This document shows, piece by piece, positions 1 through 33,707 of a stretch of DNA of 33,707 bases; within the stretch, counting starts at the first letter, position 1; every line of letters starts with the position of its first letter. A program made the position numbers and the translations under genes. The notes beneath the pieces were generated by a model. That model was not told the DNA's origin. It was given only the letters and a program-made list of their open reading frames with translations, and made no database searches. This DNA is from an uncultured Gammaproteobacteria bacterium (GTDB lineage Bacteria; Pseudomonadota; Gammaproteobacteria; Ga0077536), in assembly GCA_903866355.1 (NCBI GenBank), contig CAIPNE010000181.1:1-33707 (forward strand). The letters are read 5' to 3'.

Positions 1-849
1 CAAGGTGCTGACGTCGATCCCCGGACGGGCGGCGGCGATGCGCCCCCGAATGGTCGCGCTTTCATAACCACTCGCATACCACACATTGCGCAGACGCTCG
101 CTGCGCTGCATTTCCAGCAAAAAAGCCGTGGCCGCCGCGACCGCCGGAAACCCATAACTGGTGGTCGATCGACAGGCCGGCAGCGGATGCAGCCACAGCG
201 CAATGGCCGTGATCACGCCGAAAGTGCCATCGCCACCCAAGAACAGCCCCGTCAAATCGGGTCCGATGCCATAGCGGTGAAAAAACTTACCGGTGCGCCC
301 GGCGCCGCTGCCGGTTCGTAATCGCTGACCATCACTCAGGACGACCTCGATGCCGACCACTTCGTCGGCAAAACTCTGAAAACGCGCAGAGCCTGTGCCC
401 AGCGCGTGCGCGGAGGCCGCACCGCCAATGCTGGCGGCGGGCGCGGTCAAAGGAATAATGCCGATGGTCATACCGTGGGGCGCGAGCGCGGCGGCCAGCG
501 CGCCAAAACGTACCCCCGGTTCTACCACCACCACCCCGGCGTCTAAATCAATGTCGAGAATGCGGTCGAGTCCGGACAAGTCCAACACCCAGCCTCCCGC
601 AGCCGGGATGGCACCACCGGCGTACATCGTGCCGCCACCGCGCACGGTGACCGGCACGCCGTCGGCCGCGGCCGTGCGCAGAATCTCGCCCACCGCCGCC
701 GCATCACTCGGGCGCAGTACGCGTTCCGCCCGGCCCGCTGGCAAGGAGGAGCAGTCACGCTGATAACCCAGCAGGTCTACGGGATCCTCCAACACGAGGG
801 TGCCCGCCGGGGTTAGCCGAAAAGGGCCCAGCACGCCGGCCTCGCTCAT
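1..849 (-). CDS. FAD-binding PCMH-type oxidase (GlcD/GlcE-like), N-terminal 283 codons; the 3' end lies outside the window
   Basis: Not in the supplied ORF track because it is open at the window edge. My own minus-strand translation from ATG 849-847 gives MSEAGVLGPFRLTPAGTLVLEDPVDLLGYQRDCSSL...VLRPSDAAAVGEILRTAAADGVPVTVRGGGTMYAGGAIP...LDRILDIDLDAGVVVVEPGVRF...GPDLTGLFLGGDGTFGVITAIALWLHPLP. This is the typical FAD_binding_4 pattern. The frame stays open to base 1. Its ATG overlaps the TGA of the upstream gene (ATGA). Confidence 0.75.
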   Translation of the reverse strand, partial: MSEAGVLGPFRLTPAGTLVLEDPVDLLGYQRDCSSLPAGRAERVLRPSDAAAVGEILRTAAADGVPVTVRGGGTMYAGGAIPAAGGWVLDLSGLDRILDIDLDAGVVVVEPGVRFGALAAALAPHGMTIGIIPLTAPAASIGGAASAHALGTGSARFQSFADEVVGIEVVLSDGQRLRTGSGAGRTGKFFHRYGIGPDLTGLFLGGDGTFGVITAIALWLHPLPACRSTTSYGFPAVAAATAFLLEMQRSERLRNVWYASGYESATIRGRIAAARPGIDVSTL

Positions 850-2027
850 GTTGCTCGGCCCTCTACCTCAAAGTAGTGCAGGAGGAACTCCGCCAAACCA
901 AATAATTGCTCGCCACCCTCACCCGCGCTGCCCGCGAGATGCGTCAGACAGCGCACGTCACCGGCCACAACAGGCACCGTGGCCGCACCACGGCGGGTCG
1001 CGCCCATGCGCGCGGCAGCCGCGGGATGCAGGGTCGCCAGACTGCCGGCAGCACCACAGCACACGCCATGAGAAGCCGCCATCGCAGAGTTCTCAACCGT
1101 TTGCGCCAAGTGCTGCAAAATTGCCCGCGTGGGATCGACCGCAGCGCGCAGATCGCCGGGTCGGCGGGACGCACAGCTATCAAACACATGGACCACCGAG
1201 GGGCGCGTCGCGCGTGGGATGAGTTGCAAACGGGCGTCCAACAAAGCCTGCAGCAACCACTGCGGAAAGGTCAGCACGCGCTCGGCCGTCACGCCGCGCT
1301 GCCAAGCGGGCGCGCATTCCAGGCCGGAGGTCACGAGTAAGGGCGCGCGCAAACGCCCGGCCAAGGTCTGCTCAGCGTAAGCGGCGTCCTGTGGCAGGCC
1401 AGCTTCACGCAGCGGCGCGCCGCAGCAGGCGTCGTCTGCCGGTGAATAACCCACGCGCTCACCGGCCAACTGGAAAAGCCGGACGGCGGCCCGCGCTTCG
1501 GCCGGACGGGCATGTGCCGTGGCACAACCCGGGGCGTACTGCAGCGTGGCGAGCGGGCCGGCGGTGAACTCAAGCCCAGTGGCCCAAGCACTGCGTGCAG
1601 CGGCAGGCGCACCGTAGACGTTGCCCTGTTCCCGCACCCGCGTGCGTAAGGCGGCGAGTGGCGCGGGCAAATGATCTTGCGCCGCCAACATTTCGCGCAG
1701 CGCCTGACCTACCTGCGCGGGGCGCAGGCCAATCGGGCAGATGCTCTCGCAGTTGCCGCAGCCGGTGCACGAAAAAGCGCGCTCGGCCAACACCTCAAGA
1801 TTAAGCGCCTGGCCTTCCAGCAAGGCGCGGGCAGCCGCGATATAGCCGCGCCCGGAATAACTTAACGCAGGAGAGTGGTGGGTGATCGTGGCACAGACGT
1901 GCTCAATACCGCGCTCGGCCCACACCGCGTCCACGCAATAATTGCAGTCCGCGCAGTGATAGAGATCTTGGCGAAAGACTTCCAGCGCGCTGCGCTCGCC
2001 GTGCACAGCGCTATCAGGCGCGGCCAA
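846..2027 (-). CDS. GlcF-like (Fe-S)-binding oxidoreductase with cysteine-rich CCG-type domains
   Basis: 393-aa ORF. It has Cys clusters CADCNYC and CTGCGNCESICP (4Fe-4S ferredoxin-type CxxCxxCxxxCP). C-terminal Cys-rich segments (PGCATAH, DDACCGAP, FDSCASR, GVCCGAAG) fit a glycolate-oxidase GlcF / heterodisulfide-reductase-like fold. The start is ambiguous: TTG at 2027 or GTG at 2006. With the TTG start it overlaps the upstream gene by 14 bp. Confidence 0.8.
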   Translation of the reverse strand: MAAPDSAVHGERSALEVFRQDLYHCADCNYCVDAVWAERGIEHVCATITHHSPALSYSGRGYIAAARALLEGQALNLEVLAERAFSCTGCGNCESICPIGLRPAQVGQALREMLAAQDHLPAPLAALRTRVREQGNVYGAPAAARSAWATGLEFTAGPLATLQYAPGCATAHARPAEARAAVRLFQLAGERVGYSPADDACCGAPLREAGLPQDAAYAEQTLAGRLRAPLLVTSGLECAPAWQRGVTAERVLTFPQWLLQALLDARLQLIPRATRPSVVHVFDSCASRRPGDLRAAVDPTRAILQHLAQTVENSAMAASHGVCCGAAGSLATLHPAAAARMGATRRGAATVPVVAGDVRCLTHLAGSAGEGGEQLFGLAEFLLHYFEVEGRAT

Positions 2028-3456
2028 TTTTTTTCAGCCAACGCGCGACGTTGCGGCCATGCGTGGCGAGATAGGGGTCTTGGATAAATTTGTCGTAAAA
2101 CGCGGTTTCCAAGCGGTGCGCCTGCGCATAAAACCGAATGTACATCGAGGGCACGGTGCCGGGAAACTTGCCATAGGTGGCGTAAATATATTCGGCGATT
2201 TTAACCACGGCCTCCACCAGTTCCGGTTCGGGTCGAGCGGCAGTTGCTTTGATCTTGGGGTTGTCCAAAAACGGGCCAGGCGATTTGGGATCGTAGGCGC
2301 CACCTGGGCCAAACTTAAGATTAACGTAGGCCTCCACCGCGGCGCGCATGTCTTTGTGGTAGGGCGGGCAGTAGCTCTCGTAAATACCATCCAGCCCGAT
2401 GGGGTTAGGCACGCCCCACTTGGGGTCGGTTTGAAAACGGAAACCCAAGCCGGGCAAGCCTTTGGCGGCGCCAGCCCCCATCAGCGAAAAAGGACTGATC
2501 CCGGAAAAAAACCAGCCGCCCAGTCCTAGCGTCTGTAACGCCAGCACGATGTTGTGGCCCATATCGCCCATCTCTACTGCCGAGCAGGTCAGGATGTACT
2601 GCTCCATGTAAGACAGTGGATATTTTTTCTCGGGATCGAGCAGACCCTGTTTGAAAAAGGGTTCCAGATCGCCCGCCGGACGTGCGTGTTGATCGTCCCA
2701 CACGGTAAAACCCGAACCCGCCACAATGAACAAAAAGCCCATGAATTGTTCCGACACATTGGCCACCGGAATGAAAACGGTGGAGCCCGGCACGTTTGCG
2801 TTCCACGTGTTGTGGGCGCTGTAATGGGGTTCGCCGCGCGGCAATTCAATGCGTTTGTCGCTGAGCTGGCGGGTGTGTTCTTGGGCCGCGGCGATCACGC
2901 GTTCGGGTTCAGACAAGCGCTCGTGCGCCCAGTTGCCATCGGTCTTCGCATCCCGGGTGCTAACAAAATACGTGCCGCTGTCTTCGGTATAGAACAGATC
3001 CGGGCTGCCAATGCCTGCCGCCGTGGGTACGGTGCGGCCGGTATAGCGCGCAGCATAAGTGGCTAGCCCCGACTCGGCATCAGAGTAGGGGATCCCATTG
3101 TGCTGACCCGACACCCCAATTCCCGCCGCCAGCAGCATCGAGCGTTCAAAGTCATCTAGCGACGACGGCGGTTTGTCAGACTTGAACTTCAGCGGGCCAC
3201 GCGGAATTTCCATGCCCCAACCGAAGCGCCGGGAGCGCCGACCGAACAGCGCAGAGTACAAAGGAAATTCGGCCGCTTCTTTGAGCAGCGCGTTCCACTC
3301 GGACAACTGCGCCGCGCTGTACTTCGCGCTAGCAGCGCTGGGTGCGGCTTGCGCGCCGCGTACCAGTGCCGGCGCGAGCGAGGCGAGGCTCGCCAAATAG
3401 AGAAACGCACGGCGCGATAAAGACGCGGACTTGGCGGGCAGATCGTCGAGGCTCAT
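2014..3456 (-). CDS. Tat-signal protein with putative nitroreductase/SagB-like fold, function unknown
   Basis: 480-aa ORF. The N-terminus SLSRRAFLYLASLASLAPALVRGAQA-AP is a twin-arginine motif plus h-region plus AxA cleavage site. The internal segments PSSLDDFERSMLLAAGIGVSG and GHNIVLALQTLGLGGWFFSG resemble nitroreductase-superfamily signatures. That fold assignment is by eye only. Confidence 0.8.
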   Translation of the reverse strand: MSLDDLPAKSASLSRRAFLYLASLASLAPALVRGAQAAPSAASAKYSAAQLSEWNALLKEAAEFPLYSALFGRRSRRFGWGMEIPRGPLKFKSDKPPSSLDDFERSMLLAAGIGVSGQHNGIPYSDAESGLATYAARYTGRTVPTAAGIGSPDLFYTEDSGTYFVSTRDAKTDGNWAHERLSEPERVIAAAQEHTRQLSDKRIELPRGEPHYSAHNTWNANVPGSTVFIPVANVSEQFMGFLFIVAGSGFTVWDDQHARPAGDLEPFFKQGLLDPEKKYPLSYMEQYILTCSAVEMGDMGHNIVLALQTLGLGGWFFSGISPFSLMGAGAAKGLPGLGFRFQTDPKWGVPNPIGLDGIYESYCPPYHKDMRAAVEAYVNLKFGPGGAYDPKSPGPFLDNPKIKATAARPEPELVEAVVKIAEYIYATYGKFPGTVPSMYIRFYAQAHRLETAFYDKFIQDPYLATHGRNVARWLKKIGRA

Positions 3457-3500
3457 GGTGTTACTCGCTGCAGTGACTGATAGTGGGTAGATATTAAGCC

Positions 3501-3529
3501 GTTTGCCCGCGTCTCGATACGCGGCAAAC
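3501..3529. promoter_or_regulatory. Imperfect inverted repeat in a divergent promoter region (candidate operator)
   Basis: GTTTGCC(C)GCGT-ctcgat-ACGCGGCAAAC: 11-bp arms with one bulged C. It lies between the divergent starts at 3456 (-) and 3609 (+). Confidence 0.25.
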
Positions 3530-3608
3530 TAGCCCCGAACGCGCGACCCGGCACGCTCACGTCGTGCGCCTCTAACCGCATCCACCACCCGGCAAGGCAG
3601 CTTTTCCC

Positions 3609-4409
3609 ATGAGCACATTTTTTGCTGACATCGAGGCCTTCGTCGCCACCATCCCTGATGGGGCCAAGCTCGCCATACCACCGGACTATAGCGGTGTGGC
3701 CTTGGCCGCAACCCGCGCGCTGGTCCGGCGCAATATCCGCGGACTACATCTCATTGCAGTCCCGCAAGCAGGTCTACAGGCCGATGTTCTCATCGGCGCA
3801 GGTTGTGTGGCAACGCTCGAAGCCGCTGGTATCAACTTGGGGGAGTATGGCCTAGCGCCACGTTTTACCGCGGCGGTATTGGCCGGTTCCATCGTGATGC
3901 GCGACGCCACCTGCCCGGCGATACACGCGGGGCTCCAAGCCGCTGAGAAAGGCATTCCCTTCCTGCCGCTACGGGGCATTTTGGGTTCCGACCTGTTACG
4001 CGTGCGTCCCGATTGGCGGGTCATCGACAACCCGTTTGGGATCAATGATCCCATCGTGCTAATCCCCGCCATCCGCCCGGATATCGCGCTGTTTCACGCC
4101 CGTGTGGCTGACCGTCACGGCAACGTCTGGGTCGGCGTGCGGCGCGAATTAATGCTCATGGCACATGCCTCGGCAAAGACTTATGTGACCGTCGAAACAG
4201 TGCAAACAGACAATCTATTGGCGGATCCCGCGCTCGCGGCGGGCACGATCCCCGCTTTGTATATCGACGCCATCCAACACGCGCCCGGCGGCATGCGACC
4301 ACTGGGCTTTGAGGACGAAACCGCGCACTACGCCTCACTGGCCAACTACGCCAGTTTGGCCCAGACCGACGCCGGCTTTATGGACTGGCTACGCACGTGG
4401 TTGGCATGA
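3609..4409 (+). CDS. CoA-transferase-fold subunit A-like protein (GctA/IpdA-like), pair 1
   Basis: 266 aa. The motifs AAEKGIPFLPLRGILGSDL, ALFHARVADRHGNVWV and IDAIQHAPGG parallel the paralog at 10607..11491 and glutaconate-CoA-transferase/IpdA-type alpha subunits. Its TGA overlaps the ATG of the next gene. Confidence 0.85.
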   Translation: MSTFFADIEAFVATIPDGAKLAIPPDYSGVALAATRALVRRNIRGLHLIAVPQAGLQADVLIGAGCVATLEAAGINLGEYGLAPRFTAAVLAGSIVMRDATCPAIHAGLQAAEKGIPFLPLRGILGSDLLRVRPDWRVIDNPFGINDPIVLIPAIRPDIALFHARVADRHGNVWVGVRRELMLMAHASAKTYVTVETVQTDNLLADPALAAGTIPALYIDAIQHAPGGMRPLGFEDETAHYASLANYASLAQTDAGFMDWLRTWLA

Positions 4410-5131
4410 GCATGCCGGCGTACACCAACGAAGAACTCATGGCGAGTGTGATGGCCCGGCTGCTGCGCGGCCTGCGCCATGTGGCCGTCGGCGCGCTGTC
4501 ACCGTTGCCCGCCACCGCAGCCCTGCTGGCCGGCGCGCTAGACCCTAGTCTGCGGGTGACCATACTCGGCGCGCGCGCGCATCAGTGTTTCACCGATGGT
4601 GGACGCGAATTATTCGACTGCGCAGCACAAGGTCGAATCGATGCGTTTTTCTTGAGCGGCGTGCAAATCGACGGCAATGCCAACATCAACTTAGTGGGAC
4701 TGGGCGATTATGCCCACCCCGTCCGGCGCTTCCCCGGCAGCTTTGGTTCCGCCTATCTCTACCATTTGATACCCAAGGTCATTTTGTTTCGCCAGGAACA
4801 CACGCCCAGAATCTTCGTCCCCAAAGTGGATTTCATCAGCGCCGCTGGCACCTCGCCGGCGCACGAATATCGCCCGGGAGGCCCGCGTCATTTGGTGACC
4901 GGGCGGGCGGAATTCGCCTTTGCCGAAGGGCGTTTCCAGTTGGTGAGCGTGCATGGCGATGAAACCGTGGCCTCGGTGCGGGCCGCCACCGGCTTTGATT
5001 TTTTAAGCCCAGAGACGGTACCGATGACCTCCGCACCGAGCGCCGCCGAACTCGTCGCGCTGCGCGGCTACGCTCGAACGCAGGTGCAGGAGATTTATCC
5101 GGCCTTCGCCGCGCACGCCTTCGGCGGGTAA
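4406..5131 (+). CDS. CoA-transferase-fold subunit B-like protein (IpdB-like), pair 1
   Basis: The ORF runs 4397..5131. I prefer ATG 4406, which gives an ATGA overlap with the subunit A stop. The motifs GVQIDGNANINLVG and HTPRIFVPKVDFISAAG are shared with the paralog at 9809..10597. There is no (S)ENG motif. Confidence 0.85.
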   Translation: MSMPAYTNEELMASVMARLLRGLRHVAVGALSPLPATAALLAGALDPSLRVTILGARAHQCFTDGGRELFDCAAQGRIDAFFLSGVQIDGNANINLVGLGDYAHPVRRFPGSFGSAYLYHLIPKVILFRQEHTPRIFVPKVDFISAAGTSPAHEYRPGGPRHLVTGRAEFAFAEGRFQLVSVHGDETVASVRAATGFDFLSPETVPMTSAPSAAELVALRGYARTQVQEIYPAFAAHAFGG

Positions 5132-5149
5132 AACATCCACTCGCCGCGC

Positions 5150-6178
5150 TTAAGCGGCGCCGTTTAGGTCCCGCTCTACCAGCAGGCAACGCGCCCGCTC
5201 AAACATGCGTGACAAACACAGGGCCATGTTTTCCCAAATGGGATCGTGACGTTGCCCCTTGCGGTGCAGTTTCACATTGAGGCAACCGATGGACGCCAGC
5301 CGATAACCCGCAAACGCTTGGTACCAAGGAATATCCGGGTAGTGCTGCCCCCGGCCGGATTCATAAATCGCCTGGATCTCGGTGGGCGTGGGCGGATGAA
5401 CGGGCTGCCATTGGGGCACCCAATTGAGCGGATCGGCGGCCATCATCAGCCAGCCAATATCCAGCAACTGAGCGCCAATGCCGGAGAGTTCCCAGTCGAT
5501 AACCCCGGTCAGTTGCCCGTTCTCATACAGCATATTGCCGGGCTGGTAATCCCCGTGAAAAATGCCCACGGGCGTGCCCACCGGCAACGACGCCAGCAGC
5601 AGGCGCTCGACTTCGCGGGCTTGGTCGATCCAGTGTGGCTCGGGCGCGTGGAGATAAATTTTCTGCCAGCGAGTGACTTGCTCGTGCAGCGGCTCGGGGG
5701 CTTGCCATTCAGACAAGTGAGCCTGCCAATCAAACTCGTGGAAATCCACCAAAGCCTCGACGCATTGTCGCCATAAGGGTGCTACGGCGGCCGGCGTGCG
5801 GTCAAAAGCCGGGTCCGGATCCCACACAAAAAATACCCGCCCAGGCAAGCGGTCCATCACCAGATAGGGCACGCCAAACCAGTCTTCGTTCTCGCTCGCG
5901 TAGGGTACCGACGGCACCGGCAAACCCGCCGCGTGCATCGCCCGCAGGAGTGGGGCCTGTCGATACACATCGGTGTTGCCGCGCCGGGCCACCCCTTTGG
6001 GCGGCAGCTTCAGGACATAGCGTCCGGCATTGTTCGACTCACCGCGACGGCGGGTCTCAAAGAGGAAAGTAAGTCCCGCGTGGCCGTCTGAATCCTGCAC
6101 GTCGGCCAGTGCTAGTTCCGCGCCAATTTCGGCTTGGATGAAGGCGGCGAGACTGGCCCGTAGTTCTGCAGTAATCAT
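5150..6178 (-). CDS. Phosphotransferase-family protein (APH/choline-kinase fold; the type often found next to acyl-CoA metabolism genes)
   Basis: The ORF is 5150..6289. I chose the internal start MITAELRASLAAF (ATG 6178) because the longer form would overlap the upstream gene. It carries the Brenner-type motif IFHGDYQPGNMLY followed by VIDWELSG. Confidence 0.8.
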   Translation of the reverse strand: MITAELRASLAAFIQAEIGAELALADVQDSDGHAGLTFLFETRRRGESNNAGRYVLKLPPKGVARRGNTDVYRQAPLLRAMHAAGLPVPSVPYASENEDWFGVPYLVMDRLPGRVFFVWDPDPAFDRTPAAVAPLWRQCVEALVDFHEFDWQAHLSEWQAPEPLHEQVTRWQKIYLHAPEPHWIDQAREVERLLLASLPVGTPVGIFHGDYQPGNMLYENGQLTGVIDWELSGIGAQLLDIGWLMMAADPLNWVPQWQPVHPPTPTEIQAIYESGRGQHYPDIPWYQAFAGYRLASIGCLNVKLHRKGQRHDPIWENMALCLSRMFERARCLLVERDLNGAA

Positions 6179-6203
6179 CGTAGGTGACCGTGGGTTACGC
6201 CGC

Positions 6204-6743
6204 TCACTCGCGGCTCTGGCTAAATAATTCAGGAGCGGCCTGCCGCACTTTGGCGTCGGTCGTCCAATAGCGTTTGGCCCAGATGCCATCGTAAGGCTCC
6301 GTGCCCACCGGCATCCGCCAAGTTCGAACTTCGGCCTGCGCCAGCGTCACCGAACACAGCGCACGCGGCTGGTCGTCCGTACCATCGACATAAGCGCTGG
6401 CGTCGTGGTGCGGTAAGTAGCGCCCGGCGATGCGGCGATAGCGATCACGCCAGAGATCATCGCAGCCAATTTCGTGCACGATTTCGGCACGGCCGCGCAC
6501 AATCACCTTGCGATAGGGCATCACGGGTTCATCGATGCACAGCGCAACGCGCGGTTCGCGGCGCAGATGCACCAGCCACACGGAGTGTTGGCGTGGCGTG
6601 AACCAAATCCGGCCTTCTTCATAGAGAAACCAGATCGGGCACAAATGCGGCCCCCCTTCGGCATCTAGCGTGGCAATGTCCATGATGAAACCCGGCGTTT
6701 CCGCCAGAAAAGTTTCTTGTTCGACTAAGCTGAGCTTGGGCAT
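6204..6743 (-). CDS. Pyridoxamine 5'-phosphate oxidase (PPOX)-family flavin/deazaflavin-binding protein
   Basis: The ORF is 6204..6860. The start MPKLSLVEQETF at 6743 is preceded by GGAGA 8 nt upstream. The sequence DIATLDAEGGPHLCPIWFLYEEGRIWFTP...VALCIDE...YRKVIVRGRAEIV fits a split-barrel PPOX pattern. Confidence 0.75.
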   Translation of the reverse strand: MPKLSLVEQETFLAETPGFIMDIATLDAEGGPHLCPIWFLYEEGRIWFTPRQHSVWLVHLRREPRVALCIDEPVMPYRKVIVRGRAEIVHEIGCDDLWRDRYRRIAGRYLPHHDASAYVDGTDDQPRALCSVTLAQAEVRTWRMPVGTEPYDGIWAKRYWTTDAKVRQAAPELFSQSRE

Positions 6744-6886
6744 GGGGCAGTCTCCACGTTGCAGCAGCACCGGGTGGCAGACGCCGCGGATCGCAAAGCG
6801 TCTCACCGGGGCGTGGCGCGCTGCCTGACGACGCCCTCGACCAGTGCAATAATGCCTCAATCCGAACCCACAGGAAGTACCCCGCG

Positions 6887-7330
6887 ATGATCGACCCCTG
6901 CCACATCGGTTATGTCTCGCCGCCGTTTACCACTGAGGTCGAGCGGGGACGTCTGCGCTTCTTCGCCAAAGCAATCGGCGAAACCGACCCCGTCTACCTC
7001 GAAGAAGACGCCGCCCACGCCGCCGGCTACCCGGGGCTGCCCGTCCCTCCGACGTTTTTGTTTTGTTTAGAGATGGACCGGCCCGCACCCTATGGCTGGT
7101 TCGACGACTTGGGCATCGAACTGCCCAAAGTGCTGCACGGTGAACAAAGCTTCGTTTATCACGCCATGGCATATGCCGGTGATTGCTTGACGTTCGCCGC
7201 CCGCGTGCGCGACATCTACAGCAAAAAGGGCGGCCTGCTGGAGTTTGTCGTGCAGGACAACCAAATTTCCAACCAACGAGGCGAGTTAATCGCCGAATTT
7301 ACCCGCACACTGGTGATTCGACATGGTTAA
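6887..7330 (+). CDS. MaoC_N/FAS1-like hotdog subunit (non-catalytic partner of a heteromeric enoyl-CoA hydratase)
   Basis: 147 aa. FAKAIGETDPVYLEEDAAHAAG aligns with the hydratase-2 motif but lacks its His. It overlaps the next gene by 8 bp (ATGGTTAA). Confidence 0.8.
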   Translation: MIDPCHIGYVSPPFTTEVERGRLRFFAKAIGETDPVYLEEDAAHAAGYPGLPVPPTFLFCLEMDRPAPYGWFDDLGIELPKVLHGEQSFVYHAMAYAGDCLTFAARVRDIYSKKGGLLEFVVQDNQISNQRGELIAEFTRTLVIRHG

Positions 7331-7763
7331 AACCCTCACCCCGTTTGACTACACCACCGCCCAGCCCGGTGACGCTTGGCCGGCGCTCGCCATGCCGCCC
7401 GTCGCGCGGCTGACCTTGGCCCTGTACTGCGGCGCTTCGGGCGATCACAACCCATTGCACGTCGATAGCGACTTTGCGCGCGCCGCGGGTTTGGGCGACG
7501 TGATTGCCCACGGCATGTTATCGATGGGCTATATGGGCCGCACGCTCACCCAACAGGTGCCGCTAGGGGCACTACGAGAATTCTCTACGCGCTTTTTGGC
7601 CATGACCCGCATTGGTGATCAAATAACCTGCACCGCACAGGTCATTGCGCGCTTTAACGACGCCCAAGGGATGCCCTGCTTACGGGTTGCCGTGAGCGCC
7701 GCAGGCCACAACGGCGAAGTCAAAGCTGCCGGCGAAGCCATCATCGCCCTACCGTCGGGCTAA
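7323..7763 (+). CDS. MaoC-like (R)-specific enoyl-CoA hydratase, catalytic hotdog subunit
   Basis: 146 aa. The hydratase-2 motif YCGASGDHNPLHVDSDFARAAG is intact, including the catalytic Asp and His. Confidence 0.88.
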   Translation: MVKTLTPFDYTTAQPGDAWPALAMPPVARLTLALYCGASGDHNPLHVDSDFARAAGLGDVIAHGMLSMGYMGRTLTQQVPLGALREFSTRFLAMTRIGDQITCTAQVIARFNDAQGMPCLRVAVSAAGHNGEVKAAGEAIIALPSG

Positions 7764-7808
7764 GCTCGGCGCCAACTCCTCCACTCACACCACATAGGAT
7801 AAGCAAGC

Positions 7809-8951
7809 ATGGGTCCACTCGCAGGCGTCACTATCATCGAACTGGCCGGGATCGGGCCCGCCCCTTTTGCCTCCATGCTGCTGGCTGATATGGGCGCGAA
7901 TATCATCCGTATCGACCGCGCCCGCGGCGACGAGCCGGGCATCCGTCTGCCCTACCGCCTGAACGTCATGAATCGCGGACGGCGCTCGTTGTCGGTCAAC
8001 CTAAAATCCCCCGCCGGCATCGCCACGGTACTTAAACTGGTGGAGCAAGCCGATGCCTTTATCGAAGGCTTTCGACCCGGCGTCACCGAGCGTCTGGGAC
8101 TAGGCCCGGACGCGTGTTTAGCGCGCAACCCGCGGCTCATTTATGGGCGCATGACCGGCTATGGCCAAGATGGTCCCATGGCCAGCGTGGCGGGACATGA
8201 CATCAACTACATCGCTTTGTCCGGTGTGCTCTCGATGATTGGCGAACGCGACCGCAAGCCGGTAGCGCCGCTAAATTTGGTGGGTGATTTTGGCGGCGGC
8301 GGGATGTTCCTGGCATTCGGCGTGGTGTGCGGCATTCTGGAAGCACGCGCTTCGGGGAAAGGGCAGGTCATCGACTGCGCCATGGTGGAGGGCGCGGCTA
8401 TGCTCGCCAATATCTTTAATAGCTTTCGCGCCTTGGGCCAACTCGAGCCACAGCGCGGCGCCAATGTGTTGGACGGTGGCGCGCATTTTTATGACACCTA
8501 CGAAACCCGCGATGGCGGCTATGTGGCGGTCGGCGCAATCGAACCGCAGTTCTATAAACGGCTGCTCGAATTGATGGGACTCCCGCAAGCAGAATTTGAA
8601 CCGCAAATGGACAAAACCCGCTGGCAGGCGTGGAAAGTCCGTTTTACCGACGTCTTCAAATCAAAAACACGTGCCGAATGGGGCAGCATCCTGGAACACG
8701 AAGAAGCCTGCGCCATGCCCATTCTGAGCATCGATGAAGCGGCCGCGCACCCGCACAACCGCGCACGCGGCACTTTTGTTGAATTTGCCGGTGTAGAGCA
8801 GGCCGCTCCTGCTCCGCGCTTTAGCCGTACGCCGGGCGAACTCAAGCAACCACCCCCGGAACCCGGCGAACACACCGATGCGGTGTTAACAGAGTTTGGC
8901 TTTAGTGCGGAGGAAATCGCCACCCTGCGCGCCACACTCGCGGTGAGCTAG
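7809..8951 (+). CDS. CaiB/BaiF family III CoA-transferase, alpha-methylacyl-CoA racemase-like
   Basis: 380 aa. The N-terminus GPLAGVTIIELAGIGPAPFASMLLADMGANIIRIDR and the segments GHDINYIALSG and GDFGGGG are typical of the family III CoA-transferase/racemase family. Confidence 0.88.
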   Translation: MGPLAGVTIIELAGIGPAPFASMLLADMGANIIRIDRARGDEPGIRLPYRLNVMNRGRRSLSVNLKSPAGIATVLKLVEQADAFIEGFRPGVTERLGLGPDACLARNPRLIYGRMTGYGQDGPMASVAGHDINYIALSGVLSMIGERDRKPVAPLNLVGDFGGGGMFLAFGVVCGILEARASGKGQVIDCAMVEGAAMLANIFNSFRALGQLEPQRGANVLDGGAHFYDTYETRDGGYVAVGAIEPQFYKRLLELMGLPQAEFEPQMDKTRWQAWKVRFTDVFKSKTRAEWGSILEHEEACAMPILSIDEAAAHPHNRARGTFVEFAGVEQAAPAPRFSRTPGELKQPPPEPGEHTDAVLTEFGFSAEEIATLRATLAVS

Positions 8952-8959
8952 CCCCACCC

Positions 8960-9715
8960 GTGATGAGCGTCATGGACTTTGTTTGGGTGGCCTGTGCGGC
9001 GTTTGCCGCCGGCATGGTCAATGCCCTCGCCGGTGGCGGGACGCTCATCACCTTCCCGGTGCTGACTGCCATCGGTTTGCCCGCCGTGATGGCCAACGTC
9101 ACCAATGCGGTAGCGCTTTGTCCGGGTTATTTCGGCGGCGCTTGGGCGCAGCGGCGGGACTTGGCTGGGCAAAGTCGCCGCCTGTGGATACTGCTACCAC
9201 TGGGTGCACTGGGCGGGATGCTGGGCGCCTGGCTATTGCTGATCTCGGGCGAGCGGCTTTTTCGCTCGCTCGTGCCGTGGCTTATCCTGTTAGCGTCCGC
9301 GCTGCTAGCCGCGCAAGGACCGCTGCGCCGGTGGCTGATTGCCCGCGGTGGCCGGATCAGCAACTCACCCGGTACCGCCGCCATCCCCATTGGGATCGCG
9401 GCGGTCTATGGCGGCTACTTTGGCGCGGGTTTGGGGGTCGTGATGCTCGCCACGTTAGGGGTGACGCTAGAAGACACCCTCAACCGACTCAACGCGGTCA
9501 AGCAAGTGCTGTCTTGCGTGATCAACCTCTCCGCCGCGTTGTTCTTTCTAAACTCCAACCAAATACATTGGCCGGTGGCCGCCGTGATGGCCGTGGGCGC
9601 GCTCTTGGGCGGCAGCTTAGGGGGACGCTGGGCGCGGGTCATTGCACCGACACGACTGCGTTACTTGGTGGTGATTATCGGCGTGGGCGTGGGCATTTTT
9701 TATCTGCTGAAGTAG
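8960..9715 (+). CDS. TSUP (TauE/SafE) family membrane permease
   Basis: 251 aa and polytopic hydrophobic. The segments AAFAAGMVNALAGGGTLITFPVLTAIGLP and a repeated second-half motif YGGYFGAGLGVVM are typical of the family. The start could be GTG 8960 or ATG 8963. Confidence 0.85.
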   Translation: MMSVMDFVWVACAAFAAGMVNALAGGGTLITFPVLTAIGLPAVMANVTNAVALCPGYFGGAWAQRRDLAGQSRRLWILLPLGALGGMLGAWLLLISGERLFRSLVPWLILLASALLAAQGPLRRWLIARGGRISNSPGTAAIPIGIAAVYGGYFGAGLGVVMLATLGVTLEDTLNRLNAVKQVLSCVINLSAALFFLNSNQIHWPVAAVMAVGALLGGSLGGRWARVIAPTRLRYLVVIIGVGVGIFYLLK

Positions 9716-9808
9716 GCGCTCTAGCGTTCCACCCCGCTTGGTACAACGGCGCTCGGCTGAGTTTGCGCCGCGCGGCCGCCGCCACCCGACCTTGAAGACG
9801 TCAAACAA

Positions 9809-10597
9809 TTAGCCCCGCAAAGCGCCCGCCACATCCACTTGGGTGCGCAACACGTGTAGGTCTTCCAACGTGGGCCACGCCGTGGTTGGGACCTGCGCGG
9901 GGATCACCAACTCAAAGCCAGTTTGGGCTTGCACTTGCGCCAGGGTGACGCCCGGGTGCAACGACACCAGCCGCAGACGTTTTTCCTCCGGGGTAAAATC
10001 CATGATGCACAGCGGCGTAATGCAATATTTAGGACCGCCGCCCGGGAGTCCTAACTGGGTCCGCGCGTCCGCACCACCGTTACCCCATCCCACCGTGCTG
10101 ATGAAGTCACAGCGGGGTACAAAAATGCGCGGCGTGTGGGTGTTCAACACGATGTAATAGCGCCCCACATGGGTGGTGAGCGTGGGCGTGCCGACCGAAC
10201 CCGGGCCACGAAATTTTAGGCGCCGAAAATCCTGCCCCACGCCAATCAAGTTCGTATTGCCGTGAGGATCTACCTGCAAACCTCCCACGAAAAAAACACG
10301 CCGATGCCAATCCTTAACCTGATCAAAACGGTGGCCACGGTCGCTGAAGGATTCCGCCCAGCGCACCACTCGAGAATCCCAGCCAAAGGCGGGCATGGGC
10401 AGGTGATCGAGGTGATGAACATTCATCCGTGCGCCCAGAAAAATGAGCTCCATGTTAGGGCCATGCGTGAGCTGCGCGAGGCGCACCGCGGCCTCGGGAA
10501 TCGGCAGCGCAATACCGACTTGCAGTTCCTCGCCGTCGTTTAAATCGCGGGCCAGAAAACAGGCCAGAAGTTCAGCCGTAGAACAGCACGGGGTCAT
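9809..10597 (-). CDS. CoA-transferase-fold subunit B-like protein (IpdB-like), pair 2
   Basis: 262 aa. It carries GGLQVDPHGNTNLIGVG, HTPRIFVPRCDFISTVG and SLHPGVTLAQVQAQTGFEL, and has no (S)ENG motif. AGGGA sits 6 nt upstream of the ATG. It starts 9 nt after the stop of subunit A. Confidence 0.85.
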   Translation of the reverse strand: MTPCCSTAELLACFLARDLNDGEELQVGIALPIPEAAVRLAQLTHGPNMELIFLGARMNVHHLDHLPMPAFGWDSRVVRWAESFSDRGHRFDQVKDWHRRVFFVGGLQVDPHGNTNLIGVGQDFRRLKFRGPGSVGTPTLTTHVGRYYIVLNTHTPRIFVPRCDFISTVGWGNGGADARTQLGLPGGGPKYCITPLCIMDFTPEEKRLRLVSLHPGVTLAQVQAQTGFELVIPAQVPTTAWPTLEDLHVLRTQVDVAGALRG

Positions 10598-10606
10598 GGG
10601 GCGTCC

Positions 10607-11491
10607 CTAGTATTCGTGCAACGCGAGAAGACGCTTGAGGCCCACCCGCTCGAGATAATCCGCGTGGGTCGCGGGCTCATGGCAGTAACGGTTGAGGAAT
10701 TCCGCCAAGCCCGCGGGCTGGTCGCGCTCGGCAGCCGCCGTCGCCACTGCGAGGTAATCGGCGAGAAACGCACTGTCCTGCACATACCATCCTCGGCTGT
10801 ACCACGGATGTGCGCCCCACGGCAGCCGCACCACGGCGTCGGCACGCCCAATCGTGGTGGCCCAGGGCGCGGCACGAATAGCCTCGTTGGGCACTATTTT
10901 TTCGACCTGCACGATGCAGTGCGTGGCCGCACGTTGGAGAAAGAGGTCGATCCAGCCCGGGCCACCCTGATGCTGCACGTTGCCATAAACATCCGCCACG
11001 GAGGCATGGAGCAATGCCACATCGGGTTTTATCGCCGGCACCGCGAGCAGGGTTTCGCCGTTGATGGGGTCGCGAATGAGTTTTAAATCAGGATTTATCT
11101 CCGGCAACGAGGTGCCCACGCCGCCGCGCCAGGGCAGAAAGGGCAGGCCTTTGCCGGCCGCTTCGAGACCGCTGGTGAGGATACCTTCCTCACATTCCCA
11201 GACCTCGATTTCGCCGCGCTCTGCCGCCCGCCGAAAACACGGGGCCACCGGCACGCCAAAACCGCCGCCGGCATAGTAGCTGATGGTCTTGCGGACACAG
11301 CCGCCGGCAATGAGGAGATCGAGCGATAACCCACTCGCGATGACCGTGAGATCGCGCAACTGTTGGCGGATAACTTGCCGCACCAAAGCCATCGGCGTGG
11401 GCTCGCCAATGGCGATCGTCATGCCGTGGTCGAGCATCGCCACCGCCTGCGCTTCGGTGTGCAGACGCGAAGTGCGTACACCTGTGTTCAT
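10607..11491 (-). CDS. CoA-transferase-fold subunit A-like protein (IpdA-like), pair 2
   Basis: The ORF extends to GTG 11515. I prefer ATG 11491 (MNTGVRTSRL), but the start is uncertain. It has WECEEGILTSGLEAAGKGLPFLPWRGGVGTS, ALLHASVADVYGNVQH and ADAVVRLPWGAHP. Confidence 0.85.
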   Translation of the reverse strand: MNTGVRTSRLHTEAQAVAMLDHGMTIAIGEPTPMALVRQVIRQQLRDLTVIASGLSLDLLIAGGCVRKTISYYAGGGFGVPVAPCFRRAAERGEIEVWECEEGILTSGLEAAGKGLPFLPWRGGVGTSLPEINPDLKLIRDPINGETLLAVPAIKPDVALLHASVADVYGNVQHQGGPGWIDLFLQRAATHCIVQVEKIVPNEAIRAAPWATTIGRADAVVRLPWGAHPWYSRGWYVQDSAFLADYLAVATAAAERDQPAGLAEFLNRYCHEPATHADYLERVGLKRLLALHEY

Positions 11492-11591
11492 GGTTGCTCT
11501 GGGGTAGACTGGCACATACTGACTTTATGCCACGATCTGCCTCGCGTGGTAAGCCGCCGTTGCGCAGCCGCACCCGACAGGAAGCCCGCAC

Positions 11592-11891
11592 ATGACCATC
11601 CGCGTAATACTCGACATCCCCGCAAGCCCCGCCACCCGCGAGGCGGTGTTGGCCTGTTTGAAAGAGGCGCTACCCACTACCCGCGCCTACGCGGGCTGTG
11701 AAGCACTGGAACTCTTGGTCAATCAAGATGATCTTGGCAACGTGGTGGTCTACGAGCAATGGACGTCGCGTGCGCATTACGACGCCTATCGCGCCTTCCG
11801 CGCCGAAAGCGGATTTTCTGCCGCGTTCCGCGCCTTGTTTGCCGAGCCACCGATCGTGCGGGTGTTGGATACAGAACACGTCTACCCCTGA
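11592..11891 (+). CDS. Antibiotic-biosynthesis-monooxygenase (ABM) domain protein
   Basis: 99 aa. The pattern CEALELLVNQDDLGNVVVYEQWTSRAHYDAYRAF is the typical ABM ferredoxin-like pattern. AGGAAG lies 8 nt upstream of the ATG. Confidence 0.8.
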   Translation: MTIRVILDIPASPATREAVLACLKEALPTTRAYAGCEALELLVNQDDLGNVVVYEQWTSRAHYDAYRAFRAESGFSAAFRALFAEPPIVRVLDTEHVYP

Positions 11892-12000
11892 GTAGAACCT
11901 AGACCACCTTGCCCCGCCACGTGCCGATGCCTCGTTGCGCGCCCCCAACCCCCGGCACCGAGCACGCGGCGCTCCCGATCGCTAGCGCCCTCTGGCCGTC

Positions 12001-13221
12001 ATGACAGCCAGCGACACCGAGATCCTCCACAGCTTCGACCTGCGGCAATTGCCGGCGTCCTTCTATGCCAACCCGTACCCCACTTACCACGCGCTGCGCC
12101 GCGTGGCGCCGGTGCTACGCGGCCCCGATGGTAGTTATTTTCTGACCCGGCACGCGGATCTAGACCGCGTCTATCGTGACCCTCGCAGCTTTAGTTCCGA
12201 CAAACAGCGCCAATTTAAGCCGGTGTTCGGTGACAGCCCGCTGTTTGAGCACCACACCACCAGCCTCGTCTTCAACGACCCGCCGCTCCACACGCAGGTA
12301 CGCAAAGCCGTGGGTGATGCCCTGTCGCCACGCGCAGTGGCCGCGATGGCGCCGGCCTTAGAAGCCTTGGTCGAGGGCTTGCTAGACAACCTACCGACGC
12401 AGGGCACCTTCGACCTCATAGAGGCGTTTGCCGCCGTTATTCCGGTGGAAGTTATCGGTAATTTACTGCGCGTGCCGCCGGCCGAACGTGGGCCGCTGCG
12501 GGGTTGGTCGGCCGCCATTCTGGGCGCGTTAGAATTTGGCCTGGATGCGGCGGGCCTCGCGCGCGGTAATCGGGCGGTGACCGAATTTGTGGACTATCTG
12601 CGCGAGCTCATTAGCGAACGGCGGAAAAATCCGTCCAGCGCACACGACGATGTGCTGAGCCGTCTCATTCAATGGGAATCCAACGGCGAAAGACTCTCCG
12701 AACACCAGCTCTATCACCAGTGCATTTTTCTGCTGAATGCAGGTCACGAAACCACCACCAACCTCATTGGCAACAGCGTCCACGCGCTGCTGGATCAGCC
12801 CGCCGCGCGCGCCGAGTTGATGGCTAATCCGGCGCTGATAGATGCCGCCATCGAGGAGTTCCTGCGCTACGATGCGCCCGTGCAACTGGGCAACCGGCTG
12901 GCACAAGTGGATGTCACGCTGGGGGGAGTAGAAATTCCGGCTGGTAGCACGCTGACGCTCTGCATCGGGGCCGCCAACCGCGACCCCGCGGTGTTCGCCG
13001 ATCCAGATCGCTTGTGGCTAGCCCGTACACCCAACCCGCAGCTGGCCTTCGGCGGTGGCATTCACACCTGCGCGGGCCTGCATGTGGCGCGCTTGGAAGC
13101 TAAAATTGGGATTGCTAGATTGCTCGTCCGCCGGCCACGGCTGGCGCTAGCCGGCCCAGCCACCCGCGCGCAGCGTGCGCGCTTTCGCGGTTTTACCCAG
13201 CTACCGGTCAGCGTCGACTAG
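12001..13221 (+). CDS. Cytochrome P450
   Basis: 406 aa. It has the I-helix AGHETTT, the ExxR motif EEFLRY and the heme-thiolate loop FGGGIHTCAGLHVARLE. Confidence 0.95.
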   Translation: MTASDTEILHSFDLRQLPASFYANPYPTYHALRRVAPVLRGPDGSYFLTRHADLDRVYRDPRSFSSDKQRQFKPVFGDSPLFEHHTTSLVFNDPPLHTQVRKAVGDALSPRAVAAMAPALEALVEGLLDNLPTQGTFDLIEAFAAVIPVEVIGNLLRVPPAERGPLRGWSAAILGALEFGLDAAGLARGNRAVTEFVDYLRELISERRKNPSSAHDDVLSRLIQWESNGERLSEHQLYHQCIFLLNAGHETTTNLIGNSVHALLDQPAARAELMANPALIDAAIEEFLRYDAPVQLGNRLAQVDVTLGGVEIPAGSTLTLCIGAANRDPAVFADPDRLWLARTPNPQLAFGGGIHTCAGLHVARLEAKIGIARLLVRRPRLALAGPATRAQRARFRGFTQLPVSVD

Positions 13222-13275
13222 GGGCGCTGACAACAAATTATTTTATTAATGTATTAGCAACGAAGGAACGAGTCT

Positions 13276-14895
13276 GTGTCCGATTTTCAGTTGAATTTGA
13301 AACGCTTGATCGAGCGTCCCGAGCGCTACTTTCCCCGCAACGAAATTGTCTCTCGGCAAGACGATGGCTCGCTGTTTCGCTATACCTATCGCGAGTACTG
13401 CGCGCGCGTACGCCGCTTGGCCAGCGCCTTGGGGCGGTTGGGCCTAAAGCATGGCGAACGCGTGGCCACGTTGAGCTGGAACACCCACCAGCATCTAGAG
13501 TTGTATTTCGCCGTGCCGTGCAGTGGTCGGGTCTTGCACACGGCTAATCTGCGCTTGTCTGATGAACATCTCGCCTATTCGATGAATCACGTTGAAGACG
13601 TGGCCGTTTTTTTCTCGCCCGATCTGCTGGGTCAACTAGAAACCATCGCCCCGCTGCTCAAGCACGTACGGGCGTACGTCATGCTGGCGGACCAAGTGCC
13701 CACGGATTCCACCCTCAGCCCGCTGTATGCGTACGAAGACCTAATCGCCGGCGGTGATCCCGGTTTCGAATACCCGGAAATAGACGAAAACGCGCCCGCC
13801 TCCATCTGCTTTACCTCCGCCACCACCGGCAACCCCAAAGGCGTCGCCTATACGCATCGCGGGCTTTATCTGCATTCGCAGGTGATTTGTAACGTCGATA
13901 CGATGGCGGTGTCGGAAAAAGACACCCTGTTGCCCATCGCGCCCATGTTCCATGTGAACTCTTGGGGCGTACCGTTTGCCGGGGTCTGGATGGGTTCAAA
14001 ATTCGTCTTTCCGGGCCAGCGGCCACACGCAGCCGATCTGCTGCAACTGGTTCAAGACGAGCGCGTAACGTTCACCTTTGGCGCAGTGACCGTGGGCATC
14101 GACCTGATGACGTTATTGACAACTCAGCCCTACGACATCTCCAGTCTGCGGGCACTGATGTTGGGCGGTTCGGCCACCCCGCCGGCCGTGATGAAGTTCT
14201 TCCAGGAACAGCATCACGTGCCAATTTTTACCGCGTGGGGCTCTACCGAATGCGCCCCCATCGCCACAGCGGTGTGCATCAAGCGCGACCAGACCGATCT
14301 GGATCTCGACGGCGAGATTGCGATTCGCGCGCGCCAAGGCATTCCCGTGCCCGGGGTCGATCTGTGCGTGCTCGACGATGAAGGCCGACAGATTCCGTGG
14401 GATGACCGGGCGATAGGCGAAGTGCGGGTGCGCGGCCCCTGGATCGCCACCACTTATATCGATGAGCCGCGTAGCCGGGAAAGTTTTATCGAGGGCTGGT
14501 GGTGCAGTGGCGATATTGCGAGCGTGAATGAAGACGGCGTGATGAAACTCGTGGACCGCGCCAAGGACTTGATCAAATCCGGTGGCGAGTGGATTTCATC
14601 GGTCGATCTGGAAAATACGCTCATCGCCCATCCGGCCGTGCGCGAAGCCATGGTGGTCGGACGTCCGCACGTTAAATGGATCGAGCGACCCATCGCTTTC
14701 TTGGTTGGCGATCCGTCCGTGCCCCGCCCCAGCGCCGCGGCGCTAGGCGCACACCTGAGTGAAAACGGGATCGCCAAATGGTGGCTGCCGGATGAATTCA
14801 TCTTTCTGGACGCGCTCCCCAAGACTGGCGTCGGCAAGTTCGACAAGAAATTAATGCGCGAGAAAATGGACGAGTACCTAGCGAAAGCGTGCTGA
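13276..14895 (+). CDS. AMP-dependent acyl-CoA synthetase (fatty-acid/medium-long-chain CoA ligase)
   Basis: 539 aa with a GTG start, preceded by AAGGAA 7 nt upstream. It has the AMP-binding motif FTSATTGNPKGVAY and the C-terminal segments DRAKDLIKSGGEWISS and LPKTGVGKFDKK. An AT-rich 54-bp spacer lies upstream. Confidence 0.9.
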   Translation: MSDFQLNLKRLIERPERYFPRNEIVSRQDDGSLFRYTYREYCARVRRLASALGRLGLKHGERVATLSWNTHQHLELYFAVPCSGRVLHTANLRLSDEHLAYSMNHVEDVAVFFSPDLLGQLETIAPLLKHVRAYVMLADQVPTDSTLSPLYAYEDLIAGGDPGFEYPEIDENAPASICFTSATTGNPKGVAYTHRGLYLHSQVICNVDTMAVSEKDTLLPIAPMFHVNSWGVPFAGVWMGSKFVFPGQRPHAADLLQLVQDERVTFTFGAVTVGIDLMTLLTTQPYDISSLRALMLGGSATPPAVMKFFQEQHHVPIFTAWGSTECAPIATAVCIKRDQTDLDLDGEIAIRARQGIPVPGVDLCVLDDEGRQIPWDDRAIGEVRVRGPWIATTYIDEPRSRESFIEGWWCSGDIASVNEDGVMKLVDRAKDLIKSGGEWISSVDLENTLIAHPAVREAMVVGRPHVKWIERPIAFLVGDPSVPRPSAAALGAHLSENGIAKWWLPDEFIFLDALPKTGVGKFDKKLMREKMDEYLAKAC

Positions 14896-14967
14896 AAAAA
14901 CCACCGCGGATAGCGGTGTCACCGCTACCCGCGCTAAACACACCGACTTAAAAGAGGAGCAACCCGT

Positions 14968-15765
14968 ATGCGTCAATCCATTGGTAGATGGGCCGCCGCC
15001 AGCACCGCGCTGTGGCTAAGCTGCGCCGCACAGGCACAGGGATCGCTAGCAGACGCATACGCCATCATCGCCAGCAAAAAGTTTGTTGACCTGACCGAAG
15101 CGTTTAGTCCCACCACCCCGGTGTGGAAAGGCTTTGGTCAAGCAACCCTGTCGGCGGCGTCCGATCCCGTGACCCACCAACCCTATACCATCGAGAAGGA
15201 TGGTTTTCGCACCACGTTCTATTCGATGGTGGGCCAGTACGGCACGCACATCGATCCACCGGCGCATTTCGATCTGAAGGGCGCCACGCTCGATCAGATC
15301 CCGCTGAAGGAAATGATCCTGCCCTTGGTGGTCTTCGATGCCACCCCGCTACTGGCGAAGGATCCCAATCACGCGCTGAACGTGGCAGATATCAACGCGT
15401 GGGAAAAAAGCCACGGCCCCATACCCAAAGGCGCGTTCGCGGCGCTACGCACGGATATGTCCAAGGATTGGACCGCCAACCCCGAACGTTTCAAGCGTTA
15501 CCCGTTCCCCGCTTGGTCGCTCGAGGCTATCCGGTTCTTATTCGAGCAGCGTGGTGTGACGGCCATTGGCCACGAGGCGCTGGATACCGACATCAAAGAA
15601 ACGCTGGCTTCCGAAGCTTGGCTTCTTAAGCAGGGCCATTGGCAAATCGAGGTGATGGCTAATTTGGATCAGGTGCCCGCCACCGGTGCGGTCATCGTGA
15701 TGACTTGGCCAAAAGTTGAAAACGGCTTTGGCTTCCCGGCCCGGGCCTTCGCGATGCTGCCTTAG
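14968..15765 (+). CDS. Cyclase-family (kynurenine-formamidase-like) metal hydrolase with Sec signal peptide
   Basis: 265 aa. The signal peptide is MRQSIGRWAAASTALWLSCAAQAQG. The metal-binding motif GQYGTHIDPPAHF is present. AGAGGAG serves as the RBS. Confidence 0.82.
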   Translation: MRQSIGRWAAASTALWLSCAAQAQGSLADAYAIIASKKFVDLTEAFSPTTPVWKGFGQATLSAASDPVTHQPYTIEKDGFRTTFYSMVGQYGTHIDPPAHFDLKGATLDQIPLKEMILPLVVFDATPLLAKDPNHALNVADINAWEKSHGPIPKGAFAALRTDMSKDWTANPERFKRYPFPAWSLEAIRFLFEQRGVTAIGHEALDTDIKETLASEAWLLKQGHWQIEVMANLDQVPATGAVIVMTWPKVENGFGFPARAFAMLP

Positions 15766-15771
15766 CCTAGA

Positions 15772-15800
15772 GGGACGCGGCGCCGCCACCGCCGCGTCCT
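15772..15800. terminator. GC-rich hairpin between convergent genes (possible bidirectional terminator, no U-tract)
   Basis: GGACGCGGCG-ccgccac-CGCCGCGTCC forms a perfect 10-bp stem. It lies between stops at 15765 (+) and 15811 (-). Confidence 0.4.
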
Positions 15801-15810
15801 GCCGCAAGGT

Positions 15811-16881
15811 CTACCGGAACGCCGGCATGATCTCGTTGGCAAATTGGTCAATGGTGGCGTCTGCATCTAGGATTGGCTGTACCGCCACCTGATGCACGCC
15901 GGCCGCCTGCATCTGCCGGATGGACTCGATAATTTCTTCCTTCGTGCCAACTAGCGTAGTCGCGCGCATGATTTTCTCGGTCATTAGCGCTTCATGTTCT
16001 GGTCGCAGTTTCTGCAAATAGCCGCTGTAGAGCTTCAGATGACGCGTTTCAATGGGTGACTCGGGATCTTTGTACACATTGTTGAACGCCATAATTTCAT
16101 CGCGTAGGTCGGCGGGCAGCAGGTCCGGATCGTGGTGGGTGGAGAGCGCAAAAATATTGCTGCTGGAGGCCACCATGGGGCCCACCGCCTCGCGCACGGC
16201 GCGGGTTTCAATGTCCTTCGCGTTTTGCGTGAGATAGAACGCCGTCATCGACAAAATGTAGATGGACTCGGGATCACGGCCGGCCCGGCGCGCGCCTTCT
16301 TTCACGTTGTCCACCATCCACTTCACGATGGAGGGATGAACGGCGCCGAAAAGAATCACCCCATCGGCAATCTCACCCGCCATCTGGGCCACTTTTGGCC
16401 CGCTCGCGGCGATGTAAATCGGGATGTGGTCTTTAATATTGATGTAACCCATGTCTGGGTTAAGAAATTTGATCTTGCGGTGGCGCGAACCTTCCGAGTA
16501 ATCCGTGACTTCATCCTTGAACAGCCCTTGGCAGACCTCGATGTGCTCGCGGAGTTCCTCTAACTTGGCCGCCGGCATGCCCAGCGTCCGGCGCGTGGTG
16601 TTACCGGTACCAATGCCGAGTACGGCGCGACCCGGTGCAATTTGATTGATGGTCGCCATACCACAGGCGGTTAGCGGCGCAATACGCGACTTCGGGTTGG
16701 TGACGCCCGGCCCGAGAATGATTTTGTTAGTGCCCGCCGCACACAGCGCTAATGAAGCATAGACCTCACTGCCCAGCATCTGGGTGTCATAAAGCCAGCC
16801 GTGCGAATAGCCACGGTCTTCTGCGTGTTTTACTTGCGGCGTGACCTGACACGAACCCATGAAAACAAAACCAAAATCCAT
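15811..16881 (-). CDS. LLM-class (luciferase-like) flavin/F420-dependent oxidoreductase
   Basis: The ORF is 15811..17040. The start MDFGFVFMG at 16881 is preceded by GGAGAG. The sequence AEDRGYSHGWLYDTQMLGSEVYASLALCAA...GPGVTNP...GIGTGN fits a TIM-barrel LLM pattern. GC is lower than the flanks: one hand-counted 60-nt line gave about 50%. Confidence 0.85.
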   Translation of the reverse strand: MDFGFVFMGSCQVTPQVKHAEDRGYSHGWLYDTQMLGSEVYASLALCAAGTNKIILGPGVTNPKSRIAPLTACGMATINQIAPGRAVLGIGTGNTTRRTLGMPAAKLEELREHIEVCQGLFKDEVTDYSEGSRHRKIKFLNPDMGYINIKDHIPIYIAASGPKVAQMAGEIADGVILFGAVHPSIVKWMVDNVKEGARRAGRDPESIYILSMTAFYLTQNAKDIETRAVREAVGPMVASSSNIFALSTHHDPDLLPADLRDEIMAFNNVYKDPESPIETRHLKLYSGYLQKLRPEHEALMTEKIMRATTLVGTKEEIIESIRQMQAAGVHQVAVQPILDADATIDQFANEIMPAFR

Positions 16882-17077
16882 CACACACTCTCCGGGTTTA
16901 ATAATGTCGAATAGCTTAGGTAATTTCTCAGAATTGTCGTGGATGTTTTTGGCCGACACAACCGTTTCATCCCGCGCGGGGTGGCCAAACGCGGCCCACG
17001 CAACCACCATTCTGAGGTTCTTTGGGGTGCCCCCGTGCAAAGGGAACCCATTGACGACAACGATTTAAAACAAAACG

Positions 17078-17698
17078 CTAACGCTTCTCACAGGCAAAAG
17101 TGGTAAAGCACCAATCACTGTCAATGACGTGTATTTTTGCAAAACCAATCGTTTTAAACGCATCTAAATAATATTGAACATCATTGATGAACATGATGTT
17201 AGCCACGCTGGCCTGCTTTTGCTTTATCTCTTCCTCTGACACGCCGCGCGCTCGTTTGTAGTCGTGGTAGAAATTAATGGCCAGCGGATCAAGTGAAGTC
17301 TTCTCACTAATGACGGCAATGCCACCCGGCGCGAGGTTATCAAAGATAGACTGCAAATAAGTTGCTTTATCTCTGATGAAATGGAGAGTCCAGTTAATCA
17401 ACACCACATTGTAGGGACCGGCCGGCAGTTGGTCGCTACAGGTTAGCGTGGCGATGTTGGGCGGGCACTTATCGAGCATAACCTGGCTGTTATCCACCCC
17501 GTGCAAATTAACAAAGCCATTTTCATGCAGGCGAATCAGGGTTTCGCCAACCGCGCAACCGACATCAATTATTTTCGCCGACTCACCATACAGTTTGCAT
17601 ATCTCAACTGATTTTTTGATCACGTTTTCATAGTTTGGAATATGCTGCCTTGCATGCGCTGCAAATGTCTTTGCAACGTTTTCGTCGAACTCCCACAT
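17078..17698 (-). CDS. CmoA-family class I SAM-dependent methyltransferase-fold protein (orphan, low GC)
   Basis: The ORF is 17078..17725. The start MWEFDENVAKTF at 17698 is preceded by GGAGAG 7 nt upstream. A by-eye alignment to E. coli CmoA as I remember it gives these matches: WEFDENVAKTF..IPNYENVI, IIDVGCAVGE, VDNSQVMLDKC, VLINWTLHFI, LAPGGIAVISEK, YHDYKRARGVSEEEIKQKQASVANIM. Two hand-counted 60-nt lines gave about 37% GC, against about 62% in the adjacent ABC gene. Confidence 0.85.
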   Translation of the reverse strand: MWEFDENVAKTFAAHARQHIPNYENVIKKSVEICKLYGESAKIIDVGCAVGETLIRLHENGFVNLHGVDNSQVMLDKCPPNIATLTCSDQLPAGPYNVVLINWTLHFIRDKATYLQSIFDNLAPGGIAVISEKTSLDPLAINFYHDYKRARGVSEEEIKQKQASVANIMFINDVQYYLDAFKTIGFAKIHVIDSDWCFTTFACEKR

Positions 17699-17759
17699 AG
17701 TCTTCTCTCCACTTATTGACAGCAACGGTAGACGGAAACCTAGTCGCTGATAAAACCCT

Positions 17760-17773
17760 TGTGATATGTCACA
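17760..17773. promoter_or_regulatory. Short palindrome TGTGA-tatg-TCACA upstream of the methyltransferase gene
   Basis: The 5-bp arms are separated by 4 nt. The site lies 62-75 nt upstream of the 17698 start on the minus strand. Confidence 0.2.
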
Positions 17774-17803
17774 GGCACTCGGGTGAAATTTTCAAGCCAT
17801 CTC

Positions 17804-19699
17804 TCAACGTTGAAATTGCAGCGCGGCAAGTTTGGCATACAGACCACCCGCGGCCTGCAGCTCAAGATGGGTCCCTAATTCTACTAACTGTCCGAAATCC
17901 AGCACGGCAATGCGATCCGCTTTTTGCACCGTGGCCAAGCGATGGGCAATGATGAGCGTGGTGTGATTTTGCATGAGTTCGCCCAGAGCCTGTTGGACTA
18001 GGCGTTCGGATTCTGCGTCCAGCGCGCTCGTCGCCTCATCCAACAATAAGAGGGGACGCTGTGCCAGTACCGCCCGCGCAATGGCCAAGCGCTGGCGCTG
18101 GCCACCCGACAGTTGCACACCGCGTTCACCCAACGGTGTGGCGAGCCCCTGCGGTAAGCGCTCGATAAATTCCCACGCGTAAGCCGCATGGCAGGCGGCC
18201 GCCACGTCGGCGTCGCTCGCGGCTGGGCGGCCATAACGCACGTTGTCGGCGACGCTGGCGGCGAAAATGACGGGATCCTGCGACACCAACGCCATAGCTC
18301 CCCGCAAATCCGCGAGGCTGAGTGTCCGGCTATCCACGCCATCCAAACGAATCAGGCCGGCCTGAGGGTCGTAATAGCGCAACAGCAATTGGAAAAGGGT
18401 CGTTTTGCCGGCACCCGACGGCCCGACAAGGGCGACCTGCTCGCCCGGTGCCACTTGGAGTGTGAAGTCGCGCAGGGCCAAAGTCTCCGGACGTGAGGGG
18501 TAAGCAAAAGTGAGCTGCTCAAAACTGAGCGCGCCGCGGGCGGGCCGCGCTAGGGGGGTGGGTTTAGCGGGCGCCGTGACTTCTGGCTCGGTCTTCAATA
18601 ACTCTAGCAGGCGCTCGGCCGCACCCGCCGCGCGCTGCAAGTCCCCCATGACTTCGGCGAGCGCACCAACCGCCCCAGCCACAATCACCGCATAAAACAC
18701 AAAGGCCGAGAGCGCTCCGGGCGACAAACGTCCGGCCACCACATCGTTGCCGCCTACCCACAAAATGACCCCGATCGCACCAAATGCCAGCAAAATAACC
18801 GAGGCCACCATCGTTGCGCGCACGAGGATGCGCCGCTCAGCAGTCTGGAACTGGGCTTCTACGCGCGCACCGAACGCGGCGCGGTCCACTGGCTCGTGGA
18901 CATAGGCCTGGACGGTACGGATTTCATGCAGGGTCTCATCGATGAAGGCGGCCACGTCCGCCAGACGGTCTTGGCTGGCCCGTGACAGACGGCGCAAGCG
19001 ACGACCGGCCAGCATGATAGGAAAAAAGACCAGCGGCACACCGAATAACACCAGCAGGGTGAGCTTGGCCGACGTGATCGCAAGCATCACCAAGGCACCC
19101 AACATCAGCAAAAGATTGCGCACGGCAAAAGAGGCTGAGGAACCAATAACGACCTCTAGCAGACTGACATCGTTGGTCAGACGGGAGGTCACTTCGCCGG
19201 TGCGAGTCACCTCAAAAAAGGCGGGCGACAAGCGCAGGATGTGGTCGAACAATGCACGGCGAATGTCCGCTGTTACGCGTTCACCTAACCAAGTGACCCA
19301 ATAAAAGCGGGCAAAGGTTGCCCCGGCCATCACCACGATAACCGCCAACAAACCGACCAAAGCCTCGTTGAGCAAGCTGGGTTCACCGGCCAAGATGCCG
19401 CCGTCGATGACCCGCTTTACGCCTTGACCAATCGCCAGCACGCTGCCGGCGGCGACCAGCAGCGCCAGCGCAGCCCCCACCGCGCAGCGCCAATAGGGGC
19501 GCACAAAGCGCCACAGGACTGAGATTTGGCGCAAGTCGCGTGAAATGGGGCGTGCGGCGGAGGCGTTCGAAGTGGCGACGAAAAATTCCTTGGGAACAGA
19601 AAACCAGCGCAGCATAACCGGGGCTTCATCCCCGTACAGGGCTTGTATAGTATCGGGCGTGCGCAGGCGCGCCACTGGCCCTGCGATCAAACCAACCAA
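17804..19699 (-). CDS. ABCB-type exporter (fused transmembrane and ATPase domains, MsbA-like)
   Basis: 631-aa maximal ORF. It has Walker A GPSGAGKTT, the signature LSGGQRQR and Walker B LLLLDEATSALD, plus six N-terminal hydrophobic helices. The true start may be the internal ATG at 19615 (MLRWFSV). The maximal ORF would leave only 23 bp to the divergent gene. Confidence 0.9.
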   Translation of the reverse strand: MVGLIAGPVARLRTPDTIQALYGDEAPVMLRWFSVPKEFFVATSNASAARPISRDLRQISVLWRFVRPYWRCAVGAALALLVAAGSVLAIGQGVKRVIDGGILAGEPSLLNEALVGLLAVIVVMAGATFARFYWVTWLGERVTADIRRALFDHILRLSPAFFEVTRTGEVTSRLTNDVSLLEVVIGSSASFAVRNLLLMLGALVMLAITSAKLTLLVLFGVPLVFFPIMLAGRRLRRLSRASQDRLADVAAFIDETLHEIRTVQAYVHEPVDRAAFGARVEAQFQTAERRILVRATMVASVILLAFGAIGVILWVGGNDVVAGRLSPGALSAFVFYAVIVAGAVGALAEVMGDLQRAAGAAERLLELLKTEPEVTAPAKPTPLARPARGALSFEQLTFAYPSRPETLALRDFTLQVAPGEQVALVGPSGAGKTTLFQLLLRYYDPQAGLIRLDGVDSRTLSLADLRGAMALVSQDPVIFAASVADNVRYGRPAASDADVAAACHAAYAWEFIERLPQGLATPLGERGVQLSGGQRQRLAIARAVLAQRPLLLLDEATSALDAESERLVQQALGELMQNHTTLIIAHRLATVQKADRIAVLDFGQLVELGTHLELQAAGGLYAKLAALQFQR

Positions 19700-19722
19700 C
19701 TGCCCACAGCAGAGGAAATTCC

Positions 19723-20628
19723 ATGAGCATTCGTACCCCGCAAGATCTTCGCGACGCCTACCGGAAATTCAACGAGAAAGTGCTAAGCAACCCTAGCGCC
19801 ACCCTGGCCGACATGCGGGCGGATGCGGAAGTCTTCGCCGAGATGACCACCGAGCCCACTGCGGTAGCCACCGAAACGGTGAATGCGGGTGGCGTGCCGG
19901 CGCTGATGCTCACGCCCGAACACTGCAAAAGCGACCGCGTTTTGCAGTACACCCACGGCGGCGGCTATGTGTTCTGTTCGGCAGCGAGCCACCGGCGTCT
20001 GGCCGGGCATATCGCCAAGGCCATCGGCTGCCGCGCGCTGGTGCTGGATTATCGCCTAGCCCCGGAACACCCCCATCCCGCGCCGGTGAACGATGCCGTC
20101 GCCGCCTATCGCTGGTTATTGGCACAAGGCATTCAGCCCCAGCACATCGCCTTCTCGGGCGACTCTGCGGGTGGTGGGCTAGTCTTGGGGGCGTTGGTGA
20201 AAGCACGTGACGAGGGCCTGCCGCAACCGGCGGGCGCAGTGCCGCTATCGCCATGGACTGATATGGAAGCCACGGGGGAGTCGATGCTCACGCGTGCCGC
20301 GCTCGACATGTGCGTGCAGAAAGTGGGGATCCAGCAGCTAGCGCCGATGTTTCTGGGGACGAACAGTTCGCGCGATCCTTATGCATCGCCGTACTACGCG
20401 GACTTGCGGGGCATTGCGCCGTTGTACATCCAGGTGGGTGACGAAGAAACGCTGCTGGATGATTCGGTTCGGCTCGCGCATCGGGCGCTCGACGCAGGCG
20501 TTGAAGTGAAGTTGGAAATCTACCCGGAGATGCAGCACATTTTCCAGATTTGCGCGGGCAATCTGCCGCAGGCCGATTTGGCGATCAGCCGCATCGCCGC
20601 TTGGTTGCAGCCTAAACTCGGGCTCTAG
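19723..20628 (+). CDS. Alpha/beta hydrolase, hormone-sensitive-lipase-type esterase
   Basis: 301 aa. It has the oxyanion motif HGGGY and the nucleophile elbow GDSAGG. GAGGAA lies 6 nt upstream of the ATG. Confidence 0.9.
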   Translation: MSIRTPQDLRDAYRKFNEKVLSNPSATLADMRADAEVFAEMTTEPTAVATETVNAGGVPALMLTPEHCKSDRVLQYTHGGGYVFCSAASHRRLAGHIAKAIGCRALVLDYRLAPEHPHPAPVNDAVAAYRWLLAQGIQPQHIAFSGDSAGGGLVLGALVKARDEGLPQPAGAVPLSPWTDMEATGESMLTRAALDMCVQKVGIQQLAPMFLGTNSSRDPYASPYYADLRGIAPLYIQVGDEETLLDDSVRLAHRALDAGVEVKLEIYPEMQHIFQICAGNLPQADLAISRIAAWLQPKLGL

Positions 20629-20639
20629 AGCACGCTAAC

Positions 20640-20669
20640 GGCCAGGGCGACCAACACGCCGCCCTGGCC
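20640..20669. terminator. GC-rich hairpin between convergent genes
   Basis: GGCCAGGGCG-accaacacgc-CGCCCTGGCC forms a perfect 10-bp stem. It lies between the stops at 20628 (+) and 20683 (-). There is no clear U-tract. Confidence 0.4.
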
Positions 20670-20682
20670 CTAATCGCGGTGC

Positions 20683-21513
20683 TTATTCGGGCACCGTCCA
20701 GCGCAGGCGGCAACGCCCCGGCACAGATTCACCCAACCCCAACGCCAAAGCGGCCAAATCCACATCCAGCTTAAAAGGCGGGTTGATAATCACCATGCCC
20801 GAACCCTGCAAATTGACCCCAGCGCCCGCTTCGTGCGGGAGATATTCCAGGCACAGTTGACGCGGAATACCCGTGGCCGCAATGCGTTCGACAAAACGCT
20901 GCGCCGCGAGGCGCGAAAGCACCGGAAACCACAGTAAATAAACCCCCGTGGCCCAGCGGCGATGCGCGTCAACCAGTAGCTCGACTACCCGGCTGTAGTC
21001 GCTCTTGAGCTCATAGGGTGGGTCGATGAACACCATGCCCCGGCGCTCGGGCGGCGGGAGGTAGGCTTTGAGGCGTTCAAACGCATCGCCACGTTCGACC
21101 TTAACCGCCGCCGAGCCACCAAAGGCCAAGTGCAAAGCCTGATGATCGGCGGGGTGTAACTCCATCAGCACCATGCGGTCGGCGGGTCGCAACAAGCGCT
21201 GGGCGATGAGCGGTGAACCCGGGTAATGCCGCAGAGTCCCTTCGGGATTGAGGTCGTGAACGATAGACAGCAGCGGCGCGAGCGCCGGTACGCTAGCTGC
21301 AGGCGGCCACCAGCGGCCAATGCCGTCCTGAAACTCCCCCGTGCGCAACGCACGCACGTCGTCCAGCGCATAGCGGCCGGGGCCAGCATGCGTGTCGATG
21401 TAAACAAAAGGTTTGTCCTTGCGTAACAAGGCCTGCAGCGTCAGCGTGAGCACCGCATGCTTGAGGATGTCGGCATGATTGCCGGCGTGAAAAATATGAC
21501 GATAACCAAGCAC
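20683..21513 (-). CDS. rlmJ: 23S rRNA (adenine2030-N6)-methyltransferase
   Basis: 276 aa with a GTG start. The N-terminus MLGYRHIFHAGNHADILKHAVL closely matches the conserved RlmJ N-terminus. The DPPY-type motif is FIDPPYE. Confidence 0.9.
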   Translation of the reverse strand: MLGYRHIFHAGNHADILKHAVLTLTLQALLRKDKPFVYIDTHAGPGRYALDDVRALRTGEFQDGIGRWWPPAASVPALAPLLSIVHDLNPEGTLRHYPGSPLIAQRLLRPADRMVLMELHPADHQALHLAFGGSAAVKVERGDAFERLKAYLPPPERRGMVFIDPPYELKSDYSRVVELLVDAHRRWATGVYLLWFPVLSRLAAQRFVERIAATGIPRQLCLEYLPHEAGAGVNLQGSGMVIINPPFKLDVDLAALALGLGESVPGRCRLRWTVPE

Positions 21514-21655
21514 GAAATTAAATTACCAATTTCTGCGAGCGCTGCGGCCTCGCTCTGTGAAGTCTTTCTATGTACCCAAACATCCCTTGGGGTGTAGCAT
21601 CCCGGGCGCTATATCCAGCCCGATTATCCTGCATCTACTATAAGGAAGTGTCCCC

Positions 21656-22696
21656 ATGAGTCTACGCTTTGGCGTTCTTTGGCCGTTTCGCAATCCTGCT
21701 TTTGCCCACGTGCCGTGGGAACAGCTTTACCGCACCCACCTCGACCTCATCGTCGACTCCGAAGCCATGGGCTACGATGATGCCTGGTTAACGGAGCATC
21801 ACTTCGTTGACGACGGATACTCGCCTTCGCTGCTGCCCATCGCCGCGGCAGTTGCCAGCCGTACGTCGCATATCCGGATCGGCACCTTCCTCGTATTGTT
21901 GCCTTTGCACAACCCGGTGCGTCTTGCCGAAGACACCGCCACCGTCGACCTCATCTCCAACGGCCGCTTCGAACTCGGCGTGGGCTTGGGTTACCGCCCG
22001 GAGGAGTTCGACAATCAGGGTATTTCTTCCTCCGAGCGCGGCGCTCGCTTGCAAGAAGGCATCTCGGTCATCCAACGCCTGCTCAGCGGCGAATCCGTCA
22101 CCATCGATGGCAAATTCAGCAAGCTGAAAGACATTAAAATCGTGCCACCTGCCTTACAGCGCCCGCATCCTCCGCTGTGGCTCGGCGCCATCGCGCCGAA
22201 AGCGATCGAACGGGCAGCCCGGATGGGTTTCCATTTCCAGGCGGTGGGTCCCAGCGCCCTAGATAAAATCTACGATGCGGCGTTGATCAAACACGGGCGT
22301 AATCCCGAGAACTTCAACATTGCGCAGTTACGCGCCGTATTCGTGGCAAAAAGCCGCGAACAAGCGTGGGAAATTGCCGCCAAACCGTTGCACTACATGG
22401 CTACTTGCTACGCCGAATGGTTTGCCGCAGCAGGCGACCAGCCGGGCGATGAAAATGCGTTGGCCGGCATTCCTAGCGTGGACGAGATGATCAGCAAGCA
22501 GGCTTTCAGCTTCTTTGGCGAAGACGCCATTGTGGGCACACCGAAAGACGCCGCCGAAATGATCGATGACTACACCAAGCGTGGGCGTCTCACCCACATG
22601 GTGTGTGCCACCGCCCTGCCGGGCGTCGCGCCGCACCAGATCCGCACCAGCATGGGCTTGTTTGCCAAAGAAGTGATCCCACTTTTTCGCAAATAA
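21656..22696 (+). CDS. LLM-class flavin-dependent oxidoreductase
   Basis: 346 aa. MSLRFGVLWPF...GYDDAWLTEHHF...RIGTFLVLLPLHNPVRLAED...RFELGVGLGY fits the LLM pattern. AAGGAAG serves as the RBS. Confidence 0.85.
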   Translation: MSLRFGVLWPFRNPAFAHVPWEQLYRTHLDLIVDSEAMGYDDAWLTEHHFVDDGYSPSLLPIAAAVASRTSHIRIGTFLVLLPLHNPVRLAEDTATVDLISNGRFELGVGLGYRPEEFDNQGISSSERGARLQEGISVIQRLLSGESVTIDGKFSKLKDIKIVPPALQRPHPPLWLGAIAPKAIERAARMGFHFQAVGPSALDKIYDAALIKHGRNPENFNIAQLRAVFVAKSREQAWEIAAKPLHYMATCYAEWFAAAGDQPGDENALAGIPSVDEMISKQAFSFFGEDAIVGTPKDAAEMIDDYTKRGRLTHMVCATALPGVAPHQIRTSMGLFAKEVIPLFRK

Positions 22697-22739
22697 ACGG
22701 TCCAGCCCAAGCTTAAAATTTGGGTGAGGAGTTTTCTAA

Positions 22740-22774
22740 CGAGGTACCTGCAACCCGGGTACCTCGTTTTTTTT
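22740..22774 (+). terminator. Rho-independent terminator
   Basis: CGAGGTACC-tgcaacccg-GGTACCTCG forms a perfect 9-bp stem and is followed by TTTTTTTT. It lies 44 nt after the stop at 22696. Confidence 0.75.
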
Positions 22775-22863
22775 GGGTCTCAACTTGTGGCGGCCATAGG
22801 GCCGTGCAACTTTTAGGTTTGGTTTAGGCCCCGCAGCGCAACGCCCCCCAACCACCTTGTGCG

Positions 22864-23463
22864 TCAGGTGGTCACGCCGAAAGCACGCCGTTGCGCCTGA
22901 AAAGTCTCGACATCGCAGGCCATGATCAGCAGGTCGTGGTATTCGCCTGCGCGGTCCTTCACTTCGTCTTTCAATAAAGCTTCGGGTTGGAAGCCTAGCT
23001 CCTGAAAAAGTCCGCGCGCACCGCGCTGATCGGTGGTCATGCGCGCCACCACTTTTTCGATTCCTAACGCGAGTGCCATATTGAAGGCTTCGCGGGTCAG
23101 CAGCCGCCCAAGACCCACGCCCCGCGCCCGATCGGCAGTCGCCACGCGCAGGTCAGCGACGTGGCCAGACCAATCGAGTTCGGTGAGATGGAGCGAGGAA
23201 TACCCGGCAATCCCATGCGCGTCCTCGCATAAAATGCTGTACATGGCACCACGCCGCACAGCGTCTAACCAGCGACCAATACCAGCCGGTTTGGTGATAT
23301 CTCTGCGCATAAACAGCAGGTCGTGCGGCGGCAATTCGAGAGCAAAGGCTTGCAGAGCCTCACCATCGTCGAGCGTCATCGCTCGCACCGTAAACGACTT
23401 GCCCTGCAGTTTGATCTGCAAGGGGTAATGCTTCCATGCCTCGGCGACGCGGGCTTGCGACAT
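22864..23463 (-). CDS. GNAT-family N-acetyltransferase
   Basis: The ORF is 22864..23493. The start MSQARVAEAW at 23463 is preceded by AGGAGA 8 nt upstream. The acetyl-CoA motif RARGVGLGRLL is present. Confidence 0.8.
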   Translation of the reverse strand: MSQARVAEAWKHYPLQIKLQGKSFTVRAMTLDDGEALQAFALELPPHDLLFMRRDITKPAGIGRWLDAVRRGAMYSILCEDAHGIAGYSSLHLTELDWSGHVADLRVATADRARGVGLGRLLTREAFNMALALGIEKVVARMTTDQRGARGLFQELGFQPEALLKDEVKDRAGEYHDLLIMACDVETFQAQRRAFGVTT

Positions 23464-23518
23464 GAGCGAGTTCTCCTGTGAGTGTGGCTGCAAAAATTAA
23501 GGTGGGTGACGGGCGCCG

Positions 23519-24634
23519 CTAGACCGAGCGCGTGCTCAGCCAACGGTCGAGTTGTGGCCAGAGTCGGTAAACCGCGTTACCGCCGGCTACCAAACTCACA
23601 TGCCCACCCTTGATGATGATCTCCTGCTTGTCTTTGCTACCGACAAGTCCAATGAGATCGCGTGACGCTGCCGTTGGTACGATGTGGTCGTACTCTGCGG
23701 CAACGTGGAGAAACGGCACGCGGATTTTACCGATATCAATCGCTTTGTCACCCACGTGAAAATTGCCGTGGATGATCTGGTTGCCACGGAGAAAATCGCG
23801 GACAAATTCCTGGGTGAACAGGCCGGGCAGCGGCAATTGATCGGCGGCCCAGCGGTCGAAACGTAGATTAGCCTTCACAAAGGCATCGTTACCGACGTTG
23901 TTGAGGAGTTGCAACTGATTCGCTCTGCGTTGTAATGGCCGCAGCGCTTGAATCGACGCGTTGATCATTTCACCCGGAATGACGCCCAACTCAGTAACTA
24001 AACGATCAACATCAAAGGCCTTACTGGTGACCCACTGTTTGTAGAGCGTCATGCCGTCCGCATTCACCGGGGTGGTAAAGCAGACCAGATTTTTCAGGCC
24101 GCTACGAGGATAAAGCGCGGCGTGCAGGCAGGCCAATAAGCCCCCCAAGCAATAGCCGATGACCGTGAGGTCGGACTCACCGCAGTCGGCGGCAACGCGT
24201 GCCATGGCGTCGTTGATCATCTCGCACACGAAGGCTTCGATACCCAACGCCGCATGCTCGCGGCGCGGCGCGACCCAATCGATCATGTAGACGTCGTAGC
24301 CCTGCAGGACCAAGTATTCGACAAAACTCTGCCCCGCGGCCAAGTCTAAAATGTAGCCCTTGGACACCGGCGACATAATGATCAACACCGGCACTCGATA
24401 AATTTCAGCCAACATTGGCTGGTAGCGGTACAGGCGCAGGGTGTCACGCGCATACACCAATTCTTTAGGTGTTTGCCCCACCTCAATATCCAGTTCCTGC
24501 GCGGGCAAGCGCAGTCCGGGAATGTTGCGGGACAGCGTGCGTTCTACCGCTCGCTGTACCTGGCGGTCGATTTCCGCTTGCGGAATGACCGGCTCAGCGG
24601 GTGGTTGCGAGGCCGGTTTGCGTCGGCTTGCCAT
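23519..24634 (-). CDS. phaC: Class III/IV-type poly(3-hydroxyalkanoate) synthase catalytic subunit PhaC
   Basis: 371 aa, which is the short PhaC class. It has the lipase-box with Cys VIGYCLGG, the Asp in AAEYDHIVP and the His in KGGHVSLVAGG. The segments YRYQP...VPVLIIMSPV...YDVYMIDW are collinear with Allochromatium-type PhaC as I recall it. The start lies 2 nt after the stop of the upstream gene. Confidence 0.9.
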   Translation of the reverse strand: MASRRKPASQPPAEPVIPQAEIDRQVQRAVERTLSRNIPGLRLPAQELDIEVGQTPKELVYARDTLRLYRYQPMLAEIYRVPVLIIMSPVSKGYILDLAAGQSFVEYLVLQGYDVYMIDWVAPRREHAALGIEAFVCEMINDAMARVAADCGESDLTVIGYCLGGLLACLHAALYPRSGLKNLVCFTTPVNADGMTLYKQWVTSKAFDVDRLVTELGVIPGEMINASIQALRPLQRRANQLQLLNNVGNDAFVKANLRFDRWAADQLPLPGLFTQEFVRDFLRGNQIIHGNFHVGDKAIDIGKIRVPFLHVAAEYDHIVPTAASRDLIGLVGSKDKQEIIIKGGHVSLVAGGNAVYRLWPQLDRWLSTRSV

Positions 24635-24636
24635 GG

Positions 24637-25023
24637 TTAGAGTTGCTCCGGCGGACGCCTAGTACGGGCTGGACGTTGCGCACCGCTGGCCACCGGCGTG
24701 ACGTTTACGCCTTGGGCGAGACGGGTGCGGACTTCGCGCAGTTCAACCTGCACGGCGGCGAGCGCATCTTCCACCTGCCCCATGCGGTCGCCAAGGTCGA
24801 GAATGTCTTGGCGCGAAGGCAAGTTGAGATTGGCTAAGTATTGCGCCATCGATTCACTGAACATCCGGTGCGTGTGCAGCGCCTCCTGCATGTAGCGCCC
24901 CATACCTTTGGAGAAACGCTCGTCACCCATGATATCGGTGAGCGACTGACTCCACGCTTTCTCAGATTTCACGAACCATTCCCGCCATAAACGCACGGGG
25001 TTGAGTTGGTCATCGTCTGTCAT
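24637..25023 (-). CDS. Short PHA synthase partner subunit, PhaR(class IV)/PhaE-like
   Basis: The ORF is 24637..25074. The start MTDDDQLNP at 25023 is preceded by AAGGAG 7 nt upstream. WREWFVKSEKAWSQSLTDIMGDERFSKGMGRYMQ...YLANLNLPSRQDILDLGDRMGQVEDAL resembles Bacillus PhaR and the PhaE C-terminal region, by eye. It sits immediately upstream of phaC. Confidence 0.65.
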   Translation of the reverse strand: MTDDDQLNPVRLWREWFVKSEKAWSQSLTDIMGDERFSKGMGRYMQEALHTHRMFSESMAQYLANLNLPSRQDILDLGDRMGQVEDALAAVQVELREVRTRLAQGVNVTPVASGAQRPARTRRPPEQL

Positions 25024-25885
25024 GTGCATGCTCCTTGGAATGTGCCTGCCGACCACTTGGCGCGGTTCCATCACCGGTCAATGGTTGGGCCAGGCGGTGG
25101 GCGATCGCGCGATAAACTTCCGGGTGAAAAATCATACCGACATGGGTGCAGTGCACCTCGGTGTTGTGAGTGGGATCATCTTCGATACAGCTGGACCAGT
25201 CGGCCACGCCATCGCTACGGGAGTACACCGCAAACTGCGCCACGGCGCGCGGTTGTGGGTCCAGCAAATTCCTGACGAAGGGACACAGGCAATGCCCCGT
25301 CCCACACGAGGCGCGCAGGTTGCGCCCCACCACGCCGCTCTGCGCCCGTTTGAGTTGGTCCCACAAGCCAACCACGACCGGGTGCGCCCTGACGAAGGAA
25401 CGAAAAGGGGACCCCAACGTGATGACGCGGTCGACCAGATGGGGGTGGTCTTGCACCAAGCTCTTGGCCAACATGCCGCCCAAGCTGTGTCCCACCAAGC
25501 GCACCCGCATCCCGCATTCTTCGCTGATGCGCTGGGCCCGCAGTGCCAAAGCCCGCGCCGTCAGATCGGGGCAATCATTGTTCCAAACGATGTTCGACAG
25601 GTAAGAGCGATAACCGAGGCGCTTTAACCAGCGATGCAGCTCCAACATCAGAAAGTCGCCCGCCATAAAGCCCGGAATGAGCATCACGGGTTCGCGTTGG
25701 CCACGCTGTAAACCCGCACCGCTATACACCGAGGAGAACCGGAGCTTAAACCAATCCCCCGCCCACGCAGCTTCCCGCCAGAGGGGCGTGAGCGTGGCCT
25801 GCACCGAGGGGTCGTGTGCAAAAGGGTCGTTGAATGCAGCGCTGACGCTGCATTCTTCGCTCGCCTTCGGTTCATTAGAGTCCAT
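25010..25885 (-). CDS. Alpha/beta hydrolase with lipase box (PGAP1/lipase-like)
   Basis: 291 aa. It has the nucleophile elbow VGHSLGG, ITLGSPFRS, a candidate Asp in YSRSDGVADW and a candidate His in CTHVGMIFHPE. A Cys/His-rich insert reads SCGTGHCLCPF. The stop overlaps the PhaR-like start by 14 bp. Confidence 0.8.
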   Translation of the reverse strand: MDSNEPKASEECSVSAAFNDPFAHDPSVQATLTPLWREAAWAGDWFKLRFSSVYSGAGLQRGQREPVMLIPGFMAGDFLMLELHRWLKRLGYRSYLSNIVWNNDCPDLTARALALRAQRISEECGMRVRLVGHSLGGMLAKSLVQDHPHLVDRVITLGSPFRSFVRAHPVVVGLWDQLKRAQSGVVGRNLRASCGTGHCLCPFVRNLLDPQPRAVAQFAVYSRSDGVADWSSCIEDDPTHNTEVHCTHVGMIFHPEVYRAIAHRLAQPLTGDGTAPSGRQAHSKEHAHDRR

Positions 25886-25965
25886 CGCGTCTCACTAGAG
25901 AGTCTGCTGGAAACCACCTGTTGCGCCACCGTGAAGGGCTCGCCGGAGGTTCCAACAGCGTCGGT

Positions 25966-26400
25966 TTAGGCGGTTTTGGCGAACCAACCAGCGAACGGCC
26001 GAATGTTGGTGCCGAAGCCCGTCGCCCCCACCGTGCCGGCCCAAATTTCCTGTGCTTCGGCGCCGGCTTGTACCTGCTCTTCATACACGAGCTTGCCGAA
26101 TTTTAGCGCGCGTTCCTGAGCGGCTGTCGCCGCGTCCATCACCAACTTCGCCGCCGCGCTGAAATCAGCGGGATGTTCCAACACTTGACGGCTAATGCCG
26201 AGCATATCGCGTTGACCGGCGATGAGCGCATCACTGAGTTCTGCAGACACGCGCTGGGCACGAGCCCGGCTGCCTTTGAGGCTGCTGGTAAACGTCTCGT
26301 GGTGATTGGTCAAGGTGTCGAGGTACTCCGCAAAGGCATTGGCAACCGGGTTAGTGGTGTCTTTGGCAGCTTTGTGACGGGCATTCTGGGTGGTGGTCAT
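25966..26400 (-). CDS. Phasin-like, alanine-rich, probably helical protein (assignment by context)
   Basis: 144 aa with AGGAGA 5 nt upstream of the ATG. The composition is Ala/Gln/Glu-rich and looks helix-prone by eye, with no enzymatic motif. It lies at the head of the phaC operon, divergent from a PadR regulator. Confidence 0.45.
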   Translation of the reverse strand: MTTTQNARHKAAKDTTNPVANAFAEYLDTLTNHHETFTSSLKGSRARAQRVSAELSDALIAGQRDMLGISRQVLEHPADFSAAAKLVMDAATAAQERALKFGKLVYEEQVQAGAEAQEIWAGTVGATGFGTNIRPFAGWFAKTA

Positions 26401-26483
26401 GGACTTCTCCTAGGCTCGATTGAGTTAGATACTGACATAATATGTTGCAGTGCACACTAGCGCTTTTATCTATATGCGTTTTG

Positions 26484-26493
26484 CACCTAGGTG
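26484..26493. promoter_or_regulatory. Perfect 10-bp palindrome CACCTAGGTG in the phasin/padR divergent promoter region (candidate operator)
   Basis: Read directly from the sequence. A second near-palindrome, ACAT-aat-ATGT, lies at 26435..26445. Confidence 0.2.
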
Positions 26494-26555
26494 TCAACGC
26501 GTGACGCAAAAATAAACAGACCCCACCGCACGGGTCACGAATTGAGGAATGAGAG

Positions 26556-26945
26556 ATGCTGAGCATAGAACCACCGTCAGGGCTGCGCCCGAGCGGCGAC
26601 ATGCTGACCGCCCACTTGCTGGCGCTACTAAAAGGCTGGACCGCTTACGGCTACGACCTCGTGCAGCGACTCGACGCCGCCGGCTTCGGTGACTACAACA
26701 AAGGCTCGGTCTACCGCGCGCTGCGGCAAATGGAGGCTCTGGGCTTGGTCTCATCCCATTGGGACACGGCCTCCGAAGGCCCCGCGCGGCGCATGTACAC
26801 CGTCACGCCCTATGGCCTCACTTTCTTGCAGAGCTGGCTGGCGATTTTCGACGCGCAACGCAAAGCTTTAGAAGGCCTACTCAATGCCGTCCCCATTACC
26901 CCCATTACCCCGCGCTCACCGGCGCGCCGCCCGCGCCAACCCTGA
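26556..26945 (+). CDS. PadR-family transcriptional regulator (possible PhaQ analogue)
   Basis: 129 aa. The winged-helix pattern LLALLKGWTAYGYDLVQRLDAAGFGDYNKGSVYRALRQMEALGLVSSHWD...ARRMYTVTPYG is typical of PadR. GAGGAA lies upstream of ATG 26556. An alternative ATG is at 26601. Confidence 0.85.
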   Translation: MLSIEPPSGLRPSGDMLTAHLLALLKGWTAYGYDLVQRLDAAGFGDYNKGSVYRALRQMEALGLVSSHWDTASEGPARRMYTVTPYGLTFLQSWLAIFDAQRKALEGLLNAVPITPITPRSPARRPRQP

Positions 26946-27282
26946 GGGCAAGGTCGCAAAGGACTGGGCATCGCCCCAACTGATGGCGTCACACGACGCA
27001 CCGCTGACGCGTACCCTCGGGGCTAAGTCTGGGCGAAAATTGCAGCCGATGTGCGCCCAGGCACTATCACTGCTGGGCCCCCCCGCGGGTGTTTTTGGGC
27101 CGTGACCCTAGTACCCCCAGCCGACGCCTTCAAGACCCGACACCGTTTGCTGGTCTTGGTGATGGCTTCGGCTACCACCACCATCCCAAGGAGCGGCGGG
27201 AACCGCGCCTCGCACGGATGACTGACGGGCATTCCCGCGCCCGTGTAGGCTAGCCACACTGTAAAGATAGGACAGCCATCTC

Positions 27283-28194
27283 ATGACCATCGCATTGGGC
27301 CTAAGCGTAGTTGTCTTGTGGATAGTCGCGTGGCAGTTCTGGCCGCGGCCTTTTTATCTCGCGGCCATGACGCTGCTGCGCCGCGCCGCCGGCCTGCGCA
27401 CCCAACGCATGCAGGTGGGGGATCAGGAAATCGTTTATCTGGAGGGCGGCACGGGAGAAACCTTGGTGTTGCTCCATGGCTTTGGCGCGGACCGTGACGC
27501 GTGGCCGCCAATGGTCGCCCAACTCAAGGGACGTTACCGGGTGATAGCGCCCGACTTACCCGGCTTCGGCGACAGCAGCCGGGTGCCTGCGGCGAGCTAC
27601 ACGCTGGATGCCCAGTTAGCGCGCTTAGCAGATTTTTTAAAGACTTTAGGCATCCAAAAATTTCATCTCGCGGGAAATTCCATGGGGGGCTATCTGGCCG
27701 CGCACTACGCCGTGCGCCATCCGGAACAAATCCAGAGCCTCTCGTTGCTCGCGCCAGCCGGCGTTGCCAGCGCCCAAGAAAGCGAACTTCAACAACTTTT
27801 GGCGCAAGGTGATAATCCGCTGCTGATCAAAACCCTCGCCAATTTTTCTCGTTTAATGAACCTCTGCTTTGTTAAAACGCCCTATACCCCTGGCGCTATA
27901 CGGCGCGTCCTTGCAGCACGTGCGATCCGTGACTGCGATTTTCACCGTCAAATATTTGCAGATTTATTTGGCTCGGCCGTGCCGCTGGAAGAAGTCGTCA
28001 GCACCTTCCACGGGCCGACGCTCATCCTCTGGGGCGACCACGACCGACTTTTGGATGTCTCGGGCGCCGCCATCTTGCGCACCCTGATGCCGCACAGCCA
28101 ATTGTGCGTGCTGCCCGATGTCGGGCATGTGCCGATGCTCGAAGTACCCCGAGCCACCGCACTAGCATTTCTGGCGTTTCAATCTGGCGTCTGA
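27283..28194 (+). CDS. Alpha/beta hydrolase with N-terminal hydrophobic anchor
   Basis: 303 aa. It has LLHGFGADRDAW, the nucleophile elbow GNSMGG and the C-terminal His in DVGHVPMLE. The N-terminus MTIALGLSVVVLWIVAWQFW is hydrophobic. Confidence 0.85.
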   Translation: MTIALGLSVVVLWIVAWQFWPRPFYLAAMTLLRRAAGLRTQRMQVGDQEIVYLEGGTGETLVLLHGFGADRDAWPPMVAQLKGRYRVIAPDLPGFGDSSRVPAASYTLDAQLARLADFLKTLGIQKFHLAGNSMGGYLAAHYAVRHPEQIQSLSLLAPAGVASAQESELQQLLAQGDNPLLIKTLANFSRLMNLCFVKTPYTPGAIRRVLAARAIRDCDFHRQIFADLFGSAVPLEEVVSTFHGPTLILWGDHDRLLDVSGAAILRTLMPHSQLCVLPDVGHVPMLEVPRATALAFLAFQSGV

Positions 28195-28907
28195 TCCATC
28201 GCGGCGAGACGCTCCGAGACCAAGCGACCCACTGCACGTAGTTGACCCGAAATAGCGGCCTGCGCTGCCTGCGCATCACCTGACACCATGGCCCGCCGAA
28301 TAGCGAGGTGAGCTTGGCGAACGTGCTGGCCGAAGTACAAGGATCCGAACGCCACCTTGATAAAAAAATCACTGCGGTCCCACATACCTGCCGCCACCGC
28401 ACACGCCAGCGGCGCGCGTGCCAGTTCGTGAATCATCGTGTGAAATTCCAAATTTGCGCGCCGATACTGCGGATCCCGCGCCGCCGGCGGCCCGGCGGTT
28501 TTTAGTTCGAGGTCTATGCGCCGACACAGCGTCTTAAAAGCCGGCAAATCGGCGGTCGTGCGTCGCGCTGCTGCCAAGCCCGTGACACACCCTTCCACCG
28601 CAGCAAACAGCTCAAAAAAATCCTGTACCTCTGCCGCATTCGGGCGCGCCACCCGGCAACCCACTTGCGGCGTAATTTCTACAAAGCCTTCCATGTCGAG
28701 GCGCTTGAGCGCCTCCATAACTGGCACGCGACTGCATTGGAGTTGGGCAGAAATATCCATCACCGAAAGCCAGTCACCGGGTTTTAGATCGCCCTCCAGC
28801 AGTTGCTGCATGAGGTGGGTATAGGCGCCCTGCGCCAGCGGCGCGGTGCCGGCAGTGAGGCGCCGCGAGGGGCGTACGGTGAAGCGAGTAGCAGTCGCGG
28901 CAGACAT
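28179..28907 (-). CDS. GntR-family (FadR/FCD-type) transcriptional regulator
   Basis: The ORF is 28179..28958. The start MSAATATRF at 28907 is preceded by GAGGAA 6 nt upstream. The wHTH is LKPGDWLSVMDISAQLQCSRVPVMEALKRLDMEGFVEI, followed by a helical C-terminal FCD-like domain. Confidence 0.85.
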   Translation of the reverse strand: MSAATATRFTVRPSRRLTAGTAPLAQGAYTHLMQQLLEGDLKPGDWLSVMDISAQLQCSRVPVMEALKRLDMEGFVEITPQVGCRVARPNAAEVQDFFELFAAVEGCVTGLAAARRTTADLPAFKTLCRRIDLELKTAGPPAARDPQYRRANLEFHTMIHELARAPLACAVAAGMWDRSDFFIKVAFGSLYFGQHVRQAHLAIRRAMVSGDAQAAQAAISGQLRAVGRLVSERLAAMDQTPD

Positions 28908-28945
28908 GGGTCGTTCCTCAGCTTGCGGCCTGCGGGGGCTAAGAT

Positions 28946-28961
28946 TTAGTCTACACACTAA
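28946..28961. promoter_or_regulatory. Palindrome TTAGT-ctacac-ACTAA in the GntR/LLM divergent promoter (candidate GntR operator)
   Basis: The 5-bp arms lie between the divergent starts at 28907 (-) and 29009 (+). The GT...AC core is compatible with FadR-subfamily operators. Confidence 0.25.
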
Positions 28962-29008
28962 TATATCAATGCGGGCCTAGCACGGGCCAGAAAACAGGAA
29001 GTTCCGTC

Positions 29009-30280
29009 ATGAAAATACGCTTGGGTTCGTTTTTATTGCCGAGCGCCGGGGCGACGCCGGCGCAGTTTGAACAAGGGTATGCGGGTCAAAACCCGAACTA
29101 CTACCAGCGTGGTCTGAAAGACTGCGCACGCCTGTTGCGCCAACTAGACGAACTGGGTTTCGATTTTGTCGCGTTCTCTGAACATCACTTTCATTTAGAA
29201 GGTTTAGAGATTTCCAATAACCCGGTGCTGCTCGGAACTTGGGCGGCGATGCAGACCGAAAAACTCCGCATCGGGCAGATGGGCAACGTGCTCCCGGCAC
29301 GCAATCCGCTGCTGTTGGCCGAAGACCTCGCCATGCTGGATCATTTTTCGGGTGGCCGGATGATGGCCGGCTTCGCGCGGGGCTATCAGGCTCGGCATGT
29401 CGCCACCATCGGCCAAAAAATGAATGCGCATTCCACCGCCGCGAACGACCCCAATTTTGCCGATCACGACCGTCTTAACCGCGAACTATTCACTGAGCAC
29501 TACGAGATCATCCGCAAAGCGTGGTCGCAGCGTTTGTTCCGACATGAGGGCAAACACTGGACGCTGCCGCCGCCAGGTATCGGTTGGAATCACCCAGCCA
29601 CCCGTGCGCTCGCACCCGGCATGGTGGATGAAAACGGCCAGTTGGTGCAGATCGGCATCGCGCCCACCACGTTGCAGGACCCCGCGACCATTGAGGTGTA
29701 TATCCCCTTCACCATGAGCCCCGCCACGATTGAATGGTCGGCAAAAGAAGGCGTCATTCCGGTGATTTTTTCACCCATCGAGGCCACCGCCAAAGGCTGT
29801 CTCGACCTCTATCACCAATCCGCGCTAGCCGCCGGGCGCGACCTTGCGTGGGGCGCTGGCGTGGGCCACTTTCGGGAAATTGTCGTGGCAGATACGGAAA
29901 ACGAGGCCATTGCCTGCATGGAGCGTGGACTGGGCTATATCTGGACCCGCTGGCACGACTGGTTTGGGTTCAACGAGGCGCTGCGCTACCCGGGCGAACA
30001 AGGCGCTATTCCCAACACCCCGGCCGCAGTCCGTGAGCGCGGCTATTCGCTGTGCGGCACCGTCGACACGGTGGCTCGCAAACTAGAACACATGATCACC
30101 ACGCTCAAGACCGACCTCATCGTGCCGTGGATTTCGGCTGGCCCCGCCCCCATCGACGCGCTGTTACGCAGTAACGAACTCCTCGTAGAGAAAGTCCTGC
30201 CGCTGATCGGCGTGAGCCTCACCCGCTTTGCCCCGACGCTGCGTCGGGAGTTTATGGGTGAGGGCTGGCGGCCTAGCTAA
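29009..30280 (+). CDS. LLM-class flavin-dependent monooxygenase/oxidoreductase
   Basis: 423 aa. MKIRLGSFLLP...GFDFVAFSEHHF...RIGQMGNVLPARNPLLLAEDLAMLDHFSGGRMMAGFARG fits the LLM pattern. AGGAAG serves as the RBS. Confidence 0.85.
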   Translation: MKIRLGSFLLPSAGATPAQFEQGYAGQNPNYYQRGLKDCARLLRQLDELGFDFVAFSEHHFHLEGLEISNNPVLLGTWAAMQTEKLRIGQMGNVLPARNPLLLAEDLAMLDHFSGGRMMAGFARGYQARHVATIGQKMNAHSTAANDPNFADHDRLNRELFTEHYEIIRKAWSQRLFRHEGKHWTLPPPGIGWNHPATRALAPGMVDENGQLVQIGIAPTTLQDPATIEVYIPFTMSPATIEWSAKEGVIPVIFSPIEATAKGCLDLYHQSALAAGRDLAWGAGVGHFREIVVADTENEAIACMERGLGYIWTRWHDWFGFNEALRYPGEQGAIPNTPAAVRERGYSLCGTVDTVARKLEHMITTLKTDLIVPWISAGPAPIDALLRSNELLVEKVLPLIGVSLTRFAPTLRREFMGEGWRPS

Positions 30281-30343
30281 GACGGGTTCACGAAGCCGGG
30301 CAACTCGGCATCCCCCTTTTTTTTAACCACAGGAATTATTACG

Positions 30344-31795
30344 ATGGCAGTCCGTACGGGACAACAATTTATAGCCGGGCTGCGCGATGGGCGCGAAGTT
30401 TGGTACAACGGTGAGCGTGTTAACGATGTGACCTGTTTCCCTCAGTTTGCCGCATCGGTAGCATCACTCGCCAACCTCTACGATTTACAACACGACGAGC
30501 GCTATCGCGACACGCTCACTGTGGAGAGCGCAGAATTTGGCGAGCGCATTGGCCGCGCTTTTGAAATGCCGCGCACGCGCGAGCAGCTACAGCTAAAACG
30601 CGAGGCTTACACCATTTTTGCGCGTTCGACGTGCGGCATGATGGGTCGCAGCCCGGACTTTCTGAACGTGATGCTGGCGGCACTGGCCGCCAAGCGGAGT
30701 TTCTTTGCGGAGTTGTCTAGCGAGCGTGCCGACGCCATCGTGAACTACTACCAATTTGTGGCACGCAACGATTTATTCCTCACGCATGCGCTGCTGGATC
30801 CGCAACTGGATAAAAGCAAGCTGCGCCATGAGCAAAGCGATCCCGCCATCTGCTTACGGGTGATCGATCGCACGGCCGAGGGCCTGATCGTGCATGGCAT
30901 CAAGCGCATCGCGACCGCGGCACCTTACGCCGACGAAATTTTGGTATGGCCGTTTCCGCCGACCTTCCAACCAGGCGAAGAAGCGCACGCCAATGTGTTC
31001 GCAATCCCTATGAACACTCCGGGCCTGAAGGTATTTTGCCGTCCCTCCTTCGCCAATCCCGGCGCACGTCATGACCACCCGCTGTCTTCACAGTTCGATG
31101 AAATGGACGCCACGGTGGTCTTTGACCACGTGCTAGTGCCGTGGGATCGGGTGTTCCTGCACGAGAACATCGGGCTGCTCAATCGCATGTATCGGGAAAC
31201 CCGCATGCGCGAATTAACCGCCCATCAAACCAACACGCGCTTAGAAGTAAAACTCGGCTTCGTCTACGCCGTACTGGTGCGGATGGCAGAAGCGGCGGGC
31301 GTGGTCGCACGGCCAGAGATCATGGAATTATTGGGCGAGGCGGTGGCCTGTGTGGAGGTCATTCGAAGCACCACGCGCTCGGCCGAAGAACAGGCCAGCG
31401 TAGATATGGAAAACGGCCTGCTGTACCCAGACTTGTTCGCGCTGCAGGCGGGTCGCGCCTTGGGTCCAGTGTTTTACCCCAAACTTATCGGCATGCTGCG
31501 CCGCTTGGGCGGCGGCGGTCTCATTCAACTGCCCGTGAGCTTGTCGGAGTTTAACGCGCCGATTAGCGCGGATCTCGAACGTTCCCTGCGGGGTTCTGGC
31601 ATCGGCGGCCGAGAAAAAGCGCAGCTTTTTAAGCTGGCTTGGGATCTGTGTGGTACCGAGTTCGGGGCGCGACATGAACTCTACGAAATGAACTACGCCG
31701 GCGAACGCGGCGCACTACTGGCCGGCGTACAGCGCGAATACGGCCGCAAGCAGTACTATCTAGACCACCTCGATCACTTCATGGAGAGTTTATGA
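30344..31795 (+). CDS. HpaB-family (4-hydroxyphenylacetate 3-hydroxylase-like) flavin-dependent monooxygenase, oxygenase component
   Basis: 483 aa. The N-terminus RTGQQFIAGLRDGREVWYNGERVNDVT and the overall length are typical of the HpaB/4-HPA-hydroxylase family. It has an ATGA overlap with the next gene. Confidence 0.88.
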   Translation: MAVRTGQQFIAGLRDGREVWYNGERVNDVTCFPQFAASVASLANLYDLQHDERYRDTLTVESAEFGERIGRAFEMPRTREQLQLKREAYTIFARSTCGMMGRSPDFLNVMLAALAAKRSFFAELSSERADAIVNYYQFVARNDLFLTHALLDPQLDKSKLRHEQSDPAICLRVIDRTAEGLIVHGIKRIATAAPYADEILVWPFPPTFQPGEEAHANVFAIPMNTPGLKVFCRPSFANPGARHDHPLSSQFDEMDATVVFDHVLVPWDRVFLHENIGLLNRMYRETRMRELTAHQTNTRLEVKLGFVYAVLVRMAEAAGVVARPEIMELLGEAVACVEVIRSTTRSAEEQASVDMENGLLYPDLFALQAGRALGPVFYPKLIGMLRRLGGGGLIQLPVSLSEFNAPISADLERSLRGSGIGGREKAQLFKLAWDLCGTEFGARHELYEMNYAGERGALLAGVQREYGRKQYYLDHLDHFMESL

Positions 31796-32664
31796 GCGAG
31801 CACCAACATCAGAGCTTTTGGGCCGATTTGCGCAATGGCGCGTTCGAGCAAGGCTATCTCATGGCCGACGGGATCCGCACCCGCTACGTACATGCCGGTA
31901 CGCGCGGCGCACCGGTGCTCATTTTACTCCACGGCACTGGCGGCCACGCCGAGGCCTATACCCGTAATTTGTTGGCCCACAGCGAGCATTTTGATACCTA
32001 CGCCATCGACATGGTGGGGCATGGTTACTCAGACAAGCCCAATCAGCCTTACGAAATAGCGGTGTACGTCGAGCATCTGCGCGCCGTCCTCGACACCCTC
32101 GGTTGCGCCACCGCGCATATTTCCGGGGAGTCACTCGGGGGCTGGGTGGCTGCTCGCTTTGCACTCAAATATCCCGCCCGCCTTGGGCGTCTGGTGCTCA
32201 ACACCACTGGCGGCGCCACGCTAGACGCCGCGGTCATGGAGAAAATCAAAACCCTCACAATGGCCGCCGTGGACAACCCCACTTGGGAGACCGTGCGCGC
32301 CCGCTTGGAGTGGTTGATGGCAGATCCCGCTAGCGTCACCGACGACCTCGTGGCCTGCCGCCAAGCGGTGTACCGAGCGCCGGGGATGCGCGCGGCGATG
32401 CCCCAAATACTCTGCCTGCAAGACCCGGAAATCCGCCTGCGCAACAATCTGACCGACGCCGAGTGGGCGGCTATTCGTGCGCCTACCTTGGTGCTGTGGA
32501 CCGACAAAGATCCCACCGCGGCAGTCACCGTGGGCGAAAAAATCGCCAGCCTGATTCCCAAGGCTCAATTCGTGTGCATGCCACGTTGCGGTCACTGGCC
32601 ACAGTTCGAGGACGCGCCCACTTTCAACCGCATCCACCTGCAATTTCTGCGAGACCTCGCATGA
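31792..32664 (+). CDS. Meta-cleavage-product C-C hydrolase (MhpC/BphD-like alpha/beta hydrolase)
   Basis: 290 aa. It has LLHGTGGHAEAY, the nucleophile elbow GESLGG and the C-terminal His in CGHWPQFE. It is translationally coupled on both sides. Confidence 0.85.
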   Translation: MSEHQHQSFWADLRNGAFEQGYLMADGIRTRYVHAGTRGAPVLILLHGTGGHAEAYTRNLLAHSEHFDTYAIDMVGHGYSDKPNQPYEIAVYVEHLRAVLDTLGCATAHISGESLGGWVAARFALKYPARLGRLVLNTTGGATLDAAVMEKIKTLTMAAVDNPTWETVRARLEWLMADPASVTDDLVACRQAVYRAPGMRAAMPQILCLQDPEIRLRNNLTDAEWAAIRAPTLVLWTDKDPTAAVTVGEKIASLIPKAQFVCMPRCGHWPQFEDAPTFNRIHLQFLRDLA

Positions 32665-33605
32665 GCGTGCTGGCGGTCTGCGCCTCGCACACCCCGCTGA
32701 AAGACTATTACGCGCCGCCAGCACCGGTGCAAATGGAAATCGATGGGTGCTTCGAGCGCGTCCGCCAGCAAGTTGCAGACTTCGCACCCGAAGTCATCCT
32801 CATCTTTGGCCCCGACCACTACAACGGATTTTTCTATCGCCTGATGCCCGCTTTCTGCATCGGGGCCGTGACCGAATCCATCGGTGACTGGAACACCCCC
32901 CAAGGGCCACTGCCAGGGGATCCTGCGCTCGCCGAAGCGGCGGTGGCGCATGCACATCGCAGCGGGGTGGATGTGGCCATCTCCCATCGGATGGAGGTCG
33001 ACCACGGTCTAACCCAAACCCTGCAGCTCATTCACCCCTGGGAAACGCTGCCCAAGATCTTGCCGGTGTTTATCAACTGCGTGGCGGCACCTCGCCCGCC
33101 GCTGGCACGGGTCGTGGCGCTAGGCCGCGCGCTGGGTGAATTTGCGGCCGGTCTGGGTCAGCGCGTCCTGATTGTCGGATCAGGCGGGATTTCTCACGAT
33201 CCACCGGTGCCCTTACTGGCCGGTGCGGCGCCGGCGGTACGCGAACGACTGATCGCCGGAGGTGCTTTGTCACCCGAGGCGCGACTTGCACGACAGGCGC
33301 GGGTCATCGACGAGGGGCGCCTGCAGGCAAGCGGTGAAAGCGAGAACGTGCCGCTTAACCCGGTATGGGATCGCGCGTTCCTCGCAGCATTAGAGGCCCA
33401 AAATTTCGCCGCACTGAGCGCTTATACCGATGCGGAGATTTCGCGCGATGGCGGGCGCGGCGGCCACGAAATACGCTGCTGGGTGGCGGTCGCCGCAGCG
33501 ATGGCGGCACTCGGCGCCCCTCCCCCACGAGTCGAGCTATACCACGCCATTCCGGCCTGGGTGGCAGGCTTTGCGGTACTCACCCAAGGTCCGGTCGGAG
33601 CCTGA
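32661..33605 (+). CDS. Class III (LigB-type) extradiol dioxygenase, MhpB-like
   Basis: The ORF track gives 32463..33605. I use ATG 32661, which has an ATGA overlap with the hydrolase stop. [13 protein letters not shown]...[28 protein letters not shown]...[15 protein letters not shown] parallels E. coli MhpB ([32 protein letters not shown]) as I recall it. Confidence 0.85.
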   Translation: [314 protein letters not shown]

Positions 33606-33707
33606 ACACAGCAGGCGTAGGCTATCCCCCCGAACTGACAGCCACATCCCCCTGCTCAGGGCGCAGCCAATAAAGGGCCCCTCGATGACTCACTGGTTTA
33701 AAAAAAA

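Follow-up and report, generated by a model that had tools for sequence, protein, structure and literature searches.

What do two CoA-transferase-like heterodimers do when neither carries the catalytic glutamate of its fold, and are they both, as the preliminary description of this locus proposed, ring-opening hydrolases of the IpdAB/ScdL1L2 type? We identified four ORFs forming two alpha/beta pairs in the window, that is, the whole stretch of 33,707 nucleotides that was analysed. Our preferred reading, which we put forward tentatively, is that these are two anciently diverged non-transferase heterodimers, pair 2 working in the style of IpdAB and pair 1 as a Cys-assisted lyase or decarboxylase, whose proximity is accidental.

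Two heterodimers of the CoA-transferase fold

Pair 1 lies on the forward strand. Its alpha gene (3609-4409, 266 aa) belongs to the 'D-x-T-C-P' family and has a Gct-like CoA-transferase fold, and its beta gene occupies 4406-5131 (241 aa from the ATG at 4406). The beta ORF is open already from a GTG at 4397; the ATG overlaps the alpha stop as ATGA, and the homologue in relative L001 is called at 241 aa. Pair 2 is encoded on the reverse strand, with an alpha gene of the 'WEC[E/D]EG' family (10607-11515, an ORF of 302 aa) and a beta gene (9809-10597, 262 aa) that starts 9 nt past the alpha stop. The probable start of pair 2 alpha is Met9, giving 10607-11491 and 294 aa, and its homologues are 290-294 aa long.

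All four subunits matched PF01144 (CoA_trans) above the Pfam cut-off, pair 2 alpha at 3.5e-26, and a PDB sequence search aligned them with the solved GctAB, IpdAB and AibAB chains at E-values of 1e-12 to 4e-33, far beyond what chance would give. All four are class I CoA-transferase-fold subunits and fall in the glutaconate-CoA-transferase-like branch. The two pairs are only distantly related, anciently diverged heterodimers, and each belongs to a large family, with homologues numbering in the thousands, outside steroid breakdown. Both families are strongly conserved, and we count this as evidence that both pairs are probably functional enzymes.

Loss of the catalytic glutamate in both beta subunits

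Ping-pong CoA transfer by class I CoA-transferases runs through acyl-anhydride and thioester intermediates that are formed by a beta-subunit glutamate, which is Glu54 in GctB and the SENG Glu in AtoA. Using phmmer, MAFFT alignment with references and profile-profile hhalign of the two beta families (probability 100), we placed the GctB Glu54 column at Leu57 of pair 1 beta (numbered from 4397; codon 4565-4567, + strand), which is also the AibB Cys56 position, and at Leu54 of pair 2 beta (codon 10436-10438, - strand). The pair 1 beta family has Leu in this column in 55/56 members and Ile in 1/56, and the pair 2 beta family has Leu in 47/74 and Phe in 27/74. The preliminary description had claimed that both beta subunits lack the canonical Glu, and this is borne out: none of the 130 betas in both families carries it, all being L, F or I, and in the MAFFT alignment the SENG-equivalent column is Leu, not Glu, in both betas. 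The segments that it quoted (VTILGARA, LIFLGARM, WECEEGIL and SLHPGVT) are all present, but the GG(L/V)Q(V/I)D block that it read in both betas fails for pair 1, which reads SGVQIDGNANINL instead of GG.Q.D. When pair 1 beta was aligned with AibB, one phmmer alignment was shifted by about 13 residues at the N-terminal edge; this shifted alignment puts the Glu column at ALLAG, again without Glu.

Because Leu replaces the beta Glu in both pairs, classical ping-pong CoA transfer is impossible for either, and most likely neither pair is a transferase. One or both pairs could still be true CoA-transferases if the nucleophile had moved to the alpha subunit, to Glu110 or possibly, in pair 1, to Cys102. 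The fold and the GxQxD..GN.N core are kept, an invariant alpha residue lies in the acyl pocket by homology, and the annotation of both pairs everywhere is that of CoA transferases. Nevertheless, we consider such a relocation unlikely. IpdAB, which has Gly57-beta at the canonical Glu position and is the sole characterised enzyme with the alpha Glu, has no detectable CoA-transferase activity (PMC5380842). In addition, the literature searched offers no precedent in this fold for a nucleophilic Cys or alpha Glu, and a separate family III CoA-transferase repeatedly accompanies pair-1-like genes, so that a second transferase would be redundant.

Pair 1: an invariant alpha-subunit cysteine

The view that pair 1 is IpdAB-like is not supported, as its alpha subunit has no Glu at the column of the IpdA catalytic Glu105. 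Cys102 (codon 3912-3914, + strand) stands there instead; Cys102-Pro103 is found in 71/71 members of the D-x-T-C-P family, and Cys102 is likewise unchanged throughout alignment A1, where relatives with 28-34% identity are included. The nearest solved relative of both subunits by sequence is AibAB, with AibA 5MZW_A as best PDB match of the alpha subunit (1.2e-25) and AibB as that of the beta subunit (about 1e-12). The same holds by fold for the AF2 model of pair 1 alpha (pLDDT 95.5), for which the top Foldseek matches were AibA (rank 1), GctA and IpdA, with TM 0.84-0.90. In this predicted model Cys102 begins helix 102-114, and its placement relative to bound CoA follows from the alignment to IpdA rather than from a heterodimer model.

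A set of genes is conserved with pair 1. On the forward strand these include the two subunits of a MaoC/hot-dog (R)-enoyl-CoA hydratase (6887-7330 and 7323-7763; PF13452 and PF01575), a family III CoA-transferase (7809-8951; PF02515 at 4e-91) and, as the last gene of the set, a TauE/SafE-family anion (sulfite or sulfonate) permease (8960-9715; PF01925 at 3e-41). The hydratase is syntenic with pair 1 in L088, L094, L168 and L169, and the family III CoA-transferase in relatives at 68-75% identity. Convergent with pair 1 are an APH-family kinase (5150 to about 6178, - strand; PF01636) and a PPOX-class flavoprotein (6204 to about 6743, - strand; PF01243), a block given as 5150-6860 (- strand) and conserved alongside pair 1 by synteny in relatives. 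Divergent from pair 1 are a GlcF-like Fe-S/CCG protein (846-2027, - strand) and a 480-aa protein without a family match (2014-3456, - strand), and this stretch (846-3456) is conserved in relatives as well. A FAD_binding_4 gene lies further upstream of these two genes in the relatives. In five cultured genera (Paracoccus, Cereibacter, Sagittula, Pseudosulfitobacter and Diaphorobacter) a family III CoA-transferase gene comes immediately after the pair-1-like A and B genes, and such a gene occurs at only 11 of the 47 pair-1-like loci that have enough downstream DNA.

It is probable that the family III CoA-transferase makes the acyl-CoA on which pair 1 acts, and by analogy pair 1 itself probably acts as a Cys-assisted lyase or decarboxylase. 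The acyl-CoA supplied by the transferase would be processed by the MaoC hydratase, and pair 1 may catalyse an elimination or decarboxylation of the enolate type, in which Cys102 would donate or accept the proton.

A narrower proposal makes pair 1 a lyase that frees sulfite (or sulfinate) from a sulfo- or sulfino-acyl-CoA, with the family III enzyme making the substrate and TauE exporting the sulfite. Organosulfur genes do turn up repeatedly, and in independent settings, around pair-1-like genes. The window and its syntenic relatives have TauE, L006 has TauE along with APS reductase and ATP sulfurylase, Diaphorobacter has cysteine dioxygenase and 3-sulfinopropanoyl-CoA desulfinase, Paracoccus has rhodanese and a Mo-oxidoreductase, and L003 has a split TPP enzyme of the sulfopyruvate-decarboxylase type. 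The acyl-CoA synthetase of the window also has the 3-(methylthio)propionyl-CoA ligase model as its top match, though below the cut-off. However, these associations are loose, sulfur genes are absent at many pair-1-like loci, TauE-family permeases are common and not sulfite-specific, and no CoA-transferase-fold desulfonase was found in the literature search. We therefore regard a sulfite-freeing pair 1 as rather improbable.

Pair 2: a probable IpdAB-like active site outside steroid catabolism

The best PDB matches of pair 2 alpha were the IpdA chains 6CON_A (3.7e-33) and 6CO6_A (6e-31), and pair 2 beta matched GctB 1POI_B best (1.3e-21) and IpdB 6CON_B at 3.9e-17. The preliminary description was right in assigning the IpdA Glu to this alpha subunit: Glu110 (Glu102 in the 294-aa form; codon 11186-11188, - strand) aligns with IpdA Glu105, the IpdA REMDEG being aligned with WECEEG, and Glu is present in this column in 81/81 members of the WEC[E/D]EG family. 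The IpdA residue aligned with Glu110 is the one mutated in PDB 6COJ, 'IpdAB E105A COCHEA-CoA complex'. The SLHPGVT segment of pair 2 beta, correctly likened to IpdB, aligns with slhpgvt of both IpdB chains. Glu occupies the alpha column in 91 of the 131 nearest representatives of 50%-identity clusters, and the alpha-beta fusions in this set lack the beta Glu (6/6); thus, the alpha-Glu, beta-Glu-less design is a broad class.

Given an alpha Glu that never varies and matches IpdA Glu105 in position, pair 2 most likely works in an IpdAB-like manner, probably as a hydro-lyase or hydrolase on a non-steroid acyl-CoA. Pair 2 would bind the acyl-CoA and use its alpha Glu as general base for water addition and/or C-C cleavage beside the thioester. 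The reaction may be a hydration or a retro-Claisen-type hydrolysis of a substrate that would not be a steroid, and the pair would be expressed as a self-contained two-gene unit.

A role for both pairs in steroid C/D-ring (HIP) catabolism, as ring-opening hydrolases of the IpdAB/ScdL1L2 type, is highly improbable, even though the beta Glu is absent from both, pair 2 alpha has the Glu105 equivalent with IpdA as its best PDB match, and SLHPGVT is common to pair 2 beta and IpdB. Pair 1 alpha has Cys, not Glu. Pair 2 shares 35-37% (alpha) and 28-33% (beta) identity with IpdAB, compared with 50% and 44% for the Novosphingobium pair, a true cross-phylum orthologue in which the IpdB TDGEA motif is kept, and in the neighbour-joining (NJ) tree pair 2 falls outside IpdAB, in a clade of its own; by identity, too, it lies outside the IpdAB/ScdL1L2 orthogroup. 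Genes of the steroid C/D-ring stage (HIP, hexahydroindanone-propanoate) are missing from the 33.7-kb window, which has no thiolase, no crotonase, no acyl-CoA dehydrogenase and no IpdC-type reductase, and KstD, Ksh and Hsa genes are missing as well. Pair 2 has only unrelated genes around it in most genomes, mostly forming a stand-alone unit of two genes in uncultured Gammaproteobacteria, Binatia and Tectimicrobiota, and its contexts vary and give almost no clue to a pathway. Divergent from pair 2 in the window are genes for an ABM-fold protein (11592-11891, + strand; PF03992) and a cytochrome P450 (12001-13221, + strand; PF00067), and the ABM gene adjoins pair 2 in the gammaproteobacterial relatives L001, L007-L011, L016 and L067.

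Although the canonical catalytic residue is gone, it is barely credible that the pairs are decayed, non-catalytic CoA-transferase relics, as their frames are intact with alpha and beta tightly coupled in translation, cross-phylum identity is 64-98% for pair 2 (Gammaproteobacteria, Binatia, Tectimicrobiota, Methylomirabilota) and 50-97% for pair 1, many polar residues are invariant, homologues run to thousands, and the characterised precedents without the beta Glu are active enzymes (PMC5380842, PMC7756340).

Proximity of the two pairs

The occurrence of two such pairs within 8 kb had been called unusual. The spacing is confirmed here, and the linkage of pair 1 and pair 2 is confined to the closest relatives, but such an arrangement is not unique, as Azospirillum plasmid p5 carries another two pairs with 5 kb between them. 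Relatives at 68-75% identity lack pair 2 in their pair 1 cluster, where Host_attach, radical-SAM and Memo/AMMECR1 genes take its place, and pair 2 is found elsewhere in that lineage (L010). The proximity reflects an accident of gene order in this lineage and not a conserved system.

Comparison with known systems

IpdAB (Rv3551/Rv3552; R. jostii RHA1; ScdL1L2 in Comamonas) is the COCHEA-CoA ring-C hydrolase of steroid catabolism. It resembles both pairs in its Gct-like alpha/beta CoA-transferase fold and in a beta subunit without the catalytic Glu, and pair 2 in particular in the Glu105 equivalent inside a similar x-E-x-[DE]-E-G motif of the alpha subunit and in the C-terminal SLHPGVT segment of the beta subunit. 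Pair 2 differs from it in the missing IpdB TDGEA motif, the missing HIP-pathway neighbours and its separate clade, and pair 1 in that Cys-Pro replaces Glu-Gly at the catalytic position. GctAB (Acidaminococcus fermentans, 1POI) and the AtoDA/SCOT-type enzymes are alike in fold, subunit organisation and the beta GGxQxD..GNxN core, whereas their catalytic beta Glu (GctB Glu54; AtoA SENG Glu) is Leu in both pairs.

AibA/AibB is the 3-methylglutaconyl-CoA decarboxylase of Myxococcus xanthus (PDB 5MZW), and its likeness to pair 1 is that of a non-transferase in which the canonical Glu is replaced. AibB has Cys56 at that position, and this active-site Cys has been proposed as the proton donor of the decarboxylase (PMC7756340). 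In contrast, pair 1 carries its invariant Cys on the alpha subunit, where AibA has Gly, and the aib-type neighbours (AibC, HMG-CoA synthase) are missing from the window. With Leu57 in place of AibB Cys56 and no acidic residue aligned with AibB Glu72, an AibAB-like mechanism for pair 1 is therefore an analogy and not an identity.

Organization and fold of the two gene pairs

The two CoA-transferase-fold gene pairs are arranged as two divergently placed two-gene units, and each is a bicistronic unit of its own since the genes flanking it lie on the opposite strand. Pair 1, on the forward strand, consists of an alpha subunit of 266 aa (3609-4409) and a beta subunit beginning at 4397 or 4406 and ending at 5131, with the ATG at 4406 overlapping the alpha stop codon as ATGA. 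Pair 2, on the reverse strand, consists of an alpha subunit (10607-11515) and, after a spacer of 9 nt, a beta subunit of 262 aa (9809-10597). The alpha ORF of pair 2 spans 302 aa, and its homologues begin at Met9, giving 294 aa. An exact-sequence look-up with the 302-aa form returned no match, which is probably explained by Met9 being the true start.

All four subunits exceed the Pfam cut-off for CoA_trans (PF01144), and both pairs have the two CoA_trans domains or subunits of a class I CoA-transferase. NCBIfam offered no specific model, none reaching its cut-off for any of the four subunits. Among solved structures, pair 2 alpha matched IpdA of the steroid-ring hydrolase IpdAB (6CON_A, 3.7e-33; 6CO6_A, 6e-31), AibA (9e-27) and GctA of glutaconate CoA-transferase (4e-25), while pair 2 beta matched GctB (1.3e-21) and IpdB (3.9e-17). 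Pair 1 alpha matched AibA (5MZW_A, 1.2e-25) and IpdA (about 1e-18 to 5e-19), and pair 1 beta matched AibB (about 1e-12) and GctB (5e-12). The structure of pair 1 alpha was also modelled with AF2 from an alignment (pLDDT 95.5), and a Foldseek search with this model returned AibA first, followed by GctA and IpdA, at TM 0.84-0.90.

Catalytic residues

Neither pair has the beta-subunit glutamate required for classical ping-pong CoA transfer. Sequences from 80 genomic and 80 metagenomic loci were aligned with the reference chains, and the column of the canonical catalytic residue, GctB Glu54, was found to hold Leu57 in pair 1 beta (L in 55/56 family members and I in 1/56) and Leu54 in pair 2 beta (L in 47/74 and F in 27/74). 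In pair 2 beta, the Leu of LIFLGARM is the counterpart of both GctB Glu54 (IIVESG) and AibB Cys56, and hhalign, comparing the profiles of the two beta families (probability 100), places VTILGARA opposite LIFLGARM. The absence of the glutamate from both beta subunits, which the preliminary description had claimed, is therefore confirmed: the profile alignment, proposed there as the check on the SENG-equivalent position, gave Leu in both. The column is L, F or I throughout the two families, and Glu occurs in 0 of 130 members. The loss of this Glu is a family property and not a local mutation. One phmmer alignment of pair 1 beta with AibB was shifted at its N-terminal edge and placed the Glu column 13 residues upstream. 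It was rejected because the GxxSPL anchor, MAFFT and hhalign concur on VTILGARA, and the alternative column (ALLAG) is also without Glu.

The alpha subunits were compared at IpdA Glu105. In the Foldseek table, PDB entry 6COJ is titled 'IpdAB E105A COCHEA-CoA complex', and 6COJ_A reads REMDAG where 6CO6_A reads REMDEG, so the altered residue is Glu105; its role we take from PDB entry titles. The preliminary description had placed the catalytic Glu of IpdAB-like enzymes on the alpha subunit. Such a residue is present in pair 2, where the column is Glu110 within an invariant WEC[E/D]EG motif (Glu in 81/81), but not in pair 1, where it is Cys102, followed by Pro103 in an invariant D-[A/S]-T-C-P motif (71/71). 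Cys102 stays invariant after relatives at 28-34% identity are added, and in the AF2 model it lies in the opening turn of helix 102-114.

With pair 2 alpha as the query, an exhaustive search retrieved 2344 clusters (50% identity) at E<=1e-3. Glu occupies the Glu105 column in 91 of the 131 nearest full-length cluster representatives, and the alpha-beta fusions among these representatives lack the beta Glu in 6/6 cases, so the combination of an alpha Glu with no beta Glu defines a broad class. The fusions (P0271, P0316, P0319, P0328, P0333 and P0359) are single chains of 540-590 aa. IpdAB is the only characterised member of this class, and our literature searches returned no CoA-transferase-fold enzyme without the catalytic Glu besides IpdAB and AibAB.

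Distribution and gene neighbourhoods

Pair 2 alpha shares 98% identity with a freshwater MAG contig and 94% with 'Gammaproteobacteria bacterium Baikal-deep-G146'. Homologues of pair 2 (64-98% identity) were found in uncultured Gammaproteobacteria, Binatia, Tectimicrobiota/Entotheonella and Methylomirabilota; the gene order is always alpha then beta, and most are stand-alone amid unrelated genes, an ABM-fold gene being the sole recurrent neighbour, in the gammaproteobacterial group. Some loci depart in spacing: the beta start lies ~700 bp further downstream in some Binatia/'delta' MAGs (L049, L071, L077-L079, L083-L086), and in L084 a gene for a 207-aa multi-pass membrane protein (8914-9537) separates a pair-2-like alpha and beta, with a divergent crotonase-like gene upstream. 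Several records, including L007 (CAMAXW010000001.1), L017, L049 and L050, are titled 'Klebsiella pneumoniae' or 'Enterobacteriaceae'; these titles look mislabelled, since the gene content matches freshwater gammaproteobacterial and Binatia-like MAGs.

Pair 1 belongs to a gene set that is kept in relatives at 68-75% identity. This set contains FAD_binding_4 and Fe-S/CCG genes, with a 480-aa ORF in part of the loci; pair 1 alpha and beta; APH kinase and PPOX genes; and a MaoC hydratase pair, a family III CoA-transferase and TauE. The 480-aa ORF (2014-3456, reverse strand) has no Pfam or NCBIfam match and a twin-arginine-like N-terminus (SRRAFLYLASLA...); it is divergent from pair 1, conserved there in several relatives (75-82% identity) and absent in the homologous locus L169.

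In these relatives pair 2 is absent from the pair 1 cluster, Host_attach, radical-SAM and Memo/AMMECR1 genes are found between TauE and the acyl-CoA synthetase, and pair 2 is located elsewhere in the lineage (L010). The presence of both pairs within 8 kb, which had been called unusual, is therefore lineage-specific, but it is not unique: on plasmid p5 of Azospirillum argentinense, two pairs with the alpha Glu and without the beta Glu lie 5 kb from each other. These pairs (locus L179, 3-2946 and 7992-9754) are accompanied by a LacI regulator, a sugar ABC transporter and a family III CoA-transferase, neighbours which hint that such pairs act in sugar-acid catabolism.

Pair-1-like genes (50-58% identity, DxTCP retained) are also found in cultured bacteria, directly followed by a family III CoA-transferase, in Paracoccus denitrificans PD1222, Cereibacter sphaeroides KD131, Sagittula, Pseudosulfitobacter and Diaphorobacter. 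A family III CoA-transferase is near pair-1-like genes in 11 of 47 informative loci, and further recurrent neighbours include SDR, Iso_dh, HpcH/HpaI, aldehyde dehydrogenase and a split TPP enzyme. All-against-all clustering of neighbour ORFs was noisy, as antisense ORFs of high-GC DNA cluster too, and only Pfam-confirmed clusters were used.

Other genes of the window

An acyl-CoA synthetase is encoded on the forward strand (13276-14895). Its best NCBIfam match is 3-(methylthio)propionyl-CoA ligase (DmdB), where it scores 539 bits and the cut-off is 822; the cut-off of the generic PRK06187 ligase subfamily is exceeded. The homologous loci L007 and L169 share the gene, and L001 and L008 lack it. 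GC content is 0.52 at 16000-18000 compared with about 0.60 elsewhere, and this low-GC stretch includes a SAM-methyltransferase ORF (17078-17725, reverse strand) which is also present in L007 and which L001 and L008 lack in the interval from the ABC transporter to the luciferase-like gene. The GC drop together with this absence suggests a recent insertion. The stretch 23519-26400 (reverse strand) holds a class III PhaC-like PHA synthase that scores under the TIGR01836 cut-off, with small phasin-like ORFs and another alpha/beta hydrolase after it.

The end of the window carries an aromatic meta-cleavage gene set (28179-33605) unrelated to the two pairs. It includes a GntR regulator, a luciferase-like monooxygenase, an HpaB-type hydroxylase (30344-31795), an MhpC-like hydrolase (31792-32664) and an MhpB-type LigB dioxygenase that exceeds the NCBIfam NF009910 cut-off and probably starts near 32661. 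Assigning the hydroxylase, hydrolase and dioxygenase genes to a steroid pathway was considered and rejected, given their HpaB, MhpC and MhpB types.

Proposed chemistry

In the likeliest mechanism, pair 2 would bind an acyl-CoA and use alpha Glu110 as the general base, as proposed for IpdAB, in a hydration and/or retro-Claisen-type C-C cleavage of a substrate that is presumably not a steroid. Pair 1 would most likely act on an acyl-CoA made by the neighbouring family III CoA-transferase, possibly in a step before or after the MaoC hydratase. Like AibAB, it would catalyse an elimination or decarboxylation of the enolate type, for which the helix-capping Cys102 is the putative proton donor or acceptor.

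Organosulfur genes recur near pair-1-like genes in independent contexts, namely TauE, AprAB with Sat, a rhodanese, a ComDE-like TPP enzyme, and a cysteine dioxygenase together with 3-sulfinopropanoyl-CoA desulfinase. They raise the idea that pair 1 frees sulfite or sulfinate from a sulfo-acyl-CoA, which we consider improbable; literature searches for sulfo-acyl-CoA lyases found none of the CoA-transferase fold. It is similarly doubtful that pair 1 represents a third catalytic solution in this fold and a new acyl-CoA lyase, in which the invariant alpha Cys at a helix N-terminus would replace both the beta Glu and the IpdA alpha Glu and, with the family III CoA-transferase, sulfite/sulfinate (or CO2) would be lost from small sulfo-/carboxy-acyl-CoAs. 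If true, freshwater and marine bacteria would have a new, CoA-dependent route for desulfonation.

Comparison with known systems

IpdAB is defined by retro-Claisen hydrolysis of a cyclic beta-keto-type acyl-CoA, without CoA-transferase activity, and its genes lie in a neighbourhood for the hexahydroindanone-propanoate (HIP) stage of steroid C/D-ring catabolism, with echA20, ipdC, ipdF, fadA6, fadE30-32 and fadD3. Identity to IpdAB is 35-37% (alpha) and 28-33% (beta) for pair 2, and 28-29% (alpha) and 26-27% (beta) for pair 1. As a calibration across phyla, the IpdAB orthologue on a plasmid of Novosphingobium sp. ES2-1 has 50% (alpha) and 44% (beta) identity to IpdAB and retains LELDEGMF and the IpdB-type MMTDGEAY; pair 2 falls below these values and thus outside the IpdAB orthogroup. 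Both pairs differ from IpdAB orthologues in similarity, in clade and in the IpdB TDGEA motif. A rough NJ tree gave separate clades for pair 2, IpdA, pair 1 (the Cys clade), AibA and GctA (an N/Q/H clade). Steroid C/D-ring genes are absent from the window, which encodes neither a crotonase nor a thiolase, an acyl-CoA dehydrogenase or a FabK-like reductase, and no HIP-type genes were consistently present at related loci. On these grounds the assignment of the pairs to the IpdAB/ScdL1L2 family is not upheld. IpdAB was found to lack CoA-transferase activity, and Gly57-beta stands in place of Glu in it (PMC5380842), and a beta subunit without the catalytic Glu is common to IpdAB and both pairs. In terms of mechanism, the analogy with IpdAB would apply to pair 2 alone, and both pairs stand outside the IpdAB family.

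AibAB is a 3-methylglutaconyl-CoA decarboxylase in which Cys56-beta replaces the Glu and Glu72-beta is the proton relay (PMC7756340). The Cys56 column is Leu in both beta subunits, and neither beta alignment has an acidic residue aligned with AibB Glu72. The closest overall likeness to AibA and AibB is seen in pair 1 only, as its top PDB matches and with 5MZW at Foldseek rank 1-3, at only 34% (alpha) and 27% (beta) identity. None of the aib operon genes for the AibC reductase, HMG-CoA synthase or methylglutaconyl-CoA hydratase is present in the window, which has a MaoC-type hydratase pair instead. Pair 1 is a distinct Cys variant whose nearest known relative is AibAB. Both pairs also differ from class I transferases, which carry the catalytic glutamate in an ESG/(S)ENG motif. 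Pairwise identities among pair 1, pair 2, IpdAB, AibAB and GctAB are all 24-40%, and the betas of pair 1 and pair 2 are each other's best beta match (32%), but the two pairs are ancient paralogues.

Members of both families now carry the annotation 'CoA transferase' or 'glutaconate CoA-transferase', which is almost certainly wrong with respect to the classical mechanism. The family with the IpdA-type Glu (pair 2) lies outside steroid catabolism and occurs widely among uncultured Binatia, Tectimicrobiota and Gammaproteobacteria. The Cys-Pro family (pair 1) has cultured members, including the P. denitrificans and C. sphaeroides strains, which make function directly testable, and the recurring trio of alpha, beta and family III CoA-transferase offers a handle for substrate discovery. 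Overall, the locus merits follow-up for enzyme discovery, and cultured representatives are at hand. Re-use of the CoA-transferase fold for other chemistry is already known from the IpdAB hydrolase and the AibAB decarboxylase, and the locus adds two more families of that kind, both large, widely distributed and strongly conserved; this extends a known theme and does not amount to a new kind of system.

Follow-up and report, generated by a model that had tools for sequence, protein, structure and literature searches.

The PHA synthase gene cluster described here comes from an uncultured freshwater gammaproteobacterium, resembles that of Bacillus and very probably encodes a PhaQ-regulated two-subunit PHA synthase. 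It lies in a window of 33,707 nucleotides, by which we mean the whole stretch of DNA analysed, and comprises six open reading frames (Table 1), all of which had been called with correct coordinates in a first-pass annotation. We consider it likely that five of them form an operon for a class III/IV-type two-subunit PHA synthase under the control of the divergently transcribed PhaQ-type PadR repressor. The core reading of that annotation, a Bacillus-style, class IV-like module with a PhaQ-type PadR protein and a short PhaR/PhaE-like subunit, is supported by our analysis. Its description of the architecture as undescribed also stands, although the layout is not limited to the source genome and is found in about 60 loci across many phyla. 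Synteny comparison recovered the full gene layout in 22 gammaproteobacterial loci, and the same six genes in rearranged order in Dehalococcoidia. A terminator-like hairpin separates the 3' end of the GNAT gene from that of a convergent luciferase-like monooxygenase gene.

Table 1. Features of the PHA synthase locus and its flanks, in window coordinates
Feature	Position	Strand	Basis or remarks
Terminator-like hairpin	22738-22768	+	13-bp stem, then T run; consensus match only
GNAT ORF	22864-23493	-	ORF list
PhaC	23519-24634	-	371 aa
Small PhaR/PhaE-domain subunit	24637-25023	-	128 aa
Lipase-like hydrolase	25010-25885	-	291 aa
Phasin-like protein	25966-26400	-	144 aa
Second conserved intergenic block AGTGTGCACTGCAACATAT	26440-26458	-	conservation
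Predicted sigma-70 promoter of phasin-like operon	26469-26497	-	read from sequence
Predicted PhaQ-type operator, 19-bp imperfect palindrome TAGGTGCAAAACGCATATA	26471-26489	-	weight matrix
PadR-family regulator, PhaQ-like	26556-26945	+	129 aa; divergent from the other five genes

The regulator matches Pfam PadR (PF03551) with 62.3 bits against a gathering cutoff of 27 bits, in agreement with its initial assignment to this family. The best NCBIfam model is TIGR02719 (repress_PhaQ; E = 2e-23), whose 83.2 bits exceed the next-best PadR model (35 bits) by 48 bits and lie below its own cutoff of 139.35 bits. Identity to PhaQ of Priestia (Bacillus) megaterium is 39% over 95 aa, and the latter itself matches Pfam PadR (69.7 bits), which bears out the suggestion that PhaQ is a PadR-family member. 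The Bacillus PhaQ repressor responds to PHB. The phaQ promoters of 14 Bacillaceae loci have TAGGTGTAAATTACAYNTA in common, and a weight matrix built solely from Bacillaceae phaQ-promoter sites gave a single strong match in the 33.7-kb window (19.2 bits; runner-up 9.0), compared with a mean maximum score of 10.9 and a highest score of no more than 18.4 in 200 shuffled windows. This predicted site occupies the spacer of the predicted operon promoter, read as a -35 TTGACA (26497-26492), a 17-nt spacer and a -10 TATAGA (26474-26469), and overlaps the -10 element; it is a candidate cognate operator in the promoter of the regulated gene. The promoter/operator block is conserved, with TTGACA and GCATATA invariant in 12 orthologous intergenic regions. 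The second conserved block, to which the operator matrix gives no score, shows the pattern T.TGCA..GCA.CA, invariant in 12 loci.

In 13 gammaproteobacterial and five Dehalococcoidia loci, the same operator is the top match between PadR and the phasin-like gene, and it also ranks first in four Rubrobacteraceae loci. Among the loci fetched, it is the top match in every PadR-bearing clade locus and absent wherever PadR is absent. The PadR protein is PhaQ-like, and an element matching the Bacillaceae phaQ promoters sits in the promoter of the operon. The PadR family is large and has many functions, and a gammaproteobacterial subclade (L012-L018) keeps the operon in the absence of PadR, so one could argue that the protein regulates something else, for example a phenolic-acid stress response, and stands beside the operon by chance. 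We regard this as extremely improbable, given the score of 83 bits for the PhaQ model against 35 for the next PadR model and an operator match that is confined to the common intergenic region and co-varies with PadR across three phyla.

PhaC shows the features expected of a PHA synthase, namely a lipase box of the form G-x-C-x-G-G with the catalytic Cys, and a conserved Asp and His. The triad is intact (Cys162-Asp316-His345), as had been claimed. In an alignment of 43 PhaCs covering classes I, III and IV and a GNAT-linked clade to which the window protein belongs, the lipase box GYCLGG, Cys162 and Asp316 are invariant and His345 is present in all but one (42/43); Asp316 directly precedes His317. 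The best-matching model is TIGR01836 (class III/IV PhaC, NCBIfam; E = 1.6e-83), with a score of 280.6 bits that falls short of the curated cutoff of 365.3 bits. Clade relatives score similarly against this model (283-331 bits), compared with 398-534 bits for authentic class IV and 388-404 bits for class III PhaCs. In a tree built by neighbour joining only, with Allochromatium and cyanobacterial class III references absent, the GNAT-linked clade was monophyletic in 97/100 bootstraps and sister to Bacillus-type class IV in 74/100, and the Rhizobium and haloarchaeal class III PhaCs fetched fell outside it. The phylogeny that the first-pass annotation had called for accordingly places PhaC in a separate clade whose closest class is class IV.

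The small-subunit gene begins with an ATG 7 nt after an AAGGAG and shares its first 14 nt with the 3' end of the hydrolase gene, and its TAA stop is followed after 2 nt by the PhaC ATG, the close spacing noted at first pass. These junctions indicate coupled translation, and the small subunit is predicted to be translationally coupled to PhaC. Its suggested likeness to PhaR and PhaE was borne out by significant matches to both families. The protein aligns with positions 1-91 of 189 in TIGR02132 (Bacillus PhaR; E = 2.5e-9), scoring 37.4 bits against a full-length cutoff of 148.4 bits, and with positions 229-321 of 324 only in TIGR01834 (PhaE; E = 3.4e-4), scoring 20.2 bits and remaining below the cutoff of 154.95 bits; PF09712 (cutoff 25.7 bits) gave no match at E<=0.01. 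Residues 7-78 are 26% identical to P. megaterium PhaR, including the motif NLPSRQD / NVPTKED. An iterated profile relates the protein to the ORF that precedes PhaC, both in 60/62 clade loci and in the class IV-type loci fetched from Bacillaceae and Rubrobacteraceae. The small subunit represents a minimal version of the domain common to the N terminus of Bacillus PhaR and the C terminus of PhaE, and its homology to the PhaR N-terminal domain is clear.

For the GNAT, the likely start is the ATG at 23463, preceded by an AGGAGA ribosome-binding site, which gives a gene of 22864-23463 and a protein of about 199 aa. It matches PF00583 with 32 bits, above the 20.7 gathering cutoff; the acyl-CoA binding motif R/Q-x-x-G-x-G/A takes the form R124-x-x-G127-x-G129, with conservation of 97% or more across 54 sequences, and there are conserved clade-specific motifs as well. 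The gene had been described as appended to the operon. The neighbourhood comparison proposed at the same time, which took in about 60 clade loci from many phyla, instead identifies it as the most constant partner of the PhaC clade: a homologue follows PhaC at a distance of 0-112 nt in 53 loci. None of the class III and IV loci examined shows this linkage. The PhaC branch is widespread and unstudied; an acetyltransferase gene nearly always comes next, and a lipase-like gene often lies nearby.

With class III PhaE-PhaC systems, as present in Allochromatium, cyanobacteria, rhizobia and haloarchaea, the locus shares a short-type PhaC that matches the same HMM (TIGR01836) and a small partner encoded directly upstream, whose conserved core corresponds to the C-terminal ~90 residues of PhaE. 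The expectation that class III PhaE normally has 300-370 aa does not hold in general, as Rhizobium PhaE has 201 aa and haloarchaeal PhaE 184 aa; Allochromatium PhaE is longer still. The cluster could be an ordinary class III PhaEC pair that scores low on old TIGRFAM models, with the neighbouring genes as passengers. TIGR01836, a class III/IV model, is after all the best match for PhaC; RefSeq names the corresponding small protein of Novosphingobium aromaticivorans 'PhaE', IMG labels PhaC 'polyhydroxyalkanoate synthase' and PadR 'PHB-responsive repressor', and large surveys place such PhaC sequences in class III (PMC8312272). We nevertheless consider this reading quite unlikely. The clade, at 97/100 bootstraps, stands apart from the Rhizobium and haloarchaeal class III PhaCs that pass the cutoff, and the small protein fits PhaR better, covers the last ~90 positions of PhaE only and does not pass or approach the PhaE model as class III PhaE does. 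The class III loci examined are without GNAT, PhaQ-type repressor or lipase-like gene, whereas the GNAT linkage is clade-wide, and the predicted PhaQ-type operator would tie PadR functionally to the operon.

The gene order given at first pass for Bacillus megaterium was confirmed by the annotated P. megaterium locus, phaP-phaQ / phaR-phbB-phaC. Like this class IV system, the window combines a PhaC of ~360-370 aa bearing a Cys-Asp-His triad and a small subunit with the PhaR N-terminal domain, a PadR-family PhaQ-like repressor (39% identity), a 19-bp operator TA(G/T)(G/A)TG(C/T)AA-N-TT(G/A)CA(C/T)NTA within a TTGACA promoter, and a small helical gene as the predicted regulated target. In contrast, the window PhaC is only 33% identical to that of P. 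megaterium and below the family cutoff, and the small subunit is without the long C-terminal coiled-coil tail of the 199-aa P. megaterium protein. The class IV architecture, with phaB between phaR and phaC and a PhaP_Bmeg phasin beside phaQ, was not found: the window locus is without phaB, its phasin-like gene is unrelated to PhaP_Bmeg, and it adds the lipase-like hydrolase and the GNAT. Whereas P. megaterium phaQ is co-transcribed with the phasin gene, the window regulator is divergent from the whole operon, and the hosts of window-type loci are Gram-negative bacteria and other non-Bacillota phyla. Curated equivalog cutoffs are missed throughout (PhaC, 281 versus 365 bits; PhaR, 37 versus 148; PhaQ, 83 versus 139).

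The hydrolase had been thought to occupy the ketoreductase (phaB) slot. Its gene lies upstream of that for the small subunit instead of separating the latter from the PhaC gene, and therefore does not take the phaB position. The protein scores marginally above the cutoffs of Abhydrolase_1 and PGAP1 and carries a GHSLGG motif and a Ser134-Asp225-His248 triad, which, together with a cluster of cysteines (Cys105/194/199/201/233), is invariant in 22 homologues. Its structure model (pTM 0.71) comes closest in fold to family I bacterial lipases and to B. subtilis LipA (target-normalised TM-score 0.74). With its G-x-S-x-G elbow, Ser-Asp-His triad and modelled alpha/beta fold, the protein is a lipase-like alpha/beta hydrolase. 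The depolymerase models searched (NF050089, TIGR02240 and the Pfam esterase/PHB families) gave no match, and the top 50 Foldseek PDB matches comprised lipases, carboxylesterases and other alpha/beta hydrolases, with no PHA depolymerase among them.

The 144-aa product of the first gene of the operon had been called phasin-like. It is indeed Ala-rich (19%), helical in a low-confidence structure model (two long helices; pLDDT 56) and encoded divergently from PadR, but the assignment itself rests on this context and on a weak transitive link. The protein has no Pfam or NCBIfam match, Phasin_2 (PF09361) and other phasin families included. Seven of its 91 remote relatives match Phasin_2 (best E = 4.1e-6) and no other family recurs more than twice among them, which makes a distant relationship to Phasin_2 possible. 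A comparison with Bacillus PhaP gave no match (hhalign probability 1.8%). In every fetched PadR-bearing locus, from two phyla, the phasin-like gene and PadR are divergently transcribed, and the operator lies in the gap that separates them.

By analogy with B. megaterium PhaQ as reported, the PadR repressor would occlude the operon promoter until nascent polymer titrates it off, such that the phasin-like coat protein and the synthase would be made once polymer starts forming. PhaC and the small subunit are predicted to constitute an active polymerase on (R)-3-hydroxyacyl-CoA. Since phaA, phaB and phaJ are absent from the window, as is any reductase gene, the monomers would be supplied from other parts of the genome. 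It is tempting to speculate that the lipase-like protein acts as a cytoplasmic esterase that mobilises or trims the polyester, and that the GNAT uses acyl-CoA to modify a granule protein or the polymer end. The literature searched contained no reported activity for members of the PhaC-clade, small-subunit, GNAT or hydrolase families.

Across the clade, a hydrolase homologue lies within 6 kb of PhaC in 40/62 loci, PadR is present in 19/62 and the phasin-like gene in 29/62, and about two thirds of the loci are without both of the latter. Some clade loci, such as that on plasmid pNL2 of N. aromaticivorans, lie among catabolic acyl-CoA genes, which suggests that the core cassette may not always serve storage. 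Taken further, the cassette would serve to form or alter a different acyl or hydroxyacyl product, such as an oligoester, an acylated protein or an N-acylated small molecule, from acyl-CoA pools on which the PhaC-like Cys enzyme and the GNAT both draw, and the PhaQ-like and phasin-like genes would have joined it later in a few lineages. Consistent with this, the GNAT and the hydrolase are the more frequent companions of PhaC, the pNL2 copy lies among acyl-CoA dehydrogenase, thiolase and dioxygenase genes and adjoins a LuxR regulator, the window similarly abounds in genes for CoA-transferases, acyl-CoA ligases, P450s and monooxygenases, and the clade misses the curated PhaC cutoff. We think it unlikely, however, because the PHA synthase triad and lipase box are fully kept, a PhaR/PhaE-type subunit is present in 60/62 loci, the clade's closest neighbours in the tree are genuine class IV synthases, and two distant phyla couple the cassette to a PhaQ-type repressor and operator of a kind that is PHB-responsive in Bacillus. 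A PhaQ-regulated PHA synthase therefore remains our preferred reading. We tentatively raise a bolder possibility, which we favour less than a variant of the known classes, that the small subunit, PhaC, GNAT and (often) lipase-like hydrolase represent a fifth, widespread class of polyester synthase with the GNAT as an obligatory partner of the polymerase. If so, the GNAT could serve to prime chains or to cap them, or could acylate the coat protein or the synthase itself; either the product or the way it is controlled would differ from classical PHB storage, and the PhaQ/operator circuit would be an ancient module common to Bacillota, Actinomycetota (Rubrobacteraceae), Chloroflexota and Gammaproteobacteria.

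Among cultured, genetically tractable strains, the closest example is the pNL2 locus (N. aromaticivorans DSM 12444, SARO_RS18625-18640), for which no published function was found in the literature searched. The genes of this locus are annotated as 'PhaE', 'alpha/beta fold hydrolase', 'GNAT family N-acetyltransferase' and 'alpha/beta fold hydrolase'. Unlike the window, it is plasmid-borne amid aromatic and acyl-CoA catabolic genes, has neither PadR nor a phasin-like gene, with the LuxR-type regulator upstream instead, and carries the hydrolase downstream on the opposite strand. It has the same four-gene core as the window, with identities of 33% for the small subunit, 46% for PhaC, 43% for the GNAT and 35% for the lipase-like hydrolase.

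Polyhydroxyalkanoate (PHA) synthases fall into four classes, and the one with a PhaR subunit and a PhaQ repressor, class IV, is regarded as a Bacillus speciality. The phaR gene even serves as a Bacillus marker (PMC9705695). Judged from its sequence, the locus investigated here probably encodes a PhaQ-regulated two-subunit PHA synthase. The genes of the region are exactly those listed in the first-pass annotation, namely a PadR gene and an operon transcribed on the minus strand in the order phasin-like gene, hydrolase, small ORF, PhaC and GNAT. The start of the small gene overlaps the end of the hydrolase gene by 14 nt, an AAGGAG lies 7 nt ahead of its ATG, and 2 nt separate its TAA stop from the ATG of PhaC, junctions that fit a single translationally coupled operon.

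Features of the PHA synthase locus (positions in the window)
Feature	Position	Strand	Remarks
PadR gene	26556-26945	plus	divergent from operon
Operon promoter, predicted	TTGACA 26497-26492, TATAGA 26474-26469	minus (operon strand)	17-nt spacing
Predicted PhaQ-type operator	26471-26489		in 155-nt PadR/phasin-like spacer; Bacillaceae weight matrix
Phasin-like ORF, 144 aa	25966-26400	minus	alanine-rich (28/144 residues Ala)
Hydrolase, 291 aa	25010-25885	minus	GHSLGG motif
Small-subunit ORF, 128 aa	24637-25023	minus	
PhaC, 371 aa	23519-24634	minus	
GNAT ORF	22864-23493	minus	likely start ATG 23463, behind AGGAGA site

The best model for PhaC was the class III/IV model TIGR01836 (E 1.6e-83), at 280.6 bits and below its curated cutoff of 365.3. 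The same model gave 398-534 bits for class IV enzymes, 388-404 for class III and 281-331 for members of the GNAT-linked PhaC clade to which the window's enzyme belongs. We aligned 43 PhaCs, including class IV (Priestia megaterium), class III (Rhizobium with PhaE; Haloferax mediterranei) and class I (Paracoccus) references, and calculated a neighbour-joining tree with 100 bootstraps. The GNAT-linked clade was monophyletic in 97 of 100 replicates (78 with Rhodococcus opacus included) and the Bacillaceae and Rubrobacteraceae PhaCs grouped together in all 100. The clade was sister to this group in 74 replicates with class III outside, a placement with which the TIGR01836 calibration agrees and which is provisional because the tree is distance-based and was built without Allochromatium and cyanobacterial references. 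The Cys-Asp-His triad, described earlier as intact, was borne out by the alignment: all 43 sequences keep Cys162 and Asp316, and 42 keep His345. Solved structures related to PhaC were class I catalytic domains only. Identical or near-identical PhaCs are annotated as 'alpha/beta fold hydrolase' or 'polyhydroxyalkanoate synthase', and the NCBI annotation pipeline names the branch merely 'alpha/beta fold hydrolase'.

The small protein, previously read as PhaR/PhaE-like, indeed matched the Bacillus PhaR model over positions 1-91 (E 2.5e-9) and, more weakly, the last ~90 positions of the PhaE model (E 3.4e-4). In BLASTP it was 26% identical to authentic P. megaterium PhaR over residues 7-78, including the NLPSRQD/NVPTKED motif. 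Small subunits of clade members matched the PhaR model with E-values from 1e-5 to 7e-18, always in the N-terminal half, and also the C-terminal ~90 residues of PhaE, the same segment that P. megaterium PhaR itself matches. The combination of PhaR N-terminal and PhaE C-terminal matches identifies the predicted 128-aa product as a minimal copy of the PhaR/PhaE common domain followed by a short basic, proline-rich tail, in contrast to P. megaterium PhaR, whose long tail is missing here. Identical or near-identical small proteins are annotated as 'hypothetical protein'. The Rubrobacteraceae loci L058-L063 have a far longer PhaR-like ORF (~350 aa as called) ahead of PhaC, with a C-terminus that matches lipoyl/E2-linker-like low-complexity segments; the predicted PhaQ operator also occurs in these actinobacterial loci.

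The strongest of the new evidence for the locus comes from the regulator and its candidate operator. The regulator passes the Pfam PadR model, and its best NCBIfam model is the PhaQ repressor (83.2 bits versus 35 for the next). It is 39% identical to P. megaterium PhaQ, which is itself a PadR-family protein (69.7 bits), as the first-pass annotation had proposed. Annotations of identical or near-identical regulators read 'PHB-responsive repressor' or 'PadR family'. As cited in PMC10665291, Lee et al. (2004) described B. megaterium PhaQ as a PHB-responsive repressor of phaQ and phaP. The phaQ promoters of 14 Bacillaceae class IV loci hold a 19-bp near-palindrome, TAGGTGTAAATTACAYNTA, downstream of a TTGACA. 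With a weight matrix built solely from these sites, we scanned both strands of the 33.7-kb window, and the sole outstanding match was TAGGTGCAAAACGCATATA at 19.2 bits, with the runner-up at 9.0. Across 200 shuffled windows, the matrix maximum averaged 10.9 (sd 2.4) and never exceeded 18.4. The candidate operator falls exactly between the TTGACA and TATAGA of the operon promoter, and a PadR dimer bound there would occlude RNA polymerase. Across 12 orthologous spacers this promoter/operator block shows little or no variation. A consensus promoter scan of the window did not detect the operon promoter because its -10 is TATAGA.

In all fetched gammaproteobacterial and Dehalococcoidia loci with a PadR gene, the top match of the matrix (13-25 bits) fell in the corresponding spacer, and top matches in the four Rubrobacteraceae loci were equally strong. 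Clade loci without PadR yielded nothing comparable, with the one exception of L035, a locus from a Vulcanimicrobiota MAG. L035 contains two very strong operator matches, at 1520-1538 and 3659-3677 (23.4 and 25.4 bits), one of them directly upstream of a 138-aa helical ORF (3176-3592, minus) that has no Pfam match; the 13 kb fetched contained no PadR gene. In the window, just downstream of the operon promoter -10, positions 26440-26458 (minus) hold another conserved block, AGTGTGCACTGCAACATAT. Its pattern T.TGCA..GCA.CA is invariant in 12 loci and receives no score from the PhaQ-operator matrix; the block may represent a 5'-UTR element or a further operator whose spacing differs.

For the phasin-like protein, no Pfam or NCBIfam match was obtained. 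Kinship to Bacillus PhaP was considered, and a profile-profile comparison between the two families gave a probability of 1.8%, thus no relationship. A PDB search with the phasin-like profile returned designed helical bundles only, and the AlphaFold model shows two long helices at low confidence (pLDDT 56). Only eight close homologues were found, all of them unnamed and devoid of Pfam domains. When 1.8 billion representatives were searched with the profile, 111 small helical relatives emerged; among 91 scanned remote relatives, seven matched Phasin_2 (best E 4.1e-6) and other families were matched by two at most. Every fetched PadR-bearing locus, in two phyla, carries the phasin-like gene divergent from PadR with the operator between them. 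Based on this context and the Phasin_2 link, a phasin role is our best guess for the protein, which we hold with moderate confidence; the original phasin-like call is retained on these grounds and is not backed by a direct family match.

The relatives scan took one genome per species, giving 80 loci, and was followed by tblastn and iterated profiles. A freshwater MAG mislabelled Klebsiella has a PhaC 98% identical to that of the window, other close relatives are named 'Gammaproteobacteria bacterium', and the nearest named relatives are Pseudohongiellaceae MAGs with ~60% PhaC identity. The freshwater MAGs carrying loci L001, L005, L013 and L017 were deposited as 'Klebsiella pneumoniae'. MAGs with closely similar loci are otherwise labelled Gammaproteobacteria, or Pseudohongiellaceae at the ~60% level, and the Klebsiella names look like submission errors.

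The layout of the window recurs in 22 gammaproteobacterial loci, seven of them (L012-L018) without PadR. In these seven MAG loci (at ~2100-4100), the operon genes from phasin-like to GNAT are all retained, but PadR and operator are gone. They carry a 576-aa hydrolase-like gene, CocE/NonD-like by eye, that separates the operon from the flanking alpha/beta hydrolase gene; it also adjoins PadR in the related locus L003 and is absent from the window. Five Dehalococcoidia loci hold all six genes in a rearranged form, with hydrolase and phasin-like gene (minus) followed by PadR-small-PhaC-GNAT (plus). The small-PhaC-GNAT core also occurs in Rokubacteria, Myxococcota, Acidobacteriota, Alphaproteobacteria, Burkholderiales, Vulcanimicrobiota, a Corynebacterium isolate and R. 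opacus. Of 62 clade loci, 60 encode the small subunit, 40 have a lipase-like hydrolase gene no more than 6 kb from PhaC, 29 the phasin-like gene and 19 PadR. Cultured carriers of the clade are Novosphingobium aromaticivorans DSM 12444, Xenophilus azovorans DSM 13620 and R. opacus DSM 44188. Plasmid pNL2 of N. aromaticivorans DSM 12444 encodes a 'PhaE' of 121 aa, an 'alpha/beta fold hydrolase' (PhaC, 46% identity) and a 'GNAT family N-acetyltransferase' (43%), with a homologue of the window hydrolase (35% identity) downstream on the opposite strand.

What most calls for an explanation is that hydrolase and GNAT are conserved next to the PhaCs of this clade; to our knowledge neither a GNAT nor a lipase-like esterase has a known role in PHA biology. 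The hydrolase, earlier assigned to the phaB slot, precedes the small gene in transcription order, and the GNAT, earlier regarded as an appended extra, follows PhaC at 0-112 nt in 53 loci; both descriptions had to be revised. HMM matches of the hydrolase were generic lipase and alpha/beta only. Its family is large (2786 homologues). The Ser134-Asp225-His248 triad is invariant, as are five cysteines, C194-x4-C199-x-C201 included, within a family-specific insertion. In fold, the hydrolase comes closest to family I lipases and the minimal lipase LipA, and inspection of the N-terminus by eye revealed no signal-peptide-like hydrophobic stretch. An identity as a known PHA depolymerase was supported neither by HMMs nor by the fold search, and identical or near-identical proteins are annotated as 'triacylglycerol lipase'. 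Several Burkholderiales and alphaproteobacterial loci have unrelated macrolide-esterase-like alpha/beta hydrolases upstream of the small subunit.

The GNAT passes PF00583 and retains the CoA-binding RxxGxG together with the clade-specific motifs LPxxDLLFxxRD and WSxHV; its nearest solved relatives, at weak E-values, are small-molecule N-acetyltransferases. A second paralogous GNAT, 37-46% identical to that of the window, is found in L023, L025-L028 and L031 (Rokubacteria, Myxococcota, Acidobacteriota), elsewhere in the locus and in opposite orientation to the small-PhaC-GNAT core. For L025, L028 and L031, the Myxococcota loci, its place is immediately upstream, which leaves the core flanked by two GNAT genes.

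Like class IV, the window system would combine a PhaRC-type synthase with PhaQ-type control; unlike class IV, it has neither phaB nor PhaP_Bmeg and carries two additional conserved genes. It falls short of all curated cutoffs for membership in class III or IV. With the corrections given above, the initial interpretation as a class IV-like module is supported. The class IV logic of a subunit with the PhaR domain, a repressor of PhaQ type and the same predicted operator is found in uncultured freshwater Gammaproteobacteria and Dehalococcoidia, and the PhaC branch extends over many phyla, nearly always with a dedicated GNAT and often with a lipase-like esterase. The open literature, at incomplete coverage, yielded no description of the clade, of a PhaC-GNAT pairing, of a fifth synthase class or of the N. 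aromaticivorans locus, and no report of PhaQ-type regulation beyond the Bacillota. Should the synthase prove active, more short-type synthases would be available for bioplastic engineering, genome surveys would probably under-count or misclassify PHA potential, and the role of an acetyltransferase for a polyester synthase would become a concrete question. The locus type is widespread and mis-annotated, and its cultured carriers make direct testing possible.

Elsewhere in the window are genes for CoA-transferases, an acyl-CoA ligase, a P450, luciferase-like monooxygenases, an HpaB-like oxygenase and several alpha/beta hydrolases. Genes for a thiolase, an acetoacetyl-CoA reductase or an enoyl-CoA hydratase are absent, and Rfam and tRNA scans of the window returned no family and no tRNA. 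A 480-aa ORF at 2014-3456 (minus), without Pfam or NCBIfam match, adjoins a 4Fe-4S dicluster protein gene. A 303-aa alpha/beta hydrolase at 27283-28194 (plus) and a GntR-family regulator at 28179-28958 (minus) are syntenic with the cluster in most fetched gammaproteobacterial loci. This hydrolase was also considered as a depolymerase and gave only generic matches and a partial N-terminal match to the intracellular short-chain PHA depolymerase model (83.8 bits versus a cutoff of 300). The stretch at 17001-18000, where a methyltransferase gene and the last part of an ABC-transporter gene lie, has a G+C of 0.48 versus ~0.60 elsewhere and may be recently acquired DNA.
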